Assembly: GCA_963836185.1 (NCBI GenBank)
Contig: CAWIIQ010000001.1
Coordinates: 1,056,001-1,120,000, forward strand
Origin: Candidatus Krumholzibacteriia bacterium
GTDB lineage: Bacteria > Krumholzibacteriota > Krumholzibacteriia > Krumholzibacteriales > Krumholzibacteriaceae
Length of the DNA stretch: 64,000 bases
Direction: 5' to 3'
Shown here: piece by piece, positions 1 through 64,000 of the stretch
Position numbering within the stretch: the stretch's first letter is position 1
How the letters are laid out: each line of letters starts with the position of its first letter
Program-made: the position numbers and the translations under genes
Notes under the pieces: generated by a model
Seen by the model: only the letters and a program-made list of their open reading frames with translations
What the model was told of the DNA's origin: nothing
The model's database searches: none

Positions 1-984
1 GCGGGACTCTTCTCCGGATTCGTCTACTCGAGGCTGGGCAGGGGAGGAGAGGTCTGGAGTTATTCACTAAACCCTTTCCTCGCCATCTACAATTTCCTCG
101 AAAGGCTCTTCCACGGATCTCTCGACAGGAACTTCATACCGCTGGTGCTCTGCATCGGATTCGCGCTGCTGCGGTACGCGCTTCTCGACCGGTACATGAC
201 GGCCGGTCTGATATACGGATATCCGATGAGAGACTGGCTCTTTATCACGATAGACCTCGCAGTGCTCGTCTACACCGTAGGGCTGGCGCTGAAGCTCGCC
301 GCCAATACCCGGGACGGGCTGATCCATCGCGAAGAGGAGAAACAGCTCGTGCACGCGAGGCTGACCACGCTCAGAAGCCAGATAAATCCGCATTTTCTCT
401 TCAATACGCTTAATTCGATAACATCGCTGATCAGGACAGACGCTGAACGGGCAAGGGAGATGACCAGGCGTCTCTCGTCAATATTCAGAAAATCTCTCGA
501 CGACACCGGGGACCTCCATTCCCTGGCCAGTGAGATCGATTTTCTGGACGATTATCTCTCGATAGAAAAGGTACGCTTCGGGGACGAGAGGTTCGAGGTC
601 GTAAAAGAGCTCGATGAAACGACACTCAGCATACTGGTGCCGTCCCTTTTACTTCAGCCGCTTGTCGAGAACGCCGTCAAGCACGGTATCGCCTGCAGGA
701 CCGAAGGCGGCAGGGTGCGGATCAGTTCCGCCGCGGTAGATGGAGGCACGGAGATAACGATAGAAAACGACGGCCCCGAGACGGGACCGCTGGATAAGGA
801 CGCGCTCTTTGTAAAAGGAGTGGGCCTGCGGAACGTCGCGGAGAGGCTCGAAATATACTCATGCGGGGAGGGGAGGATGAAGATCGATTCGCGGCCCGGT
901 GGGGGAGCGATAGTCCGGCTGTTCATCCCCGAGTCCGCCGGAAGGGGGAAGGAAGTTGCCGGTACGTGCGCTGATCGTAGATGA
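1..984 (+). CDS. LytS/YehU-family sensor histidine kinase (5' end outside window)
   Basis: QINPHFLFNTLN H-box, LQPLVENAVKHG N-box, GVGLRNV G-box. Confidence 0.9.
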   Translation, partial: AGLFSGFVYSRLGRGGEVWSYSLNPFLAIYNFLERLFHGSLDRNFIPLVLCIGFALLRYALLDRYMTAGLIYGYPMRDWLFITIDLAVLVYTVGLALKLAANTRDGLIHREEEKQLVHARLTTLRSQINPHFLFNTLNSITSLIRTDAERAREMTRRLSSIFRKSLDDTGDLHSLASEIDFLDDYLSIEKVRFGDERFEVVKELDETTLSILVPSLLLQPLVENAVKHGIACRTEGGRVRISSAAVDGGTEITIENDGPETGPLDKDALFVKGVGLRNVAERLEIYSCGEGRMKIDSRPGGGAIVRLFIPESAGRGKEVAGTCADRR

Positions 985-1726
985 TGAGAAGCTGGCCCGT
1001 GACGAGATGAGATACCTGCTCGAGCAGTTCGGCGACATCGAGGTCGCTGGAGAGGCCGCCGGCGGGGAAGAAGCTGTCGCGATGTCAGCCGACCTGGATC
1101 CTGACATCATATTCCTCGATATACAGATGCCTGTCCTCGACGGATTCGGTGTCGTCAGGAAACTGGTCGACTCGGGGAACGTCCCGCTCATCATCTTCAC
1201 TACCGCGTACGACCAGTACGCGATCAAGGCTTTCGAGATCAACGCCGTCGACTACCTGCTCAAGCCGGTCGAGAAGGACCGTCTTGCGGGGGCTGTCGAA
1301 AGGGCCATGGCGATCATGCCTTCACGCGGCGAGTATGTCAAAAGACTCAAAAAACTCACCGAAAGTATTCATGTAGGACGGAAATTTCTGCCCAGGATCG
1401 TCGTGAAGAACGAAGGCGGGATGGACCTCGTCGATACGAGCCGTGTGGCGATGCTGGAGAAGCGGGGTGCCGAGGTGATCGCTCATACCGACGACGGTGA
1501 TTTCATCACGAACTATACCGACCTCGACGAGCTCGAGGTCCAGCTCGATCCTGCCGTATTCCTGCGGCTGGGCTCTGATGGTATCGTCAACGTCGGCAAG
1601 ATCGACAAGATAGTGCCGTGGTCGGGCGGCAACTATGTTATGACTCTCGGTGACAGCTCCTCGACAGAGATAAAGCTGACGAGGACGCAGGCACAGATTC
1701 TCAAGAATAAGGCAGAACCCGGCTAG
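956..1726 (+). CDS. LytTR-family response regulator
   Basis: REC domain (IVDDE, FLDIQMP, TAYDQYA, DYLLKP) plus C-terminal LytTR-like region; overlaps kinase. Confidence 0.9.
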   Translation: MPVRALIVDDEKLARDEMRYLLEQFGDIEVAGEAAGGEEAVAMSADLDPDIIFLDIQMPVLDGFGVVRKLVDSGNVPLIIFTTAYDQYAIKAFEINAVDYLLKPVEKDRLAGAVERAMAIMPSRGEYVKRLKKLTESIHVGRKFLPRIVVKNEGGMDLVDTSRVAMLEKRGAEVIAHTDDGDFITNYTDLDELEVQLDPAVFLRLGSDGIVNVGKIDKIVPWSGGNYVMTLGDSSSTEIKLTRTQAQILKNKAEPG

Positions 1727-1740
1727 AGGGAGGTCCGATC

Positions 1741-3111
1741 TTGTCATCCGGTTACGATGTCGTCGTGCTCGGTGGAGGCCCGGCCGGCTATCCGGCCGCG
1801 ATAAGAGCATCGCAGCTCGGCGCGAAGGTCTGTCTGATCGAAGAGGACAGGCTAGGCGGCGTATGCCTCAACAGGGGCTGTATCCCGACCAAGACTCTTC
1901 ACGGGGCGGCGCACCTGATCGAACTTGCCGCGACGGGACAGGAGTCGGGCGTTTCAGGGACGCTGACGGCGGATCCCGCGGCTCTTCTCGATCACAAGAA
2001 CGATGTCGTCGACAGTCTCGTCGGCGGTGTCGGTAAGATCCTCAAGGGGCACAAAGTCGATGTCGTAAAGGGACGGGGCCGTCTCATCTCACCTGAAAAG
2101 ATCGATGTCGAAGGTCACGGCACCATAGAGGGGAACTCCCTGATCATCGCGACCGGATCGTCGGAGATCGAACTTCCCGGGATGGAGTTCGACGGCACGA
2201 CCGTGCTGAGTTCTACCGACCTGCTCGATATAGGGAGGGTGCCCGAGAGCATGATAGTCGTCGGCGGCGGGGTGATCGGGTGCGAGTTCGCGTCGATCTT
2301 CAGCGCGTTCGGCACAAAGGTCACGATAGTAGAGATGCTCCCCTCGCTGATAGCGACAGAGGATATTCATGTGATCAGGTTCCTGCAGACCTATCTGAAA
2401 AAAAAGGGGATCACACTTCACCTGGGAACTAAAGTCTCATCTCTGAAAAAAGGCGACGGGCAGGTGACCGCCCTTCTCGAAGGCGGTACGGAGATCACTG
2501 CCGAGATCGCGCTCGTCTCGGTGGGAAGAAGGCCAAATACGTCGGGTATCGGCCTTGAGGAGGCTGGAGTCGAGTCGTCAGCATCCGGCATCACTGTCGA
2601 TGCCTCGATGAGGACGAATGTCGATGGTATCTTTGCCGCCGGAGACGTCATCGGAGGATGGCTCCTCGCCCACGTGGCGACGCGCGAGGGTGTCGTCGCC
2701 TCTGCAAATGCGCTCGGCCGGGGCGGTGAGGTCGACTACGGCGCCGTGCCGACCACGATATATACCCTTCCGGAGGTCTCTCGCGTCGGGCTTACTGAGC
2801 AGGAGGTAAAGGAGAAGGGGATCGAGTTTGTCACCGGAAGGTTCCCGTTCGCGGCGAACGGAAAGGCAAAAGGGCTTCGCGAGGAGGAGGGATTCGTCAA
2901 ATGGATCGCCTCGAAGGAGGACGGAAAGCTGCTCGGGCTCCATATTCTAGGGCCGCAGGCGACCGAGCTTCTCGCGGCAGGGATCGTGGCCCTCGGCAGG
3001 AAACTCACCGCGCATGAATTCGCCGATTCGATATTTCCACATCCGACGCTCTCCGAGGCGCTCGCCGAGGCGGCCGAGGCGATCGATGGAAAAGCGATAC
3101 ATATACTCTGA
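1741..3111 (+). CDS. lpdA: Dihydrolipoamide dehydrogenase
   Basis: GGGPAG, GGVCLNRGCIPTK redox disulfide, HPTLSE. Confidence 0.93.
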   Translation: MSSGYDVVVLGGGPAGYPAAIRASQLGAKVCLIEEDRLGGVCLNRGCIPTKTLHGAAHLIELAATGQESGVSGTLTADPAALLDHKNDVVDSLVGGVGKILKGHKVDVVKGRGRLISPEKIDVEGHGTIEGNSLIIATGSSEIELPGMEFDGTTVLSSTDLLDIGRVPESMIVVGGGVIGCEFASIFSAFGTKVTIVEMLPSLIATEDIHVIRFLQTYLKKKGITLHLGTKVSSLKKGDGQVTALLEGGTEITAEIALVSVGRRPNTSGIGLEEAGVESSASGITVDASMRTNVDGIFAAGDVIGGWLLAHVATREGVVASANALGRGGEVDYGAVPTTIYTLPEVSRVGLTEQEVKEKGIEFVTGRFPFAANGKAKGLREEEGFVKWIASKEDGKLLGLHILGPQATELLAAGIVALGRKLTAHEFADSIFPHPTLSEALAEAAEAIDGKAIHIL

Positions 3112-3169
3112 TATCATCCTGTTAGAAGTTTGCGGAAAAGACTCACAGATTTCCCGGAGGTATGGCCGA

Positions 3170-5788
3170 ATGATCCGATCGATGAATGTGGCGCGGTGTC
3201 GCCGCAACACTGGAATCATACTTCTTCTGATCGTCATGGCGGCGGTGGGCTGCGCCGGCGCGGCGAAGAGTTCACGGGCCCTTCCTGAGACGGTGAAGGG
3301 ACCGGGCGGTGCTGGGATAGTGCTCGATCGCTATCCCGGGTCCGGGTCTGTGCTCGTCGCGGTTGCTGTAAGGGCGGGCTCCGCCTGGGAAACCCCCGAT
3401 ACACGCGGCGTGACGCACCTGCTCGAGCATCTTCTCTTTGACGGATCGGAGAGATTCACGCGCGAGGAGATAAGTGGATGGGTCGATGACAACGGCGCCT
3501 TCCTTAACGCTTTTACGAGAAAGGAAGTGACCGTTTATTTCCTTCTCGTCCGGGCCGACCTGCTCGAGGAAGCGATAGAGATACTCTCCCAGATGCTCCT
3601 TCACCCCGTATTCTCGCCGGCCGAGCTGGAGAAGGAGCGCAAGGTCGTACTCGAGGAGATGAGCCAGGGGCTGGACGATCCGCGAGAGAAAGCCTCGAGG
3701 GCCGCGGATAGGTTTCTCTACCGCGGCTCATCACTCACAGAACCGGTCATCGGGTATCCGTCGACGATCGAGAGCGTCTCAAGAGACAGGATAATAGAAT
3801 ACTACAGGTCCCGGTACACACCGGGGAATATGAGGATATTCGTGACGGGTGATTTCGACCGGGGAAGGACTCTCGGCTGGATCGAGGACTATTTTACTGT
3901 TTCAGGGGGAGTTCCCGCAGAGGGAGCCCCGGCTGATAAACCACTGCTGATGCCTCGATGGAGCGGAGAGATGACCACTCGCGTGATAGCTGATTCAGGG
4001 AACAGGACAGACCTGCTCGTACGGATGCCTTCGGCCGGGGAAAAACTTTTCCCCGCGGCGCTGCTTCTCGCGGAGATCCTCTCCTCGCCTTCGTCCCCGC
4101 TTGCGGAGGCAGCGAGGATATCGGGCCTCGAGGAACCTTCGGTCGGCATCGAGGTACACGAGGAGTTTTCGGCGCTGAGGATAAGCCTGGAAGGAAAGTC
4201 CGTCGGCCTGGACGATTCCGGTAAGCTTCTCGATGCGGTCACTTCGCTTGCGGGATGGAGCCCCGATGAGGAGCAGCTCGAGAGAGCGAAGATTTCGTTT
4301 GTTTCCTCTGATATGTTCGACCGTGAGAGGTACCATTTCTACGTGATGCTCAACGGCGAGGCGATGGCCGTTGCCGGGGCCGGTTGGGCGGAGGCAGTAG
4401 CAGCGGTAGAGAAGGTCAAGCCGGGACAGATCTCGAAGCTGGCAGATCAGTATATGGGAAACCCTGAGTTCAACGGTTTCTTCGCGACGCCGCACGCGCC
4501 CGAAGTCAGGATGGAGAGGGGGGAAGCGGTCTTCGAGCTTCTTCCGATGAAGATGACCGCTGGGGTCAGGCGGCGGGTAGATACGCCGGTGGAAGCCCTC
4601 TGTCTTCTCTTTCCCGGCAGGTCATGCGCGGGGCAGATGGCGAGCGACGCGGTCTCGGCCCTCTTCATCCTGATGGAAAACTCAACGGGAGGACGAAGGC
4701 TGAAAGAGGATCTCGCGTCGATAGGGGCGAGGGTCCAGATGAGCGATAATCCTTACATCCCCATGGACGATTACCTGATCAATCCGGCCTGGGCTTTCAT
4801 CAGGCTGGAGGCGCCGGCGGGCAGGATGCCTGAGGCGGCCCGCCTGCTCAGGAGCTTCCTTTCTGAAAACGAGGTCTCCCAGGCCGAACTTGACGCGGCA
4901 GCGCCTTTCGTCGCGCGAGAAGCCGGGATCAGGTCGGGGCAATCTTCGGCTGCGCTGAAAAAGGCCGTTTACAAGAGACTTTTCCCCGGCCACAGTTTCG
5001 GCGAAGGGCTCTACCGTTCGCCGGGAAGGTGGGCTGCGCCCGATTCTGCCGACATACTTCGTACTCGCCTCGAAATCTTCCAGTTCAGAGGGTCCGCGGT
5101 GACGCTTGTGACGGGGATGGAAGAGAACGCCGGGATGGACCTCCTTCGGGACACCTTCGGGGATGCCTATATATCGGACAGGATCCCCTGCCGGAGAAAG
5201 GCGGATGATTACATCCCCGGGACAGCCGACGGACTGTCTCCCGGAAGCGGCGCCCAGCTCGCGGCCGCCTGGCGTATAGACGGCCTTCATGGCGGGGAGA
5301 TAGCAGCGCTTGCCGTAGCTTCCGAGGTGCTGAGCATGCGTATGCAGCTCGATATCAGGGAGACGAGAGGGCTGGCTTACTCGACAGGGTGCTCGATGAC
5401 CCAGGTGGCCGGTCACGCGGTCGTCATCGCCGGGCTGGGAACGAGGGGAGAAAACGCCGGGAAGGCTGAAACTGCCCTTAAAGAAGCTATTGAGGCGTTT
5501 GCGGTCGATCCTCCGACGCGCGCAGAGGCCGTCGCGGCAAAAAGCCGCCTCGTGTCACGGCTGTCGCGCAGGGAACTGTCCTGTGCAGGCGAAGCTCTCG
5601 GAATCGCCCTGGATCACCTTTACAGGGGCGGTATAGACGGCCTGGAGCTCATCGCCGCCGCGTCGCCGGAGGAAGTAGTCGAAATGGCTGGCCGGCTGAT
5701 ATGGGACTCGGCCCTCTTTGTGCGCCTTCTGCCAGGTGAAAACGCACCAGAAAAAAAATCGATGCCGCCGGGTATGATGCGACGATAA
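3170..5788 (+). CDS. M16-family (pitrilysin-like) zinc peptidase, exported
   Basis: HLLEH inverted zinc motif, NAFT, RETRGLAY; signal-like N-terminus; start approximate. Confidence 0.88.
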   Translation: MIRSMNVARCRRNTGIILLLIVMAAVGCAGAAKSSRALPETVKGPGGAGIVLDRYPGSGSVLVAVAVRAGSAWETPDTRGVTHLLEHLLFDGSERFTREEISGWVDDNGAFLNAFTRKEVTVYFLLVRADLLEEAIEILSQMLLHPVFSPAELEKERKVVLEEMSQGLDDPREKASRAADRFLYRGSSLTEPVIGYPSTIESVSRDRIIEYYRSRYTPGNMRIFVTGDFDRGRTLGWIEDYFTVSGGVPAEGAPADKPLLMPRWSGEMTTRVIADSGNRTDLLVRMPSAGEKLFPAALLLAEILSSPSSPLAEAARISGLEEPSVGIEVHEEFSALRISLEGKSVGLDDSGKLLDAVTSLAGWSPDEEQLERAKISFVSSDMFDRERYHFYVMLNGEAMAVAGAGWAEAVAAVEKVKPGQISKLADQYMGNPEFNGFFATPHAPEVRMERGEAVFELLPMKMTAGVRRRVDTPVEALCLLFPGRSCAGQMASDAVSALFILMENSTGGRRLKEDLASIGARVQMSDNPYIPMDDYLINPAWAFIRLEAPAGRMPEAARLLRSFLSENEVSQAELDAAAPFVAREAGIRSGQSSAALKKAVYKRLFPGHSFGEGLYRSPGRWAAPDSADILRTRLEIFQFRGSAVTLVTGMEENAGMDLLRDTFGDAYISDRIPCRRKADDYIPGTADGLSPGSGAQLAAAWRIDGLHGGEIAALAVASEVLSMRMQLDIRETRGLAYSTGCSMTQVAGHAVVIAGLGTRGENAGKAETALKEAIEAFAVDPPTRAEAVAAKSRLVSRLSRRELSCAGEALGIALDHLYRGGIDGLELIAAASPEEVVEMAGRLIWDSALFVRLLPGENAPEKKSMPPGMMRR

Positions 5789-5795
5789 TCATTGA

Positions 5796-6038
<243 letters not shown>

Positions 6039-6070
6039 TTGACAAGGCCTGTCACCTCAAAAAGGTGAAG

Positions 6071-7123
6071 ATGTCAAAGAAGTACCGTTTAACGGCCATG
6101 GCTTCCTGTTCGGGCTGAGCTTCCAAGCTCAGCCCGACGGAGTTGTGGCCAGTTCTTCATAAGCTCCCTCCCCAGAACCATCCCGACCTGATCGTCGGAA
6201 CGAGCCAGGCGGATGACAGCGGGGTAGTGCGCGTCAGCGACGATAAGGCGATCATACTCACGGTAGATTTCTTCCCGGCTATAGTCGACGATCCGTACTT
6301 TTTCGGGCAGGTCGCCGCGGCGAACGCGATGAGCGATGTCTACGCGATGGGAGGCGAGGTGCTCTCAGCGCTGAACATCATCGGATTCCCCGAGGGTATG
6401 CTAGAGATAGAGGCACTTGAGCTTCTCATGAAGGGTGGCGCCGACAAGGTAAACGAAGCGGGCGGGGTAATAGTCGGCGGCCACACGTTGAAAGATACCG
6501 AGCTGAAGTACGGCCTGTCAGTGGTGGGGACGATCCATCCCGATGATATCGTGCTGACAGCAGGTGCCAGGCCAGGTGACGCTCTTGTCCTTACCAAGCC
6601 GCTCGGCACAGGGATCTACTCAACGGCTCTGAAAAAAGGTGCCCTGGGACAAGAGCAGGAGGCCCTCTTTATCGGCCAGATGACAGCCCTCAACGGACCG
6701 GCGGCAAAGGCGATGGTAGCGGCGAAAGCGCACGCCTGTACCGATGTCACCGGGTTCGGTCTGATCGGCCACGCCCTCGAGATGGCTGTCGGCTCCGACG
6801 TCACCCTGGCGATAGATATGGGTGCCGTTCCACTTCTGCCCGAATCCCTTCATCTAGCCTCGCACGGCGTCCTCACGGGGGGTGGTGCGTCGAATATCGA
6901 GTTCGCGAGCATATCTGTCGAGTTCGAGGGCAAGGTGTCGAGGGAGGAGAAGATGGTCCTTCACGATCCGCAGACTTCCGGCGGCCTGCTCATCGCCATA
7001 CAGGCGGATAAGGCTGATGACCTGGCCGGTGTCGTGAGGGATTCAGGCGCCGGTTACGCCGCCGTCATCGGAGAGGTTCTTCCCCAGGCTCCCGGCAGAA
7101 AGCCGATGATCGTCAGGGCCTGA
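6071..7123 (+). CDS. selD: Selenide, water dikinase; selenoprotein with in-frame UGA at 6116-6118
   Basis: MSKKYRLTAMASCSG-UGA-ASKL in frame with DDSGV, TVDFF, DVTGFGL, DPQTSGGLL; UGA at the catalytic Cys/Sec position. Confidence 0.93.
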
Positions 7124-7131
7124 GCCTCGAT

Positions 7132-7695
7132 CTACCCTTTCCGCCTCTGCTTCGCTTCTTCCAGGCTGAAAAGGCATCCACAGTAGTCCTGTCTGGTGAG
7201 CCCGTACTCACGGCTCTTTACGCAGCTTTCCTGGAAGCCGCCTTTTTTCTTGAAGTCTTCCCCGAGAAAGGTCACGCCGTGCTTTTCCCCGCATGCTGTG
7301 CCTTCCTCGACGATCCAGCGATGGATCTTGTGCGGACTGACCGACAGGGTGGAAGTGAAAAGGCCGAATCCCTTCTCCGCTCCTTTCCTCGCCGTTTCCT
7401 CGAGCCTGAACCGGTAACAGGCCCGGCAGCGCTCGCTCTTCTCGGGAAGGTGGGCATATGGCGCCGTCGCTGAGGCCCATCCATCGAAGCCGCCCCTCCC
7501 TTCGATGAGATCTATCCCGAGTCGTTCGCAGACGGTCCTCATCTCACCCAGCCTCAGTGTGTGCTCGGCCTCAGGCTGGATGTTGGGATTGTAGTAGTAT
7601 GCGGTCACATCGTACCTCTCGCGGAGGTACTCGAGGACGTAGCTCGAGCAGGATGCGCAGCATGCGTGTACGAGGATGCGTTCAGATGATTTCAT
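7132..7695 (-). CDS. queH: Epoxyqueuosine reductase QueH
   Basis: HACCASC, YNPNIQP, RCRACY, QDYCGC. Confidence 0.9.
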   Translation of the reverse strand: MKSSERILVHACCASCSSYVLEYLRERYDVTAYYYNPNIQPEAEHTLRLGEMRTVCERLGIDLIEGRGGFDGWASATAPYAHLPEKSERCRACYRFRLEETARKGAEKGFGLFTSTLSVSPHKIHRWIVEEGTACGEKHGVTFLGEDFKKKGGFQESCVKSREYGLTRQDYCGCLFSLEEAKQRRKG

Positions 7696-7698
7696 CGC

Positions 7699-9066
7699 TC
7701 AGTGAGGAAGAGGGGAACCGCCGCTGCCGCCAGGCCTGCCGGGCGCCTCCGCGGCGAGCCCGGTGCCCTCGGCGAAGTAGTCGCCCCTGGGATCGCGGAC
7801 AGGCACAGCCCTCATCGTGGCTACGAGTGAATCGCGTCTGGCCGTGAAGGCAGCCATCTTCTCGCTGCTGACCGGCTTCGCCGGAGGAAGCTTCAGGTTT
7901 CGCGGATTGACGAACCTGCCGTTCTTCTTGACGCGGTAGTCGAGGTGCGGGCCGGTCGCGTAACCGGTAGCGCCTACGTATCCGATCGTCTGGCCCTGCT
8001 TGACCTTTACTCCCGACTTGATCCCCTTGCCGAACTTGCTCAGGTGGAGATAGTAGCTGATATAGCTGTTGTTGTGCCTGATTTTTACGTAGTTTCCGTT
8101 CGCCCTGGTCCTTGAAGCCGTCATCACGGTGCCGTCGCCTGTAGACTGGACCGGAGTCCCGGTCGGCGCGGCGTAATCTATGCCGAGATGAGGCGCGTAT
8201 GAATGAAGTACGGGGTGGAAACGCCTCTTGTTGAATCCCGAGCTGATCCGGCTGTACTTGAGCGGCGCCCTGAGGAGCTGCTTGCGGAGCGACTTTCCAT
8301 CGTAGTCGAAATAATCATCGTATTCATCGTTGTTATTGAATAAGAAACAGTAACGGCTCTCACCGCTCGTGTTGAACTCGGCGGCGATGATATCGCCTAT
8401 GCCGGTCCTCTCCTCGTGGTCCGGTCCATCGAGCATCCTGCGTTCCTCGTAGATCACCCTGAAGTAGTCGTTCTTCCTTATCTCGGTGAAAAAATCGATG
8501 TCCCACGCATAGATCTCTACGAGCATCGCCCCGAGAGCCTGAGGCAACTCCTGCTCTATGATCGAAGCGAAGAGGGACTGGGTGATCAGGCCCGAGGCCT
8601 CCCTGACCGTGATCTCGTAGGGGTACTCTATCCGTTCGACATTTATCCCCTCGTGGGAGCAGGCGATCTCGACATAAGCGGTCTCATCGGTCGTCGAGAG
8701 GCGGATCTTCTCGATCGAGCCGTCATCGCCGTTGAATATCTCATATTTCTGTCCGGGCTGGATCCTGCCGAGGTCGTATACTTCCTTTGCCTCCCGGACG
8801 ATGTCGTGCACCTGCTGATGTGTGGCGCCGCAGGCGGTCATTACGTCGGAGAAACTTGAATTCTTTCTGATCTCTCCGGAGTGGTCAGGTTCGGCAACGG
8901 GGGGAGGCGCGGGGAGGCTCAGGCCGGCAGGGGCCTCAGCTACCATGGATGCGGGGGCTGTCTCAGGATCCGCCATGGGCGCTTCCCTGTAGGAAGCTGT
9001 TATGAGGACAGCCGATACGACCGCGGTTATTATCACGAATATCGTTATTTTCTTATCTCTACTCAT
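7699..9066 (-). CDS. M23-family peptidoglycan DD-endopeptidase (MepM-like)
   Basis: HLGIDYAAP, YLHL, TGPHLDY motifs; N-terminal TM. Confidence 0.9.
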   Translation of the reverse strand: MSRDKKITIFVIITAVVSAVLITASYREAPMADPETAPASMVAEAPAGLSLPAPPPVAEPDHSGEIRKNSSFSDVMTACGATHQQVHDIVREAKEVYDLGRIQPGQKYEIFNGDDGSIEKIRLSTTDETAYVEIACSHEGINVERIEYPYEITVREASGLITQSLFASIIEQELPQALGAMLVEIYAWDIDFFTEIRKNDYFRVIYEERRMLDGPDHEERTGIGDIIAAEFNTSGESRYCFLFNNNDEYDDYFDYDGKSLRKQLLRAPLKYSRISSGFNKRRFHPVLHSYAPHLGIDYAAPTGTPVQSTGDGTVMTASRTRANGNYVKIRHNNSYISYYLHLSKFGKGIKSGVKVKQGQTIGYVGATGYATGPHLDYRVKKNGRFVNPRNLKLPPAKPVSSEKMAAFTARRDSLVATMRAVPVRDPRGDYFAEGTGLAAEAPGRPGGSGGSPLPH

Positions 9067-9232
9067 CTACCTGCCCGTCTGTTTCGCAGTAAAATATCGC
9101 CATACCTGCCGATGCGTCAAGTAAAAGTGCGTTTTTTTTAATCGATTGCAAGATACGGACCGCTTGAACGCCGGAGCCGCAGCCTTTATCATACCGGTGG
9201 ATAACAGGAGACGCAGAGAGGACCACCGCATC

Positions 9233-10180
9233 ATGGAGCAGGACGATCGACCCGACCTTGGCAGTGAGCTCAAAAGGCTCAAGGAACGAGCCAGAGGGGT
9301 TTTCGGCGGGCAAAAGGCGCCTGAATCCGGGGCGCCGCCAGTGCCCGAGGCTCCGAAGGCCGATGAAGGATCGCCCGCCGGCCGGCCTGCAAAGCCCCAG
9401 GTGCCCGTTCTCGCTGATATTCCTGTGACCGATGACCAGATCTTTATCGAGCCGCCCGGGGGGCTGATCGAGGATATCGTCCCTGGAGAAGCCATCGAGA
9501 CCGGGGCGGGGATCCTCTGGAGGGTGAGGGAGAGAGCGGGAAACATCTGGGAAAGGGGAGCGGCGGCGCACGCTGAGTACATCGCTGCGATCGCTTCGTC
9601 TCCGGTGAAGATGCCCCCAACGTGCCGGTCCTTCGAGGCGCTTGTCAAGGCGCCGGCGGGATCGGTCGCATACCTTGACCTCGAGACGACCGGCCTGCGG
9701 AATACACCTCTCTTCCTGATCGGGCTGATGTACAGCGAGGGCGAAGAATTGATCCTCGACCAGCTCTTCGCGAGGGACTATACCGAGGAACGGGCCGTTC
9801 TCTCTTTCGTATCACAGCTGCTCGATTCGCGCGAGGTCCTCGTTACCTTCAACGGGAATACATTCGACGTCCCCTTTCTCGCTGACAGGATGACCTTTCA
9901 CGACCTGCCGATGGTCATGCCCCGGTCGCATGTCGACCTGCTTCCGGTCTCGCGGTCGCTGATGAAGGGGCGAACGCCTGACAACAGGCTCCAGACCCTG
10001 GAGAGGTTCGTACTCGGAAGGAAGAGGACCGGGGACATCCCCGGGAGCGAGATCCCTGGAGCATACCACGAATTCGTCCGCACAAAGAACGCGAGGCAGA
10101 TGGCCGCCGTTATCCACCACAACAGGCTCGATCTTCTTTCGATGATGGAGCTGATCACAGTTTATCTGACGCATATTTAA
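9233..10180 (+). CDS. YprB/MrfB-like RNase H-fold exonuclease
   Basis: YLDLETTGL, VTFNGNTFDVP, HVDLL, HNRLDL. Confidence 0.8.
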   Translation: MEQDDRPDLGSELKRLKERARGVFGGQKAPESGAPPVPEAPKADEGSPAGRPAKPQVPVLADIPVTDDQIFIEPPGGLIEDIVPGEAIETGAGILWRVRERAGNIWERGAAAHAEYIAAIASSPVKMPPTCRSFEALVKAPAGSVAYLDLETTGLRNTPLFLIGLMYSEGEELILDQLFARDYTEERAVLSFVSQLLDSREVLVTFNGNTFDVPFLADRMTFHDLPMVMPRSHVDLLPVSRSLMKGRTPDNRLQTLERFVLGRKRTGDIPGSEIPGAYHEFVRTKNARQMAAVIHHNRLDLLSMMELITVYLTHI

Positions 10181-10358
10181 AAGTCCCCGTGAGACTCCAC
10201 GCATGCAACAGCCTCACTGGCCGGGAACATTGTTACTAATGATTGCAACAACCTCCATACAGAAGTAATATAAAGATTCCGGTCCCTGAACTGACTGAGC
10301 GGCAATCTTCACCGCAGCGGCTGGGACCGGTGATGCCGGGGCAAAGGAAAGGATCGTC

Positions 10359-12802
10359 TTGGACGTAAAGAGATTTCTCGGCAAGGTCACTGTCGACGAC
10401 CTTTACGACGGCCAGATAGTCCACAGTCACAAGATTCCACTGCGCAGCGCCCGCTTCGGCGAGCTCGGTGAAGCACTGCCGCCTGGCCTCGCTTCGATCC
10501 TTGCCGGTTCGGGTATCGAGAGCCTCTACACACACCAGGTCGAGGCGGTCGAGTCTCTGCGCGGCGGGATCGACACGGTCATAGTCACATCGACGGCGAG
10601 CGGGAAGACGCTCTGCTATAACATTCCCGTTCTCGAGGCCCTCATAGAGGACCCCGGGAGCAGGGCGCTCTACCTCTATCCGACGAAGGCCCTCGCTCAG
10701 GACCAGCTGAGGGTGCTCAAGAGGTACAAGGATGGCGGCTCGATCAGCATTCGAGGCAGGGACGTACGATGGGGATACTCCGGGGCCGCTGCGAAGAAAG
10801 CTGCGCGACGGCGCCAGCATACTTCTGACCAATCCCGATATGCTTCACTCGGGGATCCTGCCTAATCACGCGAAGTGGGCCCCCTTCCTGACGAAGCTGC
10901 GCTACGTCGTCGTCGACGAGATACACAGTTATCGAGGCGTCTTCGGCTCGCATGTATCGAACGTGATGAGGCGGCTCTCACGGATATGCGACCATTACGG
11001 GTCTAAGCCGGTATTCGCGGCTAGCTCGGCGACGATCGCCAATCCGGGCGAGCACGCGGGGCGGCTGCTCGGCCGCGAGATGAAGGTCGTCACGAAGGAC
11101 GGTTCGCCGAGGGGGCGCAAGACCTTCCTCATGTGGAACCCGCCTAACCTGGACCCCGCGGGGATGGAGCGAAGGAGCTCGAACGCCGAAGCGGCCGAGC
11201 TCGTCACCCGGCTCATCCTCGACGGTGTCCAGACGATCGCCTTCGTCAGGGCGCGCGTGGTGAGCGAGGTGATAACGAGATATGTCCGGGACATGCTCTC
11301 AAAGCACCGGGCCTCGATGGCCGATTCGGTCCATCCATACAGGGGCGGGCTACCTCCCCGAGGAGCGCAGGGAGATAGAGCGCCGGTTATTCGAGGGCGA
11401 ACTCAAGGCGGTCATCAGCACCAACGCCCTCGAGCTCGGCATCGACGTCGGAGCGTTGCATGCCTCGGTGATCGTCGGTTATCCGGGCAGCATAGCCTCG
11501 ACGTGGCAGCAGGCGGGAAGGGCCGGGCGCGGCATGGAAGACTCACTGATCATATTCATCCCGCAGAATACACCGCTCGACCAGTATCTTGCCCGCAATC
11601 CCGACTACTTCTTCGGGCGCTCGCCAGAGAACGCGATAATCGATCCGGAAAACCCGCACGTCCTTCTCGGCCAGATGCGCTCCGCCGCCTTCGAGCTTCC
11701 GCTGGCCGCGAAGGAGGTAGAGGGGATGGGCGAGTACGCTCCGGCGATCGCGCAGCTCCTCGAGGAGGAGAGGGATCTCAACTTCGTCAAGGGGAGCTGG
11801 TTCTGGCGGGGGCACGGCTATCCAAGCGCCGACGTCAACCTGCGCAATATCTCGCCGAACATCTACACGATAATCGACGAGTCTGACGGCAACAGGGTGA
11901 TCGGCACGATCGACGAGGCGAGCGCATTCCAGCAGGTCCATACACAGGCGATATATCTGCACGAGGCGGAGACGTATTTCGTCCGTGACCTCGATATAGA
12001 GAAGAAGATAGCTTTCATAGAAAAGACGAATGTCGACTACTACACGCAGTCTATCACCGAGACCCAGGTCAAGGTCGACCGCGAGGAGAAGAACGGGATG
12101 TGGAGGATCAGCCCGATCGCCTTCGGCGACGTCTCGGTGACCGATCTGACGTTCATGTTCAGAAAGATAAAGTTCGGCAGCCGCGACTCGATCGGCTACG
12201 GCAAATGCGATCTGCCGCCGCAGATCCTCGAGACGGCCGGTATGTGGATAGAGCCCCCGGGCGACGCGCTCGCCGCGGTGCGCGAATGGGGAAGGGTCCC
12301 TTCCGAGGGGCTGCTCGGCCTGTCCAATATACTCAGGGAGGTCGTGCCTCTGTTCGTGATGTCCGATCCGCTCGATATCGGAACGACGGTAAACTCGCGT
12401 TCGACCGGCGGCCCGGCTCTCTACATATATGACAAGTACCCTGGCGGCCTCGGTTTCGCGCGCAAGACTTACGACATAGTCGAGGAGGTCATGCAGGCCT
12501 CGCTCGAGTTGATACAGACATGCGGATGCAGGAAGGGATGCCCCTCATGCGTCGGTTCCCCCATACCGCCCTTCACACAGCTCGACCCCGATACGGGCGG
12601 GCGCGGGATGATCCCCGACAAGGAGGCGGCCCTTGTGATCCTGCACCTTCTTCTTGAGCTCGAGGCCTACGAACCTGCTCCTCTCGAGGATTACGGAGGA
12701 GGGCCGGTGGAGAGGCCCGAGGGCAAGCCGCTCCCTGTCGAGCTGGAGAACAAGTTGCGCAGGACTCTGCTGCGCAACGGGGAGCGCGGTCGCAGGTCAT
12801 GA
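10359..12802 (+). CDS. YprA/MrfA (Hrq1-like) DEAH helicase with DUF1998 zinc domain; two apparent frameshifts (~10740, ~11345)
   Basis: TASGKT, DEIH, NALELGID, QQAGRAGR, CGCRKGCPSC spread over three overlapping ORFs. Confidence 0.85.
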
Positions 12803-12978
12803 TCGGGTAGCCAGTTAGAGTAAAATCGGACCTTTTACCGCCGGAGCGTTGACGCTCGACTGCCCCTGTGCTATATTGCACTAGTTCTGCTGATCAAGTC
12901 TCTTTCAGAGCAAGGTCATCCGGGTTCCATGGCGATCGCCGCGGGACCCTCGACTTTCTTTAAACCGGGAGGCCCCCG

Positions 12979-13350
12979 ATGAGGGTTATCAAGCGTTACC
13001 GCATCCACGCGGGCACGTTTGCCTGGATTCTTCATCGCCTGTCAGGGCTCGGGCTGATCTTTTATCTGCTCCTGCACATATGGGTAATCAGCCATCTGTC
13101 CGGCGGTGAGAAATCCTTCGACGGGATAATGCACGCATTCGGCACTCCTCTCTTCAAGTTCATGGAGATAGGGCTGGTAGGCGTGATCTTCTACCACATG
13201 TTCAACGGATTGAGGATCACTCTGATAGACATGGGCGTGATGGTCGAGAAGCAGAAGACGCTTTTTGCCATCTCCGTAGTGGTATGGCTCGCCTGCTGGG
13301 GCGGGGCCGCGGCGGTAATGATCTCGCGGATGATCTCCGCGGGCGCGTAG
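12979..13350 (+). CDS. sdhC: Succinate dehydrogenase cytochrome b subunit
   Basis: WILHRLSG, HMFNGLR, three TMs, operon context. Confidence 0.88.
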   Translation: MRVIKRYRIHAGTFAWILHRLSGLGLIFYLLLHIWVISHLSGGEKSFDGIMHAFGTPLFKFMEIGLVGVIFYHMFNGLRITLIDMGVMVEKQKTLFAISVVVWLACWGGAAAVMISRMISAGA

Positions 13351-13363
13351 AAGGGAGGCCGCA

Positions 13364-13732
13364 ATGAGTTACAAGTACAATGAGACCGCAAGGTCGGGCG
13401 GCGCTCTCTGGTGGTTCTTCCACCGCCTGAGCGGGCTCTATCTCGCCGCTGTTCTCTTTGTCCACGTCCTCGTCCTGCATGTGCTGATGAAGGACGAGAT
13501 CGCGTACGGCTCGATAGCCGAACGCGTATCGACGCCACTCTGGAAGACAATAAATATTTCGTTCCTCATCGTCGCGCTGCTCCACGGCCTCTACGGCCTG
13601 TGGATCGTGCTCGGCGATTACATCCACAAGCCGTGGATGAGAATACTAATCTGGAGCGGCATTGCCGTCATCGGGCTCGTATTTGCGATATACGGCGCCC
13701 TGACGATGATCTCGTTCCAGTACGGAGGTTGA
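13364..13732 (+). CDS. sdhD: Succinate dehydrogenase membrane anchor
   Basis: WFFHRLSG, HGLYG...DY, operon context. Confidence 0.85.
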   Translation: MSYKYNETARSGGALWWFFHRLSGLYLAAVLFVHVLVLHVLMKDEIAYGSIAERVSTPLWKTINISFLIVALLHGLYGLWIVLGDYIHKPWMRILIWSGIAVIGLVFAIYGALTMISFQYGG

Positions 13733-13738
13733 CCTGTC

Positions 13739-15526
<1,788 letters not shown>

Positions 15527-15539
15527 AGGAGGCCCCGGA

Positions 15540-16253
15540 ATGGCAATGATCACGTTCAGGATCAATCGTTTCAATCCGGACGATGAGCGTCGGGGTCACT
15601 ACATGCAGGAGTATCAGCTCGACGTGGAGAAGGGCACGACACTCCTCGACGCTCTCAACGAGATAAAGTGGAAACAGGACGGGACACTGACCTTCAGGCG
15701 CTCGTGCCGGAGCGGTATCTGCGGCTCATGCGCGATGACGATCAACGGGGTCAACAACCTCGCGTGCGAGACACAGGTGCTCGAGCTCGGAGGATCGACG
15801 ATCACCGTCGAGCCGATGCGCGGTTATCCCGTCATCAAGGACCTCGTGGTCTCTCTCGACCCGCTGGTGCGGGGCCTGCTCGCGGTGAAGCCATGGCTGA
15901 TCACCCACTCGCCCCCTTCGAGCGATCAGGAGAGGCTCCAGTCCCCTGAGGAGAGGGAGAAGATCGACGGCCTTTACGAGTGCATACTATGCGGTTCGTG
16001 CACATCGTCTTGTCCCTCGTTCTGGGCCGACAAGGAGTATGTCGGACCTCACGCCTTCCTCAAGGCTTACAGGTTCGTAGCGGATACCAGGGATGAGGGC
16101 AGCGCCGAGCACCTCAAGGCTCTCGATGACAGGCACGGGCTGTGGCGGTGCCACACGATCTTCAACTGTGTCGAGGCATGCCCGAAGGACCTCAACCCAA
16201 CGAAGGCGATTTCCGAGCTGAAAAAGGAGCTTGTCAGGCGCAGGCTCGGGTAA
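15540..16253 (+). CDS. sdhB: Succinate dehydrogenase Fe-S subunit
   Basis: SCRSGICGSC, CILCGSCTSSCP, CHTIFNCVEACP. Confidence 0.95.
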   Translation: MAMITFRINRFNPDDERRGHYMQEYQLDVEKGTTLLDALNEIKWKQDGTLTFRRSCRSGICGSCAMTINGVNNLACETQVLELGGSTITVEPMRGYPVIKDLVVSLDPLVRGLLAVKPWLITHSPPSSDQERLQSPEEREKIDGLYECILCGSCTSSCPSFWADKEYVGPHAFLKAYRFVADTRDEGSAEHLKALDDRHGLWRCHTIFNCVEACPKDLNPTKAISELKKELVRRRLG

Positions 16254-16429
16254 GGGACCCGGAAATCGGTCAGATCGTATCAATGGACGGCGGCCTCGCG
16301 CCGCCGTCCTTCTTTTGAGTGGAACCTTCCCGCGTGTTGAAATATAATCCTTCAAACGAATTCAGAGACTCGCCGGAGCGATTTGCGGGATCGTCCGGGC
16401 GATCTTCCGGAGGATAAAAGGAGGAACCG

Positions 16430-17416
16430 ATGTCAGGCTTCACACGTAGAACCTTTCTGAAGATGTCCGCGGCTCTCGGAGCGGCAGGCGGCCTTATCCC
16501 GGCAGGCCGGCTCTTCGCGGCGGCTCAGGGCAGCGGTGCTCAGGGCGGCCCCGTTGTGATATCGACATGGCCCCACGGGGTGCCGGCCAATGACGCGGCC
16601 TGGAAGGTCCTGTCTGCTGGAGGGACATCACTCGACGCGGTCGAGATGGGAGTACGTGTTCCCGAGGCTGATCCCGGTGTGCGGAGTGTCGGATACGGCG
16701 GACTTCCCGACGAGGATTGCAGGGTGACACTGGATGCCTGCATAATGGGGCCGGACGGCAACTGCGGTTCAACGGCATTCGTAGAGGGGTACATGCATCC
16801 TATATCGATTGCCCGCAGGGTGATGGAGGATACCGATCACGTGATGATCGTCGGCGGCGGCGCGGAGGAATTCGCCCGGAAGGTCGGGTTTGCCCGCGAA
16901 GACCTCCTGACTGAAGAGGCCAGGAAGGCCTGGGTCAAGTGGAAGTCGGGGATGGGCGACGGGGACGACTGGTTCCCCGGCGGCGAAGAGAACCATGACA
17001 CGATCGGAATGGTCGCGCTCGATGCGGCAGGGAACCTCTCAGGCGCGTGCACTACTTCCGGCCTTGCCTGGAAGATCCACGGACGGGTGGGCGATTCGCC
17101 GATAATCGGCGCCGGGATGTATGTCGATAACGAGGTCGGCGCGGCCGCGGCGACAGGCAGGGGCGAGGCCGTTATCAAGACCTGCGGCAGTTTTCTCGTC
17201 GTGGAGAACATGCGCAGCGGGATGTCGCCCGGGGATGCATGCAGGGCGGCCGTAGAGAGGATATCAGAGAAGCACGGCGGCAAGGCCGATTTCCAGGTCG
17301 GCTATATCGCGCTCAGTAAAAAGGGAGAGACAGGAGCATTCTCTCTCTCCGACGGGTTCTCGTATGCTCTGGCGAGAGACGGAAAGAACGAGTTACTTAC
17401 AGCGGAACATATCTAG
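16430..17416 (+). CDS. Tat-exported glycosylasparaginase (Ntn hydrolase)
   Basis: TRRTFLK Tat motif; HDTIG autocleavage site; GRVGDSPIIGAG. Confidence 0.9.
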   Translation: MSGFTRRTFLKMSAALGAAGGLIPAGRLFAAAQGSGAQGGPVVISTWPHGVPANDAAWKVLSAGGTSLDAVEMGVRVPEADPGVRSVGYGGLPDEDCRVTLDACIMGPDGNCGSTAFVEGYMHPISIARRVMEDTDHVMIVGGGAEEFARKVGFAREDLLTEEARKAWVKWKSGMGDGDDWFPGGEENHDTIGMVALDAAGNLSGACTTSGLAWKIHGRVGDSPIIGAGMYVDNEVGAAAATGRGEAVIKTCGSFLVVENMRSGMSPGDACRAAVERISEKHGGKADFQVGYIALSKKGETGAFSLSDGFSYALARDGKNELLTAEHI

Positions 17417-17452
17417 TCGAATGATGGATGATGAATATAGAAAGGGGAGAAT

Positions 17453-18226
17453 GTGGCTTCCATGACAGGATCGGGCGGATTATTCAGGACGGCACTGGCG
17501 GTGGCTGCCCTCGCGGCGCTGATCGCATCGTGCTCCGGGAGTGTTAAGAACCCGGAGGCAGCCGTCGACAGGATGCTCAAGGCATACGGCGGAGTGAAGA
17601 ACCTTCCCCTGATTACTACCTTCGAGGGCAGGGGTTTCAGGAAACAGATTCCTGAAGGGCAGGTCGCGACAAACTACCCTTTCGATATCTTCCAGAGAAA
17701 GCTTGAGTACAAGACCAGGACGTACAGGATCCTCGACGGCAGGATCGTCGAACTTCAGATCCTTATAGTAAATAATAACGAGAATTTCATCTGGACGCTG
17801 GGGTCAGGCGCTTCAGAGGTCCCCGAATGGGAAGTCGAATTGATCGCATACAGGTTTCCCATGATCCTCGACAAGCTCAGCGCCGGGGGACTCGAACTCA
17901 AGCGCGTAGAGAGTGAGTACTGGGACGGCATGTATCACATCGGGTTCGAAGAGGGAGATAACATCGTCGATGTCGGCCTCGATGAGAAGTCATTCCATGT
18001 CAGGCAGATCTCTGTCAGGAGCCTGGCGAATCCGGACTTCTCCTTCAAAGAGGAGTACGGAGACTATGTCAAGACAGACGGCATCTGGTTTCCCAACAGG
18101 TTTATCGGATACTTCAAGGATGACGAATATTTCGAATTTCTCATCCCGGTCGTTCGATTCGGCAATGAATTCCCGGACGATTTCTTCACGGTGATGGAGA
18201 GTGATACTGCGACCGCGATGCCTTAG
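17453..18226 (+). CDS. Hypothetical lipoprotein
   Basis: Lipobox IASC after hydrophobic stretch. Confidence 0.7.
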   Translation: MASMTGSGGLFRTALAVAALAALIASCSGSVKNPEAAVDRMLKAYGGVKNLPLITTFEGRGFRKQIPEGQVATNYPFDIFQRKLEYKTRTYRILDGRIVELQILIVNNNENFIWTLGSGASEVPEWEVELIAYRFPMILDKLSAGGLELKRVESEYWDGMYHIGFEEGDNIVDVGLDEKSFHVRQISVRSLANPDFSFKEEYGDYVKTDGIWFPNRFIGYFKDDEYFEFLIPVVRFGNEFPDDFFTVMESDTATAMP

Positions 18227-18301
18227 CACGCAAACTGCACTTATCGCGGCAGTTACAATCCTCAAAACCCGGTCCGCGAACCCCGCTGACCGGGTTTCCT
18301 T

Positions 18302-18317
18302 TGGCATATAAAATGCA
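18302..18317 (+). promoter_or_regulatory. Candidate sigma-54 promoter (-24/-12)
   Basis: TGGCATATAAAATGCA: GG-N10-GC upstream of the 18420 ORF. Confidence 0.35.
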
Positions 18318-18419
18318 AAGCTTCCTCACAACGGGGCAGCTCCGGAAGCGAGCGTCCCGACTGGGGGAAATTGCAGGGATTCGGGCTTTTCCGGATAGAC
18401 ATCTTACGGAAGGACACCG

Positions 18420-18860
18420 GTGGAAAAGCGGATTCGGTCGTCTCATATCGTAATACTTACAGCTGTATCATGCCTGCTGCTCGCGTGTGTCATCACGTCA
18501 CCCGTCCTGTTTGTCAGCGCGGAGTCGAGAAACGGGGATCCCGCCGCTGAGGCGTCGATACTTGCCGAGAGGCATCTCGACAGGGCTATGGAAGAGATGA
18601 AGCGGACAGGAGTCTGCTCCGCCGAGGGACGCACCGTGACATGCGACGATGACGGCGGCGCCGTCTACCAGCTCGACACCAGGATCGTACGCGGGGATTC
18701 CGGTGAAGTCAGCAGGGTATCGGTCCGGGTGAGGTGGAAGGGACCTCTGGGCGGAGGAGCAGTCGTGGCGACAGGCGTCTGCGCAGAGTCATCCGGATAT
18801 GACCGGGCCTCGATGAGCGGCGCTCCTTCCGGCGATGAGTTGTCGCGCAACGACCGTTAA
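18420..18860 (+). CDS. Hypothetical exported protein
   Basis: Hydrophobic N-terminus, AAGGA RBS. Confidence 0.55.
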   Translation: MEKRIRSSHIVILTAVSCLLLACVITSPVLFVSAESRNGDPAAEASILAERHLDRAMEEMKRTGVCSAEGRTVTCDDDGGAVYQLDTRIVRGDSGEVSRVSVRVRWKGPLGGGAVVATGVCAESSGYDRASMSGAPSGDELSRNDR

Positions 18861-18864
18861 GTTA

Positions 18865-19401
18865 TCAGAGAAGCTCGCTGACCTTGAACAGGGACCTGAA
18901 CTCGTACCCCGCGCCGGCGATCCTGTCAACGGCGCCCTCTTCCCTGTCGACGAGCACATGTACCGCGGCGATCTCGCCGCCCCCGGCTTCCACGGCTTCG
19001 GCGGCCCTCAGAAGTGAGCCACCCGTGGTGACGACATCCTCGACTATTATGATCTTCATTCCCTCTTCGAGTTTTCCCTCGACGAGTTTCTGCGTTCCGT
19101 GGCCCTTTGCTTCCTTCCTTATGAGAAAGCCTTCCTTCTCTTCGCCCCGCTCGGCGGATAGAGCGAGAAGCGCCCCGATGATCGGGTCGGCGCCTATGAC
19201 GGGGCCCGCGAAGCCGTCGTATTCAAGATCGCTGAGGCTCTCGAGCAGGAGCTTCGCCGAGAGGTTCAACCCCATCGAGTGCAGGGTCGTCATCTTCCCG
19301 TTGATGTAGTAGGTGCTTTTCTTGCCCGAGACGAGCGTGAAATCACCTTTGAGTATCGAACGCTCGATCAGGATCCTCTTGAGTTCTTCCCTGTCGCTCA
19401 A
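18865..19401 (-). CDS. pyrE: Orotate phosphoribosyltransferase
   Basis: GDFTLVSGKKS, RKEAKGHG, VEDVVTTGGS. Confidence 0.93.
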   Translation of the reverse strand: MSDREELKRILIERSILKGDFTLVSGKKSTYYINGKMTTLHSMGLNLSAKLLLESLSDLEYDGFAGPVIGADPIIGALLALSAERGEEKEGFLIRKEAKGHGTQKLVEGKLEEGMKIIIVEDVVTTGGSLLRAAEAVEAGGGEIAAVHVLVDREEGAVDRIAGAGYEFRSLFKVSELL

Positions 19402-19423
19402 TGTCGCCTCCGTCCTTATTGAC

Positions 19424-20065
19424 TCAGTCGTCAGTGTAAAAGGATATTCCCAGAGTGATCTGGAAAAAGTGCGCGTAGTCTTTGCCGGTATATATCCAGA
19501 CCGGCTGCCTGTAGTCTGTGCCGGTCCACATGTAGTGCCATTTTCCCCCGAGGCCGAGATGGATCCCGCCCTTTGAGAGCCTCCACCATATCTCGCCTCC
19601 CGCGTAGACTCCGGGCTGGTTGTACGTGATCCGCCCCTCTCCCGAGAATCCCATCTGGATCGAAGATGTGCTGGTATAGAGCCCGCCGCCCAGTTCGCCG
19701 CTGACCCTTAACTTCTTCGACAGGTCGGCCTTCGTCATAAGGCAGCCGGTGACGGAATAGACCATGAAATCGACCGTCTGCTGGATGCCGAGATACTCGA
19801 GATCCTTGTCGGGCAGCAGCGAATTTCCAAAATCCGATCCCGACAGGGCAATACCGAGGGCGGATGATGTCGAGAGTCCGTGGTAGAAATAGATCTCGAG
19901 CTCGCTTCCCGATCCGAAGGCCTCGTCGAGCCCCGATGTGCTGTGGATCCCGCCTATCCTGAGTCCCAGGATCTCCCTGCCCTTGATACTCTCGCCGCCT
20001 TCCGCCGGAAGGCTCGATGAGAGCACTGATGCCAGGATCGATGCTGTCAATGCAACACGTTTCAT
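19424..20065 (-). CDS. Probable outer-membrane beta-barrel protein
   Basis: Signal peptide, alternating strands, aromatic C-terminal strand. Confidence 0.6.
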   Translation of the reverse strand: MKRVALTASILASVLSSSLPAEGGESIKGREILGLRIGGIHSTSGLDEAFGSGSELEIYFYHGLSTSSALGIALSGSDFGNSLLPDKDLEYLGIQQTVDFMVYSVTGCLMTKADLSKKLRVSGELGGGLYTSTSSIQMGFSGEGRITYNQPGVYAGGEIWWRLSKGGIHLGLGGKWHYMWTGTDYRQPVWIYTGKDYAHFFQITLGISFYTDD

Positions 20066-20122
20066 GTGTTTAAGATAGCATTCATGTAGTGGGCGGGCGA
20101 GAAAAAAAGTCTGATGGAGAGG

Positions 20123-22027
20123 CTATCGGAGGAGGACCAGCTTCGTCATGCCGACCATTTTCCCGCTGTCGAAGACTGCGGCGGCATAGATGCCCGATGC
20201 GACAGGCCGGCCACTGTCGGCCCTGCCGTTCCATACGACCGAACCGGTCCCGTCGGCTGACGACATCACGGTCCTCGTATGGATGCGTTTTCCGGCTATG
20301 GAGAAAACGACTACTTCTATAAGGCTGCCGGGGCTGGCCGTAAAGGAGATCGTCGTAGCGGGATTGAACGGGTTGGGCGAGCATGAGACCTCTGCCGGCG
20401 GCAGAGGCGCCGCGTCGCTTTCCTGACGGGAAGCAGCCGCATCCGCCGTCTCTTCCTGCAGGGTCAGGTCGCTGGAAACGGGAGGAGTGGAACCGTAGGG
20501 TGGAGGGAAGGGAAGTTCCTTTATAGCATCGACATTGATGTGCCCCATCGGCGCCGAGCAGTGGTCGACGATCTCGAGGTAGAACTCATGGCCCATATAG
20601 GGTTCGAGATTCCAGATCCGCTTATCCATCAGTTCGATGCCGCGCCCCGTTTCGCTGTATATCGTTTCTCCCGAGACGGCGTCGATCATCGCTATGTAGC
20701 ATGAATCGGGGTAAGCTCCTCCGCCTACGAGAAGACTCATCGAGCGTCCCGTCACGGTGAATACGGTCGAACGGATAGAGCCCCTCGGACCGTCTCCCTG
20801 GCGGGATCCAGGTCTGTATCCGAAGATCGGCCCGTCGAATCTCTCGGCCGTTCCGATCCACCAGTTTCCCTCGAATCCGACCTTTGTGGTGTCGTCGCCG
20901 CGGAAAGCGTACGCGTCTCCGAATACGGGCTGGTGATCGAACGCGTCTCCATCGAGGATCGTCCAGTCTCCGAGTGGAGCTTCAAGTTTGACAACGGCAT
21001 GGTCGCCGCTCCATGTCAGGGTGTCGAATCTGATCGAGTAGACATTGTCATTCGTGTAGTCGAGGTACGAGGTATGCCTCGATATTATTTCCGCTCCCGT
21101 AGGTGTTCGTGTGATCTCCGCCGCGTGGCCGAAATCGATGACCGACCTGTAGATGACGTTCCACCCGCTTGTCAGGGAATCGGAAAACATGTGGGAGACG
21201 CCTCCGACGCCTTCTTCGGTAAAGAAGAGGTGGTATTTACCCTCGCGCTTGAGGACAAAAGTACTCTCCAGCAGGTGCCAGTTGTCGTGAACGTACATCG
21301 GTCCCGTGTCGTTCCACGAGAATCTGCCGTCTCCGCTCGTGAGAGCCACGGCGCCGTAATCATACTTTGTCCTGGTAGTCTGCGTGAGATAGCAGCCGGT
21401 CTCATCCTCGAAGAAGTTAGGGTCCCGGAAATGGCAGTACTCGTCAACGGCCCAGTTGCACCAGGAAGAATCGCACGCAAACGGTTCGATAAGCTCTTCC
21501 TGCGCCTTGGTCCATTGAAAAAGGTCGCCGTTGGAGTAGGCTATCCCTGTCTGCTGGGCCGACGCGGAGTTTACACCTGTATAGAACATGAGGTAGTAGC
21601 CGTCCGTTCCCTCGAGCGGGATCACACACGGCGCCCATATATCACGTGAGTCCCATGCGCCCGGTTCTCCTCTCGAGAGCACAGGTTCATGGAACGTCCA
21701 GCGGACCAGGTCGGTAGAGGTGGCATGCCCGAAGGTTCGTTCGTTGGCGACGATATAGAAGATATGATATACGCCGTCGGCCATCACTATTGTGTGATCC
21801 TTGACGTCCTGGTCGGGGTTGTACAATACGGGGCCCTCGAAATCAAAGAAGACCATCGCTTCCGGATCGCCGGGGACAAAGGTGTCTCCCATCGAGCGGT
21901 CAGACCGGTGCTTCTTGTCGAAGTCGACGGCGTTTTCGGTCGCTCCGGCGGGGACAGCCGAAAGAAGGACCGATGCCGCGACAAGGGTGAGGGTCGTCTG
22001 GAATCGTGATCTGATAATGTGTGTCAT
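20123..22027 (-). CDS. Secreted GH32/GH43-like beta-propeller glycosidase with C-terminal FlgD/T9SS-like domain
   Basis: YHIFY, GHATSTDL, WAPCV, FRDP motifs; SPNPFNP tail domain. Confidence 0.7.
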   Translation of the reverse strand: MTHIIRSRFQTTLTLVAASVLLSAVPAGATENAVDFDKKHRSDRSMGDTFVPGDPEAMVFFDFEGPVLYNPDQDVKDHTIVMADGVYHIFYIVANERTFGHATSTDLVRWTFHEPVLSRGEPGAWDSRDIWAPCVIPLEGTDGYYLMFYTGVNSASAQQTGIAYSNGDLFQWTKAQEELIEPFACDSSWCNWAVDEYCHFRDPNFFEDETGCYLTQTTRTKYDYGAVALTSGDGRFSWNDTGPMYVHDNWHLLESTFVLKREGKYHLFFTEEGVGGVSHMFSDSLTSGWNVIYRSVIDFGHAAEITRTPTGAEIISRHTSYLDYTNDNVYSIRFDTLTWSGDHAVVKLEAPLGDWTILDGDAFDHQPVFGDAYAFRGDDTTKVGFEGNWWIGTAERFDGPIFGYRPGSRQGDGPRGSIRSTVFTVTGRSMSLLVGGGAYPDSCYIAMIDAVSGETIYSETGRGIELMDKRIWNLEPYMGHEFYLEIVDHCSAPMGHINVDAIKELPFPPPYGSTPPVSSDLTLQEETADAAASRQESDAAPLPPAEVSCSPNPFNPATTISFTASPGSLIEVVVFSIAGKRIHTRTVMSSADGTGSVVWNGRADSGRPVASGIYAAAVFDSGKMVGMTKLVLLR

Positions 22028-22154
22028 AATATAAAAAGTGACCCGGGTCAGGGCATGGCAGACCCGGGTCTGTGGGACTATCATGTCCCGGATTATTTTC
22101 CTATAGTCAGATCCGTTCAATCCTGAGCTCCCTCTCCGGAGGCGCAGGCAGGTA

Positions 22155-23387
22155 TCACCTCAGCAGGATCATCTTGCGGGTGAGGACCTCTTTGCCTATC
22201 TGCAGCCTGCAGTAGTACACGCCTGAAGGTATCGACCTTCCAGAGGAGAGAGCCGGATTCCATACATAGGTGTGGTCACCGGCGGATCTATTTCCGAGAT
22301 CGTGCCTGGCGACCGTCTTGCCCGACACGTCGTAGAACACCATCGTCACCCGGGTGCCTGATTCGGCCGATCCGACCGTGAACGGGATCGTGGTCGCCGG
22401 GTTGAAGGGATTCGGGTAGTTCTGGCCCATGGAACTCGGCACTCCGGGCACCCCGGAAGCCAGCATCGGCCCGACGATCGCCGGGTCATCGGTACCCAGC
22501 TCGACGAGCCAGTAGTACCTGTCGACCAGCGGATCATCGCATTCATCGAACCAGCTGAAACTCGTTATGCCGTAGACCGGTTCAGTGTTTCTCCTCATTG
22601 CGGAAGCAAGGTCGGGGCTGTCGCCGCGGTAGATATCAAATCCGGTAGTCTCGCCGCAGCAGTACGCGACCCAGGAGAGGACCACGCCGCCATTGACCCT
22701 TTCGCATACTGCCGTCGTGACCTGAACGGCAGTAACAGGGATCAACTCGAGTGATACCTGTTCGGAAGTGCCGGAGGCGGTCATGATGCCGCTGACTTCC
22801 GCGCTCCTGTATCCGGGGGCGCTGGCCTGAACGGTAAATTCGCCTTCGGGCAGGTTCGAGAAATCGAAATTCTTGTCGTTGAAACATGAGCAGGACATGA
22901 CGTGGCCGTCGGCCGTGCTGATCAGGTTTACGACGGCCCCGGCCGGAACACCGGGCTGATCCGACTCGAGGATGCCCTCGATGACCGCGTCGGGCCTGTC
23001 GAGCCAGTACTCATATGTGGAATCGTTGAATGAGAAATACCAGTACCCGCTGTCGGGCAGGACCGCGACTATCGACGGGGGGCTCCAGTCGTATGCGGCT
23101 GTTCCCCAGCCCTCTGTGAACGACCAGCCCCAGTGCATGGGCAGGTACGATCCATCCGCGGTGAATTTGAAGTATATCGTGTCGGGGTCGCCCGGCTCAT
23201 TAATCAGCTTGAGCTTTCGCCAGACGTTATCGCCGATCGGATCCATGTTGTTTTCTGCGTCATCCGGCTCACATGTGATTCCGGCGAAATTGCCGACCAA
23301 CTGTATCGAACTGAATTCCTGGGCTTGCGCCCCGGCTGCAGATAGAAAAAGGCTGCCGACGAGCAGCATGCCTGTAAGAAGATTCAT
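22155..23387 (-). CDS. Secreted protein with carboxypeptidase-regulatory-like and FlgD/T9SS-like domains
   Basis: Signal peptide; QNYPNPFNP...SGVYYCRL tail. Confidence 0.7.
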   Translation of the reverse strand: MNLLTGMLLVGSLFLSAAGAQAQEFSSIQLVGNFAGITCEPDDAENNMDPIGDNVWRKLKLINEPGDPDTIYFKFTADGSYLPMHWGWSFTEGWGTAAYDWSPPSIVAVLPDSGYWYFSFNDSTYEYWLDRPDAVIEGILESDQPGVPAGAVVNLISTADGHVMSCSCFNDKNFDFSNLPEGEFTVQASAPGYRSAEVSGIMTASGTSEQVSLELIPVTAVQVTTAVCERVNGGVVLSWVAYCCGETTGFDIYRGDSPDLASAMRRNTEPVYGITSFSWFDECDDPLVDRYYWLVELGTDDPAIVGPMLASGVPGVPSSMGQNYPNPFNPATTIPFTVGSAESGTRVTMVFYDVSGKTVARHDLGNRSAGDHTYVWNPALSSGRSIPSGVYYCRLQIGKEVLTRKMILLR

Positions 23388-23547
23388 TCTCAATTCCACA
23401 CTTCCCTCAAGATGTAAAGCGCGCATTCCCGGACGAGAAGGAATGCGTCGATGTAGGTAAATTATAGCGCAGTATGCCGTTTTTGTCAATATAGACAATC
23501 AGGGACAGACTGCCATCGGGCATTTCCATCCATCCGGACCTCTCTGA

Positions 23548-23563
23548 CGGAACGGTTATTGCA
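23548..23563 (+). promoter_or_regulatory. Candidate sigma-54 promoter
   Basis: CGGAACGGTTATTGCA: GG-N10-GC with TTGC. Confidence 0.3.
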
Positions 23564-23681
23564 AAATTCGATTCAGAATGGCCCCAGGGCCTGCAGATAT
23601 TCTGTAACATCAGATTATACAACGGGTTCGGATTTGGATGCCCCGCCGGCCCGGTTGGATTTTGCAACCGGAGGACACGAA

Positions 23682-24182
23682 TTGAGCGAAAAATTGATGC
23701 TTGAACCGAGGGATACCTTCGAATCGAGGGAATTTTACATCAAGGCAGAGGCAAACATTAAAAGAAGCAATTATGCCGACGCCGTGAAATTTCTCGAGCA
23801 GGCGCTGAAGATATCGCCCGAGAATCCCGTCTATCTCTCTACCATGGGACTGTGCGAATCGATGATGGGTGATCCGGTCAAAGGAGAGGAAAAGTGTATG
23901 CTGGCCCTGCAGCTGGCCGGCCGCGAGCGCGATCCGATGCTCTACGTCAATCTCGGACGAGTCGTGCTCGAAAGAGGCGACCGGATGAAGGCGCGGGATT
24001 ACTTCACCAAGGCGTACAGGATGGACAATACCAACGCCCCCGCGGCGCTCGAGCTCTCCCGCATGGGAGTGCGCAAGAAGCCCGTGGTGCCTTTCCTTGG
24101 TCGCAACCACCCGTTGAACAAGTACCTTGGAAGACTCAGGCACCAGCTCAAGGAAAAACGCGCCGGAGAGCTGAAGAAGTAG
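23682..24182 (+). CDS. TPR protein
   Basis: TPR-like helical repeats; GGAGG RBS before TTG. Confidence 0.75.
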   Translation: MSEKLMLEPRDTFESREFYIKAEANIKRSNYADAVKFLEQALKISPENPVYLSTMGLCESMMGDPVKGEEKCMLALQLAGRERDPMLYVNLGRVVLERGDRMKARDYFTKAYRMDNTNAPAALELSRMGVRKKPVVPFLGRNHPLNKYLGRLRHQLKEKRAGELKK

Positions 24183-24261
24183 TAACGTCCGTTGCTTCTT
24201 CCGGCATTATCCCGAGAATTCTCTGGCAACACCGGGCCGTACGACCTTATCATCCCCATGT

Positions 24262-25471
24262 ATGGATACTAACGGCAGATGTATACCCGTGACATTCCGG
24301 ACGGTCTGGATCGCATCGTCGATCCTGATCCCGATCCTCTGCGGCGCATGCGGCGGAAGCGGCAGTGTGCAGGACGTGATGGACTCGGGCTGGGACGAGA
24401 CGAGGCGCGATGCCGATACGCGGATACTGCTTTCTCTGGAGCGCGGCCGTTATGATGAGGTGATCAGGATCGCCGACAGCCTCGAGGCTGCCGAAGGTAC
24501 CGATCCGCGGCTGCAGGGGCAGAAGGCCGAGGCCCTCTGGAGGACGGGCAGTGTGGATGAAGCGGTATCTCTCTTCGAGGAGTCGCTTCTTGCCGACTAC
24601 GCTGTCTGCGAGACGCACCTGAATTTCGCAGTCTGTCTTCTCGAGAATGGAAAGACCGGACGGGCGCTTACCGAACTGAACGAGGCGAAGATGTTCTGCG
24701 GCCTCGAAAACACCCCGGTGATAAACAGGAACCTTGCCGTTGTGAGGATAAAGATGGGTGAGGAGGAATCGGCGCTCGCTGTCGTCGACGAGGGGCTCGA
24801 ATACGCTCCGAACGATTCGTACCTGCTCGGGTTGAAGGGGATGCTCATCGCCGATGCCAACCCGGTCCTCGCCGAGACTCTCTTCGTCAAGTCTGAGCGT
24901 GAGGGGGGGATGACTCCCGATTTCCTTTACCAGCTCGGGCTCCTGATGCTGAGGAGCAGCCAGCCGTCGCGCGCGGTCAAACCTCTGGAGGAAGCGCTGG
25001 CGGCGGATCCGACCGACCTTGAGGTCAAGTTCAACTACGCGGAGGCGCTGGCAAGATCGGGAAAGACAGAACAGGCCGAAGCGGTCCTCAGGGAGATGCT
25101 CGGCGGGGCGTATGAGGAGAAGGCCTTGAAAAGCCTTGCCCGCCTGATCTATCGAAAGGGTGAATACGCTGAGGCTCTGGGCCTCTTTCGCGACTCTCCC
25201 GGAGACTCCCGAGAACCTCGACCGGGTCGCGATGTGCCTTCACAGACTGTCGCGCACCGAAGAAGCGATCGTGATCCAGAGGACGGTCGTCGATGAGAGA
25301 CCCGACTGGCCGACCGGCCTTATCAATCTCGCGGTAATGCTCGCTTCGACGGGTGAACTGGACGAGTCGGAGAGGCTGCTGATGAGAGCTCTCGAACTCG
25401 ATCCCGAGAACGTGACAGCCCTGGTCAATCTCGAAAGCCTCAGGGAGGCGCGAGACAAAAGCGGCCGCTGA
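24262..25471 (+). CDS. Exported TPR protein; frameshift ~25190
   Basis: Multiple TPRs continue into the 25160-25471 frame. Confidence 0.75.
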
Positions 25472-25704
25472 AGCCCTTTTATCCCCATGAGTAGATGCAC
25501 TCATTCCTGGCATCGGGCCCGCGCCCGGGCCGAAGCGGCAATATCGGCCCCTCGGGGTGCCTGGTGCCTGATAGGGGGCGTAAATAATAAAAAACCATTG
25601 TTATTCACCTCCCCTGTCTTATAGTATGCTTTGTCGAACAGGAAACAATCCTCCTCCGGCTGACGTAAGATGAAGTGAGGATTCCAAAAGCGGAGGTAGA
25701 CATC

Positions 25705-26134
25705 ATGTACTGCCAGCATTGCGGTAAAGAAGCGAGTGAAGAGAAGCGCGTACTGCGAAAACTGCGGCAGGCCCCTTGCGAAGGAGCAGCCAGCGGGCCG
25801 GAAGCTGTACGCATATGAACTGACCCGTCTCACCGTCCCCGAGGAGACGAAAAATCCCGGGGTCGCTGCGTCGCTCGGTTTCTTTCTCGGCTGGATACTG
25901 CTCGGGCCGGTCGGCTACATCTACCTCGGTCAATGGAACTGGTTCTGGCTTACCTTCGTGATCCAGATCTTCGCCATCCCGCTCACCGCGGGTGTGGCGT
26001 ACATCCTCCTTCCCGTGATCTTCGCTATCCATCAGTACCAGATGGCGAAGGAGCTGAACGAGATGGTCGCTGACGCCAGAGAAGGCAGGCAGGACGGTCT
26101 CGATGACGACATGCCGGCTATCATGGAGGAATGA
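25705..26134 (+). CDS. Zinc-ribbon membrane protein; frameshift near 5' end
   Basis: MYCQHCG...YCENCG joined across frames; TM segment; GGAGG RBS. Confidence 0.7.
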
Positions 26135-26149
26135 GGAGAGGATGAGCTC

Positions 26150-27096
26150 TTGGATCGCAATCTGGCCCTTGAGCTGGTCCGGGCGACCGAGGCGGCGGCG
26201 CTGGCTTCCGCCCGTCTGCTCGGTAAAGGGCGATCCCATAGCCGCCGACAGGGCGGCCGCCGCGGCGATGGCCCTCGCGATCAGGGGAATAAAGATCACC
26301 GGACATGTGATCATCGGCGAGAGGGACGAGATCCCCGACGCCGTTCTGCGCCGTGGAGACGTTGTCGGCTCCGGCGAGGAGCCCGAGGTCGATATAGCGC
26401 TCGATCCGCTCGAAGGGATGGGCTCTCTCGCGGACGGACAGGGAAACGCGATCTCCGCCGATTGCCATCGCCCCGAGGGGATCCTTCAGGCATTTCAACT
26501 CGAGATATATGAGAAAGATAGCGGTAGGCAGAGACGCGGCGGATGCATCGACCTGGGCATCTCCGTCTTCGATCAGCTCGTAAGGATAGCCGAGGCGAAG
26601 CGGGTATATGTAGAGGATCTCACCGTGGCGATCCTCAAGAGGGAAAGACACGACGATACTTATAGATGAAGTGAGGCGCACCGGCGCCAGGATAGAGCTC
26701 GTACGGGACGGGGACCTCGCCGCGGCCTTCGCCGCAGTGCTGCCCGGCACGGGCATAGATGTAGCGCTCGGGACGGGGGATACCCGCCAGGGTATCATAA
26801 CCGCGGCGGCGATGGCCTGCCTCGGAGGAGGCTTCCAGGGTGAGCTGGTCAGGGAGGAAGGCGGGCCGGCAGATGACGACGGCGACTACGAAAGGATCTT
26901 CGGGATCGACGACCTCGCCGGCGGAAGCAATATCATGTTCGCGGTGACCGGCGTTTCGAGATGCCCTTTCCTCGAGGGAGTGAACTTTCGTCCAGGGGGC
27001 GCGGTGACCAACAGCCTCGTGCTGCGAAGCAAGAGCGGCACGCTGAGGTTTCTGCGTACCGAGCATTTCTTCGACAAGGAACCTGACTACACCTGA
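26150..27096 (+). CDS. glpX: Class II fructose-1,6-bisphosphatase; several frameshifts
   Basis: MDRNLALELVRATEAAAL, IGERDE, DIALDPLEG, RSKSGTLRF. Confidence 0.85.
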
Positions 27097-27137
27097 TCGA
27101 GTGACCGGGCGGACCATGACCGGCCGCGGACAATCCG

Positions 27138-28461
27138 ATGGACGATCTTTTTTCAGCGGAAACCCCTTCTCCGCTCGCCGAGCGCATGAGGCCGAGGACC
27201 CTCGACGAGTTCTTCGGACAGAGCGATGTCGTAGGCGAGGGCAAGATCCTCAGGCGGATGCTCGAGCAGGGCTCTCTCGAATCTTCGCTGATATTCTGGG
27301 GGCCTCCGGGATGCGGCAAGACGACTCTCGCGCATATCATCGCCGAAAAGGTCGACGCGAATTTCGTCTTCTTCTCGGCCGTCACCTCCGGGATAGCCGA
27401 CGTCCGCAGGATAATGGGAGAAGCAGGGCAGAGGCTCTCCTATAACGGTCGACGCACGATCCTCTTCGTCGACGAGATCCACAGGTTCAACAAGGCTCAG
27501 CAGGACGCTTTTCTTCCCCATATAGAGAGCGGGACGATAATCCTGATAGGCGCGACGACGGAGAATCCCAGCTTCGAGGTGATATCGCCCATTGCTGTCA
27601 CGCTGCAGGGTGTTCGTCCTCAAGCTGCTCGGCGAGGACGACATCGCGGGGATAGTTCGCGCGGCGCTCGATGATGTCGAGCGAGGATACGGGAAGAGAA
27701 AGATCGATGCCGACAGCGAAGTCCTCGGATACCTCGCACATCTGGCAAACGGCGATGCGAGGACGGCGCTCAACGCGCTCGAGATGTCGATAGCCTCGTT
27801 CCCCGGCTCCGGGCCGGTGACGCTGACGCGCGATTCTGTCGAGGAGGCCGTCCAGAAGAGGAGCATCCTCTACGACAAGAAGGGCGAGGAACATTTCAAC
27901 ATCATATCGGCCCTTCACAAGAGCCTGCGCGGGGGGGATCCCGACGCGGGACTCTACTGGCTCGCCAGGATGATCGAGGCGGGAGAGGACCCGATGTATG
28001 TCGTGCGCCGCCTCGTAAGGTTCGCGTCGGAGGATGTCGGGAACGCCGATCCACAGGCCCTACAGGTCACGCTCGGCGCGATGGAGGCCGTACGGTTCAT
28101 CGGCCTGCCCGAGGGGAAGCTCGCTCTCGCCCAGGCTGTCACATACCTCGCGCTCGCACCGAAGAGCAACGCGCTCGAGAAGGCATACATCGCGGCGGCA
28201 AAGGATGTGGAGGAACACGGTCCCATGCCCGTCCCCCTCTGGATCAGGAACGCGCCGACCAGGCTGATGAAGGACCTCGGGTACGGGGAAGGGTATGACT
28301 ATCCCCACGAGGATCCCGACGCAGTCGTCTCCCAGGAATATTTCCCCGAAGGGATGGAGGGAAGGAGATATTACGAGCCTGTCGAGCGTGGATTCGAGAG
28401 AGAGATGATAAAAAGGCTCGAGTACTGGAGGCGCCTGCGCGATAAGAAGAAAGAGGAGTGA
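27138..28461 (+). CDS. rarA: Replication-associated recombination protein A; frameshift ~27590
   Basis: [39 protein letters not shown]. Confidence 0.92.
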
Positions 28462-28684
28462 AATCGGAAAAATAGTGTAAACACCCTACGTATATAGAAG
28501 TTGACACCTGGTCTCAACTATCCTCACGAGCTGTAAAGAAACCTTACGAACGCAAAACTAATGTCCTTATAAATGTACAATCTTGACTTTTATAGCGATA
28601 TATGTAATAATTTGACTTGTTAGAGTGCGTTTCTAAATATCGGTTCGTGAATGGGGCATACTTCTTCGGAGGAGCGACATCGTT

Positions 28685-29676
28685 ATGTTCAGGAAGCCCC
28701 TTCTTATCCTGTCTATATTTATACTGACGGTTGTAATGATTATTCCTTCCGGGGAGGCGAACGCCCAGTGCTTCGGCTCGCTCATGCTGTCCCCCGGATT
28801 CTTCGAGTTCGACTACCTTGTCAGGCTGGCCGTCCATTTCGGCAGCGCCGAAGATATTCCCACAGACATCATATGCAGCAGGGGCAGGATACCCGGCGAA
28901 GATATAATCGAGGTCCCGATCTGGTTCTATAATGTCCACGAGGGAGTGACCTATCTCGAGTTCGCGGTGGAGTCGAACGACAGCATCGTCGGATTCACTC
29001 CTGAAAGCTGCATTTCGATCGTTCACGAGACGATCGTGAAGCTCAAGGGCGGCATATTCAATCACAGTATCAAGCTGGATGCCTGCATGCCGCTGTGCGG
29101 CCCCGGGCTTGCGGGGTACGCGCTTATCAAGCCGGCCGAGGGATTCGGAGCTTACCTGGATAAATCTCGTAGAGAACAGGCATTCGGACAGGATGTACGC
29201 CAGTGACAGGCTGTATAACAGGCATGACATGTTTTCGCCTCACCACGGCGGGTATGTCGGTACGAGTTTTCTCTATACCTGCCAGAGGCCGATATGCGAA
29301 GAGCCGAACCTGCCCGTCGTCGATCTCGACGCGACAGCGGGATACGGACATTGCAGTCAAGCTCACCTGGATCGCAGGCGAAGGTAATACGACCGTGATC
29401 AGGGCGGGGGAAGACGGGTTCCCGACCGGTTATGGCGATGGACGCCTCGTAGTCGAGATGCCGAGCACGTACGGCCAGCGGCTGTACTATTACGACACCG
29501 CCGCTCCGCAGGGCGCGATCCTTTATTACAAGGCATTCTCACTTACAATGGATACTTCCGGCGAGGTGCTCGATGATTCGTTCGTCGAGTGCGCCGCGAC
29601 GGATACGACATTCACGCACGGATTCATCGCGACGGAAGAATCGAGCTGGGGCGCGATCAAGAAGATCAAGAAGTAG
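28685..29676 (+). CDS. Secreted hypothetical protein with C-terminal SWGAIK tail; frameshifted
   Basis: Signal peptide; three overlapping ORFs chain into one; ends ATEESSWGAIKKIKK. Confidence 0.6.
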
Positions 29677-29716
29677 ATGACAGGCTGCTGACGGGAATCC
29701 GCACTCCACATATGAG

Positions 29717-29750
29717 AAAAACGGCCGAAGCCCTCCGAGGCCGTTTTTTT
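29717..29750. terminator. Bidirectional intrinsic terminator
   Basis: AAAAACGGCC...GGCCGTTTTTTT between convergent genes. Confidence 0.7.
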
Positions 29751-29763
29751 ATGTCCTCGCCGT

Positions 29764-30456
29764 TCAGCTCATACCCGACTCGATCATCACCTCGAGAAGG
29801 GTGCCCAGCCCAGGCAGGTGCAGGTCGGCCCCGGCGATCGGGACGCCGGCGGTGACCGCCGTCTCGACTACGATGACCTTCATCTCAGCGGCGTGAGCGC
29901 TGATGACGCCCTTCTCGGCATCCTCGATGGCAAAGCATCTGGCCGGCTCGAGGCCGAGTCTCCCGGCGGCAAGAAGGTAAGGTTCGGGGAAAGGCTTTAT
30001 CTTCCCGGAGTCATCTTTTCCCACGACTGTCTCGAAGAGATGACCGATCTTGTGAGCATCGAGCAGAGCATTTACATCATGGCTGTACGATCCTGACGCG
30101 ATGGCGGTCCTGAGGCCCGAACTTCCGAACAGCTCGACGATCCGTACCGCCTCGGGGAAGAGAGGTATCTCGCCTCTCCTGCAATAGGAGGAATAGACGG
30201 GGTCCTTCTCCGCCCGTATATCGGCGGGATCGAGGTCGAGCCCGTATCTGCGTATCTCACCCTCCGCGCCTCCGCCCTTCGAGGTCCATTCCACCCAGTA
30301 CTCCTCGCGGTCTATCGTATGGCCCTTTCCCGAGAAGACCTCAGAATATGCCCTGTAGTGAAAAGGCTCGGAGTCGACGATCACGTTGTCGAAATCAAAG
30401 ATGACCGCATCGGCGCCGTCGACTATCTGTCGGAAGACCTCAATATTGCCGCTCAA
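29764..30456 (-). CDS. HAD-family phosphatase
   Basis: FDFDNVIVDSE, KPFPEPY, EDAEKG. Confidence 0.88.
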   Translation of the reverse strand: MSGNIEVFRQIVDGADAVIFDFDNVIVDSEPFHYRAYSEVFSGKGHTIDREEYWVEWTSKGGGAEGEIRRYGLDLDPADIRAEKDPVYSSYCRRGEIPLFPEAVRIVELFGSSGLRTAIASGSYSHDVNALLDAHKIGHLFETVVGKDDSGKIKPFPEPYLLAAGRLGLEPARCFAIEDAEKGVISAHAAEMKVIVVETAVTAGVPIAGADLHLPGLGTLLEVMIESGMS

Positions 30457-30605
30457 ATCGCTCTCCTTCCGGCGCCCCGATATCAGGGCTTGACCTTGAT
30501 ATCATCAGATATTAATCTCTCGCGGTAATGTAGCATCAGGCGGCCACCGATACAAGCGACCACTGCGGTGGCCATGCCTTCGCACAATGGAATCCTCGGG
30601 AGAAG

Positions 30606-31067
30606 ATGAGCGGTCAGGTCTTCAGGATAACAGAGTTGAATCCGACACTCGAGATGGAGATAGCCGGACTGCTCGAATCGGAACGCCTGGAAAACAGGTA
30701 CGCCCCGGGATGCGACCTGTTCGGAATATTTGACTCCGACGGGTCACTGGCCGGCATCACGGGTTCAAGAGAGTTCAAAACGGAATGCCTCTTGCAGTTT
30801 GTGGCGGTGAATGAAGATGAGAGGGGAGAGGGCAAAGGGACCGGGCTGGTAAGCAGGGTCCTCGCATACGCTTCGGGAAGGTGCAGCAGGGTATGGTTGC
30901 TCGCGCTGCCGGGATCAGAGGGGTATTTTGAGAGGTTCGGGTTCGAACCCGCCACGACAGACAGGCTGCCTGAGCGGATAAGGGACTCGAAGGAAGTAGC
31001 CGGGATCGAGATCGCCTCGACAAAGGTGATGACACTGAGGCTGCCGGACAGCTGGCAGGCTATCTGA
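30606..31067 (+). CDS. GNAT acetyltransferase
   Basis: RGEGKG motif A, YFERFGF. Confidence 0.8.
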   Translation: MSGQVFRITELNPTLEMEIAGLLESERLENRYAPGCDLFGIFDSDGSLAGITGSREFKTECLLQFVAVNEDERGEGKGTGLVSRVLAYASGRCSRVWLLALPGSEGYFERFGFEPATTDRLPERIRDSKEVAGIEIASTKVMTLRLPDSWQAI

Positions 31068-31073
31068 TATACG

Positions 31074-31856
31074 ATGGGAAAACCGATGATAGACGAATAC
31101 AGCGGCTGGCCATTCACGATCTCCGCGGCGAGCGACCGCGGCTCGGTGAGGGAGAGGAACGAGGATTACTACGGCATCTTCGATCCCGAGACCGAGAAGG
31201 TGCGCGAGTCGAGAGGGGTCCTTGTCGTGGTAACGGACGGGATGGGCGGACATTTCTCCGGTGAGGAAGCGAGCAGGATGGTCGTCGAGGTGATGGGCGA
31301 CATCTATTACGCTGATTCTGAAAAGAAAAAGGACGCGGTCGAGACACTGGACCTCGCGTTCAGGGAGGCGAACAGGCGAGTCTTCAATCATGTGGGCAAC
31401 GGCAGGAATGGGACTGCCGGAACGACATGTACCGCGGTCGCGCTTTTCCCCGACAGCTACAATATTGCCCATGCCGGTGACTCGCGGGCCTACCTGGTCC
31501 GTGATGGAAAGATCGAGCAGCTCACCAGGGACCACAGCCTCGTAGGGGAGATGGTCGAGAAGGGGCTGATCGACAGGGAAGAAGCGGTCAAGCACCCTCG
31601 CCGCAACGTGCTCACCCGGGCAGTCGGGCTGAGGCACGAAGTGGCCCCGGATATCGAAAAGGGGATCTCGTTCAGGGAGGGCGACAAGATACTGCTCTGC
31701 TCCGACGGATTGTTCTCGATGGTCCCGGAAGATGAGATCGGATCGATAGTCGAGCGGAACGCCCCGAAGGAAGCATGCGGAAAACTCGTTGAAGCCGCCA
31801 TCTCATACGGCGGTGATGACAACATCACTGTCGTTGTCATCCACAAGGGCAAGTGA
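31074..31856 (+). CDS. PP2C/Stp1 Ser/Thr phosphatase
   Basis: NED, DGMGGH, GDSRAY, CSDGL, GGDDNIT. Confidence 0.92.
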   Translation: MGKPMIDEYSGWPFTISAASDRGSVRERNEDYYGIFDPETEKVRESRGVLVVVTDGMGGHFSGEEASRMVVEVMGDIYYADSEKKKDAVETLDLAFREANRRVFNHVGNGRNGTAGTTCTAVALFPDSYNIAHAGDSRAYLVRDGKIEQLTRDHSLVGEMVEKGLIDREEAVKHPRRNVLTRAVGLRHEVAPDIEKGISFREGDKILLCSDGLFSMVPEDEIGSIVERNAPKEACGKLVEAAISYGGDDNITVVVIHKGK

Positions 31857-31866
31857 CTCCCGAAAA

Positions 31867-32569
31867 TCAGAAGACAACGTTAAAGGCAGCGCCGAGCGCC
31901 GCCTGGCCATCGTAATCGAGCTCGACGAAGATATGGTAGTCGTCGGTCAGCCAGATCTTCGTCCCGCCCCGCAGCAGCAGATTCATATCGGCCGAATCGC
32001 CCTCATCTCCGCACGGCCAGGAGTCCGGTCTGATTTCATCGCAGCTTCCCTTCGCGAAAAAATACTGGCCGATGAATCCGACCGATCCGTAAGGCTCGAA
32101 CCTGACCTTCATCCCGGGATCTATCATGCCGCTGACCATGAAAGCAGCAGTGACGATCCCCCTGCTGTACCCGGAGCCGCCGAGCCACCCCAGAGAAATG
32201 TCGGCTGAGAGGTCGAGCATGTTGGAGGGGGAGTCGCTGATTATGTAGAACTTGTAGTCCGCGCCCAGCCCGTAGTTGTCGATCTCCTCTGCGCGGGCGT
32301 ACCCGAACTGCAGTCCGAGATCGCTTCCTCCCGTGATGAGAAAACGCGTCGCGATACCGGTGCTGAACCTCCAGCCCCCGCCCGAGACGAAGACGGCTCC
32401 CTCGCCGAGAGGGGAGATTGCCGCTGTAGTGTACTGTCCGAATACCTGTGCAATGAGCAGGGGAAGGGATAAGCGCCGCCGCGATCAGAACGGCAATCAC
32501 TACGCAGGCTGCCGTATGTACAGCTGCCCCGGATCCGCTCCTGCTGACCTGTCCCGACCTATCGTTCAT
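31867..32569 (-). CDS. Probable outer-membrane protein; frameshifted
   Basis: Signal-like N-terminus; fragments in three frames; terminal Phe. Confidence 0.45.
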
Positions 32570-32726
32570 CAAATCAATCTTTCCAGGAAACATCTCTCCC
32601 ACCTCGTCTCTGTGCTTCAGCCCGGGGCATAGTACCATATATTTCGCCTGCCCGCGACCGCTTTTATGCATCAACTACATTTTTAAATACTGCGTAAGCA
32701 CCTGTATAATATTGTTTTAACGACTG

Positions 32727-32735
32727 TTATCCACA
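32727..32735 (+). promoter_or_regulatory. DnaA box
   Basis: Perfect TTATCCACA upstream of nrdJ. Confidence 0.55.
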
Positions 32736-32775
32736 AAAGGAACATAATCAGCGTGACGGGTAAAAAGCAGTTGAC

Positions 32776-32823
32776 GCCCAAAATGTAGTATGCGATATTT
32801 GCACTTGCCCCAAGATATGGCGT
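32776..32823 (+). promoter_or_regulatory. Tandem NrdR boxes overlapping the nrdJ promoter
   Basis: GCCCAAAATGTAGTAT (32776) and CCCCAAGATATGGCGT (32808), 32 bp apart, resembling acaCwAtATaTwGtgt; TTGACG at 32771. Confidence 0.7.
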
Positions 32824-32888
32824 CAGGGGGGCAAACAGGGTGAAGATGCTTCGACATAGGTAAATTATTACATATACAGGGGGTTAAC

Positions 32889-35157
32889 ATGTCTTCGGCT
32901 CGTCTCGAACCACGGATTTCCAACAACGCTCTCAGAGTGCTCGAGAGAAGGTATCTGCGCAAGGACGTTAACGGAAATCTGACAGAGACGCCGGAAGAAC
33001 TCTTCCAGCGGGTCGCGGCGAATATCGCCTCGGCCGAGAGGCGTTACGGTGACAACAAGAACCGCCTGGGCTGGGAAGATACGTTCTATAACATGATGGC
33101 CACCCTCGATTTTCTGCCCAATTCGCCGACCCTGATGAACGCCGGCGCCGAGCTCCAGCAGCTCTCCGCCTGCTTCGTCCTTCCGATCGAGGACTCGATG
33201 GAGAGCATCTTCGAGACGATCAAGAACACGGCGCTGATCCACAAGAGCGGAGGAGGCACGGGATTCTCCTTCTCGCGCATCCGCCCGAGGAACGACCGGG
33301 TCAAGACGACCAAGGGCATCTCGAGCGGGCCGATCTCGTTCATGACGGTCTTCGACGCCGCCACCGAAACGGTAAAGCAGGGCGGCACGCGCAGGGGCGC
33401 CAACATGGCGATCCTTCGCGTCGACCATCCCGACATCCTCGATTTCATCACGGCGAAGAAGGACAACAGAAAACTCAACAACTTCAACATCTCGGTCGCC
33501 ATCACCGAGGAATTCATGGAGGCGGTCAAGGCTGACCGCGACTATGAGCTGATCAATCCGCACGGCGGCGATGTCGTCGACAAGATATCAGCGAAGAAGG
33601 TCTACCAGATGATCGTCGAGCTCGCGTGGAAGAACGGCGAGCCGGGGATCGTTTTCATAGACAGGCTCAACGAGGATAATCCGACGCCCAACGCGGGGAT
33701 GATAGAGAGCACGAATCCCTGCGGGGAGCAGCCGCTTCTTCCATACGAGTCGTGCAATCTCGGTTCGATAAACCTGTCGCACATGGTCACGGAAGACGGG
33801 CGACAAGTCGAAGATCGATTTCAACAAGCTCGGCGAGACGGTGCGCAGGGCGACGCGGTTTCTCGACAACGTGATCGACGTGAACCGCTACCCGCTCAGC
33901 CAGATCAAGGATCAGACACTTGCCAACCGCAAGATCGGCCTCGGCGTCATGGGATTCGCCGACGCTCTCGTCAGGATGGAGATCCCCTACGACTCGGAGG
34001 AGGCCCTCGAGGTCGCCGAAGAGATCATGGGATTCATCCAGCGCGAGTCGACCGCGACGAGCCTGGAGCTGGCCGAAGAAAGGGGAGCCTTCCCCAACTT
34101 CAAGGGCAGCAGGTTCGATACTGAGGATGCGCCGAAGCGCCGCAACGCGACGACGACGACGATCGCTCCGACCGGCACGCTGAGCATCATCGCCGGGTGC
34201 TCGAGCGGTGTCGAGCCTCTCTTCGCTGTAGCCTTCATCAGGCATGTCATGGACAACGATGAGCTCGTCGAGGTAAACCCGGTCTTCGAGGAGATCGCCC
34301 GCCGCGAGGGATTCTTCAGCGAAGAGCTGATGAAGAAGATCGCCGAGGAGGGGACCGTTCAGGGGATAGAGGAGATACCCGAGCATTGGCGGCGTATCTT
34401 CGTTACCGCGCATGATATCACGCCCGAGTGGCACATCCGGATCCAGGCAGCCTTCCAGAAATACACCGATAATGCCGTATCCAAGACGGTGAACTTTCCG
34501 AAGTCCGCCACTAAGGAAGACGTCGAATCAGTGTACATCAAGGCGTACGAGATGGGCTGCAAGGGCGTGACAATATACCGTGACGGAAGCCGTCAGGAGC
34601 AGGTCCTCAACATAGGCTCTGTCAACCGCGAGACCGAAGACGGCGAACTCGAGCTGGGCGATGATCTGGGCGGACTGCTCAAGCCGAGGCCGCGTCCCGA
34701 GGTGACGACCGGCAAGACCCACAAGATGACGACGGGCTGCGGAAACCTCTACGTGACGATCAACGAGGACGAGCACGGCCCGTTCGAGGTCTTCACGCAG
34801 ATGGGCAAGGCGGGCGGATGCTCCGCCTCGCAGTCGGAGGCGATCAGCCGGCTGATATCTCTTTCGCTGCGCGCCGGAATCGATCCGAAGCAGATCGTCA
34901 AGCAGCTCCGCGGGATCAGGTGCCCCAACCCGGGATGGGAGAAGGGCGGCATGATCCTCTCGTGCAGCGACGCGATCGCCAGGGCGATCGAGCGGTACTT
35001 CCTCGAGGAGAAGACCCCGGTCGGCCACAAGGTCACCAAGATGTCGGCGGGATACCTCGACAAGGTCGCCGGCTTCTGCCCCGACTGCGGCGGCGTGATG
35101 GAGCACGAGGGAGGCTGCGCGGTCTGCCGCGAATGCGGCTTCTCCAAGTGCGGCTAA
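32889..35157 (+). CDS. nrdJ: Class II (B12-dependent) ribonucleotide reductase with TSCPD/zinc-ribbon C-terminus; frameshift ~33805
   Basis: [34 protein letters not shown], terminal CxxC pairs. Confidence 0.93.
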
Positions 35158-35170
35158 AGGAATTCCATGC

Positions 35171-35740
35171 ATGAAAAACAGGAATTGTAGGGGTCATTCA
35201 TAATGGCCCCCGTCCCCGTCGTCCTTGTCGCCTGCGCTCACGAGGAGCTCGGCCGAAACCTCCTGACGATAGCATGGACGCGGAATCGACTGCTCCGATC
35301 CCGCGACCGTCCATGTCTCGATAAGGCCCGAAAGACACTCCTACAGGATGATCTCCGAATCAGGATGTTTCACCGTGAACATTCCGACACTCGATATGAC
35401 TGAGACAGTCGACCTGTGCGGAGTGATATCGGGCAGGGATGTCGCTGATACTGAGGGAGACAAATTCGACAGGGCAGGCCTGACAGCCCTTCCCGCAAAG
35501 ATCATAAAGGCCCCCCTCGTCGCCGAGTGCCCGGTAAACCTCGAGTGCGAGGTAAAGAATGTAATCCCCGTCGGCGTCCACCACATGTTCATAGGCGAGG
35601 TAGTCGCAAAGCACGCCGACAGCGAGGTCCTCACCGACGGCAAACTCGATTTCTCGAAGATCCCCCTTGTAACGTACGTTAACGGCGAGTACTGGTCCCT
35701 CGGAAAGCCAGTCGGAACTTACGGTTTCTCGAAAAAGTAA
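35171..35740 (+). CDS. Flavin reductase-family protein; frameshifted
   Basis: PVPVVLV, FTVNIP, ECPVNLEC, HHMFIGEV. Confidence 0.8.
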
Positions 35741-35817
35741 TGACAGGAGGAAGGACAGGCGATAAAATATAGAAAATAATGCTCCGGTTGCCATGGGTGG
35801 GGAAAGGAAGTGACGAC

Positions 35818-36789
35818 GTGGGCAATCTAAGGGAAGCTATGCGCCGGGAGCTGCGGCTCCGCAACTACAGTCCGGGCACGATCAGGACATATCTTCAGCA
35901 CATGACAGAATTCACCAGGCACTTCGGCCGAAGTCCGTCCGAACTCGGCAGGGAAGAGATAAACTCCTACCTGCTCCACATGACGGAAGTAAGAAAGGTC
36001 TCCGCCACATACAGGGACCAGGCCATAAGCGCGCTGAAATTCTTCTACGGAAGGGTGCTGAAGAAACAGCTCATCATCGAAGAACTCCCACGTCCGAAGA
36101 AAGAATTCAAACTGCCGTCAGTGCTGAGCACAAAAGAAGTAGCTCGGCTCTTCCAGGCAGTCAGAAACCGGAAGCATCTCACCATCCTGATGCTCCTCTA
36201 TTCCGGTGGTATGAGAGTAAGCGAAGTAGTCAGGCTCAAACCTGAGGACATCGATCCAGAAAGACACCTTATCAGGGTGCGAGGGGGAAAGGGACGGAAG
36301 GACAGGTACACAGTCCTCTCGGATACGGCTCTCGATGTCCTCCGTGATTATTACCTGTCATGGAAGCCGGAATATTTTCTTTTTGAGGGAAACAGGAAAG
36401 GTTCTCATCTGTCGACAAGATCGGTCCAGAACGTCGTTTCAGCGGCCAGAAAGCGTGCCGGGCTGAAGAAGAAGTTCAGCACCCATGTTCTCAGGCACAG
36501 CTTCGCGACGCACCTCCTTGAAAGCGGCACCGATTTAAGGTATATTCAAGAACTACTGGGGCACAAAAGTGCCAGGACGACACAGATCTACACACATGTA
36601 ACACGGAGGGATATCGCACGGATCGTTAGCCCGCTGGACAGGATGATGGAGGGGGAAGCAGCGGCGACAGGACCGATCGGAACATCCGAACGGAAGAAAT
36701 CTCCCACCCACCCCACCCATTTTACTGAACGTCCTCGTCGCAAACGAACCAAAAACCGTCAAAACAACGAACCGGACACACACAAATAA
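35818..36789 (+). CDS. Tyrosine recombinase (integron-integrase-like N-terminal SAM domain; no IntI-specific insertion)
   Basis: Intact R(GMRVSE)-K(KGRKDR)-H-x-x-R(HVLRH)-H(LGH)-Y(TQIY); start GTG 35818 or ATG 35779/35839. Confidence 0.95.
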   Translation: MGNLREAMRRELRLRNYSPGTIRTYLQHMTEFTRHFGRSPSELGREEINSYLLHMTEVRKVSATYRDQAISALKFFYGRVLKKQLIIEELPRPKKEFKLPSVLSTKEVARLFQAVRNRKHLTILMLLYSGGMRVSEVVRLKPEDIDPERHLIRVRGGKGRKDRYTVLSDTALDVLRDYYLSWKPEYFLFEGNRKGSHLSTRSVQNVVSAARKRAGLKKKFSTHVLRHSFATHLLESGTDLRYIQELLGHKSARTTQIYTHVTRRDIARIVSPLDRMMEGEAAATGPIGTSERKKSPTHPTHFTERPRRKRTKNRQNNEPDTHK

Positions 36790-36809
36790 ACTGTTATATG
36801 ATAGCCGAG
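36770..36809 (+). other. attI-like primary recombination site (GTT at 36793)
   Basis: AAATAAACT-GTTATATGATAGCCGAG; right part is the reverse complement (16/17) of the end of cassette 1; no attC hairpin upstream. Confidence 0.75.
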
Positions 36810-36816
36810 AGAGGCT

Positions 36817-37230
36817 ATGAGAAAGAAATACCGTAAACTTTTCACGATACTATTAGTATCAGCGTTATTGGCTTCTTGTGAAGCCAACGATATTGGAAAG
36901 TGCACACATATCCCTGTCGAAGGAGTCGCAACAATTGTCACAGTCTGAAGAGCGTTCTGAATACCAGGATTGTGGTATGGGGGTTTTATTATACATCGAC
37001 CTGGCTCCCGATTGTCCAATTTACGCTGAAAGATTTCAATACAAAATACTCGACTTCTGACTTTGTACCCCAAAAGATGGGTCGAAGCCGTTGGCTTGAT
37101 AGAAGGATCTCAGCATAGGTGTATTTACTTTGCTAAGGGTGGTCCTTGTCCTAACTATATCGTTTGGGAAGATATAGACGTACAAAGCATTGAAGATTCA
37201 TGTACTGTGTGGGCTGCGGAATCACCATGA
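36817..37230 (+). CDS. Cassette 1: lipoprotein family B; frameshifted
   Basis: MRKK...LLASC lipobox; C-terminus PKRWVEAVGLIEGSQHRC...DSCTVW matches the 49236 and 52940 proteins. Confidence 0.7.
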
Positions 37231-37254
37231 TTGGGTTATGGGAGCTCGGCCATC

Positions 37255-37394
37255 ATATAACAGCAGTGTTCGCGGCTGCAGGCCTTCGGCCTTTCGCTCA
37301 GATGGCCTTTGTCACGGCGGCCGCAGGGCGACTGCCGCGCCAACCGGGCCTGGCGGCCCGGACGGCCACCTCGCGAACACGACCAATGTTATGT
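37255..37394 (+). repeat. attC-like site 1
   Basis: ATATAAC..GTGTTCGCG..CGCGAACAC..GTTATGT. Confidence 0.9.
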
Positions 37395-37420
37395 GACATG
37401 ACATTGAGATAGGAGGGGTA

Positions 37421-38016
37421 ATGAAAAGGCTATCTGCGGTCATATTCTTACTATTGCTGATGACGTCCGCTAGCGTACTTGCTGACTCGGTACAATTTAC
37501 CATACGAGTTCATCGAGACGTTGAGGATATCTCTGCGCTAGAGGTGAAAACCTTTGAGATCATTTCGGGGGGACTATTCCCAGAAACTGAACTAGAAACA
37601 GAGATGAAGGAGAAGATTCGAGCACGGATCGAGTCTACTGGATTAGTCTATGATCCTTCAAAGAAGGACCTCTTTGTTGGTGTTATCTTTGTTGGCTTCT
37701 CCGAGCATGGGAACAAGCTACCTGGATTGGAAGATTGGCCAAGTCAAACCCATGGATCTGTTGATTCAGCTTATGCGCTTCTAACTGCAGAATCTGAGAA
37801 TACAGAAGGGCAAGGTGCATGGAGGTCCATCCAAATCCACATTCTTGCACCACCTATCAGGAAGTTCCGGTTCGGATCTGGACGGGCTCGGTTACATACG
37901 ATGGATTAGAGACCGATACTGATAAACTGGCAAATGTGATGTTGGAACAATTACTTCTTGAATATCCCGTGCCATCTGGAAAGCCAGAGTTGCGAGAAGT
38001 GATATTAAGTGAATAG
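37421..38016 (+). CDS. Cassette 2: exported hypothetical protein; frameshift ~37850
   Basis: Signal peptide, AGGAGG RBS, continues in the 37819-38016 frame. Confidence 0.7.
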
Positions 38017-38033
38017 TGGAGGGGTGTCACGTC

Positions 38034-38173
38034 ACATAACAGAGTGTTCGCGGCTGCAGGCCTTCGGCCTTTCGCATAGATGGCCTTTGTCACGGCGGCC
38101 GCAGAAGCGCCCGCCGCGCCAACCGGGCCTGAGGGCCCGGACGGCCACCTCGCGAACACGACCAATGTTATTC
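38034..38173 (+). repeat. attC-like site 2
   Basis: Near-identical copy of the repeat. Confidence 0.9.
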
Positions 38174-38200
38174 GCCACCTAACCTTGCAAAGGAGATAAT

Positions 38201-38368
38201 GTGGATGTATTGAAAATGTTGCTTCCTTTCGGGATTGCCTTTTTAGTGTTCTTAGCTATAAGGGAAGTAATGTGCTGGTACTTCAGAATTAACAATATGC
38301 TCAATATGCTCAATAGTATTGATACCAGTTTAAAAAGAATGTCGGGAAGGACAGACAGTTCTTCTTAA
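38201..38368 (+). CDS. Cassette 3: 55-aa single-TM protein (not in ORF track)
   Basis: AGGAG RBS, GTG start, MDVLKMLLPFGIAFLVFLAIREVMCWYFRIN...; fills the cassette. Confidence 0.75.
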   Translation: MDVLKMLLPFGIAFLVFLAIREVMCWYFRINNMLNMLNSIDTSLKRMSGRTDSSS

Positions 38369-38399
38369 GACAATACAATTGATTTTACGGTTAGGCGGC

Positions 38400-38539
38400 G
38401 TATAACAGTGTGTTCGCGGCTGCAGGCCTTCGGCCTTTCGCTAAGATGGCCTTTGTCACGGCGGCCGCTAGAGCGCCCGCCGCGCCAACCGGGCCTGGCG
38501 GCCCGGACGGCCACCTCGCGAACACGACCAATGTTATCT
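38400..38539 (+). repeat. attC-like site 3
   Basis: Near-identical copy. Confidence 0.9.
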
Positions 38540-38617
38540 GAAACCACACCTTATCGTGGTATAATTCAGCGTTGCGTGGATTCTGGCCACAAGACACTGT
38601 GCCCCAAGGATGATGAG

Positions 38618-40555
38618 ATGAAGAGCAAGAACCTCACAAGAGTACTGATCGCCTGCCTATTTATCATGATCTCTAACGAAATATCTGCTCAATGGTATGA
38701 CTTGGGGAATCCTGTGTTCATTGACCCGGGGATGTTTCAGGACACACACATTTCTTACGATGGCAATGGAGGCCTGTTCTTTACGTGGTGCGATTGGAGA
38801 AACGGGGGAGCCCCTTATCAGGCGGATGTCTATGCACAATATGTGAATGCTGACGGAATAGCACAATTCGGACTGTCGGGGATGCCAATCGATACGATCA
38901 GCGGCAATCAGTACAAGGCTAATGTTTCATATGTGGGAGGGGATTGCGCGGTGATTGTATGGTCGGACCTGATGGATGGATATAAATTGCGAGCTCAGCG
39001 CATTAATTCCGAAGGAATGGTATTCTGGGGAGACAGAGGTGTGGATGTATCAGAACAGTCAGGAATGGGAGAAGTCGCATCAGTGATTCCAGATATTAAT
39101 GGAGGAGCCATAATATCCTGGAGAAATTTTTATGTTTGGATTCAACGGCTGGATTCACTGGGCAATCGGATGTGGGGGGAGGACGGAATAAGAATTAACA
39201 ATATTGGGGACACTGTTGGCAGTGCTCCTGCAATTGTGAGTGATGGGGCGGGAGGCGCAATAATCGTATGGTCAGACTATCGCTCTGGGAGCATGACGCA
39301 TGACATATATGCTCAACGTGTTAACTCAAACGGGGATGAGTTATGGACAGACGGGGGATTGCCGATTAACAACAATGAAGGAGCTCAAACTCAACCCTCA
39401 ATAGTGTTTGACGGAAATAACTCCTTTATCAGTTGGTTTAACAATACATGGGACATCGGTGTTCAGAAAATAGATCACGATGGTAATCTCTTATGGAATG
39501 TTAATGGAGTATATATTAGTCCAATAGAGCCCAGACCTAAGTATCGAGCCATGGCTGCCGATAATCATGGAGGTGTGATTGCCGCTTGGGAAGATTTTAG
39601 GAATACGAGTTCAACTGAATCTGATATTTACGCTCAGCGGATTCGCTCAGATGGGGAGATTGCATGGGATATAGATGGTATTGCGATTTACATTGGTGGA
39701 GGGGATCATCAACAGCCAGCAATTTCTACCACATCATCAGGCGATGCTATCATTGTTTGGACTAATTATTATGGAATTTACGCACAACGAGTGGATACCA
39801 GCGGAGCAATATATTGGCCAGAATACGGTGAAAACATTTCAAGAGGGCCAGGGTGCCAACACTGGCCACTTATCCAGAACATCGATGACAAAGAATTATT
39901 CGTTGTGTGGAATAAGAATGAGAATGATGCATGTTATGGAAACGACGATTTATATGTTCAAAAGATTGATCTTGAAGGACACATTGTAGGCACATTTCTA
40001 GATCAGGCCGAATGGTATTGTGTCTCTGATGAAATATGTTTGAAATGGTCGATTGTCTTATCCGCAAATAATCTTGAATTCATTATACTGCGCACATTAA
40101 GCGGAGAGCATAAGTACAGAGAAGTTGGCCGGATTATTGGATTCGAACGTCAATCCGAATTTTGCTATATTGATAGCACATGTAAACTTGGGGAAAAGTA
40201 CATATATCGTGTTATCGCTTCCATGGAAGATGATGAGATGTTGCTTTTTGAAACTACAACAATCCTGATGCCAAATCTAAAGTATGTTCTTCATCAGAAT
40301 TATCCGAATCCGTTCAATCCAATAACCAAAATCTCATACAGTCTGCCAAAACAGTGCATCGTCAGCTTAAAGATATACGATATTATGGGAAAAGAGATTG
40401 TATGCCTTGTTAACAATCAATTGCAGCAAGGTGAACAGGTAATACATTGGGATGGTAAAAACCACTTCGGAGATCTTGTTTCTTCCGGAACATATTTTTG
40501 CAAGCTTTTTGCTGGAAAACAGACAAAAGTAATTAAATTGATATGTCTGAGATGA
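38618..40555 (+). CDS. Cassette 4: secreted repeat (propeller-like) protein with FlgD/T9SS-like C-terminal domain
   Basis: Repeated DG.GGAIIVW.D.R..DIYAQR units; QNYPNPFNP; signal peptide. Confidence 0.85.
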   Translation: MKSKNLTRVLIACLFIMISNEISAQWYDLGNPVFIDPGMFQDTHISYDGNGGLFFTWCDWRNGGAPYQADVYAQYVNADGIAQFGLSGMPIDTISGNQYKANVSYVGGDCAVIVWSDLMDGYKLRAQRINSEGMVFWGDRGVDVSEQSGMGEVASVIPDINGGAIISWRNFYVWIQRLDSLGNRMWGEDGIRINNIGDTVGSAPAIVSDGAGGAIIVWSDYRSGSMTHDIYAQRVNSNGDELWTDGGLPINNNEGAQTQPSIVFDGNNSFISWFNNTWDIGVQKIDHDGNLLWNVNGVYISPIEPRPKYRAMAADNHGGVIAAWEDFRNTSSTESDIYAQRIRSDGEIAWDIDGIAIYIGGGDHQQPAISTTSSGDAIIVWTNYYGIYAQRVDTSGAIYWPEYGENISRGPGCQHWPLIQNIDDKELFVVWNKNENDACYGNDDLYVQKIDLEGHIVGTFLDQAEWYCVSDEICLKWSIVLSANNLEFIILRTLSGEHKYREVGRIIGFERQSEFCYIDSTCKLGEKYIYRVIASMEDDEMLLFETTTILMPNLKYVLHQNYPNPFNPITKISYSLPKQCIVSLKIYDIMGKEIVCLVNNQLQQGEQVIHWDGKNHFGDLVSSGTYFCKLFAGKQTKVIKLICLR

Positions 40556-40602
40556 TTATATACTCAATTTGAGCACTATACTTATAAGTCAGGTGTGGCT
40601 TC

Positions 40603-40742
40603 AGATAACAGAGTGTTCGCGGCTACAGGCCTTCGGCCCTTCGCTCAGATGGCCTTTGTCACGGCGGCCGCTAGAGCGCCCGCCGCGCCAACCGGGCCTG
40701 GCGGCCCGGACGGCCACCTCGCGAACACGACCAATGTTATCC
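40603..40742 (+). repeat. attC-like site 4
   Basis: Near-identical copy. Confidence 0.9.
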
Positions 40743-40777
40743 GACATCTTATTGAAGCTTAAAGAGGTGAAATTGCT

Positions 40778-41409
40778 ATGAAAATGATGAAGCCAATTGT
40801 TGTTCTGATAGTACTGATACTCCTGTTCTCGGTCGCAAAGTATGTCAGAGTTCAAGCATTTCATATTAGAAAGTGAGAGCAAGGTTGAGCTTCCTAATTA
40901 TTTTTATGATGACCTAGAGCCATACGTTACAACAATAGATCGCCAGCATTCTGACAAAGAGGATGATTCGCCTTGCTGAATCTGTTTATCCACCAAGAAG
41001 GAAGATGCTTGAGAAGCATCCAGGTTTGCCAGAAGAAATGGTAGCAGATTCACTGTGGGTGGCTGAAGAGCACGGCGATTTAAAAATACCCTACACACTA
41101 ACTGCGAGTGCAGTTCGGTACTATATTGATCTGATGAAGAGGTACGAAAAGAAGGACGAAACGCTCGATAGTATCCCGAAAAATGCAAAGTTAACATATA
41201 AAGCAGACATGCACGGTCCATCAACTTTCATTATTAATGGTGAATTGTATGAAAATGTTAAGGTTGTAACCCTTGAGTTAAGCTGGTCCACCTATACTAA
41301 TGCTTTGAATGCTGGAGGATTCAGTATTGTCAAGTTTGTGATTTTCGACAGGGAGAAGAATATTCTGGGTGTGTTTGGGGATGGATTCCCTGGAGAATGG
41401 GCGTCATGA
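40778..41409 (+). CDS. Cassette 5: exported hypothetical protein; frameshifted
   Basis: GAGGTG RBS, signal-like start at 40778, main ORF 40963-41409. Confidence 0.6.
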
Positions 41410-41437
41410 ACATTGGGAATATCCAATAGAAGACGTC

Positions 41438-41576
41438 GGATAACAGAGTGTTCGCGGCTGCAGGCCTTCGGCCTTCGCTCAGATGGCCTTTGTCACGGCG
41501 GCCGCTGGAGCGCCCGCCGCGCCAACCGGGCCTGGCGGCCCGGACGGCCACCTCGCGAACACGACCAATGTTATTC
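41438..41576 (+). repeat. attC-like site 5
   Basis: Near-identical copy. Confidence 0.9.
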
Positions 41577-41999
41577 GCCATGTGGCAGATGAATAAATTT
41601 AACTTCGATTTCTTCTTATTTTTTAGGACTCTTCTTTCCCCGCAGTACAGCCCCATCCAGCCTCAGGGTGACTTCCGGAGTCTCTAAAGCCTGATCGATC
41701 CAGTACCTCATATTTTCTCCGATGTTAAGGCCTAGACTCGTGCCGTAACGGGCCTGAGGGTGGCTTGCGGCTGAGACTGAGATCCTCGATCCTGAGGTTT
41801 TAAGGGGCCGAGATTGGTAGGGGAGAGCTCGTAAGGAACTTGCTTTCAACGATCGGGGCAATTCAGCGTACGACTTCGGGTCGCGCTGTCGCATCTTTAT
41901 CAGCCAAGGGTTGGCTGAAAGACTATTGAACCGGAGAGATTAAAGGATTAGATTTATAGGTGAGGGGTGATCTAGTATGAATTCCACACGGCGTATAAC
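41570..41999 (+). other. Cassette 6: near ORF-less cassette, homologous to cassette 8
   Basis: Bounded by matching inverted ends; shares sequence blocks with 45214-45645. Confidence 0.8.
41926..41954 (+). promoter_or_regulatory. Sigma-70-like promoter in cassette 6
   Basis: TTGAAC-N17-TAGATT, conserved in cassette 8. Confidence 0.65.
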
Positions 42000-42106
42000 A
42001 GAGGTGTTCGCGGCTGCGCATGTCACCCGGCCTGCAGAGCACGCCGGGCGCCAATGCTTCGCGTACACCGCCTGCGGCGGCGTCGCGAACACTCACAATG
42101 TTATAC
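41993..42106 (+). repeat. attC-like site 6 (divergent interior)
   Basis: Same ends and GTGTTCGCG/CGCGAACAC stem, different loop. Confidence 0.85.
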
Positions 42107-42125
42107 GATAAATGCCCTTATTCCT

Positions 42126-42155
42126 TTGACATATTCAATTCTACATAGATAGAAT
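42126..42155 (+). promoter_or_regulatory. Cassette-borne promoter of the kinase gene
   Basis: TTGACA-N18-TAGAAT, 8 nt before ATG, no RBS. Confidence 0.55.
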
Positions 42156-42163
42156 CTCCATAC

Positions 42164-45062
42164 ATGTTAGGGGAAACAATCTCACATTATGAAATTCTCG
42201 AGAAGCTCGGCGAGGGCGGGATGGGCGTAGTCTACCGCGCCCGTGACACGAAGCTCGACCGCGAGGTGGCTATCAAGCTCCTGCCCCCGCACCTGAGCTC
42301 CGATCCCGAGGCGGTAAAGAGGTTCGTCCATGAGGCGAAGACCGCCTCGGCCCTGAACCACTCCGCTATAGGCGTCATCCACGAGATAGACGAGACGGAT
42401 GACGGCCAGACGTTCATCGCAATGGCCCTCTACGAGGGGGGACTCTCAGGGAGAAGCATCGACAGCGGCAGCATGACATCTAGGCGAAGCAGTAACCATA
42501 GCCTCCCAGATAGCCTCGGGTCTCGACCAGGGCCCACGAGAAGGGGATAGTCCACAGGGACATCAAGCCGCAGAACATACTTCTGACCAGAGACGGCGAG
42601 GCGAAGATAATCGACTTCGGCCTAGCGAAGCTCGCCGGAAGGACGAAGCTGACGAGGGACGGGAGTACGCTCGGCACTGCCGCCTACATGTCCCCCGAGC
42701 AGGCGAGGGGAGAAGAGGTCGATCACCGTTCGGACATCTTCTCTCTCGGGACGATCCTGTACGAGATGCTCGCCGGTGAGCCACCATTCAAGGGGGAGCA
42801 CGAGGCGGCGTTGCTCTACGGGATAGTGCACGAGGAGCATGAAGAGATATCGGAGAAGTGCGGGGGCATAGCACCGGAATTGTGCAATGTGGTCGGAAAG
42901 ACGCTGAAGAAGGAAAAGGAAGCAAGGTATCAGAACGCGGCGGACCTGAAAGCTGAATTGAAGAGGTCGAGCACCGGCAGTGTCGATGAGGGCGGACCGA
43001 GGGATACGAAGGACGCTGGAAGAGGTAAAGGGTTCTGGATAGGCATTGCGGCGGTCACCGTGACACTCACAACTGCCGTACTTCTCGTAATGACCGGACG
43101 TGAGCCGGCGCCGCTTACCGCTTCGGAGATGACTCTCGCTGTGGTTGATTTTAATGACCTAGCAACAGAACCGGATCCTATAAAATCCAAGACGATTACA
43201 GAGCTGCTAAATACCTCCCTGGGAGATTTCTGTCCGATACGCGTTCAGAGCCCGGAACGAGTAAGGGAATGTCGAAGACAGCTTTTCGGTTCAACTGAAG
43301 CGCAGATAGAGGAAGGGCAGGAACTGGAGATCGCGCGCAGGAGCGAAGCGACCTATTTGCTTACTGGCAGCATCAGTGTCGTTGGCAACGACGGTTTTAT
43401 CTCTTGGAGGCTCATAGATGTACTAAGTGGGACTATCATCAAGGCCGGAACAGTCGAACCAGGTGAGATGATGGCAGTAGTTGATAAGATCGTGGAGGTC
43501 GTATTGCCGGAGATCGCAGAAGCTTCGGGAGTTGAGCAGACTGCAGAGCAGGTTTCCGTGGCACAATCTCGACATCTTCACAGCAGGCGTTTGAGCATTA
43601 CGTTAGGGGTAAGATAAATCATGACAGCGATCGTCCAGTCGAAGCACTCGATGAATACACGAAAGCTGTCGGATTAGATTCCAGTTTTGCTCTTGCCTGG
43701 TTTGCTATGTCTAGACTCTACTATGGTGCCATGATGATTAGGTATGATCCGGCACTTTATAATAAATACAATGAGCTTGCCTTAAGGTATGAATCCAGGA
43801 TGGGCACCAAGGAGAGGATGCAGCTTCGTGCTATTAATCTTGGAGGAGTCAAAACGATAGAAAAACTCAAGGAAATCCTCGAGCTCTGGCCTGATGACCG
43901 CGAGACGCTGCAGATGCTCGTCCTCAGAACCCACTATAATTGGATGCAAAAAGAATGTATCGAGTACTCTCGAATCGGATTGACGCTATACCCGGAAGAC
44001 CAGGTTTTCGGAGGAAGTATCTATATCACATCTCTTAATAATTTGGGTCTAAGCCAAGAAGCGATGAAGGCGTCCAGAGAATTTATCAGAAAATATCCTG
44101 ACGATTCGGCAGCTTGGCGTTCTCTTGCCGAGACATTTGTGGTCATGGGGCAACCGGACAGTGCCGAGGCGATCTGCAGAATAATTTTGGAGAAATATCC
44201 TGAAGGCAGCCAGAATGCAGAGGCAAGGCGGATGATAGCACGATGTGCATATCTTGCAGGCGATCTAGATGAATCGATTTCAAGGTATGATAGATTATTG
44301 TCAGACGCGAACCTGGATGAATCTACTCGTCAGGAGATTCTTTCTAACTATACTCACATTATAGATCTTACTTATGTATATCGAGAAGCTGGCCGCTACT
44401 ACGACGCCTTGCGGACCTTGAATGAGGCAAGACCGTACTTCGGCAACCGACCTGATCGCTGGGAATTACAAATGGGCTATCTGCTAGTAGATATTGGCAG
44501 GAACAAGAATGCGTTGAAACTCGCTGAAGAGATGCTTGCATCAGATAATATGCCAATGCAGAGGTATGCCAGACGATTCATGGGCAAGGCGCAAGTTAAT
44601 AATGGTGATATCCAAGGTGCTCAGGAAACTGTATCGATACTGGATGGACTTGGCATAGTCAGGGGACCTATCTACAAGTACCATTCATTTTTCACTCAGG
44701 CATATATTGCATTGGCAAGGAATGATGCTTCAGTGTCTCTAAAGCATCTTGATGATGCGGCCCAGATAGTGGGCTTCTCATACTGCATGTTCGGAATCGA
44801 GCTGAAGACATTGCAGGCGGAGGCGAACAGACTGGCAGGGGACCTGGAGGCGGCAGCCTCGATCCATGAAGAACTGCTGAGGATTCATGGCGGACATGCA
44901 TTGTCACACTTCGAACTCGGTAAACTGTATGAGGCAATGAGAAGAACGGACGAGGCAAAACTGCACTATAATAGATTCCTAGAGATGTGGAATAACGCTG
45001 ATGATGGATTACCTCAACCTGCACTCGCGAGGGAGAGACTGACAGCGCTTAAAGGTGTTTAA
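42164..45062 (+). CDS. Cassette 7: Hanks-type Ser/Thr kinase-TM-TPR protein; several frameshifts
   Basis: [38 protein letters not shown]-terminus. Confidence 0.85.
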
Positions 45063-45081
45063 ATAGAGCAGGGCTTTCATC

Positions 45082-45220
45082 GCATAACAGTGTGTTCGCG
45101 GCTACAGGCCTTCGGCCCTTCGCTCAGATGGCCTTTGTCACGGCAGCCGCAGGGCGACTGCCGCGCCAACCGGGCCTTGAGGCCCGGACGGCCACCTCGC
45201 GAACACGACCAATGTTATCC
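45082..45220 (+). repeat. attC-like site 7
   Basis: Near-identical copy. Confidence 0.9.
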
Positions 45221-45645
45221 GCTATGTGGCAGCTGATTGAATTTATCTTCGATCTTTTCTTTTTATTGGGACCCTTCTTCCCGCCCATCCCAACCATTAC
45301 CAGCCGGAGGTCGACTTCCGAGAGTCTCTAGAGCTAGTTCTGCAAGGTGACGAGTCCAACCCCTGTAAGAATAATGCCTCTATAGATGATCCGGCCTGAG
45401 GGTGGCTTGCGAGGCGCGACTGAGATCCTCGGGTCAAGAGGCTTTAAGGGCCGAAATAGGGGTAGGGGAGCGATCGTCAGGGACTTGCTATCATCGGTCT
45501 GAGGCAGGTTCATCTCTCGACTTCGGGAGGCGCAGTCGCAGTTCTATCAACGGGTCAACGCCGAAAGACTATTGAAAGTTCGAGATTAACGGTATAGATT
45601 TAGAGGTGAGGGGTGCCTATATATGAATTCCACACAGCGGATAAC
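45214..45645 (+). other. Cassette 8: near ORF-less cassette, homologous to cassette 6
   Basis: Ends GTTATCCGCTATGTGG / CCACACAGCGGATAAC; shared blocks with cassette 6. Confidence 0.8.
45572..45600 (+). promoter_or_regulatory. Sigma-70-like promoter in cassette 8
   Basis: TTGAAA-N17-TAGATT. Confidence 0.65.
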
Positions 45646-45767
45646 AGCAGTGTTCGCGGCTACGGGCCTTGAGGCCCTCGCTCAGATGGCCTTTACCGGC
45701 CTTTGGCGCGCCGGCCAACCGGGCCTGAGGCCCGACGACCAACTCGTTAACATGACCACTGTTATGG
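45639..45767 (+). repeat. attC-like site 8 (degenerate right arm)
   Basis: Left arm canonical; right arm CTCGTTAACATGACCACTGTTAT. Confidence 0.75.
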
Positions 45768-46291
45768 AGGGACGTTTTAGAAAATGTAACATACGAATCA
45801 TTCTGGTTGTTCTCGTCTTAACTTCAGCTCTTATATCCTGTGGAGAGGATAGCTGTGAGTGCCCTACACCTAATCCTATTGAATACACCAGCGTTGTGTT
45901 CTACTACAAAGATCATCCATATTGCTATTCAAGTACTGCTGGATTAGAGGTAGAGCTTTATGTCGGTGATGAACTCATAGGGTATTGGCATTATGGCTCT
46001 AATCCAGCAGATCCAAATCTAGATTATCCTAATTCGCAACCTTTTCCGGTTGAGCTCGGAAGTGCCTTGAACCTTGAATTCAGGTATTGGGATAAATCAG
46101 GTCATGAGATGAGAGACACAGCAAATCTCATCATGGATGATGAAGATTGCACTTACGTCAGTTTCTTTGCCGACATAGAAAATCCCTGCCTGGGTGCTGA
46201 GTTATGTGATAGTTGTATTGTTTTTGAGATCGATGAAAACATGAAGTGTGAGGGTGCTGATTCAATCTATGTCGCTGTAGTGACTAATTGA
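45764..46291 (+). CDS. Cassette 9: Cys-rich lipoprotein
   Basis: LISC lipobox; start uncertain. Confidence 0.7.
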   Translation: MEGRFRKCNIRIILVVLVLTSALISCGEDSCECPTPNPIEYTSVVFYYKDHPYCYSSTAGLEVELYVGDELIGYWHYGSNPADPNLDYPNSQPFPVELGSALNLEFRYWDKSGHEMRDTANLIMDDEDCTYVSFFADIENPCLGAELCDSCIVFEIDENMKCEGADSIYVAVVTN

Positions 46292-46304
46292 TGGAGACAG
46301 CGGC

Positions 46305-46445
46305 ATATAACAGTGTGTTCGCGGCTACGGGCCTTGCGGCCCTTCGCTCAGATGGCCTTTGTCACGGCGGCCGCAGAAGCGCCCGCCGCGCCAACCGGGC
46401 CTGGCGGCCCGGACGGCCACCTCGCGAACACGACCAATGTTATCC
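46305..46445 (+). repeat. attC-like site 9
   Basis: Near-identical copy. Confidence 0.9.
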
Positions 46446-46461
46446 GCAAGCGTATTATGAT

Positions 46462-46857
46462 ATGAACAAGTTCCCAGCAATATTTTTTTTGTCACTCCTT
46501 CTGGCTTCCTGCCGAGATCCTTTCGCGCATGAATGGGAAAACTTATATCAGCTCAGCGCAGATCAGATTATTCTACCCGATACTGCTCAAATATTTCAAC
46601 CGATGCAGGTCAAAGTGCAGGTTACTTTAGATACATCTAATCATAATTACAAAGACCAATATATCGAAACAACACCAGATGGCTATCTGATAGTGCTGAT
46701 TGGTGTAATAGAAGATACGAGATTTCCAGATAATGACCCGGATCCCAGAACAGAATGGCATTCTTTTAACCTTATCCCATTTAAGAAAGGAGAAGTAATC
46801 ATTGAGGGGAAACGAGTCAATTCAGAGAATCTTATTGATTCAGTGTATGTTCAGTAG
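46462..46857 (+). CDS. Cassette 10: lipoprotein family A
   Basis: LASC lipobox; PDT, EWHSF, DSVYV motifs. Confidence 0.8.
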   Translation: MNKFPAIFFLSLLLASCRDPFAHEWENLYQLSADQIILPDTAQIFQPMQVKVQVTLDTSNHNYKDQYIETTPDGYLIVLIGVIEDTRFPDNDPDPRTEWHSFNLIPFKKGEVIIEGKRVNSENLIDSVYVQ

Positions 46858-46870
46858 TGGGCACGCCTGC

Positions 46871-47010
46871 GCATAACAGAGTGTTCGCGGCTACGGCCTT
46901 CGGCCTTTCGCTCAGATGGCCTTTGTCACGGCGGCCGCTGGAGCGCCCGCCGCGCCAACCGGACTTGGCGGCCCCGGACGGCCACCTCGAAAACACGACC
47001 AACGTTATAC
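46871..47010 (+). repeat. attC-like site 10
   Basis: Near-identical copy. Confidence 0.9.
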
Positions 47011-47039
47011 GAAAGGCCGGGAAGCGATAAAAAAGAACC

Positions 47040-47075
47040 TTGACAGATATGCATATATGATGCATACTGATGCAT
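47040..47075 (+). promoter_or_regulatory. vapBC promoter/operator
   Basis: TTGACA-N17-CATACT overlapped by three ATGCAT palindromes. Confidence 0.65.
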
Positions 47076-47271
47076 ATGAGAACTACACTGAATATTGACG
47101 ATGATCTGATTCGCAAGGCAGCGAAGATGACAGGGATCAGCGAGAAGACTTCCCTGGTACGCCTCGGGCTTGAAGCATTGATCGCTCTTGAGAGCGCGAG
47201 AAGGCTAGCAGCTCTTGGCGGCACAGAGAAAGATCTTGGCCCTGATTCCTCGCAAACGAACGAGTTCGTGA
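47076..47271 (+). CDS. vapB: Cassette 11: VapB antitoxin (RHH type)
   Basis: MRTTLNIDDDL..EKTSLVRLGLEALI; apparent +1 indel fuses it to vapC. Confidence 0.85.
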
Positions 47272-47273
47272 GT

Positions 47274-47630
47274 ATGATCCTGGCTGATACATCTGTATGG
47301 ATCGATCATCTTCGCAATGGAAACAAGCGGATGGCTCTTTTTCTGAACGAAGGTGTCGTTTTGTGTCATCCTTTCATACTCGGGGAATTGGCCTGTGGGA
47401 ACCTCAAAAACAGAGCTAAAATACTCGATATGCTTGCTTCCCTTCCGACAATGCCAGTTGCAGAGCACAGTGAAGTGCTTGATTTCATTTCCCGATACAA
47501 ATTCCAAGGGAAGGGTATAGGGTGGATCGATGCCCATCTGTTGGCATCAACATTTCTGGCGAAAAGCCGAATCTGGACTCTCGACAAATCTTTACTAAAG
47601 ATAGCAAAAGACCTGAAGGTCTCAATATAG
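47274..47630 (+). CDS. vapC: Cassette 11: VapC PIN-domain toxin
   Basis: MILADTSVWIDHL, GELACG, IDAHLLAS, WTLDK. Confidence 0.9.
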   Translation: MILADTSVWIDHLRNGNKRMALFLNEGVVLCHPFILGELACGNLKNRAKILDMLASLPTMPVAEHSEVLDFISRYKFQGKGIGWIDAHLLASTFLAKSRIWTLDKSLLKIAKDLKVSI

Positions 47631-47662
47631 GGCAATCAAAAGGTTTAGTAGCCGGCCACTTC

Positions 47663-47803
47663 GTATAACAGAGTGTTCGCGGCTGCGGGCCTTGCGGCCC
47701 TTCGCTCAGATGGCCTTTGTCACGGCGGCCGCAGGAGCACCCGCCGCGCCAACCGGGCCTGGCGGCCCGGACGGCCACCTCGCGAACACGACCAATGTTA
47801 TCC
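47663..47803 (+). repeat. attC-like site 11
   Basis: Near-identical copy. Confidence 0.9.
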
Positions 47804-47820
47804 GAAAGCGCGGGATATGT

Positions 47821-48202
47821 ATGAATAAAAAAATCGCATTATCGATCCCATTACTTCTTGTAGTTGCATGTAATCTATTCAAGCCACCTGAAAAGATACA
47901 AACATGGGCTGATGTCGAACAGATTGTTGTTCCTGATACTGTTGACTATTTCGAAGCTTTCGAGATCAGCGCTGAAATTTCAATGGACCATACATGTAAG
48001 TATGTAGGTCCTGTGCTGGAAGAAACTTCTGAGGGCTGCTCCATTACCATTATCGTTGAATCTGTGGAAGTGAGCTTTCATGAAAAGGATATTTCTGAGT
48101 GGCATACCTTTACTCTGAGACCTCTCGAATTGGGATCTTACATCATCAGGGTGAAAAGTAAGAATGTGGAAGATTCTTGTTGATTCAACTTACGTTCGTT
48201 AG
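47821..48202 (+). CDS. Cassette 12: lipoprotein family A; probable frameshift near the 3' end
   Basis: VVAC lipobox; VEQIVVPDT, EWHTF; LVDSTYVR in the adjacent frame. Confidence 0.75.
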
Positions 48203-48212
48203 ATGCGCCATC

Positions 48213-48353
48213 GGATAACAGTGTGTTCGCGGCTACAGGCCTTGCGGCCTTTCGCTCAGATGGCCTTTGTCACGGCGGCCGCAGGAGCGCCCGCCGCGCC
48301 AACCGGGCCTGGGGGCCCGGACGGCCACCTCGCGAACACGACCAATGTTATGC
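48213..48353 (+). repeat. attC-like site 12
   Basis: Near-identical copy. Confidence 0.9.
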
Positions 48354-48369
48354 GAAGGCGAGGGGAACA

Positions 48370-48759
48370 ATGAAATTAGCGGTTGGAATAATTGCAATTA
48401 TCGTTATTTGCTCTTCCTGCGAAGATCCACCAGTAAAAGTATGTGACCGACCAGTAATGTTGGAAGTAGAACAGTTGATGGCTCCGGATTCTTGCAGGTT
48501 AGGTGAGCAGGCACAATTACAAGTCGAAGTAATTCTTAACGGTTCAAGTTATAGTTATTTCGGCCCCGACATTAACGACACAGATTCGGGTTGTAGAATA
48601 AGGATTATGGGAGAAAAAGATGAATGTGCACTTAACACTCCTTGCATTTGCTACGAGTGGCATTCGTTTGTTATTTCCCCCTCACAAACGGGAATATACA
48701 TAATAGAGATAATTAATTCTCAAGCTGATGATTTAGCGGATACAATAACAGTGTATTAG
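48370..48759 (+). CDS. Cassette 13: lipoprotein family A
   Basis: CSSC lipobox-like; VEQLMAPDS, EWHSF, DTITVY. Confidence 0.8.
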   Translation: MKLAVGIIAIIVICSSCEDPPVKVCDRPVMLEVEQLMAPDSCRLGEQAQLQVEVILNGSSYSYFGPDINDTDSGCRIRIMGEKDECALNTPCICYEWHSFVISPSQTGIYIIEIINSQADDLADTITVY

Positions 48760-48769
48760 CTGTGCCATC

Positions 48770-48908
48770 GGATAACAGAGTGTTCGCGGCTGCAGGCCTT
48801 CGGCCTTTCGCTCAGATGGCCTTTGTCACGACAGCCGCAGGGCGACTGCCGCGCTAACCGGGCCTGGCGGCCCGGACGGCCACCTCGCGAACACGACCAA
48901 TGTTATGT
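48770..48908 (+). repeat. attC-like site 13
   Basis: Near-identical copy. Confidence 0.9.
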
Positions 48909-48935
48909 GCAATGCTGTGCATTAATTTAAAGGGG

Positions 48936-49100
48936 ATGAAGTTGAAGAAACTATCTCTGATCATCGGAATTCTCGCATTAGCCGTTGCAATAATCATCTT
49001 CATATATGCTTCTGGTGCTAGGCGAATTTATAGCGGCCTCTTATTTATATTGATAGCTATCATCCAATTCACTTTTGCTCTTCGAAAAGGTGATAAATGA
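48936..49100 (+). CDS. Cassette 14: small two-TM protein
   Basis: Two hydrophobic helices; fills the cassette. Confidence 0.75.
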   Translation: MKLKKLSLIIGILALAVAIIIFIYASGARRIYSGLLFILIAIIQFTFALRKGDK

Positions 49101-49116
49101 TCAATAAGGGCACTGC

Positions 49117-49189
49117 ACATAACAGAGTGTTCGCGGCTGCGGGCCTTGCGGCCCGGACGGCCATCTCGCGAACACGACCAACGTTATGC
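49117..49189 (+). repeat. attC-like site 14 (short, internal deletion)
   Basis: 73 bp; both arms intact, central ~67 bp missing. Confidence 0.85.
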
Positions 49190-49235
49190 GAAAAGCCGCA
49201 GACGTTAAAACCTACCCCTGGGAGGAGATGATGTG

Positions 49236-49692
49236 ATGTTGAAATCAGGAATGTTCATCATTGCCGCTGTTTTTTTTATTCTCGCTCCTTATTTCTTGTG
49301 AGGATGAAGAAGGCATCATTTGTGGGGGAGAGTGCCTTTATCATGAGATACCAGGCACAGCATCTATTATTTCTGTTACTGATATTGATGGATCTACCTA
49401 TTGTGGAGATCCTGTCGAGGTGATTTACAACTTTACTCCAGATGATCCAAGCGATATTGATCCAGACTATTTGACGATTTGGCCACTCGATAATATTTAC
49501 TACAAGATAGGTCAAAACAATCCGCCACGAAGATGGGTTGAAACGCATGGACTTCTGGCAGGAACAGACCATCCATGTACAAGATTTAGGATTTACAAGG
49601 GATCTTGTGTGCCTGTTGGATACAATTTTGATGGCATAGATGATTACAGTGTCTCTGATTCATGTGATGTATGGGAGCAAGAGATACCATAA
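49236..49692 (+). CDS. Cassette 15: lipoprotein family B; poly-T frameshift near the start
   Basis: GGAGGAG RBS; LISC lipobox; GTASIISV, FTPDDPS, PPRRWV, DSCDVW. Confidence 0.75.
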
Positions 49693-49716
49693 GTAAACTT
49701 GATTACTGCGACCACC

Positions 49717-49847
49717 GCATAACAGAGGCATTTGCGTACTCGCCTGGCTTCGCCAGAACTAGGCTGTCACGGCCGTTGCAATTTGAGTGCATGATGATAG
49801 ATAAATAGGGGATTGCGGCTGCGCCGCGAATGCTCACAATGTTATAC
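49717..49847 (+). repeat. attC-like site 15 (divergent, compensated stem)
   Basis: GCATAACAGAG-GCATTTGCG...CGCGAATGC-TCACAATGTTATAC. Confidence 0.8.
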
Positions 49848-49875
49848 GGCATGCAGTTCATGGCAGGGGAATAAA

Positions 49876-50418
49876 TTGATCCATATAGTATTTGATCTCG
49901 AAGCTACCTGCTGGGAACAGGGCACAACGCCGAGTCGAATGGAAATTATTGAAATTGGGGCCACAAGGCTGCACCCTGATACATACGAAATCGATAGTGT
50001 GTTCTCTACCTTTGTGCGACCTGTCGAGGAACCTGAGCTAAGCGACTTCTGCAAGAACCTAACATCCATCCAACAAACTGACGTCGATCTTGCGCCTGTT
50101 TTTCCCGAGGCGATGGATATGTTCTTTGCCTGGATTGATGCTAGTGAAGTTACCTTTTATTCCTGGGGCTACTATGATATCAAGCAGATCCGAATGGATT
50201 ACCAGCGTCATGGAAATTCTGAGCCGGCGGCATTCAGTAGCCACGTTAATTTGAAGAAGCTATTTTCTGAGATCTATGGCAGGAAGCCTTGTGGAATGCG
50301 GAAGGCTCTAAATATACTTGGGTTGGGGCATGAAGGGACGCATCATAGGGGTGTGGATGATGCAAAGAACATTTCCAGGATCGCTAAAGTAATTCTTCCG
50401 GAATATTATGGCTCCTGA
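49876..50418 (+). CDS. Cassette 16: DEDDh 3'-5' exonuclease (ERI-1/KapD-like)
   Basis: FDLEATC, EIIEIGA, LTSI, SWGYYD, HHRGVDDA. Confidence 0.88.
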   Translation: MIHIVFDLEATCWEQGTTPSRMEIIEIGATRLHPDTYEIDSVFSTFVRPVEEPELSDFCKNLTSIQQTDVDLAPVFPEAMDMFFAWIDASEVTFYSWGYYDIKQIRMDYQRHGNSEPAAFSSHVNLKKLFSEIYGRKPCGMRKALNILGLGHEGTHHRGVDDAKNISRIAKVILPEYYGS

Positions 50419-50465
50419 AGACCTGAGTATTGGGGAACTGGACTTTGAATAGGTGGCTGCACGCC

Positions 50466-50525
50466 GGATAACAGTGTGTTCGCGGCTGCAGGCTCAGGCG
50501 GCCACCTCGCGAGCATAAGCAATTG
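50466..50525 (+). repeat. attC-like site 16 (eroded, terminal)
   Basis: GGATAACAGTGTGTTCGCGG...CACCTCGCGAGCAT, no GTTA. Confidence 0.75.
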
Positions 50526-50639
50526 AAGCCTTGTATTTCAATTGCTGTACGATATACTTTGCCGGGCGAAGTACTCTATTACAGGTATCCAGTCAGATAT
50601 GCATATCAATGGCAGCGCTATACAGGAGTTGAAATATAG

Positions 50640-52859
<2,220 letters not shown>

Positions 52860-52939
52860 AAGGAAAGATTAAGGTATCGATTAGTTTAATAGATGCTCAT
52901 GAGGTCAGGAAAATCCTAAATCTCTTTCAGGAGAGGGGT

Positions 52940-53362
52940 ATGAAAGAATTCTATGTAATTGTCTTTTGTGGCTTAATCCTGCCATTTATACCTTCCTGTG
53001 GTTGTGATTCCATGCAGGTCGAAGGAACAGCCAAGATTCTTTCTGTTACAGTGATAGATACCCTGACAGAATGTGGTGGTCTGGCTGAAGTGCGTTTTGA
53101 TTTTATTCCAGATGATCCGTCGATGACTCAGGAAACCAGATTGAGCATGTACCAGACGACAGATGTAAAGTGGAGAGTGCTGTATTACGAGTATCCCCCG
53201 AAGAAATGGTTGGATTTAGTCGGTGTAACTGAGGGATCTGAGCAAAGATGCAGTTTTGAGTGCTATTGGGGTGGAGGTTGTGGAGGATGGAACTGGGATT
53301 TCCTCGATGTCTCTGAGGAGTCAGCGATCGATTCATGTGAGGTATGGGAGGGAGAGGAGTAG
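52940..53362 (+). CDS. Lipoprotein family B member outside the array
   Basis: GTAKILSV, FIPDDPS, PPKKWL, DSCEVW. Confidence 0.75.
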   Translation: MKEFYVIVFCGLILPFIPSCGCDSMQVEGTAKILSVTVIDTLTECGGLAEVRFDFIPDDPSMTQETRLSMYQTTDVKWRVLYYEYPPKKWLDLVGVTEGSEQRCSFECYWGGGCGGWNWDFLDVSEESAIDSCEVWEGEE

Positions 53363-53365
53363 GGC

Positions 53366-53782
53366 TTGTTTAAAATCGTAGTAGTTTTCATCTTATTCGT
53401 TACTCTTTTTCCCGGATGTTCTGAGGAGAGTGTAGCTCCTGAACCAGGGGGCGCTATTGACGATCCTTGCAGAGGGAACAATCCTCCTGCAATTGAAGCT
53501 CTGCCTGACACATTCGTAGCACTCGGTGATACGATCTGGCTGTACGCCGTCGGGCACGATCCTGATCATGACGAGATTCATTTCCTCAGCAGCTGCAACA
53601 ATATAACATGGGCACAATTGCAGTCTGGAGATCTGCCGATATTTGGAGTAAACGCTAAAACAGGAGTGTTCAGATTTGTGCCGCGATCTTACGATGATCC
53701 CTACAGGGTATTCGAGGTCTGGGCCGCGGATTCCTGTGACGCTATTAATTCCTCGGAATTCACTATTCAAGTTACGCAATAG
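53366..53782 (+). CDS. Lipoprotein with Ig/cadherin-like region
   Basis: FPGC lipobox-like; NNPP, DPDHD motifs. Confidence 0.7.
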   Translation: MFKIVVVFILFVTLFPGCSEESVAPEPGGAIDDPCRGNNPPAIEALPDTFVALGDTIWLYAVGHDPDHDEIHFLSSCNNITWAQLQSGDLPIFGVNAKTGVFRFVPRSYDDPYRVFEVWAADSCDAINSSEFTIQVTQ

Positions 53783-53861
53783 AATATATAGACTCACAAA
53801 ATCTGTAGGACAATGCGGAAATACCACTTGTCAGAATCTGTGATGACGGTATTTTCAAGGT

Positions 53862-54476
53862 ATGAAGAGAAACATTGCTATATTGCTTTTTCTCCTCGCG
53901 ATCACATCCCCACTCAGAATCAATGCTGAAGTCCTGGGCACGGCGCAATACACCATGTCCTTTGCTAATTTTGGATATATTGATTCGATGCCGTTGCTGC
54001 TCGAACTTCATATAAAGATGTTTAATTTGACTCCTCTTGATGGAGAATCAACTGGTGAGATATGTACGATACCTTTCGAGGCACATCTGGATTCGACCGA
54101 TGTCGATACGGTTCTTGTGGCGAATGAGGGAGTCTGGTGGACGGAACGTGCTAAAGAACTTTTAACCAATGATCATTCGGAGGGTATTGGAATAGGGTGC
54201 TACCTGGTATGGCCAAGCGGTGGAATCGGCGGCTTCTGGTTCTATGATCCTGAGCAAGAAGCCTTTCTGCTCAATAGTGCGGACTTTCACGGAGCGACGA
54301 TCACTGGTATTTCCCTCAGAGTCGATGAAATATCATTTGATATCATCGATGGGCATATTGGAGAACTGGTTGATGTGTACTGCCGTGCGACATTGATCGT
54401 TGAGGGCAGTTGGAACAATAATGTCGCGACCGAAGAATCCTCATGGGGATATATCAAAACGATCCCTTCTCAATAG
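53862..54476 (+). CDS. Secreted protein with SWGYIK tail
   Basis: Signal peptide; ends ATEESSWGYIKTIPSQ. Confidence 0.75.
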   Translation: MKRNIAILLFLLAITSPLRINAEVLGTAQYTMSFANFGYIDSMPLLLELHIKMFNLTPLDGESTGEICTIPFEAHLDSTDVDTVLVANEGVWWTERAKELLTNDHSEGIGIGCYLVWPSGGIGGFWFYDPEQEAFLLNSADFHGATITGISLRVDEISFDIIDGHIGELVDVYCRATLIVEGSWNNNVATEESSWGYIKTIPSQ

Positions 54477-54530
54477 ACACCAGTCATATTCAATGCTTAT
54501 AATGCTGTCCGTTATACTAGCGGAGGTTAT

Positions 54531-55013
54531 ATGAAGCGAATCCTGGTTATTCTTGCGGTCGTAGTAGTTGTTGTTGTTTCGTGTTCCGATGATGATTCCA
54601 TTACTGCGCCGGAACCATGCACTCCATTCTTTTCTGCAGAGTCTCTTCAAGTCGTGGTGGAGTATATATATTTACCGCTTCTTGACGTATGGGTGTGGGG
54701 CGCTAAAGCAACATACAAATATGAACTTTATGGATGCAGCGGGAAGATTCACACGCATGAGTTTGTCTTTAGTGAGCCGGGCGAGACACTTACTGTTCAT
54801 GACAATACTATCGCCGATTGTTTTGAGCCGATAGATATACAACTCGACAAGACTGCAAGAGTGTCGACTACGGACGATCTGTTTGCTGGATTTGACAGTG
54901 TGACGGTATTTTTCACCCTGAGAGGACTTCACCAGCAATGTTATAGCGGCGCTGTGGACAGCATCGCACCTATAATATGGAGCAATACAGTTCGCGCGGA
55001 AGTATTAGATTAG
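54531..55013 (+). CDS. Hypothetical lipoprotein
   Basis: GGAGG RBS; VVSC lipobox. Confidence 0.75.
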   Translation: MKRILVILAVVVVVVVSCSDDDSITAPEPCTPFFSAESLQVVVEYIYLPLLDVWVWGAKATYKYELYGCSGKIHTHEFVFSEPGETLTVHDNTIADCFEPIDIQLDKTARVSTTDDLFAGFDSVTVFFTLRGLHQQCYSGAVDSIAPIIWSNTVRAEVLD

Positions 55014-55034
55014 AGTCGAACCGGACGATTATCC

Positions 55035-55277
55035 ATGACCAGGAGTAGAGAGAAGAGAGTGATGTACAGGATCTTAATCGCTATAGTAGTTTTAGTCTCG
55101 ATTGCTTCATGTACGGGAACTGCCGGGGACAGCTCGAAGGAGAAGCTGACTCAGCGTGAGAGGGACAGTATCCTCGCTGAGACCGATCTTCCGGGAGCGG
55201 GCGTCGTCGGAAAAGCTATCGAAGCGTCAGATTCCTCAGCCGCGAGAGCCAGGAGGCTTGATGAGCAGTCTGACTAG
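55035..55277 (+). CDS. Small lipoprotein
   Basis: IASC lipobox. Confidence 0.65.
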   Translation: MTRSREKRVMYRILIAIVVLVSIASCTGTAGDSSKEKLTQRERDSILAETDLPGAGVVGKAIEASDSSAARARRLDEQSD

Positions 55278-55307
55278 TCATGGCCGGGCTCAGGGGCATA
55301 CCCAACT

Positions 55308-55907
55308 ATGAAAAATGCCGCTATTTCTTTCATCCTGATGGTCAGCCTCGTTTTCGGCTGTTCCAGGCCCTATTCGGAACTGGACCTTCCGTATGAAGAC
55401 GAGACGGAAAAGGAAGATTACGCTGTATATTCGGAAAGTATCGAGTATGTCTACCTGCGCAATCTGGTATCGCACAATAAACGAGATGTCAAATCTATCG
55501 TAGTCATCTCGCAGACTGATGAACTCAACGAGTACTGGAAGAACAAGTTTATCAGCGAGCTCGAGGACGAAGGCATACAGGAAGAAGTGATCGAAGCCTG
55601 GAGGACGGAAAACAATTCTGTAATTCTTCTCCAGAGGAAATTTGATTTTGATTACGAATACTTCATCGTTAACAGAGATGAGCTCGATGAATACGGATCC
55701 GAACATTTCTTCAGTGAGTTTTACAAGCGATATCCTGATTCGAACGGGCTGATCTCGGTCTCCAGGATCGGATATGACGAAACGAGGACTACAGCGCTGA
55801 TCCACGTGATACACAGCTTCGGTACGCTCGGAGCGAGATACTACTTTCTTGTGCTGCAAAAGAGTGCTGGTGGATGGGATGTGGTTCGGAGGATCTCTAC
55901 CGGGTAA
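55308..55907 (+). CDS. Hypothetical lipoprotein
   Basis: VFGC lipobox. Confidence 0.7.
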   Translation: MKNAAISFILMVSLVFGCSRPYSELDLPYEDETEKEDYAVYSESIEYVYLRNLVSHNKRDVKSIVVISQTDELNEYWKNKFISELEDEGIQEEVIEAWRTENNSVILLQRKFDFDYEYFIVNRDELDEYGSEHFFSEFYKRYPDSNGLISVSRIGYDETRTTALIHVIHSFGTLGARYYFLVLQKSAGGWDVVRRISTG

Positions 55908-56355
55908 TCAGGTATCAGTCTCGATACTGCCACACAGTCTGCGTGAACAGAAAGTTCATATCAAAAAAAAGTGAGGGAATATAAGGGTTGCGGGCTCATA
56001 TCCCCTCAGTGCCGATTCGGATTGCAATCAAGGTTGACAGCAGAGCAACCATGCTTATCAAGGATACGTTTCCTGCCATATTTAATGACTTATTTACCGT
56101 ATCCTGAAGTCCCGTTAAGGGCTCTTCTCATTAATAATAAATATGTGTAGCTGCTGCCTCCTCGGTTGAGAGCCTGTCGACATTCAAAGTATAACCGGAT
56201 ATCTGAATCTGTCCAGACCGGTACTGGATATCGGCTGGATTGACAAACGTTCCGGCAGTGATATACTGATAGCGTCTGGTTGACCGGGGGAACTGCCTGT
56301 CAGGCTCTGATGGCATCGCTTCCATTTATCATACCGAACGAACGAGTAACGTATT

Positions 56356-56913
56356 ATGCATATACTTTCCATCTTCATGTTTTTCATGTTCCTGTACTGG
56401 TTGAGCAACAGGCTCAGCCGGCCTGCTCCAAAGCCGTTCATGGAGCCATGGCACAGAGGTGTTTCCACGGAGGAACTGGTAAGGCTGTACGATTCCTGTG
56501 ACATCCTGGTCTTCGGGCGAATCGAAAATCTCGAGAACATGGACGTCGAAAGGTATGTCATGGGAGCAAGACATAGATTCGTCGAGGTCCATCTCGAAGT
56601 CAGGGTGGCGCTGCCACAGGATTTGAAGGATTCTGACGCAGTGATCAATTCGTGTTATTTCACACGGCAGGGAGACTTGAGCGGAGGGAGTAAAGGAGTC
56701 GGAGTCTATCCAGGGCTGAATGATAAGATCTGCCTCGGGTTGTTTATGAATTCGGTTAAAAACGGTGTTCATTATCTCGGGTCGAACAATCCCTTTTACC
56801 TGATCAGCGATGATAAATGGATGCCGTACGCAAGAAGGCAATGGATAGACCTTATCCCCGCGGACAGACCTCTCACGTGCGATTTTACTGATTCAGGCTC
56901 CAGCATCAACTAG
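56356..56913 (+). CDS. Hypothetical protein with N-terminal TM
   Basis: ORF with hydrophobic start. Confidence 0.5.
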   Translation: MHILSIFMFFMFLYWLSNRLSRPAPKPFMEPWHRGVSTEELVRLYDSCDILVFGRIENLENMDVERYVMGARHRFVEVHLEVRVALPQDLKDSDAVINSCYFTRQGDLSGGSKGVGVYPGLNDKICLGLFMNSVKNGVHYLGSNNPFYLISDDKWMPYARRQWIDLIPADRPLTCDFTDSGSSIN

Positions 56914-57051
56914 AGATAACCATTCATTTTTCAACCAGGCACAACTTTCAGTAGTAATTCCAGCCGGAATATCGTACAAATTCCCAAGATATTGAAACTA
57001 ATGAATATCCGTTCTGATTGCGTTACGGAATCATCGACGAAAGGAGCCTTG

Positions 57052-57495
57052 ATGGCCTGCCCGGAATGTTACAGCAACGACCCGCGAGTGACACCTATTC
57101 TCGACCCGGAAAGTTGCCTGATGACTCACGCACAGTATGTCTGCTCGACTTGTGGGAGATGTATCTGCGCGGAAGCTGATGCCCAGAACAAGTACAGGAT
57201 CAAATATCCGTTCAATTCGCTGGAGATCGCCAAATTGTACCTCAGAGCCGCTGAAGCGATCTATGGCGGACCGTGCGAGATCTACGAGATCGAATACTCG
57301 AATGGCAGGCTCCTGTACAAGATATTCCACACAAAAGAGGATTTGGAATCATACCTGAAGAAAAATACGATGCAGAGCTGTCCGACAGGTAAACCTCTTT
57401 TTACTACTCCCTCGTATAAACCACATGACAAGAGCCAGGTAAGAAACCTCCGTACCGGTGAGATAGCAAAATATCTCGAGGAAAAGAAAGGATAG
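57052..57495 (+). CDS. Hypothetical Cys-rich (zinc-binding) protein
   Basis: CPEC, CSTCGRCIC; AAGGAG RBS. Confidence 0.7.
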   Translation: MACPECYSNDPRVTPILDPESCLMTHAQYVCSTCGRCICAEADAQNKYRIKYPFNSLEIAKLYLRAAEAIYGGPCEIYEIEYSNGRLLYKIFHTKEDLESYLKKNTMQSCPTGKPLFTTPSYKPHDKSQVRNLRTGEIAKYLEEKKG

Positions 57496-57607
57496 CGCGG
57501 AAAGGTCCAGAAGAATCACGAGATCAATCTCAATGATTTCAGAAATACAGCTTCAAGATAAGTTAAAAACTGTTTTACGACAGCCGTAATTCATTTAGAT
57601 TATAGAT

Positions 57608-58076
57608 ATGAAGCGGCTTATTCCGATAATCCCGATTATTCTGATCCATATAGGCCTGTATGGCGGGTCCCTGTCTCGCCGAACAGGATTCGAATAATAT
57701 CTTCGGGAGCATTGTAATCACTGTAGCGAATATAAACAGCGCTGAAGGCGGCAATATCGTCGTCTCTCTCTATGACGGAAAAGAGAGCTGGCTGAAAACA
57801 GAAAAAGCGCGGAAAACGAAGACCCTTTCCGTCAAAGGTGATTCACTGGTGGTAGAGTTCGCCACTCTGCCCTATGATTCGATATACGCAGTTGCCGTGA
57901 TCCATGACAAGAATATGAACGGCAAGCTGGATATGCGCAAATTTCCATGGCCCAAGCCGAAAGAAGGCGCCGGTGTGTCTAACAACAGGTTCGGATTCGG
58001 ACCTCCCGAATACAGAGACGCGATACTTCGTCTCACTGAGCCGGTTCTGGACATACTGATAGAGATGAGATACTGA
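57608..58076 (+). CDS. DUF2141-family protein; frameshift near the start
   Basis: YAVAVIHDKNMNGKLD...PKEGAGVSNN...GPP. Confidence 0.8.
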
Positions 58077-58090
58077 GGCAGGTATGATAT

Positions 58091-58705
58091 ATGGGTGCGG
58101 ATAAGACGGTTCTAACTCATGAGGGGGAGTTAACAGTTATGACCGAAAGAACCAGGTCGGTCGCAGGTTCGACGATCATTCTTGTGACGACGCTAATAAT
58201 GAGTCTTTTAGTTGCGGTACTGCGCAGGGGCCCGAGTGTGATCGCCACTCTCAGCCTTCCCTATATGTTCGTTATCTTCTGTTTTGCCGGAGCTGTACTC
58301 TATTCTATCCTTAAATATCGTGGACCCCGGAATATGGTCTTTTCGGTTTTCATTGTGACACTTGTCCATCTTTTACTTTTCAAGATCACCGAGCCAAGGT
58401 ATTTCATCGAGCTCTTCCTGTATTACGCTGCACTCGGCGCTTCAGTGCTGATCTATCATGAAGCGGTCATGCCGCGTATGGCCAGGATCAGGATAGGCAA
58501 ATTCATCGTACTGGCTGCGCTCATCGTGGTCATATATTCTGTTGTGACATTGATCGTGTCATTGTTCTCCAGTGGCCGCAGCCTGTTGCCGAGCCTTGCC
58601 GTTATCGCCTCGGTCCATACGTTCACCGGTATCGCGCTCGGTCTCGGGATCGAGATCGGGGAACTGTTGATCGACAGATTCCTGCCTCCTCCCCTGGAAA
58701 GGTGA
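58091..58705 (+). CDS. Multi-pass membrane protein
   Basis: About six hydrophobic segments. Confidence 0.7.
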   Translation: MGADKTVLTHEGELTVMTERTRSVAGSTIILVTTLIMSLLVAVLRRGPSVIATLSLPYMFVIFCFAGAVLYSILKYRGPRNMVFSVFIVTLVHLLLFKITEPRYFIELFLYYAALGASVLIYHEAVMPRMARIRIGKFIVLAALIVVIYSVVTLIVSLFSSGRSLLPSLAVIASVHTFTGIALGLGIEIGELLIDRFLPPPLER

Positions 58706-58711
58706 CTGGAT

Positions 58712-59357
58712 ATGTACGGAGTGCATTTTTCTGTATTTTCCAGACTTGTATCTCTGCTGATCCTGCTCGCAGTCGTCTTGACTAGCTGCCTCGCCGCAGT
58801 GCGAAGCCGCCAATCTGTTCAGCCTCGGAGCCGGATATGCCAGATTCAAGGAATCGCAGGCACTGGTCTGGGATCCATCATGGTCCCTGACAGGAGCATA
58901 CTTTTTTGACCTCAGGCCGAACCTGCAACTGGGCCTGTCCGCCACTTACAGCTTTTTGCAGGCCAGGTCGGCCATCGATATGTTCGGTGTGGGAGTGTAC
59001 TGGGAAGAAGCGGATGGTGACGGGTGGATGTTTTCCCTTCTGCCGGCAGTCAGGGTCCTTTTCCCGCTTGGAGAAGATGGATCCACACTGGTATATCTTC
59101 AGGGTGGCGCTGGATGGTATCATCTCGATATGGACGTGATCTACTCGGGGAGGGTGCCGGGACCTGACGGTTGGGATGTTGAAAAGAGGGTTACAGCCAA
59201 ATGGGACAAGCCGGGGATAGACGGCAGGTTCGGCGTCATAACGAGGCTCGACAAGGCACTTTTCCTGGAGATATCACCTGGTATCAGCGTAATATTCACG
59301 GACGAAGAATCTACGTGGTGCATGAGCGGATCTATGGCATTGGCCTTGATGCATTGA
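58712..59357 (+). CDS. Probable outer-membrane beta-barrel; frameshifted
   Basis: Signal peptide then YLQGGAGWY-type strands in another frame. Confidence 0.55.
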
Positions 59358-59394
59358 CCTTGATGAGATTCGATATTTCTACGGAGGAACTCGC

Positions 59395-59913
59395 ATGTTC
59401 GAAATAAGGCCCGAACGTCCAGGTGACGAGGAAGCGATCGCAGATGTGAACAGGCGCGCGTTCGGTGGTGAAGATGAAGTGGGGATAATAGCCGGGATCA
59501 GAGGCTCAGAGTATTTTATCCCCGAGCTCTCACTGGTCGCGGAGGAGGAAGGGCGTATCGTCGGACATATCATGTTAAGTGTCATCACCCTGGTCCGGTT
59601 TGACAGGCCGGCTGACAAGATACTGAGCCTCGCGCCTATGGCTGTCGAGCCGGAAGCACAGAACAGGGGCATCGGATCAGCCCTGGTCGAGGCCGGTATG
59701 GAAAAAGCAAGGGAGCTCGGTCATACGTTTATAATCGTTGTGGGCCATCCCGGGTATTATCCGCGGTTCGGATTCAGGCAGGCGAGGTCACTCGGATTCG
59801 ACGTCGGTATGGAGGTCCCCGACGATGCTTTCATGGTGGCCGTGCTGCAACCAGATGCTTTGCATGGACTTGGCGGCATGGTACAATTCTCTCCGCCTTT
59901 CGGTATATCATGA
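59395..59913 (+). CDS. GNAT acetyltransferase (YhbS-like)
   Basis: IRPE, QNRGIGSAL, GHPGYYPRFGF. Confidence 0.88.
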   Translation: MFEIRPERPGDEEAIADVNRRAFGGEDEVGIIAGIRGSEYFIPELSLVAEEEGRIVGHIMLSVITLVRFDRPADKILSLAPMAVEPEAQNRGIGSALVEAGMEKARELGHTFIIVVGHPGYYPRFGFRQARSLGFDVGMEVPDDAFMVAVLQPDALHGLGGMVQFSPPFGIS

Positions 59914-59968
59914 GGATGTTTTCGTCACTCGAGCACCGGGACCTGAAATGAAAAGATCGTGAGGCATT

Positions 59969-60475
59969 ATGAAAAGTATTGCGGCTATAGCCGTTCTGGT
60001 TCTGCTCATTTCAGGGTGCAGCGCCGAGTATGCTGAGGATGAAGCGCAGCCACTCAATACGATCAGCGACGCTGACAGCCCTGAGCTTGCTATGGGAAGG
60101 GACATGCTGGCCGCCGCGCTGAGGTACGATATAGACAGGTTTGTCGAGAGAAACCGGCCCATTGTCAAGGTATGCTTTCTGAGTATTCTTGACGCCGATC
60201 CGGCTGATGAACTTATCACCCGCCTGGAAGGGACAAAGCTGGAGGTGCACAAGTTTTCCGAATGGAGCACGTATTTCAAGAATGAAGACGGGCAGCCTGT
60301 CCTGCCCGATCGCTTCTTCAGGATATCGGTCAGGGATATACGCCTTATAGATCCGACACATGCCGAAGTAGATACGAGCTGGAGCGCTTCCGGTATAGCT
60401 ATTCCGGGGGAGACCTTCACGCTGGAGAATATCGAAGGGACGTGGCGGGTAATAGATGTGAAGTTGACCTCTTGA
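59969..60475 (+). CDS. Hypothetical lipoprotein
   Basis: ISGC lipobox; similar to the 63381 protein (L...DP..., G.W.V). Confidence 0.7.
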   Translation: MKSIAAIAVLVLLISGCSAEYAEDEAQPLNTISDADSPELAMGRDMLAAALRYDIDRFVERNRPIVKVCFLSILDADPADELITRLEGTKLEVHKFSEWSTYFKNEDGQPVLPDRFFRISVRDIRLIDPTHAEVDTSWSASGIAIPGETFTLENIEGTWRVIDVKLTS

Positions 60476-60507
60476 GCCGACAGATTCTCTAAACGACCGG
60501 GTGACTT

Positions 60508-61086
60508 GTGGAACAACCTGTACTCGAGACAGAAAGACTGATCCTCCGGCCATTCGTCGATCTTGACGCTCCCCGTGTAGCGGAACTTGCCGGTGACAAG
60601 GCGATTTCCGACACGACGCTGAGGATTCCCCATCCATACACCGAGGCGATGGTCCTGGCGTGGATCGGTAGGCACCAATCGATTCGCGACAATGGACTGG
60701 CCATATTCTACGCGATCGATCTGAAGGAGAGCTCTGAACTGATAGGAAGCATCGGGATCGACGCCGATCATATTCACAGCAGGGCGACCCTGGGATACTG
60801 GATCGGCAGGGAATACTGGAACCGGGGCTACGCTACAGAAGCTTCATCAATAATGCTCGAGTATGTCTTCAATGTCATGAAATTTCACAAGGTCGATTCT
60901 CATCTTTTCTCGCGAAACGAGGCATCGGGGCGCGTGCTGGAGAAGCTGGGCATGAAGCGAGAGGGGCTTCTGAGGGAACATATATTGAAGTCCGGCTCAT
61001 GGGAGGATATCATCGAATACGGAATTCTGAATAGTGAGTATGAACAGATCACGACAGGTATAGAAGGAGAGGACGATGTACTGTAG
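60508..61086 (+). CDS. RimJ/RimL-type GNAT acetyltransferase
   Basis: LETERLILR, GYWIGREYWNRGYATE, NEASGRVLEKLG. Confidence 0.9.
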   Translation: MEQPVLETERLILRPFVDLDAPRVAELAGDKAISDTTLRIPHPYTEAMVLAWIGRHQSIRDNGLAIFYAIDLKESSELIGSIGIDADHIHSRATLGYWIGREYWNRGYATEASSIMLEYVFNVMKFHKVDSHLFSRNEASGRVLEKLGMKREGLLREHILKSGSWEDIIEYGILNSEYEQITTGIEGEDDVL

Positions 61087-61715
61087 GAAATGCGGCGCAT
61101 TGAATCCTGACGACAGCAGATTCTGTGGAGGCTGCGGAAGCTCGCTGAGTGATTCTGCCGGAAGAACCCTGCCGACGGCATAGTGATATCGACAAAGAGC
61201 CCCGGAGAGTCAAGCCGCCACCACGCCCTGCCGTACCGCCAGGCCATACCAGATTGACTCCACCGCAGGCGGTCAGGCCCTATTACGCCGGATTCTGGAA
61301 GAGATTCGCCGCCTATTTCATCGACGAGATCATACTATCATTTATCGGAATAATGATGATGCTGGTCGTTGCCGGAATCGTGGGGGTACCGTTGGGACTT
61401 TCAGGCGCCGACGAGGATTTCATCGTTCCGCTTGTCGTGATATATTTCGGAATAATCGACTTCCTTCTCAACTGGCTCTACCACACGGTGCTCGAAAGTT
61501 CAGGCCGGCAGGCCACCCTCGGCAAGATGGCCATGGGTATAGTTGTAACGGACATGGACGGTAAGCGTATTTCGTTCGCAAGAGCCAACGCCAGATTCTG
61601 GTCGAAGATAATTTCCGGTCTTTTCTTCTCGATCGGATACATCATCGCCGGATTTACCGAGAGGAAGCAGGCGCTTCACGACCTGATCGCAGCTACCCTC
61701 GTAAGCAACAGATAA
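61076..61715 (+). CDS. Zinc-ribbon plus RDD-family membrane protein; frameshifted
   Basis: MYCRKCG..FCGGCG then YAGFWKRFAAYFID, QATLGK, QALHDLIA. Confidence 0.82.
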
Positions 61716-61730
61716 GTCTTAAACGAGTGG

Positions 61731-62513
61731 GTGACAATGAATCGTTCAATGCCTCGTCCAGGTACCGGAGGCGCGGTATCCGTGTTCTATATCCCGCTGA
61801 TGGCGCTGTTTCTCATGCTGGCGGGGTGCGTTCCTCCTCAGTCATATGATACTGATGAATACGATGAGATCTCTGTCTTTGACGAAATAGCCGAGGCAGA
61901 GCAGATCGCACTATATCTGGACTCCGACGTTCTTCTGGACAGGTTTCTGCTGAAGAGGGTCTTCTATGACATGACCCTGATAAGGGGCGCGTTCGCCAGA
62001 GAGATCGCGGCTGTGGAGAGTATCAGGTTCAAAGCTCCATGCAAGGACGGCAGGGTCATGATAGTCTTCGACAAGGAGATATACGATACCGTAACAGCCG
62101 GAAAATACCAGGATTGGACCGAGCTCAACGACCGATACCTCCCGTACGACGTCAGGACTGTCGACAAGTTGAGGAAGGTCTATCTTTATTTCGACGGACT
62201 GCTTGATTATCGTTCCCTGGCCGGAAAATACGCTGGCCTGCCGCACGTGATCTCCGCCGAATGTGTCGGGCACGTGGGCGATTCAGCAAACATATACCCG
62301 CGCAGGACAGATACAGGAATAGATTATCTCTTCAGGGACGCCTGGGGGACATGCTCGACAGGGTGCTCGAGCAACGAGTTCTACTACTTCGTATGCGAGA
62401 AGGACGATGCCGTCTATGTGGGCCACTGGAATCCGGAGGAACGCTCCAAGCCGCCTGAGTGGTGGCCCGTGGCGAGGAAATGTCTCCCCGAAGAGCTGAG
62501 GGAGCGATTCTGA
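61731..62513 (+). CDS. Hypothetical lipoprotein
   Basis: LAGC lipobox. Confidence 0.7.
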   Translation: MTMNRSMPRPGTGGAVSVFYIPLMALFLMLAGCVPPQSYDTDEYDEISVFDEIAEAEQIALYLDSDVLLDRFLLKRVFYDMTLIRGAFAREIAAVESIRFKAPCKDGRVMIVFDKEIYDTVTAGKYQDWTELNDRYLPYDVRTVDKLRKVYLYFDGLLDYRSLAGKYAGLPHVISAECVGHVGDSANIYPRRTDTGIDYLFRDAWGTCSTGCSSNEFYYFVCEKDDAVYVGHWNPEERSKPPEWWPVARKCLPEELRERF

Positions 62514-63350
62514 AGACCGGATATTTAATACTGGCTTCGTTGATCTTCCTTCAGGCCTGCGCCGGGGACGGGGACGGCGGTACGGCGAGCGAGGGATCTC
62601 CCGGCCGTGCCGTATCGACCGTAGATACGATAGCAGCAGAGGGCAAGAGAGGGACATACCTGGCACGTGGTTCTTTTACCGGCGGTGAGGTGACCGACGG
62701 CAGGGACGTTCATGATATCGAGTGGTCAGCACATGAAGGGTTTGAGCGTATCGAGATACGGATCCATGAGGCGAAATGGGGCGACAGTCAAAACGCTAGC
62801 CCTGTCGCAGTGCCGTGCCGCTTCAGCGTCACCAGGGAGGATTTTCCCGCGCGGCTGCTGGTCGTGGTAAGCGGCACAAGGATGTTCAGCGCTCAACCGC
62901 CTCATCTGCCTGCCGCGGCCCTGGTTGCGGGATTCTACAGGATCGTCTATCTCGACGATTCCGGAGCGATGTTCGCGTTCGACGTCAAACCCGACACGGA
63001 ATTCGAAGTCTTCGAGAAGCACGACCCGGCAGTCATCGTCATCGATATCCGGGAGGCCCCCGGGGGGAAGCCGGGGTGGACCCGAGAAGGTATTCTCACT
63101 CCGGTCCTCATCCTGGCCACATGGAGAACGTCTGGGCCATTTCCAGGAAGAATTGATCAGAGCCGGGGCATCAGGCTCCCGGATAATCCGGGACGCCGAA
63201 GGAGAGTACTTCGTCGAAGAGGGATTGTATCCCGCCAAGAAAGAGGCGGCGGAGCGGCAGAGATTCCTGGCCGAGAAGGGTTGGGTCCTGTACATCGAAC
63301 AGCGGGGAGAAGGCGATAAACCGCGATATATCGAGCCTGAACAGAAATAG
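62510..63350 (+). CDS. Hypothetical lipoprotein; frameshift ~63070
   Basis: LQAC lipobox; C-terminus continues in the 62925-63350 frame; start approximate. Confidence 0.6.
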
Positions 63351-63380
63351 CTGCAGGCAATTTCCATATGAAAGGCAGTC

Positions 63381-63887
63381 ATGATAAAGAGATCGATTTT
63401 GTTTGTCGTACTGACCGGGATCGTTCTAGCGTGCTGCGGTACAGGCTGCAGGGAACAGCTCCAGGCAGAGCCGCCCGCTTTGGCCGGTAATGATCTCATC
63501 ATAGCCGTCGCGCTCCGAAAGTTTATGGCCATTGATAACGATAAGTACGGATACGACTACACATATATCTTTCTGACCGTGCTCGGAGAGGATCCCAGCA
63601 GGGATTTCATGGACTATTTCAATGATCTGTTTGCGCAGGTTCTGCCTGGATCGAAGATGGAGGAATCGAGGTATGGTTACGAGGGACTCCCTCAGACAAA
63701 GGGCATATGGGTACGCTTCGAGGCGGTCGATTTCAAAACTGTCTCGGAAGAGGAGGCAAATGTGACCTGCCAGAGATTCGGGTACAACATGGAGAGTCCA
63801 ATGGTGAGCCTCAGGGTACAGCTTGTCGATGGACGGTGGACAGTCACCAGCGTCACCGGCGTCGGCAGCGAGAAGCTCCTTCAGTGA
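63381..63887 (+). CDS. Hypothetical lipoprotein
   Basis: Signal peptide with Cys. Confidence 0.65.
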   Translation: MIKRSILFVVLTGIVLACCGTGCREQLQAEPPALAGNDLIIAVALRKFMAIDNDKYGYDYTYIFLTVLGEDPSRDFMDYFNDLFAQVLPGSKMEESRYGYEGLPQTKGIWVRFEAVDFKTVSEEEANVTCQRFGYNMESPMVSLRVQLVDGRWTVTSVTGVGSEKLLQ

Positions 63888-63909
63888 CGGCGAGCGAAGG
63901 AGGATCGTT

Positions 63910-64000
63910 ATGAGTAAGGACAGATACGAGAGAGGACTCGATAAATTCAGGGAAGTCGACGGAAAGGGCGGCCAGAAGGCTGTCGATGACCTGGAAGAGC
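63910..64000 (+). CDS. Carboxymuconolactone decarboxylase-family protein (partial)
   Basis: MSKDRYERGLDKFREVDG N-terminus; AGGAGG RBS. Confidence 0.6.
   Translation, partial: MSKDRYERGLDKFREVDGKGGQKAVDDLEE

Follow-up and report, generated by a model that had tools for sequence, protein, structure and literature searches.

A cassette array beside an I2-less IntI-like recombinase: a probable second class of integron

Can an integron be run by an enzyme that has no I2 insertion? This is the question raised by one locus in the 64,000-nucleotide stretch of Candidatus Krumholzibacteriia DNA that we analysed (the window, to which all positions refer), where an initial annotation had seen a tyrosine recombinase followed by 16 cassettes and had proposed a distinct cassette system. 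We think that the answer is probably yes, and we put at roughly 0.72 the probability that the array represents a second integron class, in which the I2-less enzyme recombines cassettes via folded bottom strands. The basic layout stands as first described: the recombinase gene is intact, and behind it, from 37258 to 50520 on the + strand, come 15 complete sites and a last one that is degenerate. The features are as follows.

35818..36789, +, I2-less IntI-like tyrosine recombinase (PF13495 + PF00589, IntI-type SPLD tail)
36777..36804, +, attI-like platform site, overlapping the recombinase stop codon
36793..37391, +, cassette 1, lipoprotein-like ORF, split in this assembly; site 1, 37258-37391
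37388..38170, +, cassette 2, 162-aa secreted-type ORF; site 2, 38037-38170
38167..38536, +, cassette 3, small membrane ORF; site 3, 38403-38536
38533..40739, +, cassette 4, 645-aa protein with a C-terminal FlgD/Por-tail domain; site 4, 40606-40739
40736..41573, +, cassette 5, unknown ORF; site 5, 41441-41573
41570..42103, +, cassette 6, gene-less, candidate promoter cassette; site 6, 41996-42103
42100..45217, +, cassette 7, Ser/Thr kinase-TPR gene, three frames in this assembly; site 7, 45085-45217
45214..45764, +, cassette 8, gene-less, 72% identical paralog of cassette 6; decayed site 8, 45642-45764
45761..46442, +, cassette 9, lipoprotein-like ORF; site 9, 46308-46442
46439..47007, +, cassette 10, lipoprotein-like ORF; site 10, 46874-47007
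47004..47800, +, cassette 11, VapBC toxin-antitoxin pair; site 11, 47666-47800
47797..48350, +, cassette 12, lipoprotein-like ORF; site 12, 48216-48350
48347..48905, +, cassette 13, lipoprotein-like ORF; site 13, 48773-48905
48902..49186, +, cassette 14, small membrane ORF; short site 14, 49120-49186, 67 bp
49183..49844, +, cassette 15, lipoprotein-like ORF; divergent site 15, 49720-49844
49841..50520, +, cassette 16, DEDDh exonuclease (PF00929); degenerate site 16, 50469-~50520

All 16 sites have an ATAAC left end and all 16 cassettes start with GTTAT, while the right end of the last site has decayed. The earlier description of every repeat as about 140 bp fits the 11 of 16 that measure 133-135 bp from TAAC to GTTA, but is too uniform for the others, at 108, 123, 67, 125 and about 52 bp. 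When the 3.50-Mb genome was searched with a profile built from the 15 complete sites, nothing beyond the array matched at E < 0.8, so the genome-wide scatter of repeats that had been named as grounds for doubt is not what we see; Rfam gave 0 matches at E <= 1, which has no bearing on attC. The cargo is indeed AT-rich (45% GC vs 59% upstream) and does include a toxin-antitoxin pair, with VapB and PIN domains in cassette 11; of the 11 cassette proteins submitted to PADLOC, the exonuclease alone was matched. Most cassettes carry an ORF, as had been thought, but no ORF is conserved between the copies in cassettes 6 and 8, so not every unit holds a gene. These gene-less cassettes likely supply promoters. 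Matches to promoter consensus number 32, against 20.2 +/- 4.4 in shuffled sequence, and, being consensus matches only, include one that spans attI, at best a candidate Pc promoter of the platform, one in cassette 8 (45572-45600), one in cassette 11 (47040-47068) and one that would be cassette 7's own (42126-42155). A structured RNA in cassettes 6 and 8 was considered and is unsupported, since their consensus fold shows little covariation (-1.12 kcal/mol), and it has no Rfam match.

What kind of enzyme is this? The reading frame (35779-36789) is open from an ATG at 35779, with GTG 35818 as the likely start; both domains score above cut-off, the catalytic motifs are present and invariant in the alignment, and the gene runs in the same direction as the array. 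The I2 insertion is absent, just as was first noted: query residues 190-208 cover VchIntIA 179-239, leaving a 42-residue gap, and the spacing from the catalytic K to HxxR is 69 aa compared with 110-111 aa in five canonical IntI, so that the protein is 41-42 aa shorter in this region. A strong match to canonical IntI, which the initial annotation had wished to see checked, was not found with TIGR02249 (230.9, below the cut-off of 265), and the protein passes NF040815, a profile whose name includes integron integrases. By sequence and by fold its best PDB match is VchIntIA (2a3v), and XerA structures are next in the sequence-based comparison; the AlphaFold model is middling (pLDDT 75.5, pTM 0.54) and adds little to the sequence alignment. 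In the tree the recombinase falls outside the Xer clade in a clade of its own (support 100/100), and canonical IntI may or may not have arisen inside the I2-less group, the support being 85/83 and the AU test giving p = 0.36 for I2-less monophyly. The gene is patchily distributed (13 of the 24 genomes of the family) and, judged by dN/dS of 0.10-0.14 against four congeners, is under purifying selection.

Does the array behave as a set of cassettes? The first cassette begins at the G of GTT, position 36793, within an attI-like site that is kept in all 21 related loci read and in none of them varies at left-arm positions 2, 3 and 7, while the first cassette behind it differs among these loci. The same upstream genes lie beside the system in 12 of 16 relatives, which marks a fixed chromosomal place. 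Cassette ends match their own start at a mean of 8.9 of 13 positions vs 4.9 of 13 for the next cassette, a score reached by 0 of 100,000 permutations; the exceptions, at 4/13 each, are cassette 9, whose two ends fail to pair, and cassette 15, whose pairing is weak. Reordered arrays had been suggested as something to look for in related genomes, and some cassettes do sit elsewhere in sister genomes, with junctions in or next to GTT in the assembled contigs. For example, cassette 6 is the first cassette in G001, G004 and G005, a homolog of cassette 10 is first in G002, and cassette 11 is fourth in G006 and last in G003. The suggested co-occurrence of repeat and recombinase also holds up: of the 20 other genomes read that have a recombinase match, 12 contain the repeat, vs 2 of 20 without such a match, both of the latter at contig ends. 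We consider it likely, from these patterns, that the I2-less enzyme inserts and excises the cassettes.

How, then, do these sites differ from canonical attC? AAC/GTT is retained, but the L stem lacks an extrahelical base, and the R' side is 3-4 nt longer than the R'' side. The outer arm is 15-18 bp, its pairing running to about position 17-18 instead of 12, and the inner stem is a fully paired 9 bp flanked by an asymmetric loop of 3-4 x 7 nt; the sequence of this stem varies among relatives and yet stays paired, over site lengths of 67 to 174 bp. At position 11 the bottom strand has a fixed G·T wobble, with C·A in the top strand, present in 14/16 cases in the window, 18/25 in relatives and 9/11 in Flavobacteriaceae vs 3/76 canonical cassettes, and the top-strand equivalent occurs in 0 of 52 pairs. 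Scored for geometry the two kinds do not overlap: on the canonical layout none of the 15 complete window sites scores above 2/7, and on the new layout none of 103 canonical sites, a narrow control drawn from eight genomes of a single genus and one Vibrio, scores above 4/7. The marks that set the system apart are inside the site, namely the missing extrahelical base, the asymmetric loop, the long outer arm and the position-11 wobble. Two of the three marks proposed at the outset did not survive. Co-orientation fails since a canonical integron on the same chromosome is co-oriented too and some I2-less arrays in Flavobacteriaceae are divergent from the enzyme gene, and co-oriented integrons are in any case described in Treponema (PMC4889954, PMC3607928). 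GTTAT ends are, on this comparison, a lineage trait and not class-defining, given that many Flavobacteriaceae cassettes start GTTG and 3/76 canonical ones start GTTAT. A 'dif-like 6-bp centre' was also dropped as a class mark, canonical attC having the same left arm of AAC + 5 nt + NTTNNNG. The core of the original proposal, that an I2-less recombinase has a distinct cassette system of its own, is supported, because attI overlaps the gene, cassettes shuffle and site geometry stands apart from that of canonical attC.

How might such a system work? The bottom strand of a site would fold into the outer arm, the asymmetric loop (3-4 nt against 7) and the paired inner stem, and the enzyme probably cuts these folded bottom-strand hairpins. 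A tetramer would then perform one strand exchange at GTT, between the hairpin and double-stranded attI or another site, and the junction would be resolved by replication. A second exchange may be blocked by the 3-4 bases that the cut strand has in excess, as it is in classical integrons by I2 and extrahelical bases, and the position-11 pair may pick the strand, a choice that would keep the genes in one orientation. Deleting the extrahelical bases of attC is reported to lower bottom-strand recombination only 6.2-fold, with loss of strand choice (PMC2727003), and CTX phage is described as integrating via XerCD as a hairpin that has none (PMC4792948, PMC5357621).

Several things weigh on the other side. 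The material consists of assembled contigs, in which cassette circles could not show up, and activity and the strand of cleavage are predictions; I2 is reported to be essential for cassette capture by IntI1 (PMC7790495); and many I2-less relatives show no array, cassettes 9 and 15 pair poorly, and in G027 a further cluster of sites has no recombinase within the 8 kb read. It is also conceivable, if unlikely, that the same I2-less enzyme takes another route, using an extruded cruciform or a double-stranded substrate with two exchanges, or cleaving the top strand. Its catalytic domain is Xer-sized, the 15-18-bp inverted repeats at cassette ends could be ordinary binding arms, and IntI1 is said to retain two-exchange activity on double-stranded attI (PMC4792948). 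The arms, however, lie 60-170 bp apart at a variable distance, so that no single double-stranded site exists without folding; in reconstituted circular sites the bottom strand folds better in 14/15, the wobble pairs are confined to that strand, and a second exchange on a hairpin would, by the account in PMC7790495, linearise the replicon.

A rather less probable idea is that the array is an attC cluster served in trans by a canonical IntI, with the I2-less gene a bystander or former partner. Such an enzyme is encoded on this very chromosome (C1:2072034-2072864, about 980 kb from the array) beside four canonical sites, and it might act in trans, a point we count against our own reading, though its gene as assembled has a frameshift in the 5' part. 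Canonical IntI is found in G000, G065 and G027, with pieces in G006, and IntI1 is reported to recombine sites stripped of extrahelical bases (PMC2727003). Yet each enzyme has its own type of site: beside the short enzyme the 15 complete sites are without exception of the new type, beside canonical IntI all four are canonical, and in G006 and G027 too canonical intI is followed by canonical sites. The platform site overlaps the 3' end of the short gene, the gene is kept by purifying selection, and canonical IntI was not found in any of the six Flavobacteriaceae genomes with new sites that were checked (6/6). In that family the I2-less enzyme occurs in 28 of 61 genomes, and 13 of the 18 loci read have new sites and five none. 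Among 11 more distant I2-less loci, some with short flanks, one has a clear array, one a lone site and nine none detected; a strict fold-based detector missed even Vibrio attC sites, so its blanks are not evidence of absence.

Could the host XerC and XerD do the work, as for CTX phage or pdif modules, with the neighbouring recombinase an accessory? Both genes are present separately in the genome, and the outer arms of the new sites may resemble dif half-sites, which we count in favour of this idea. CTX-type hairpin integration by XerCD, as described in PMC5357621, needs no I2. We still find it very improbable, since 64 XerC/D loci (1.02 Mb) gave one site with the Flavobacteriaceae scan vs 26 in 0.28 Mb beside short enzymes, the platform site stays attached to the short gene, and the arm consensus differs between the two enzyme lineages. 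That the repeats are a local REP-like or tandem family without recombination is scarcely credible: their copies are highly identical and their hairpins stable, but own-end pairing, the conserved attI, cassettes shuffled with a GTT junction and confinement to the array all speak against it, and the shuffling already contradicts it.

Where does this array with its enzyme sit among known systems? It resembles sedentary chromosomal integrons, the co-oriented Treponema type above all, in its domains and SPLD tail, its closest structure, its attI beside the gene, its AAC/GTT ends and its left arm, its promoter-poor, co-oriented cassettes, toxin-antitoxin and gene-less cassettes and fixed chromosomal place; it departs from them in the shorter enzyme, below the TIGR02249 cut-off, and in sites with neither the extrahelical base nor the 5/5-6-nt central spacer of attC, and with a longer R' spacer, a longer arm and the position-11 G·T. 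With CTX phage-type IMEX and XerCD, as described in PMC4792948 and PMC5357621, it would share a folded single-strand site free of extrahelical bases, an enzyme with no I2 and a single exchange resolved by replication; unlike them it encodes its own enzyme and platform site, and holds arrays of unrelated genes that are apparently reshuffled. The likeness to XerC, XerD and XerA is in the size of the catalytic domain, and the differences are the separate clade, the lack of an HPR tail, the patchy presence and the XerC and XerD genes elsewhere in the genome. Nor is it a CALIN, since its sites depart from the canonical type and its attI overlaps a recombinase gene that is intact. The 'Integron-like' tyrosine recombinase subgroup of Smyshlyaev et al. 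2021 (PMC8138268), with NF040815, is also close, and the portion of that source consulted gives no cassette arrays or site anatomy for insertion-less members; no description of I2-less cassette arrays was found in the literature searched, from which subscription journals and supplements were excluded.

Integrons are held to be defined by one innovation, the I2 helix together with the extrahelical bases, and how the two arose jointly is a recognised chicken-and-egg problem (PMC4792948). A natural enzyme-site pair without either would make this question of origin testable, and the present genome holds both systems side by side. Our broadest claim is a tentative one, to which we give slightly less than even odds: that this is a widespread second integron class, in Krumholzibacteriota and Bacteroidota at least, which moves hairpin cassettes without I2 or extrahelical bases, reads loop asymmetry and the G·T wobble instead, preserves a pre-I2 state ancestral to classical integrons and is invisible to standard integron surveys. 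Such surveys report integrons as rare in Bacteroidetes (PMC9024848), and our counts of enzymes and sites in Flavobacteriaceae mean that a large gene-capture reservoir may be uncounted. Chryseobacterium loci in which resistance genes are reported beside a 'XerD' (PMC11194056) would be worth re-reading in the light of these arrays.

Window features and related elements of the source genome are as follows.

35779-36789 (+): open reading frame of the I2-less tyrosine recombinase, with PF13495 and PF00589
36777-36804: attI-like site
36793-50520 (+): cassettes 1-16, each closed by a palindromic site
41570-41999 and 45214-45645: gene-less cassette family (cassettes 6 and 8), with a promoter-like pair, a ribosome-site-like run and an ATG directly before the site
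C1:2060000-2073100, outside the window on the same chromosome: canonical integron
C1:2072034-2072864: canonical intI, 418 bits and over the TIGR02249 cut-off, with a frameshift close to its 5' end as assembled

The site array that the initial annotation placed behind the recombinase is borne out, with 15 complete palindromic sites and one decayed final site between 37258 and 50520 (+), and the genome-wide scatter it had considered is not seen, a profile built on those 15 sites and run over the whole genome (3.50 Mb, six contigs) giving no match at E < 0.8 beyond the array. The repeat length of ~140 bp fits 11 sites (133-135 bp) and not the others (108, 123, 67, 125 and ~52 bp). Cargo is AT-rich as described (45% GC vs 59% upstream), and its domain matches comprise a FlgD/Por-tail protein, a kinase-TPR gene, a DEDDh exonuclease and VapBC, the expected toxin-antitoxin pair; the rule of one gene per unit fails for cassettes 6 and 8, which hold no ORF conserved across the copies compared. 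Frames are split or fused at 32889-35157, 36817-37230, 42164-45062 and 47070-47630, housekeeping ribonucleotide reductase among them, and VapB and VapC fall in one frame; these are likely assembly indels, so pseudogene calls in the window are unsafe. Past katG (52847-64000) lie short co-oriented genes, mostly of secreted or lipoprotein type, lower in GC and without sites, which are possibly former cassettes whose sites were lost; similar genes also follow the arrays of three other genomes (G001, G002 and G006).

Each cassette is a unit, its end matching its own start at a mean of 8.9/13 positions vs 4.9 for the start of the next cassette; the own-end score of 143 was reached in 0 of 100,000 permutations, and cassettes 9 and 15 (4/13) are the exceptions. 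These units shuffle, in keeping with the reordering proposed at the outset: the gene-less cassette sits at positions 6 and 8 in the window and at position 1 in G001, G004 and G005, the first cassette of G002 is a homolog of cassette 10, and the VapBC cassette is 11th in the window, 4th in G006, last in G003 and also present in G027. A contig from one sequencing run (X2) parts from the window at 36797 and there enters the beginning of cassette 8. In G027, a pair of cassettes beginning GTTAG and GTTGG suggests a crossover in or just before GTT. The kinase-TPR gene of cassette 7 (42100-45084) has a paralog on contig C3 of the source genome (~208600-211574). The paralog matches cassette 7 from base 3 of the cassette onward (84% over 830 nt, promoter included) but lacks a 3' site; it is either a cassette that went into a secondary site or the source gene of cassette 7.

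All four copies of the gene-less family carry, near the 3' end, a -35/-10-like pair 17 nt apart and a purine-rich ribosome-site-like run with an ATG. This is weak evidence for promoter function, since the cassette is 83% conserved along its full length; classical integrons are known to include promoter cassettes (PMC6557892, 10.1101/2023.11.21.568050). The ATG of cassette 8 opens a frame that runs through the site into the cassette 9 gene (45623-46291).

At the platform, cassette 1 begins four bases past the recombinase stop codon, with the GTT whose G is 36793. Positions 2, 3 and 7 of the attI left arm are T, T and G in 21/21 loci read, a count that excludes two loci cut by a contig edge and G018. 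In G018 (L027, G018:C40) the usual attI spacing between recombinase gene and first cassette gives way to an insert rich in hairpins and a 67-bp element resembling a site. The upstream gene, for ribonucleotide reductase or flavin reductase, is common to 12/16 relatives.

That the recombinase lacks the insertion, as claimed, is confirmed by a 42-residue gap at the I2 position against VchIntIA, its best solved relative, and by a K-to-HxxR distance of 69 aa (also found in 17/17 close relatives), vs 110-111 in canonical IntI (n=5); the distance is 66-69 in 11 distant relatives and 66-82 in 64 Xer-type proteins. It scores 230.9 with TIGR02249 (cut-off 265) and 244.8 with NF040815 (cut-off 220), and short enzymes share an SP tail with IntI. 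Its close homologs carry the source label Ca. Krumholzibacteriota, and dN/dS is 0.10-0.14 against four congeners, three further, more distant pairs being near or beyond saturation. A neighbouring clade of I2-less recombinases (L018, L019, L135-L140) has no SP tail, and no attI or sites were detected at its loci.

The sites have a geometry of their own: AAC is separated by 3-4 nt from a paired stem of 9 bp, whose two halves enclose a variable loop, and 7 nt lie between the second half and GTT. Stem pairing is kept across relatives while stem sequence differs. The left arm is arranged as in canonical attC, whereas the extrahelical base of attC is here partnered and the R'-side spacer is longer. 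Control sites (103, from eight genomes of one genus plus one Vibrio) and those of relatives were each chosen by their own layout, so only cross-layout scores count: the canonical sites reach at most 4/7 on the new layout, and on the canonical layout the 15 window sites reach at most 2/7 and 23 from relatives at most 3/7. A Firmicutes MAG (L035 10869-10951) has a lone hairpin site that is bounded by AAC and GTT and lies 22 nt downstream of an I2-less recombinase.

Enzymes and sites segregate. The window repeat occurs in 12/20 other genomes with a recombinase match vs 2/20 without, as the co-occurrence originally suggested would have it, and stray copies read were contig-end fragments, save a second cluster in G027 (L238, G027:C1:336000-340700) with at least three new-type sites on another contig, where the 8 kb read contain no recombinase. 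The canonical intI of the source genome is followed by at least four co-oriented canonical attC sites and no new-type ones; canonical sites likewise follow canonical intI in G006 and G027. In another phylum, an I2-less enzyme is found in 28/61 Flavobacteriaceae genomes, with sites of the same asymmetry in 13/18 loci read, co-oriented with some enzymes and divergent from others; a motif tuned on one genome (G186) gave 26 sites across the 0.28 Mb of these 18 loci, whereas Xer loci (1.02 Mb) gave 1 and shuffled sequence 0.2, and canonical IntI exceeded its cut-off in 0/6 genomes with new-type sites checked. A clear array in only 1/11 distant I2-less loci counts against generality.

We put the probability that the short enzyme is the catalyst at these sites at about 0.88. 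Rather less firmly, we consider it likely that it would act on the folded bottom strand, in a single strand exchange followed by resolution through replication. A site without extrahelical bases is plausible, given another strand cue, because a VCR attC stripped of them still recombined, its bottom-strand recombination down 6.2-fold and strand choice lost (PMC2727003, in which the unpaired spacer is essential), and the hairpin that CTX phage integrates has none (PMC4792948, PMC5357621). Candidate cues are loop asymmetry and a wobble. Own-end pairing extends to about position 17-18 in the window vs 12 in canonical cassettes, and a bottom-strand G·T occupies position 11 in 14/16 window cassettes and in 18/25 from 10 related loci (hand-picked after an arm-identity filter, three added as neighbours, a choice biased toward long arms and not toward wobble), vs 3/76 canonical cassettes, with the opposite orientation in 5. 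The bases are fixed (right-arm A in 14/16, left-arm C in 16/16), so hybrid sites within the array carry the wobble too. The bottom strand folds better in 14/15 reconstituted circular sites, and 9/11 adjacent pairs from Flavobacteriaceae loci and G186, oriented by loop alone, have the bottom-strand wobble, with none reversed.

Co-orientation of the recombinase is real and yet no distinguishing mark, being known among integrons (PMC4889954, PMC3607928) and seen in the canonical integron of the same genome. I2 has been called essential (PMC7790495), archaeal integrons possess the additional domain (10.1101/2022.02.06.479319), and the 'integron-like' subgroup described by Smyshlyaev et al. includes insertion-less members to which that description assigns no arrays (PMC8138268); in the literature, subscription journals and supplements aside, we found no description of I2-less cassette arrays. 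In a tree of 38 hand-chosen rows with the I2 region removed, accompanied by a quick tree of 66 rows, canonical IntI and Xer each form a clade of their own (100/100 for either), with the array-bearing short enzymes outside both; canonical IntI and the Krumholzibacteriota enzymes group at only 85/83, and an AU test does not reject monophyly of the short enzymes (p = 0.36), which may be either sister to canonical IntI or its source. The system would work like an integron but has neither I2 nor the extrahelical base, both of them defining features, and is therefore not filed as a classical one; the simplest reading of the tree is that I2 would have been gained once, on the stem of canonical IntI.

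What the first reader, a model, noticed from the sequence alone, without database searches (positions are those of the whole stretch)
35818..36809. Recombinase lacks the IntI I2 patch; attI sits 3 bp after its stop codon
Seen: KGRKDR is followed directly by LRDYYLSWKPEYFLFEG with no LPxALxRKYP-type insert, and all catalytic residues are intact. TAA (36787-36789) is followed by ACT-GTTATATG, the start of cassette 1. The last ~45 codons are a low-complexity tail read through AC-rich DNA. Known: the IntI insertion contacts extrahelical bases of folded single-stranded attC. Inference: this enzyme recognises its hairpin differently, attI overlaps the 3' end of the gene, and the recombinase transcript or an internal promoter may drive the proximal cassettes.
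Basis: partly seen in the sequence, partly recalled or inferred. Interest (0 to 1): 0.75.

Follow-up and report, generated by a model that had tools for sequence, protein, structure and literature searches.

The report
Integron-like array run without IntI insertion
A tyrosine recombinase that lacks the protein segment thought essential for integron integrases sits at the head of a 14-kb array of swappable gene cassettes, with the insertion site overlapping its stop codon, and it is likely the enzyme that runs this array, which would make it a second kind of integron beside the ordinary one in the same genome.

Summary
The ORF 35818-36789 is an intact tyrosine recombinase with PF13495 and PF00589 domains and all six catalytic residues. 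It lacks 41 residues that every aligned IntI has, and residues 292-323 of its tail are predicted disordered. Its TAA stop lies inside a conserved core, AAATAAACTGTTAT (36784-36797).

Three independent junctions place cassette exchange in the TGTTAT of that core. Fifteen attC-like hairpins follow (37250-49853).

The enzyme is not a degenerate IntI. It falls in the insertion-less sister group of IntI, next to IS91-linked recombinases. Orthologues sit at the same chromosomal site in three families of the order.

The same genome has a canonical IntI about 980 kb away with its own classical attC array. The two attC types are not mixed in this genome. The window's sites have no bulged base in the L stem. 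Instead they carry an asymmetric loop beside the R box.

Best reading (about 0.65): this enzyme is the dedicated integrase of a second, insertion-less integron type. No biochemistry exists, and promoter drive of the proximal cassettes is untested.

Earlier notes of this scan report the same kind of system on other DNA (Bacteroidota, Patescibacteria, a spirochaete). The nearest published description I found is the rAID-1 clusters of Bacteroidales.

The parts
35818..36789 (+). Insertion-less IntI/Xer-like tyrosine recombinase (323 aa from GTG 35818; an upstream ATG lies at 35779). Catalytic core ends about residue 284; the tail is disordered.
35740..35768 (+). Promoter-like site upstream of the recombinase (ATGACA-17-TAAAAT). 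Consensus match only.
36700..36797 (+). attI region. About 100 nt of DNA is conserved within the genus even where the reading frame ends earlier (G004). It contains AACGAACC at 36743-36750 and 36766-36773, which are possible accessory binding sites (inferred).
36784..36797 (+). attI core AAATAAACTGTTAT. The TAA stop is at 36787-36789 and the exchange occurs within TGTTAT at 36792-36797.
36793..37391 (+). Cassette 1, which ends with attC 37250-37400.
37250..49853 (+). Fifteen type-A attC sites, starting at 37250, 38029, 38395, 40598, 41433, 41988, 45077, 45634, 46300, 46866, 47658, 48208, 48765, 49112 and 49712. A partial copy lies near 50457.
50655..55300 (+). Distal flank. The 734-aa ORF at 50655-52859 directly follows a cassette in relative G003. 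From 55355 on the sequence is syntenic with G006. The array therefore ends near 50.6 kb.
32889..35740 (+). Conserved proximal flank (long ORF pair 32889-35157 and ORF 35348-35740), syntenic in seven relatives.

Best explanation
The recombinase at 35818-36789 is likely the dedicated integrase of a second, non-canonical integron. It would insert and excise cassettes by recombining the attI core that overlaps its own stop codon with folded type-A attC hairpins, without the I2 segment that IntI uses.

Shown:
- The enzyme is intact and lacks the insertion.
- It lies in the sister group of IntI.
- The gene, attI core and array form one module held at one chromosomal site across three families.
- Cassettes have moved at TGTTAT.
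- The type-A sites keep their pairing through compensatory changes, and the bottom strand folds more stably.
- In G000, type-A sites occur only in this array and not beside the canonical IntI.

Inferred:
- The folded R box (ATAACA/TGTTAT) and L stem each offer an AACA/TGTT arm, so together they would mimic a Xer-type core site.
- The asymmetric loop (2-3 nt against 6 nt) would replace the extrahelical bases as the cue for strand choice and for blocking the second strand exchange.
- The junction would then be resolved by replication, as in integrons and in CTX-phi/XerC integration.
- Read-through from the recombinase gene would express the first cassettes.
For: Enzyme. PF13495 and PF00589 are both present. 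NF040815 scores 245 against a cut-off of 220, and TIGR02249 scores 231 against 265. The 41-residue gap is shared with four other insertion-less relatives. The model has mean pLDDT 84, and its best fold matches are 2a3v and XerA 5hxy, tied.

Phylogeny. The 16 IntIs form one clade (support 100) on a long stem. The window protein lies in the starred 83-row sister group, and the orthologue clade of 17 rows has support 98. One search gave the same picture with 75 rows.

Module.
- Orthologues of 56-82% identity occur in 17 of 41 genomes searched, spread over three families.
- The upstream flank is syntenic in seven relatives.
- The core AAATAAACTGTTAT is exact in seven genomes of two families and differs at one position in G010.

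Junctions.
- The first cassette of G001 equals window 41569-42098, with the two alignments overlapping on TGTTAT.
- The first cassette of G002 equals window 46438-46687.
- A contig of run X1 joins an attC end (38531) to 36792, with 6 shared letters.

Sites.
- The consensus fold has a 6-bp R box, a 9-bp L stem paired in 11 of 11 sites, and a 2-3/6 nt loop.
- The 3' spacer is 3-6 nt longer than the 5' spacer in the sites of seven other genomes.
- Eight of nine L-stem pairs show changes on both sides. 93.9% of cells pair, against at most 48.7% when the partners are slid.
- The bottom strand is more stable in 11 of 12 sites, by a mean of 8.5 kcal/mol.

Orthogonality.
- All + strand model hits in G000 lie at window 37250-49853 and none lie near the canonical IntI.
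- The canonical array has classical sites, GTCTAAC...GTTAGGA, and its own attI.
- Of 16 genomes with type-A hits, 14 hold the orthologue or a fragment of it, while 8 hold a canonical IntI.
- Of the 25 genomes without type-A hits, 12 hold a canonical IntI.

Wider spread. More distant insertion-less relatives (42-51% identity) head arrays with the same loop asymmetry in metagenome contigs L065, L076, L083, L087 and L088.
Against: - There are no biochemical or genetic data.
- A canonical IntI exists in the same genome (418 bits) and in 20 of 41 relatives. IntIs are known to accept varied attC sites, so action in trans is not excluded.
- Deleting the insertion abolishes IntI1 activity, according to the eLife 2020 paper, which cites Messier and Roy (passages read).
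- Most relatives of the enzyme belong to IS91 elements and not to arrays: 33 of 55 downstream ORFs are IS91-type.
- Two genomes with type-A sites (G003, G019) show no orthologue, although both arrays stop at contig ends.
- Five genomes with the orthologue show no type-A hit.
- G027 has a second type-A array with no recombinase beside it.
- The relatives are kin, so the co-occurrence counts overstate the evidence.
- The alignment used for pair counts was fitted to the model and contains reverse-strand rows.
- Core matches with 3 substitutions also occur about once per 10 kb elsewhere.
Confidence: 0.65

Rival explanations
1. The array is a cassette cluster served in trans by the canonical IntI encoded about 980 kb away. 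The adjacent insertion-less recombinase would then be a bystander or an accessory factor.
For: A canonical IntI is present in G000 and in 20 of 41 relatives. Cury et al. [quoted passage not shown] G027 has a type-A array without an adjacent recombinase.
Against: - No type-A site lies in the canonical array of G000, and the canonical array has a different attI and classical attC sites.
- Six of 16 genomes with type-A sites gave no canonical IntI match (G005, G008, G014, G018, G019, G029).
- The attI core travels with the insertion-less gene across families.
- The L stems lack the bulged bases that IntI docks.
- The canonical intI of G000 is frameshifted near codon 62. This may be an assembly error.
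Confidence: 0.13
2. The adjacent enzyme is the integrase but works on double-stranded DNA like an ordinary Xer or lambda-type recombinase, using TGTTAT as a 6-bp overlap region. The hairpin potential of the repeats would then serve something else, such as termination or cruciform formation.
For: The shared identical stretch at all junctions is exactly 6 bp, which is the size of a classical overlap. The enzyme lacks the segment linked to single-strand recombination. The nearest relatives are Xer-type.
Against: - The sequence to the right of TGTTAT is not conserved, so no second binding arm exists in duplex form.
- Pairing of the R and L boxes is kept by compensatory changes across genomes.
- The bottom strand is consistently the more stable one.
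Confidence: 0.12
3. The recombinase is the leftover of an IS91-type element, or some other relic, that landed at the head of a frozen array and no longer acts.
For: The closest wider relatives are IS91-linked (33 of 55 loci; trees). Earlier notes of this scan describe IS91 elements that home to attC sites.
Against: - No ORF of transposase size (about 390-400 aa, as in the IS91-linked loci) starts after the gene. The + strand ORFs that start between 36790 and 38400 are at most 162 aa, and the 715-aa ORF at 38408 follows two further attC sites.
- The orthologue clade is separate from the IS91-linked clade, which has support 98.
- The gene sits at the same chromosomal site in three families, with catalytic residues intact.
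- First cassettes differ among the six genus members examined, and a variant junction exists in a metagenome.
Confidence: 0.05

Closest known systems
Sedentary chromosomal integrons of the co-oriented ('inverted integrase') type, with IntI, attI and attC (structure: VchIntIA, PDB 2a3v)
   Same: - A tyrosine recombinase with a SAM-like N domain heads the array.
- attI lies just after the gene, and the cassettes are co-oriented.
- The sites are imperfect palindromes with AAC...GTT ends, and exchange occurs in the GTT box.
- The bottom strand folds better.
- The array differs between close relatives.
   Different: - The enzyme lacks the 41-residue IntI segment and lies outside the IntI clade.
- The sites have no bulged base in the L stem and instead have a 2-3/6 nt asymmetric loop beside the R box.
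- The R' box is GTTAT, not GTTRRRY.
- The attI core includes the stop codon.
rAID-1 clusters of Bacteroidales (Ross et al.; preprint 10.1101/471110, passages read)
   Same: A XerD-family recombinase sits at the 5' end, followed by co-directional low-GC genes and by repetitive intergenic sequences that the authors called reminiscent of integrons.
   Different: rAID-1 is described from Bacteroidales and defined by its immunity-gene content. Neither the homology of its recombinase to this one nor the fold of its repeats was tested here. The passages I read state no link to the missing I2 segment or to an attI.
IS91-family elements that carry an upstream tyrosine recombinase
   Same: These are the closest wider protein relatives, and they share the same gaps relative to IntI.
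   Different: Here no Y2 transposase follows the gene. The gene is fixed at one chromosomal site and heads a cassette array.
XerC-mediated integration of folded single-stranded CTX-phi at dif (as described in PMC7790495)
   Same: A recombinase without I2 acts on a hairpin that mimics a duplex core site, with only one strand exchange. This is the model for the mechanism proposed here.
   Different: That system uses the host XerCD and dif and has no cassette array. The analogy is inferred and was not tested.

Membership tests
Integron integrase IntI (TIGR02249; IntI-specific domain) | Tyrosine recombinase catalytic domain with the R-K-H-R-H-Y residues | tested here: met
   PF00589 matches at 4e-42. 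R133, K158, H223, R226, H249 and Y258 are invariant columns.
Integron integrase IntI (TIGR02249; IntI-specific domain) | IntI-specific additional domain (I2 helix, patch III region) | tested here: not met
   There are gaps of 31 and 10 columns against three IntIs. The match to 2a3v and to the profile comes in two pieces.
Integron integrase IntI (TIGR02249; IntI-specific domain) | Score above the curated family cut-off | tested here: not met
   231.1 bits against a cut-off of 265.
Integron integrase IntI (TIGR02249; IntI-specific domain) | Placement inside the monophyletic IntI clade | tested here: not met
   The 16 IntIs form one clade (support 100). The window protein lies in the sister group. 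These are quick trees with limited IntI sampling.
Integron (as a system) | Recombinase gene next to an attI at which cassettes are inserted | tested here: met
   The core is conserved, and three natural junctions fall on TGTTAT. Catalysis by this enzyme is not shown.
Integron (as a system) | Array of cassettes separated by foldable attC sites with R''/L''/L'/R' boxes | tested here: met
   There are fifteen sites.
Integron (as a system) | Extrahelical bases in the L box of attC | tested here: not met
   The 9-bp L stem is fully paired in 11 of 11 sites. The unpaired bases lie beside the R box instead.
Integron (as a system) | Promoter that drives the proximal cassettes | not testable with these tools
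   Only consensus matches were found. Contigs from RNA libraries cover 36551-36755 but do not show transcription.
Archaeal XerA (NF040815) | Score above the cut-off | tested here: met
   245 bits against a cut-off of 220.
Archaeal XerA (NF040815) | Acts at a dif site for chromosome dimer resolution | tested here: inconclusive
   The host is bacterial by the source names of close homologues. Two other Xer-like genes exist in the genome. No dif site was sought.
IS91-linked tyrosine recombinase | Y2/IS91 transposase gene immediately downstream | tested here: not met
   The + strand ORFs that start between 36790 and 38400 are at most 162 aa. In 33 of 55 relatives' loci the next ORF is an IS91-type transposase.
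rAID-1 (Ross et al.) | Recombinase at least 44% identical to the B. fragilis rAID-1 XerD-like protein, and immunity-gene content | not tested
The criteria were read.

The most novel reading that the evidence does not exclude
Cassette capture through folded attC-like hairpins is older than the I2 insertion. IntI and these insertion-less array recombinases would descend from an ancestor that already ran cassette arrays, I2 would be a later refinement, and the IS91-linked recombinases would be an offshoot. Integrons would then be one branch of a wider, overlooked family of gene-capture platforms.
Probability: 0.3. Interest if true: 0.9.

Novelty: new variant of a known kind. Interest (0 to 1): 0.75.

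Why it matters
Current models hold that the I2 segment both defines integron integrases and enabled recombination of single-stranded hairpins. The eLife 2020 paper states that I2 and single-strand recombination occur only in IntI (passages read). IntegronFinder discards recombinases that lack the domain.

A conserved, apparently active cassette array headed by an insertion-less enzyme from the sister clade, living beside a canonical integron without mixing, offers three things. It is a natural test of whether I2 is needed. It is a pair of orthogonal systems for experiments. It also suggests that surveys undercount gene-capture platforms in uncultured phyla.

Tried and rejected
- Rfam gave no match in the window at gathering thresholds.
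- The genome-contig scan with the single protein returned only three close relatives and four distant ones, so little was added.
- My strict hairpin descriptor is brittle. It missed the G006 sites, whose R'' box is altered, and the classical sites.
- Run depth and the parts of the array without cover in the four runs say nothing. The RNA-library contigs over 36551-36755 and 37256-37363 do not show transcription.
- Sigma-70 consensus scans may not apply to this phylum.
- Secondary loss of the insertion within IntI was rejected on the trees.
- An IS91 element at the array head was rejected on ORF content and synteny.
- Five literature searches found no paper that describes an integron integrase without the insertion heading an array, apart from rAID-1. 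Subscription journals are not covered.
- I did not run complex prediction, the viral collections or the protein atlas.

Full report
**What is there**

The window is G000:C1:1056001-1120000. GC content falls from about 0.59 to about 0.48 just after 36000.

The ORF 35818-36789 (+) encodes a 323-residue protein. It has a SAM-like N domain (PF13495) and a tyrosine recombinase catalytic domain (PF00589). Its best NCBIfam model is NF040815, 'site-specific tyrosine recombinase/integron integrase', at 245 bits against a cut-off of 220. The integron-integrase model TIGR02249 scores 231 bits, below its cut-off of 265, and matches in two pieces.

Against the solved VchIntIA structure (2a3v) the match is again split: query 8-177 and 195-276 against chain 9-179 and 239-320. 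In a direct alignment with IntI1 and two canonical IntIs of this clade, the protein has gaps of 31 and 10 columns. These gaps cover the ...ALPDALxRKYP...W.W... segment and the following loop. Four other insertion-less relatives share exactly the same gaps.

The six catalytic residues are invariant in a 58-sequence alignment. An AlphaFold model has mean pLDDT 84. It shows a short hairpin where IntI carries I2, and pLDDT is below 50 for residues 292-307 and 314-323. Its best fold matches are VchIntIA and archaeal XerA, tied.

**The site after the stop**

The TAA stop (36787-36789) lies inside AAATAAACTGTTAT (36784-36797). The same 14-mer follows the orthologous gene in G001, G002, G004, G005 and G006 (same genus) and in G026 (another family). 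G010 has it with one change, about 30 nt after the stop. Versions with 1-3 changes follow the gene in G027, G015, G013, G031, G025, G008 and G024. None was found in G018 or G023. Such loose matches also occur by chance about once per 10 kb.

In G004 the frame stops about 100 nt earlier, yet the DNA stays conserved up to GTTAT. The AC-rich 'tail' is therefore conserved as DNA and not as protein.

**Cassettes have moved at this site**

- The alignment of G001 to the window runs through the gene to 36797. It resumes at window 41569-42098, and the two pieces overlap on TGTTAT. The first cassette of G001 is thus the sixth cassette of G000, where it follows an attC.
- The first cassette of G002 matches window 46438-46687.
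- A contig of public run X1 joins 38412-38531 (an attC, 4 differences) to 36792-36917 (cassette 1, no differences), with 6 letters shared at the joint.
- At least three different first cassettes occur among the six genus members examined.

**The array**

A covariance model built from 11 sites finds 15 sites on the + strand between 37250 and 49853. A partial copy lies near 50457.

In G003 the 734-aa ORF at 50655-52859 directly follows a cassette, and in G006 synteny resumes at 55355. The array therefore ends near 50.6 kb.

The consensus fold has a 6-bp R box (ATAACA/TGTTAT), an asymmetric loop of 2-3 nt on the 5' arm against 6 nt on the 3' arm, a 9-bp L stem paired in 11 of 11 sites, and a branched tip. 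Extra length on the 3' arm recurs in seven other genomes even though their stem sequences differ: the 3' spacer is 3-4 nt longer in six of them and 6 nt longer in G025.

On a model-fitted alignment of 61 rows, 93.9% of cells pair, against at most 48.7% when the partners are slid. Eight of nine L-stem pairs show changes on both sides. The caveats are that the alignment is fitted to the model and includes reverse-strand rows. The bottom strand folds more stably than the top in 11 of 12 sites, by a mean of 8.5 kcal/mol with DNA parameters.

**A canonical integron in the same genome**

G000:C1:2072034-2072864 (-) matches TIGR02249 at 418 bits. It is 56.7% identical to IntI1. It carries the ALPDALSRKYP segment.

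It is followed, in the same orientation, by its own attI (ACATAACGTTAGACC) and by classical attC sites (GTCTAAC-6 nt-TTGCAGCTG ... CAGCTGAA-6 nt-GTTAGGA). These have symmetric spacers and one extra base in L''.

This intI has a frameshift near codon 62. The long gene just upstream of the recombinase in the window is also split into two overlapping frames (32889-34124 and 33841-35157). Assembly indels are therefore possible, and I draw no conclusion from the frameshift.

No type-A model hit lies near the canonical integron. One classical site gives a weak hit of 21 bits.

**Distribution in 41 genomes (G000 and 40 relatives)**

- Orthologues of 56-82% identity occur in 17 genomes of three families, mostly with the 3' end of the gene at a contig end. 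Fragments occur in four more.
- The upstream flank is syntenic in seven relatives.
- A canonical IntI above the cut-off occurs in 20 of 41.
- Type-A model hits occur in 16 of 41.
- Of those 16, 14 hold the orthologue or a fragment. The other two, G003 and G019, have arrays that run off contig ends.
- Of those 16, 8 hold a canonical IntI. Of the 25 genomes without type-A hits, 12 hold a canonical IntI and 7 hold the orthologue or a fragment.

These genomes are kin and many are incomplete, so the counts are descriptive only. G027 also has a second type-A array with no recombinase beside it.

**Phylogeny and the wider family**

All 150 best representatives in the 1.84-billion-protein library are insertion-less on the listed stretches. 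142 match in one stretch and 8 match in two, and the best stretch spans the site of the insertion in every row except P0251.

In a 112-row tree rooted on the two other Xer-like proteins of G000, the 16 IntIs form one clade (support 100, stem length 0.95). That clade is sister (91) to a starred group of 83 insertion-less rows. The 17 orthologues form a clade (98). A separate clade (98) holds 30 IS91-linked rows. One search agrees.

Of 80 metagenome loci, 55 had a + strand ORF of at least 120 aa starting soon after the gene. 33 of those are IS91/Y2 transposases.

Other loci head arrays of hairpins with the same loop asymmetry. L065 has 3 sites and groups with the orthologues. L083 has 3 sites by my descriptor and further repeats. 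L076 has 3 sites, and L087 and L088 have 1 each. The last four lie together in a second clade.

**Mechanism**

Shown:
- The enzyme is intact and insertion-less.
- The gene, attI and array form a conserved module.
- Exchange occurs within TGTTAT.
- The sites are selected for structure and are biased to the bottom strand.
- The array is separate from the canonical one.

Inferred:
- The enzyme recognises the folded site as a mimic of a Xer-type core. The R box and the L stem both present an AACA/TGTT arm.
- The asymmetric loop would take over the role of the extrahelical bases in strand choice and in preventing the second exchange.
- Resolution would be by replication.
- Two AACGAACC words at 36743 and 36766 may be accessory binding sites.
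- Expression of the proximal cassettes by read-through is plausible. No terminator-like site was found on the + strand between the gene and cassette 1, and promoter-like matches lie at 36518-36546 and 36773-36802. This is untested.

**Comparison with what is known**

Cury et al. 2016 found 50 recombinases without the IntI domain near attC sites. They concluded that such enzymes are not IntI (passages read). Escudero et al. 2020 state that I2 and single-strand recombination are exclusive to IntI, and that deleting I2 kills IntI1 (passages read). Ghaly et al. 2022 define archaeal IntIs by the additional domain (passages read).

The preprint of Ross et al. describes rAID-1 clusters in Bacteroidales with a XerD-family recombinase and integron-like intergenic repeats (passages read). 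This is the nearest published description. Its homology to this system was not tested.

Five searches found no paper on an insertion-less integrase heading an attC array.

Earlier notes of this scan report the same kind of system in Bacteroidota, Patescibacteria and a spirochaete. They are unchecked AI notes and were not used as evidence.

**Verdict**

I file this as a new variant of a known kind. Confidence that this enzyme runs the array is about 0.65.

Noticed in passing
window 32889-35157: The long conserved gene upstream of the recombinase is split into two overlapping frames (32889-34124 and 33841-35157). This is either a frameshift or an assembly indel. Together with the frameshifted canonical intI, it suggests that indel errors occur in this assembly.
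   Followed up: no
G000:C1:2063430-2073041 (L008, L009): A complete canonical integron of the co-oriented type. Its intI is 56.7% identical to IntI1 and frameshifted near codon 62. Its attI is ACATAACGTTAGACC, and at least five classical attC sites follow.
   Followed up: partly
window 41569-42098 and 45213-45670: Two diverged copies of one cassette. The same cassette is the first cassette after attI in G001. G004 and G005 have the same first about 20 nt after attI, and the short stretch of G005 that is held matches window 41569-41659 at 79% identity.
   Followed up: partly
L061 (G027:C1:334000-341000): A second array of type-A sites in G027 with no recombinase gene beside it, about 65 kb from a canonical IntI fragment.
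   Followed up: partly
L083, L087, L088, just after the recombinase stop: In these metagenome relatives, a pair of long inverted repeats lies between the recombinase stop and an AAGTTAGG/AAGTTATG word that looks like their attI.
   Followed up: no
L032 5929-8089 (G006): The type-A sites of G006 read TATCAG where G000 has ATAACAG, so the R'' box is altered while R' is kept.
   Followed up: no
window 50655-52859: A 734-aa ORF lies directly after the last attC. Very high contig depth from many organisms in all four runs laid marks it as a widely conserved gene.
   Followed up: no

Follow-up and report, generated by a model that had tools for sequence, protein, structure and literature searches.

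Private Cassette Ends with a Fixed Position-11 Mismatch in an Array behind an Insertion-Less Integron-Like Recombinase

The Array and Its Recombinase

What kind of enzyme would move cassettes whose ends match only each other, and why should one mismatch be kept within that match? The question is raised by an array in the window, the 64,000-nt stretch of DNA that was analysed. Its 16 cassettes, c1 (36793-37261) through c16 (49841-50472), share one orientation and are separated by AAC...GTT hairpins, as in integrons; 15 of the repeats are complete. The G+C content is 37-51% in the cassettes and 56-57% in the host. The features are as follows.

35779..36789 (+): tyrosine recombinase, integron-like, 336 aa, co-oriented with the array; IntI insertion absent
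36518..36546 (+): candidate cassette promoter inside the recombinase gene, a consensus match only
36783..36795 (+): attI-like head, in overlap with the stop codon of the recombinase; G at 36793 is the first crossover
36793..37261 (+): cassette 1; ends self-complementary over 17 bp, with the outer mismatch A36803/C37251
37262..37387 (+): repeat 1, the type example; inner stem of 9 bp, a side branch, and a continuing helix
A37302/C37369 (+): inner mismatch of repeat 1, in the continuing helix
37388..38040 (+): cassette 2; 162-aa ORF, no Pfam family
38041-38166 (+): repeat 2
38167..38406 (+): cassette 3; 50-aa ORF
38407-38532 (+): repeat 3
38533..40609 (+): cassette 4; longest stem of the array; encodes a 645-aa protein that has a secretion sorting domain at its C terminus
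40610-40735 (+): repeat 4
40736..41444 (+): cassette 5
41445-41569 (+): repeat 5
41570..41999 (+): cassette 6; ORF-less family, homologs stand first in other arrays
42000-42099 (+): repeat 6; distinct, inner A/C kept, flanking pairs differ
42100..45088 (+): cassette 7; Ser/Thr kinase-TPR gene, fragmented in the assembly
45089-45213 (+): repeat 7
45214..45645 (+): cassette 8; paralog of cassette 6
45646-45760 (+): repeat 8; degenerate, in-frame read-through into cassette 9
45761..46311 (+): cassette 9; start no longer complementary to its own end
46312-46438 (+): repeat 9
46439..46877 (+): cassette 10
46878-47003 (+): repeat 10
47004..47669 (+): cassette 11; VapB-VapC toxin-antitoxin pair
47670-47796 (+): repeat 11
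47797..48219 (+): cassette 12
48220-48346 (+): repeat 12
48347..48776 (+): cassette 13; ends weak, with G at position 11
48777-48901 (+): repeat 13
48902..49123 (+): cassette 14
49124-49182 (+): repeat 14; internal-deletion form, 59 nt
49183..49723 (+): cassette 15; partial ends
49724-49840 (+): repeat 15; divergent
49841..50472 (+): cassette 16; 3'-5' exonuclease
50473..50523 (+): last repeat, truncated, closing GTT absent; the array ends here and katG follows

No hairpin was found upstream of the attI-like head, and the head motif also precedes the first cassette in relatives. An Rfam search of the window and related arrays matched no family and gave no support to a lead to the Flavo-1 motif.

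The recombinase matches PF00589 and PF13495 and has the catalytic residues R146, K171, H236, R239, H262, and Y271, which are invariant in 23 relatives. Among structures it matches VchIntIA (2A3V) best. The IntI-specific insertion (alpha-I2 region) was not found by profile, alignment, or residue count: the TIGR02249 score is 230.9 bits, below 265, with the match split into two stretches, the alignment to 2A3V has a gap at the insertion, and the region holds 59 residues versus 100-101 in IntI. The sequence-only reading of the locus had passed over this absence. The XerA-type model NF040815 is matched at 244.8 against a cut-off of 220. Other genes in the genome are XerC- and XerD-like, and in trees the recombinase groups away from Xer, with IntI recovered as one clade. 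An ancestral position of the insertion-less enzymes was not upheld: neither a quick tree nor a careful one (bootstrap unsettled, p-AU 0.226) fixed the deeper order. H210 matches H241 of VchIntIA and is kept in the window clade and not in Flavobacteria; a conserved T pocket holds in the window clade only and was rejected as a general feature.

Cassette Ends and Inner Stems

The start of each cassette had been said to be the reverse complement of its own end. This was confirmed for most of the 16 cassettes, and the ends quoted for c1, c2, and c4 are exact. Self and non-self pairs were compared at the ten variable positions (6, 7, 9, 10, and 12-17). The mean self match was 7.5 versus 3.05 over 240 non-self pairs, and the self-match total of 120 was reached in 0 of 200,000 permutations, the permutation maximum being 89. 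From position 19 on the self match is at chance level. With position 11 and one further mismatch allowed, the stem measures 13-21 bp in 13/16 cassettes. Position 6 is commonly mismatched (paired in 9/16). The short stems are those of c9 (5 bp), c15 (8 bp), and c13 (9 bp); the first two had been singled out as exception and partial case, and c13 is a third that had gone unnamed.

On the top strand, C8 and C11 are each present in 16/16 cassette ends, and the starts carry G8 in 15/16, A11 in 14/16, and both in 14/16. The C/A mismatch described as fixed at position 11 is indeed A/C in 14/16 cassettes, and the other two have a Watson-Crick G-C. The C-G pair at position 8 is likewise fixed in the window clade, but it varies in Bacteroidota, where 93 starts have A 44, G 22, C 15, and T 12 times; it is clade-specific and was rejected as a general rule.

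A second A/C mismatch, overlooked earlier, lies in the inner stem of 12/15 window repeats, including repeat 6 with its different flanking pairs. It sits at the box position of the outer one and aligns with the extrahelical T of classical sites. It had also gone unnoticed that classical attC geometry is absent from the repeats: a rule asking for a 5-nt spacer and an L box with extrahelical G, which matched sites in 15/27 control loci, passed 0/15 window repeats. In classical sites the same strand has an unpaired A as its 11th base (bulged in 36/74 and A/C in 7/74), which corresponds to the conserved T in the available text of PMC5027507 and PMC3053210.

The Same Design in Other Genomes

Two independent sets, from metagenomes and from Bacteroidota, were found without use of positions 6-17. 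Metagenome cassettes have A/C at position 11 in 15/17, and positions 7, 9, and 12 are paired in 17/17; 80 of the 93 Bacteroidota cassettes have the A/C, with a paired fraction of at least 0.90 at positions 4-9 and 0.72-0.83 at positions 12-14. Only 2/38 classical control cassettes do. Their end pairing nevertheless stays above chance until about position 12, so that the pairing claimed beyond the 7-bp box is present here and yet not unique, and its assignment to the insertion-less class alone was in part rejected. What is distinctive against classical cassettes is the fixed A/C together with pairs beyond position 11.

The inner A/C was found in 21/29 parsed metagenome repeats, in 105/123 sites and 16/24 repeat types of the Bacteroidota set (mainly Flavobacteriaceae), and in 24/31 Bacteroidales sites. 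It is not universal: by eye, several own-phylum repeats in loci L106 and L109 pair the A with T. Single bulged bases do exist, 54 by position 14 among the 123 sites, on the opposite arm and in variable places. Among Bacteroidales cassettes only 10/22 have a plain A/C; another 10/22 are copies of one small cassette (L255) in which a bulge shifts the mismatch.

An insertion-less relative of the recombinase is present in 83/101 Flavobacteriaceae-level genomes searched, often heading arrays of shared site design, and in 79/151 Bacteroidales genomes searched by recombinase profile, whose loci share the site design of the window. In many insertion-less relatives no cassettes were seen.

Cassette Boundaries and Predicted Folding

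As had been proposed, unit boundaries fall at GTT: what precedes homologous cassettes differs up to precisely that triplet. Relatives carry different cassettes behind the same head motif at GTT, so that the site adjoining the recombinase is, by sequence, a putative insertion site. In L002, L003, L204, and L216 a cassette of the c6 family stands immediately after this head; in the window and L215 members of the family follow repeats. The two ends of homologous cassettes co-vary, positions 9-10 of the c6 family occurring in three states, and this persists after the cassettes diverge.

Cassette 7 matches, from its first base on, a kinase paralog elsewhere in the genome (G000:C3). Its birth from that gene was rejected: the copy is missing between the same two genes in 3/5 relatives (one other has an insert and one a contig end) and hence seems to be the decayed remnant of a cassette at a secondary site rather than a source. 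A plasmid search gave distant relatives only, and contigs of sequencing runs, with shares up to 0.18, gave no sign of circles.

When the circularised cassettes were folded on both strands, the long stem formed only with a cassette's own ends joined, with 13.9 predicted outer pairs in the circular form versus 6.5 in the array form. The proposal that the bottom strand folds agrees with the predictions, in which it is the more stable strand in 14/15 cassettes, with a strand difference of 9 kcal/mol. Position 11 is predicted to be paired in 12/15 circular bottom strands versus 1/15 top strands.

Interpretation

The end mark recurs within the hairpins between cassettes and in bacteria that are only distant relatives, and is therefore likely a folded-DNA signal of an integron-like enzyme. 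We consider it probable that the array behind the insertion-less recombinase is made of cassettes that likely move as circles, each presenting a predicted bottom-strand hairpin of two boxes of about 14 bp with a T.G wobble at position 11. The mobile unit would be a cassette with its downstream repeat, and crossover would take place at G/TT, with the 3' end of the recombinase gene as the receiving site. In the circle, the bottom strand would fold into two roughly symmetric boxes with the wobble at box position 11 of each. Full pairing of the outer box would require the circle, an asymmetry that would make integration easier than excision; the wobble, pairing on the bottom strand only, would mark strand and orientation. 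It would take the place of the classical extrahelical G, for which the enzyme has no binding insertion. The wobble T falls in the same register as the conserved extrahelical T in attC sites of classical integrons; it may flip out of the helix and be what the protein reads.

A 4-nt offset gives the best correlation between the inner and the outer base profile, alone or tied (r 0.43-0.53). Several results count against the circle-and-hairpin reading: offset 0 ties with offset 4 in the Flavobacteriaceae set at positions 4-14 (0.50 vs 0.49), array-form sites pair over about 6.5 bp only, which bears on excision, and a cassette 97% identical in L168 and L170 is followed by different repeats. The inner A paired with T in L106 and L109, the single bulges, the shifted mismatch in L255, the histidine not kept in Flavobacteria, the relatives in which no cassettes were seen, and the classical IntI gene of the genome fall on the same side.

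We put forward more tentatively, as possible rather than probable, that these systems form a widespread second integron class with a single-stranded site of two-fold symmetry; each subunit would read the T.G at position 11, and private ends would give efficient insertion and rare excision. The wobble T would then be the homolog of the attC extrahelical T, so that the class would preserve the ancestral, pre-classical state, and classical integrons would have arisen by gain of the insertion and the extrahelical G.

It is possible, though unlikely, that the system is integron-like and the wobble is not read by protein but tilts folding to the bottom strand or keeps the ends imperfect, the A being an ordinary contact. 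The A at position 11 is in fact better conserved than its partner in Bacteroidota (92/93 vs 81/93), the inner A15 occurs in 112/123 sites, classical starts favour A at 11 as well (45/76), and the candidate T-binding histidine is not kept in Flavobacteria. The bottom strand is, moreover, predicted to be already more stable in the array form, which seldom pairs position 11. However, one wobble is a small share of the predicted strand difference, and its place is the same in both boxes and across phyla, while neighbouring positions vary freely.

Double-stranded recombination of the Xer type, with the A and C read separately and the matching ends a by-product of cassette making or template-switch repair, seems to us improbable. 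Xer sites have a centre of about 6 nt, as do the sites here, and the score above the XerA-type cut-off, the Xer-like spacing in the insertion region, and the poor pairing of array-form sites point the same way. A double-stranded reader requires a consensus, though, and positions 6-17 are almost without one and match only within a cassette; the ends also go on co-varying after cassettes diverge, and the inner stems co-vary around a fixed mismatch. That the cluster is integrase-less and served in trans by the classical IntI that G000 also encodes with its own attC sites (C1:2072034-2072864), the adjoining recombinase being incidental, is very improbable, since the window repeats lack classical geometry, that IntI looks frameshifted in the assembly, G152 and G154 carry cassettes of the same kind with no IntI above the cut-off, and the first self-complementary cassette starts 3-425 nt past the recombinase stop in 33/41 loci (21 of them pre-selected for a signal).

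Relation to Known Systems

In the accessible text of PMC5027507, PMC3053210, and PMC4889954 and for the VchIntIA structure (2A3V), classical integrons likewise have a recombinase beside the insertion site, co-oriented single-gene cassettes, AAC/GTT triplets that close the hairpin, a start that matches its own end, and a conserved T as base 11 of the inner strand. Cassettes and recombinase are also co-oriented in Treponema integrons (PMC3607928). The window system differs in the absence of the IntI insertion and of the L-box extrahelical G, in an inner box that begins one base closer, and in an outer stem that measures 13-21 bp and carries a fixed A/C, the pairing of classical ends having faded by position 12. 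It resembles XerA/XerC/XerD with dif in exceeding the NF040815 cut-off without the insertion, but its recombinase heads a cassette array and is separate from Xer in trees. PMC8138268, as far as its accessible text goes, notes incomplete conservation of the insertion in an 'integron-like' subgroup of tyrosine recombinases, calls the insertion essential for integron function, and describes no cassette arrays for the insertion-less members.

The closest published layout, in the available text, is rAID-1 of Bacteroidales (Ross et al., bioRxiv 10.1101/471110), with a 5' XerD-like recombinase, co-directional low-GC genes, and integron-like intergenic repeats, reported in 226/423 genomes; its criteria include >44% identity to BF9343_RS08045 and cargo G+C <= 41%. 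The window array, too, has a 5' recombinase followed by at least two co-directional genes. Its host, in contrast, lies outside Bacteroidota, and unlike rAID-1 cargo the cassette proteins scanned in Pfam, a set covering some of the small ORFs, include no immunity family. The main text of Ross et al. gives no hairpin, inverted-end, or mismatch anatomy.

IntegronFinder demands a match to the IntI insertion, and its 2022 survey reported very few Bacteroidetes integrons. If insertion-less systems work as we infer, a large pool of mobile cassettes is currently overlooked, rAID-1 obtains a mechanism, and two point changes in a 160-nt site would allow a test of how an Xer-like enzyme came to recombine single strands in folded form. 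A literature search that covered few subscription papers returned no account of the position-11 mismatch or of private long ends; the motif in figure S4 of Ross et al. could bear on the novelty of the end anatomy.

Cassette Ends in the Array

The end pattern of the window array is real. The region was parsed into 16 cassettes (c1 to c16), 15 complete repeats and one truncated repeat. The end counts of the sequence-only reading were reproduced, with C8 and C11 at 16/16 ends and G8 with A11 at 14/16 starts. The claimed complementarity of each start to its own end was also observed: over ten variable positions, self ends matched at 7.5 and non-self ends at 3.05 (240 non-self pairs), and a total as high as the real one did not arise in any of 200,000 permutations. 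The stem is 13-21 bp long in 13 of the 16 cassettes and weak in c9, c13, and c15. Cassette c9, already named as the exception, is the sole cassette whose ends stopped matching. Degenerate repeat 8 precedes it and is crossed by an ORF (45623-46291) running from c8 into c9, as would be expected if this junction had decayed.

The Position-11 Mismatch in Other Arrays

Among metagenome loci retrieved by a pattern within the repeat there were 17 complete cassettes, including one near-identical pair. A11 was present in 17/17 starts, the A/C mismatch at position 11 in 15/17, and positions 7, 9, and 12 were paired in all; the ATAAC ends carried C8 in 36/36 and C11 in 34/36. From 26 Bacteroidota loci picked for long contigs, a detector based on the repeat alone returned 159 sites sharing one orientation, plus 2 on the opposite strand. 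Among 93 consecutive cassettes with a gap of 150-1300 nt, from 14 of these loci, 92 had A11 and 80 the A/C mismatch; pairing was at least 0.90 at positions 4-9 and 0.72-0.83 at 12-14. These 93 cassettes show no fixed base at position 8, so the C-G pair proposed there does not extend to them. The same ends were found in one Spirochaetota and one Firmicutes locus. The comparison genomes are related to one another, and the counts are not independent events.

As a classical control, 38 cassettes from 12 loci were used after two sites had been removed by eye as false. Pairing at positions 8-12 was 0.68, 0.61, 0.58, 0.53, and 0.37, with chance levels beyond 12, and A/C at position 11 occurred in 2/38. 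Since missed sites may depress this control, the comparison was repeated on cassettes matching at 6/7 of positions 4-10: A/C at 11 was found in 1/22 classical versus 69/76 Bacteroidota cassettes, and pairing at 12-14 was 0.23 versus 0.84. We found no account of this mismatch in the literature searched. In a Bacteroidales array (L255), a small cassette recurs many times among larger ones, and a one-base bulge shifts its position-11 mismatch.

Repeat Architecture and the Inner Mismatch

A classical-geometry rule that found at least two sites in 15 of 27 control loci accepted 0/15 window repeats, and no Rfam family matched the window or related arrays. In the window repeats, a 9-bp inner stem is followed by a side branch, beyond which the helix continues. 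In Bacteroidota, 105 of 123 unique arm pairs have an inner A/C mismatch 15 bases after AAC (the 15th base), with flanking positions well paired; by repeat type it was present in 16/24, and in Bacteroidales at 24/31 sites. In the window, where the count is carried past the side branch into the helix beyond, this register is A/C in 12/15 repeats, including repeat 6 despite its other flanking pairs; repeats 8, 14, and 15 lack the mismatch. It was found in 21/29 parsed metagenome repeats. The inner mismatch is not universal, as several repeats of the host's own phylum, read by eye, retain the A in a pair. An offset of 4 nt places it at position 11 of an inner box mirroring the outer one; in profile correlations this offset was best in Bacteroidales, while in one of the Flavobacteriaceae comparisons offset 0 did equally well.

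Classical sites have an L box beginning with base 6, the extrahelical C (top strand) at base 9 and an unpaired A at base 16. Counted within the box strand, this A is likewise the 11th base; it was bulged in 36 and A/C in 7 among 74. Two papers (PMC5027507, PMC3053210) describe this base as a conserved extrahelical T held by VchIntIA H240, H241, and P232, and the alpha-I2 region as contacting an extrahelical G.

The Recombinase and Known Systems

The gene at 35779-36789 (+) encodes a tyrosine recombinase; it is oriented into the array and its stop lies 3 nt short of the first GTT. By sequence and predicted fold, the closest solved structure is the Vibrio integron integrase 2A3V. The integron-integrase model matched in two stretches with a score under the cut-off, and the insertion region has 59 residues versus 100-101 in IntI. 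H210 aligns with VchIntIA H241 and is near-invariant within this clade; its equivalent is missing from Flavobacteria.

Named close relatives come from Candidatus Krumholzibacteriota, so the host probably belongs to this phylum. Matches were found in 24/151 genomes of that phylum, 83/101 genomes of the family to which a Winogradskyella genome belongs, and 79/151 of a Bacteroidales-centred order. Beside many relatives the sequence examined contained no cassettes, so the family does not always head an array. In genomes G155, G595, G549, and G573 the recombinase is multi-copy (3 to 15 members), perhaps carried by mobile elements, and no cassettes were seen at L035, a locus of this multi-copy set. 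In Flavobacteriaceae (L043, L154, L155, L159, L161-L166) the head site has a small palindrome right before GTT, just past the recombinase stop, whereas the window head site does not. A Firmicutes locus (L068:1-5200) has the same cassette ends with very long repeats, and its array lies upstream of the recombinase in opposite orientation, resembling classical integrons.

The array probably works like an integron, but its recombinase lacks the IntI insertion and its repeats lack attC geometry, and we therefore do not class it as one. PMC8138268 notes that the insertion is not always conserved in full among integron-like recombinases, and PMC9024848 reports very few Bacteroidetes integrons. The nearest published layout is rAID-1 (bioRxiv 10.1101/471110); Bacteroidales loci with the same recombinase family share the site design of our array.

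Predicted Folding and Probable Insertion

With its own ends joined in a circle, the bottom strand of a cassette was predicted to form a mean of 13.9 outer pairs (-53.6 kcal/mol), versus 6.5 (-46.4 kcal/mol) in array form. Position 11 was predicted to be paired in 12/15 bottom versus 1/15 top strands, and the bottom strand to be the more stable in 14/15. We think it probable that circular cassettes fold as bottom strands into two wobble-marked boxes and that the adjacent recombinase would insert them at G/TT of the attI-like head site (36783-36795); strand and orientation would be specified by the wobble, which would take the role of the extrahelical G. That the wobble affects folding only is doubtful, and Xer-like recombination of double-stranded DNA seems quite improbable. 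It is very unlikely that the host's classical IntI (C1:2072034-2072864), which has classical attC sites of its own, serves the array in trans, since it seems frameshifted in the assembly and two other genomes carry such cassettes with no IntI above the cut-off.

The Mobile Unit

Homologs of several cassettes were compared between arrays. One conserved family without ORFs, which in other arrays often takes the position next to the recombinase, has two members in the window:
41570-41999, cassette c6
45214-45645, cassette c8

The family stands directly after the head motif in four other loci (L002, L003, L204, L216) and after repeats in the window and L215. Five copies, c8 not among them, keep their own repeat type. 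At positions 9-10 the starts and ends of the family change together, giving three states; L216 has the single mismatch. A c10 homolog is the first cassette in L004, and c11 homologs stand behind other repeats. In a contig from sediment, c6 and repeat 6 are identical to the window copy, and agreement with the window stops at 42104, where GTTAT ends. At L161 an identical cassette occurs twice, with the same repeat downstream and different repeats upstream. Loci L168 and L170 share a 97% identical cassette with unlike downstream repeats; repeats can thus be exchanged, which counts against a cassette plus its downstream repeat as the unit. The swap may have arisen when the symmetric site was cut on its opposite side.

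Cassette c7 (42100-45088) matches, from its first base and including a promoter-like site, a 970-aa chromosomal kinase-TPR paralog of the host (G000:C3 near 211577; L251, L274). This copy is an insert: in three relatives the genes on its two sides directly adjoin each other, and so it looks like a domesticated, decayed cassette.

Other Features

A separate classical integron (G000:C1:2066000-2072864, L286) has an IntI over the family cut-off, an apparent frameshift at its start, and a few co-oriented classical attC sites. Genes at 32889-35157 (ribonucleotide reductase-like, judged by eye), 36817-37230 (c1), 42164-45062 (c7), and 49236-49692 (c15) are frameshifted in the assembly, and some of these may be sequencing errors. 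Past katG, 52847-57495 is a lower-GC stretch of small genes, all on one strand and without repeats.

Follow-up and report, generated by a model that had tools for sequence, protein, structure and literature searches.

A family of gene-less integron cassettes with a conserved promoter-like site, Shine-Dalgarno block and start codon in Candidatus Krumholzibacteriota

Background

How the deep parts of long integron arrays are expressed, and how the cassettes are expressed at all in integrons whose integrase gene is co-oriented with the array, are the questions touched by the locus described here. The classical integron promoter, Pc, has a fixed place in intI or attI and is divergent from the transcription of intI. 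As described in PMC11014356, Pc drives, from the head of the array, cassettes that lack a promoter of their own. Blanco et al. (Nucleic Acids Res 2024, PMC11014356) tested 29 gene-less cassettes from Vibrio superintegrons and reported sense-strand promoter activity for the majority. So far, demonstrated promoter cassettes come from Vibrio alone, and their status there, as selected devices or as a product of spurious initiation in AT-rich DNA, is a matter of debate.

We analysed a 15-cassette integron of an uncultured marine-sediment Candidatus Krumholzibacteriota bacterium, located in a window of 64,000 nucleotides (i.e. the whole stretch of DNA that was analysed, to which all coordinates refer). 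A preliminary description of this window had proposed that cassettes 6 and 8 are two homologous modules with no long ORF, carrying a promoter that re-initiates transcription deep in the array and a leader ORF that could take ribosomes through the attC hairpin. The comparison of homologues that is presented below suggests that cassettes 6 and 8 probably do constitute a mobile module, combining promoter, ribosome-binding site and leader, that would restart the expression of downstream cassettes.

Results and discussion

Cassettes 6 and 8 are gene-less integron cassettes

The integrase gene (Table 1) has the same orientation as the cassette array, and its stop codon is followed after a gap of 3 nt by the GTTAT of attI (36793-36797), from whose end at 36797 the cassettes were numbered. 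As intI runs into the array and stops only 3 nt before the attI GTTAT, there is no room between gene and site for a platform cassette promoter. In 13 of the 14 attCs of the array, the bottom strand has the more stable fold. Cassettes 6 and 8 are true integron cassettes, each with a GTTAT crossover core (41570-41574 and 45214-45218, respectively) and its own attC, and all features that the preliminary description had claimed for them proved to be present where it had placed them. One of these features should nevertheless be read differently: the motif ATGAATTCCACA is in part no expression signal, since its CCACAC(N)GCG(N) portion pairs with the first 11 nt of the cassette and thereby makes up the 3' arm of an extended attC stem, a cassette-end pairing that is found in 12 of the 15 cassettes of the array. 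The arms of this stem in cassette 6 (TCGCCATGTGG and CCACACGGCGT) are complementary at 10 of 14 positions, the A/G mismatch at position 6 being array-wide, and across the seven full copies of the family that we collected (see below) two column pairs of the stem changed in a compensatory manner.

Table 1. Features of the integron platform and of cassettes 6 and 8 (window coordinates)
Feature	Position	Strand	Remarks
Integron integrase gene (tyrosine recombinase)	35779..36789	+	Pfam Phage_integrase E 4e-42, Phage_int_SAM_4 E 5e-20
Cassette 6, mobile unit of 530 nt	41571..42100	+	gene-less body 41575-41994 and own 110-nt attC 41995-42104
Cassette 6, extended attC stem, 5' arm TCGCCATGTGG	41575..41585	+	partner 41984-41994
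Cassette 6, pyrimidine-rich stretch with C>G	41586..41690	+	sequence moderately conserved; possible Rho-loading or anti-SD region (inferred)
Cassette 6, hypervariable segment (alignment columns 136-195)	41694..41753 (approximate, converted by hand)	+	mean pairwise identity 0.58, minimum 0.29
Cassette 6, most conserved interior block CGACTTCGGG.GCGC.GTCGCA	41871..41893	+	columns 316-345, mean pairwise identity 0.88
Cassette 6, promoter-like site	41926..41954	+	TTGAAC 41926-41931, 17-nt spacer, TAGATT 41949-41954; predicted start ~41961
Cassette 6, Shine-Dalgarno-like block AGGTGAGGGGTG	41958..41969	+	9 of 11 columns invariant
Cassette 6, leader ORF of 44 codons	41977..42111	+	ATG 41977; crosses whole attC, stop starts 5 nt beyond attC end
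Cassette 6, extended attC stem, 3' arm CCACACGGCGT	41984..41994	+	partner 41575-41585
Cassette 8 unit	45215..45761	+	gene-less body 45219-45640 and degenerate attC 45641-45765
Cassette 8, promoter-like site	45572..45600	+	TTGAAA 45572-45577, 17-nt spacer, TAGATT 45595-45600; predicted start ~45607
Cassette 8, Shine-Dalgarno-like block AGGTGAGGGGTG	45604..45615	+	followed by ATG 45623
222-aa ORF from cassette-8 leader ATG	45623..46291	+	in frame via degenerate attC into cassette-9 lipoprotein gene

The earlier statement that neither cassette contains a long ORF holds in the sense that no ORF is conserved, but not to the letter, for cassette 6 has a minus-strand ORF of 92 aa (41616-41894) as well as one of 79 aa whose start lies in the upstream attC (a working rule for gene-less cassettes, as given by Blanco et al. 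2024, PMC11014356, is that no ORF of at least 70 aa is present). Neither of these two ORFs is retained in the homologues; the fraction of variable alignment columns is flat over the codon phases (0.48/0.51/0.53 and 0.65/0.56/0.59), none of the six ORFs that were scanned has a Pfam match at E <= 1, and a search among proteins of 50-161 aa brought up no relative of the 92-aa ORF at E <= 0.001. In substance, then, cassettes 6 and 8 are non-coding.

A structured non-coding RNA or riboswitch was considered and rejected: a search of Rfam over 34 kb gave nothing at E <= 1 and close-ups yielded sub-threshold chance matches only, no local structure is conserved on either strand in 16 windows of 120 nt (SCI 0.15-0.54, z -1.5 to +1.5), and the folds of single sequences have no extra stability relative to shuffles (z -0.3 to -1.7). 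Long-range helices were limited to the generic lengthening of the attC stem and to an anti-SD pairing with weak support, to which we return below.

A promoter-like site, Shine-Dalgarno block and ATG conserved between homologues

That cassettes 6 and 8 are homologous was borne out, BLAST giving 71% identity along 418 nt (E 3e-44) and a seven-way alignment 68%; no copies besides these two were found by BLAST in the 3.5-Mb genome. Five further full-length copies and several partial ones were recovered, all from the same genus or from metagenome contigs, and at least two copies are present in three of the four species that have the family. The preliminary description had suggested a search for homologues in other arrays, and in this search the hexamers, their spacing, the Shine-Dalgarno (SD) block and the ATG turned out to be kept in all seven full copies and in one fragment of a 3' end, while both spacers drift. 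As the seven copies are kin to each other, with overall identities of 67-90%, their agreement does not amount to seven independent observations.

TTGAAN-17 nt-TAGATT is the sole promoter-like site on either strand that is conserved in register in all seven full copies, the runner-up reaching three of the seven. Of its hexamer columns 11 out of 12 are invariant (five of six in the -35 and all six in the -10), against four of the 17 columns in the spacer, which is free of indels. Further downstream, four of the five columns after the -10 are invariant, the 7-nt spacer between SD and ATG varies in nearly all columns without any indel, and the ATG itself is invariant; the fragment L011 retains TAGATT, SD and ATG. 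Because the stretch from the -10 to the SD is invariant throughout, the hexamers are not set apart there by their conservation.

Judged as single-sequence matches, the sites do not stand out: agreement with the consensus is 9 of 12 positions in cassette 8 and 8 of 12 in cassette 6, and with 28 comparable sites in 14 kb compared to 21 +/- 4.7 in shuffles, matches of this kind occur in the array at close to the chance density. What goes beyond chance is the pattern of conservation across the homologues. The promoters of the host are of the canonical sigma-70 type, with a match of at least 10/12 to TTGACA-16/18-TATAAT in 14 of 47 tRNA upstream regions and with TAGATT as the best -10 at two to three tRNA genes (tRNA-Lys, tRNA-Glu and tRNA-Leu). 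Likewise, the host 16S rRNA has the canonical CCUCC tail, its 3' end being GGATCACCTCCTTTCT.

The pattern just described bears on the possibility that the cassette is a relic, i.e. that it lost its gene long ago and spread neutrally, its promoter- and SD-like motifs being chance matches frozen by recent common ancestry. The identity between copies is indeed just moderately above that of the third codon positions of intI, which are 64% identical between two of the species, some gene-less cassettes of Vibrio are described as decayed genes (PMC11014356), and cassette 7 of the present array is a decayed gene as well. We nevertheless consider a relic unlikely, since the rates along the cassette are uneven: identity over all pairs is 87-91% in the blocks of the promoter, the SD and the -35 flank, and runs of 9-14 columns are invariant across the seven copies, whereas a 60-nt interior segment has a mean identity of 58% (down to 29%). 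Moreover, both spacers are fixed in length although there are eight indel sites between cassettes 6 and 8, all of which lie outside these spacers; the longest ORF has no protein relative within the Pfam and 50-161-aa searches; and neutral decay does not sit well with the multiple copies per species or with the recurrence of the family at the heads of arrays.

Given about the same low probability is the idea that the cassette as a whole functions in cis as a long leader RNA whose transcription begins upstream (in intI or earlier cassettes) and in which the 5' pyrimidine tract pairs with the SD some 330 nt away and so gates the translation of the leader ORF and of the next cassette, the hexamers being incidental. 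RNAalifold pairs columns 65-79 (..ACCCTTC..TC) with 408-420 (GA.GAGGGGT..), and in this helix 96% of the cells are paired compared to 40-60% in slid controls; two of its pairs changed on both sides, and three show a one-sided change that gives G-U on the plus strand (it would be A-C on the minus strand). The invariance of SD and ATG would fit as well. The helix was, however, scored on the same alignment that produced it, a pyrimidine tract pairs easily by chance with a purine-rich SD, and one of the two "compensatory" pairs adjoins alignment gaps. The lack of conserved local structure, the shuffle-level fold stability and the absence of an Rfam match noted above argue against it too, and invariant hexamers around a drifting spacer of fixed length are left unexplained.

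Position in the array and mobility

The family occurs at positions 6 and 8 of the present array and in differing contexts elsewhere, as is expected of a mobile integron cassette. Among 11 copies whose upstream side is visible, five follow an attC (e.g. L012 and G053:C129), five follow attI, and one (L003) is the first of its array and borders ordinary chromosomal genes. Within the genus, three of the six species that show an attI junction (G049, G051 and G053) have the family directly behind the attI core, and it is likewise next to attI on two metagenome contigs (L013 and L014). It thus heads arrays much more often than would be expected of a randomly chosen cassette, although part of this enrichment may come from the vertical inheritance of one ancestral arrangement, and part from a better assembly or binning of integrase-linked contigs in MAGs. 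Metagenome sequence furthermore connects the end of cassette 6 (42095) to its own start (41566) at 100% identity, which implies a circle or a tandem copy, two forms that the contigs cannot distinguish.

Such observations could also be taken to indicate a role of the cassette at the DNA level, in which the integrase or some host factor would bind accessory sites in its interior that favour excision and re-insertion at attI, with no role in expression. Five of the 11 copies with known upstream context are at attI, tandem or circular forms exist in metagenomes, the termini lengthen the attC stem by 11 bp and show compensatory changes, and the interior holds a near-repeat (GCCTCAGGGCG / GCCTGAGGGCG). 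Yet the stem extension is generic rather than specific to the family, we know of no integron cassette that needs internal accessory sites, and the conservation of promoter, SD and ATG would go unexplained, so that a role in recombination appears improbable. Highly improbable, finally, is silencing of the upstream cassette (or of intI, for a copy in first position) by a small RNA from the minus strand or by an antisense promoter: an antisense-promoter cassette (F1) is documented in Vibrio (PMC11014356), and the minus strand of cassette 6 has a slight edge over shuffles in fold stability (z -1.7) and gives a weak match to RAGATH-30 (E 0.11, 21 bits versus a gathering score of 59.5), but this match is missing from nine other loci scanned, no minus-strand sigma-70-like match is kept even in three of the seven copies, the minus-strand SCI and z-scores are at background, and the wobble pattern points to the plus strand.

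Predicted function and the leader ORF

The proposal of a mobile promoter that re-initiates transcription is thus supported in part, namely at the level of sequence, by the signature conserved in all seven copies, by the canonical promoters of the host and by the position at the head of arrays. A look-up of RNA runs containing the stretch gave no entry. In the module that we favour, RNA polymerase with the housekeeping sigma factor would initiate about 7 nt past TAGATT, near 41961 and 45607, to give a short mRNA leader on which ribosomes load at the SD and ATG. The leader ribosomes would traverse the attC in its always-open frame and stop at or near the start of the next cassette, and their passage would keep the attC hairpin unfolded and shield the transcript. 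In first position, a member of the family would act as a portable cassette promoter.

A plain promoter would have no need of the roughly 350 nt of partly conserved sequence that precede it here, nor were they accounted for in the preliminary description. Our guess is that they comprise regulatory DNA and a C-rich untranslated stretch at which Rho would end incoming transcripts before the restart. The (C-G)/(C+G) skew of the C-rich stretch is 0.42-0.44 in 80-nt windows in both copies, a value that is reached by 0.94% of the genome windows, and the most conserved interior block, which lies about 45-55 nt 5' of the -35, is possibly the site of a regulator. Extending this, one may tentatively imagine that integrons in which the integrase faces the array and a platform promoter is lacking recruit a mobile cassette that combines a Rho-type stop, a restart by promoter, SD and ATG, and the opening of attC, and that is kept at or returns to attI; we put this forward as a speculative possibility.

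With respect to the leader ORF, four of the five copies with readable sequence cross the whole attC and stop 5-29 nt beyond it, and one continues in frame. The part of the original claim that the ORF runs through the attC therefore stands, but an open frame is generic, frame 0 being open through all 14 attCs. An SD-led short ORF that reaches the start of the next cassette, as in the ORF-11 type, is present by sequence, with a geometry no better than that at 10 control attCs: the five copies of the element give one in-frame continuation and two stop/start overlaps, the 10 controls two and three, respectively.

In the genome at hand, cassette 7, which directly follows cassette 6, is a broken gene with its own promoter-like site (TTGACA-18-TAGAAT, 11/12) that is stronger than the one in cassette 6, which leaves the cassette-6 promoter without an obvious beneficiary.

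Relation to known systems

Like the gene-less promoter cassettes of the Vibrionaceae, as these are described by Blanco et al. (PMC11014356), cassettes 6 and 8 are bounded by attC, lack a gene, reside in a sedentary chromosomal integron and have a predicted sense-strand promoter that faces downstream cassettes. In the Vibrio cassettes activity was measured, whereas the promoter of cassettes 6 and 8 is predicted from sequence comparison, and promoter calls made there in silico, from single sequences of gene-less cassettes, disagreed with measured activity and start sites (PMC11014356). The start sites reported for Vibrio are scattered and unpredictable, spurious AT-rich initiation being discussed, while here one -35/-10 pair is conserved in seven diverged copies. 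Further differences from the Vibrio cassettes as described are the conserved SD and ATG after the promoter, the recurrence as first cassette beside attI, the other phylum (Candidatus Krumholzibacteriota) and the co-oriented integrase. A gene-less family that is about 70% identical and yet keeps the parts of promoter, RBS and start codon, and that heads arrays in three of six species, provides comparative evidence for selection on such modules, and offers a concrete, clonable unit for the idea of a portable array promoter.

With Pc the candidate promoter shares that it would transcribe promoterless cassettes from the head of an array; it differs in that intI is co-oriented and in that it is part of a cassette able to sit anywhere, in this array at positions 6 and 8. 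The short ORFs ORF-11 and ORF-17 of attI1 and those in attC are reportedly the subject of Hanau-Bercot 2002, Papagiannitsis 2017 and Jacquier 2009. PMC11511950 cites small ORFs, located in attI or attC, by which translation of the following cassette is raised, and as far as they are covered there the resemblance lies in an SD-led short ORF before or across a recombination site, thought to deliver ribosomes or to open structure. Unlike those ORFs, which belong to the platform or attC, cassettes 6 and 8 carry the SD and ATG on their own mobile cassette together with a promoter, and an effect on translation is predicted, the geometry being at control level.

The in-frame continuation concerns cassettes 8 and 9. 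The 222-aa ORF that the preliminary description had noted here is real, but such continuations are found at the same rate behind ordinary attCs. The two cassettes look fused. At -28.8 kcal/mol the attC of cassette 8 has the weakest fold among the full-length attCs of the array (the others range from -36 to -55), and the ends of cassette 9 are non-complementary (4/14). The cassette-9 lipoprotein gene has its own ATG at 45765, overlapping the GTTAT core and without a preceding SD. Fused cassettes are described as arising by decay of the attC (PMC4670013), and cassettes 8 and 9 resemble these in the weakly folding attC, the non-complementary ends and the single spanning ORF; the difference from the fusions described there is that the upstream partner of cassette 9 is not a second gene but the gene-less candidate promoter/leader module.

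A family of gene-less cassettes in a chromosomal integron

The window holds a chromosomal integron of an uncultured bacterium, in which the GTTAT of the attI site (...CAAATAAACTGTTAT, end at 36797) lies 3 nt past the stop codon of the integrase gene (intI), so that attI overlaps the 3' end of that gene. A 14-nt intI/attI junction, AAATAAACTGTTAT, is common to six species of the genus, and 15 attC sites with the core TGTTCGCGGCT lie between 37267 and 50477. The homology of two array members without a long ORF, noted in a preliminary description, was confirmed, as were the motifs at the places given there and the numbering of these members as cassettes 6 and 8 when counted from attI. Their bodies are 71% identical in BLAST (E 3e-44; 68% in the multiple alignment) and share a 3' end composed of TTGAA(C/A), 17 nt, TAGATT, AGGTGAGGGGTG, 7 nt and an ATG.

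Features of the integron (window positions)
Feature	Positions	Strand	Details
Tyrosine-recombinase (integrase) gene, intI	35779-36789	+	Pfam Phage_integrase E 4e-42; co-oriented with the array
Cassette 6, body	41575-41994		
Cassette 6, attC	41995-42104		
Cassette 7	42105-45083		2979 nt
Strong promoter-like site within cassette 7	42126-42155		TTGACA-18-TAGAAT
Cassette 8, body	45219-45640		
Cassette 8, attC	45641-45765		
Cassette 11	47070-47630		single 186-aa ORF

No copies of the element other than cassettes 6 and 8 were detected by BLAST in the 3.5-Mb genome, and among 208 genomes of the phylum the element is confined to the genus of the window, where it occurs in four of seven species. Outside the window genome, full genomic copies are present on contigs G049:C114 (79%) and G051:C41 (74%), and 5' fragments, truncated at contig ends or by an insertion, on G053:C5, G053:C129 and G049:C35. 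One of these fragments (locus L009, i.e. G053:C129, about 15-520) is homologous over ~250 nt and continues into unrelated sequence that resembles the opening part of a gene for a helix-turn-helix transposase, probably reflecting an insertion sequence inside the element. Three matches of 22-25 nt in other genera (E 0.005-0.009) were taken as chance. A metagenome scan with a 21-nt pattern recovered four more contigs, carrying three full copies (L012, L013 and L014) and a 3' end (L011); both cassette-6-like and cassette-8-like variants are present on marine-sediment metagenome contigs. A search for remote homologues in 151 sampled genomes, using a sequence-only covariance model of the 3' 134 nt of the element, returned genomes G000 and G051 and nothing further; the best extra match (genome G197, E 9e-5) was rejected because it lies inside a protein-coding region.

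A conserved signature of a predicted promoter, Shine-Dalgarno block and start codon

In the alignment of the seven full copies (cassettes 6 and 8, two genomic and three metagenomic copies), the predicted expression signals at the 3' end are free of indels throughout. The -35 hexamer is invariant in 5 of its 6 columns, the -10 hexamer in all 6 and the 5 nt that follow it in 4, the 17-nt spacer between the hexamers being invariant in 4 columns; the Shine-Dalgarno (SD) block retains 9 of 11 columns, the 7 nt between SD and start codon are nearly all variable, and the ATG is invariant. TTGAAN-17-TAGATT is the only sigma-70-like match, on either strand, that stands in register in all seven copies (the runner-up does so in three), and a minus-strand promoter was discarded because no conserved match of this kind exists there. 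Promoters of this class are in use in the host: 14 of 47 tRNA upstream regions match TTGACA/TATAAT at 10 or more of 12 positions, with TAGATT as the best -10 in three of these. The 3' end of the 16S rRNA is a canonical anti-SD.

As a single-sequence match the site of the element is weak (8-9 of 12 positions), and matches of that quality occur near chance density in the array; single-sequence promoter prediction proved useless for gene-less Vibrio cassettes, according to Blanco et al. (PMC11014356). It is accordingly the comparison between copies, and not the score, that carries the argument. On this sequence-based footing a module of promoter, ribosome-binding site and leader ORF is the best available reading, and one towards which we lean. 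A check for RNA data sets that contain the stretch returned no entry. The interpretation of the two cassettes as mobile promoter modules is partly supported, by comparison of the copies as far as the promoter signature is concerned; the conserved TTCCACAC motif and the in-frame fusion to the next gene lose their value as evidence of expression (see below).

A folded RNA and a protein gene were also considered. With respect to RNA, Rfam gave no match over 30000-64000 of the window at E <= 1, single-sequence folds of both window copies on both strands were no better than shuffles (z -0.3 to -1.7), and sliding 120-nt RNAalifold windows over the seven-copy alignment yielded an SCI of 0.15-0.54, with z between -1.5 and +1.5 relative to column shuffles on both strands. 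A RAGATH-30 match on the minus strand of cassette 6 (E 0.11, in Rfam close-ups at E <= 10) was rejected as chance since it is absent from locus L004 and eight further loci; a literature search by that name gave no paper. Tests for a gene were negative as well: the ORFs of both strands vary among the copies (a minus-strand ORF of cassette 6 has 92 aa, and its counterpart has 63 aa in G049 and is disrupted in G051), variable columns are evenly distributed over the three codon phases without codon periodicity, none of six scanned ORFs matches Pfam (E <= 1), and the 92-aa ORF has no relative among proteins of 50-161 aa.

The sequence after the start codon belongs to the recombination site

RNAalifold pairs the 10 nt at one end of the cassette with the 10 nt at the other, two column pairs being compensatory among the seven copies. 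The same pairing is found in ordinary cassettes: in 12 of the 15 array cassettes (36798-50467), 8-13 of the 14 nt that follow GTTAT are complementary to the 14 nt that precede ATAAC, and in the excised circle the attC stem would thereby gain about 11-13 bp. All 12 share an A-versus-G mismatch at position 6; on the top strand this gives C.A, on the bottom strand a G.T wobble, an asymmetry that could aid strand choice. This stem extension explains the conserved TTCCACAC after the ATG of the element, which is thus part of the recombination site and no expression signal.

The attC of the family itself is of a shorter type, 110 nt in cassette 6 and about 85 nt in G049 and G051, with ...CACCGCCTGCGGCGGCG... 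shared by all, the common attC type of the array being 135-137 nt long. In a metagenome variant the element is paired with an attC of the common type (joint 42015>41472).

The leader ORF and the apparent fusion of cassettes 8 and 9

The frame of the ATG runs across the R'' box as ATA ACA and is open in all 14 array attCs, the TAA-containing frame being closed in all 14. In four of the five copies with readable downstream sequence the leader stops beyond the attC, by 5 nt in cassette 6, 9 nt in L014, 26 nt in L013 and 29 nt in L011, and in the latter two its stop overlaps the start of the next gene (ATGA in L013, TAATG in L011). In cassette 8, as previously noted, the ATG is in frame with the next gene, giving a 222-codon ORF that extends into the lipoprotein gene of cassette 9. 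However, 10 control attCs read in the same frame yielded three ATGA overlaps and two in-frame cases, and because of this shared geometry the overlaps were dropped as evidence that translation of the leader is coupled to that of the gene behind it. The arrangement of stops and starts is an ordinary product of short cassette leaders, compatible with the idea that a leader carries ribosomes through the attC hairpin and no evidence for it.

The attC of cassette 8 is degenerate, with a mutated right arm, and has the weakest predicted fold among full-length attCs (-28.8 versus -36 to -55 kcal/mol). Cassette 9 alone among the cassettes lacks end complementarity (4 of 14 positions), and its ATG, with no SD upstream, overlaps the GTTAT core. 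Cassettes 8 and 9 look like one fused unit that can no longer be separated (attC of cassette 8 and cassette 9, 45641-46306), and the SD and ATG of the element may be the sole translation signals of the lipoprotein gene.

Constraint along the element

Mean pairwise identity reaches 0.87-0.91 in the -35 flank, the -10/SD block and an interior block (columns 316-345), amounts to 0.72-0.80 over most of the remaining element, and falls to 0.58 (minimum 0.29) in a 60-nt segment; for reference, third codon positions of intI are 64% identical between two of the species. This patchiness points to some constraint beyond the last 75 nt. Over its 5' 100 nt the element is rich in pyrimidines, and the (C-G)/(C+G) skew there, 0.42-0.44, falls in the top 1% of genome windows; such a C-rich tract would be a suitable Rho-loading region in an untranslated RNA. 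It could in addition base-pair with the SD block as an anti-SD partner, with support (96% of cells paired) that is weak and circular. Inspection by eye for a LexA-type box, or for an intrinsic terminator in the 5' T-rich region, gave nothing convincing.

Position in arrays and mobility

Eleven copies have visible upstream context. Five stand directly after the attI core (G049:C35, G051:C41, G053:C5, L013 and L014). This tally may include a single ancestral arrangement repeatedly, as the species are related, and integrase-linked contigs assemble and bin better than inner cassettes. The integrase gene was confirmed upstream in four of the five; L013 offers 70 nt only, with an identical 15-nt core. 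The copy that begins the L003 array has ordinary chromosomal genes beside it and a second copy behind it; this second copy, cassettes 6 and 8, L012 and G053:C129 are the five that follow an attC. Counted by species, the family is the first cassette in three of the six with an attI junction, ordinary gene cassettes being first in G000, G048 and G050.

On metagenome contigs the attC of cassette 6 is joined back to the start of its own cassette at 100% identity, and also to a diverged copy; these joints represent a tandem or circular form. A joint 41466>42057, considered as an 'empty site' lacking cassette 6, was set aside because its shorter side spans 30 letters of repeated attC sequence.

Relation to known integron cassettes

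That gene-less cassettes can have sense-strand promoter activity is established for Vibrio superintegrons (PMC11014356), and PMC11511950 cites short ORFs in attI or attC as aids to translation of the cassette that follows. Judged against these accounts, the element would combine a Vibrio-type promoter cassette with an attI/attC-type short ORF on one mobile unit. It differs from the Vibrio cassettes, as described there, in having one defined, conserved predicted promoter instead of scattered starts, and in its phylum, its co-oriented integrase and its tie to the head of the array. No description of a first-position promoter cassette of this kind was found in a literature judged mostly by titles and abstract openings, which is no proof of absence.

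Two further cassettes of the array deserve mention. In cassette 7 a Ser/Thr-kinase and TPR gene is broken into three ORFs, which cover kinase profile positions 1-86, positions 164-253 and the TPR part, respectively. The ORF of cassette 11 matches a VapB antitoxin at residues 3-44 and a PIN domain at residues 70-180, i.e. a toxin-antitoxin pair that reads as one frame.
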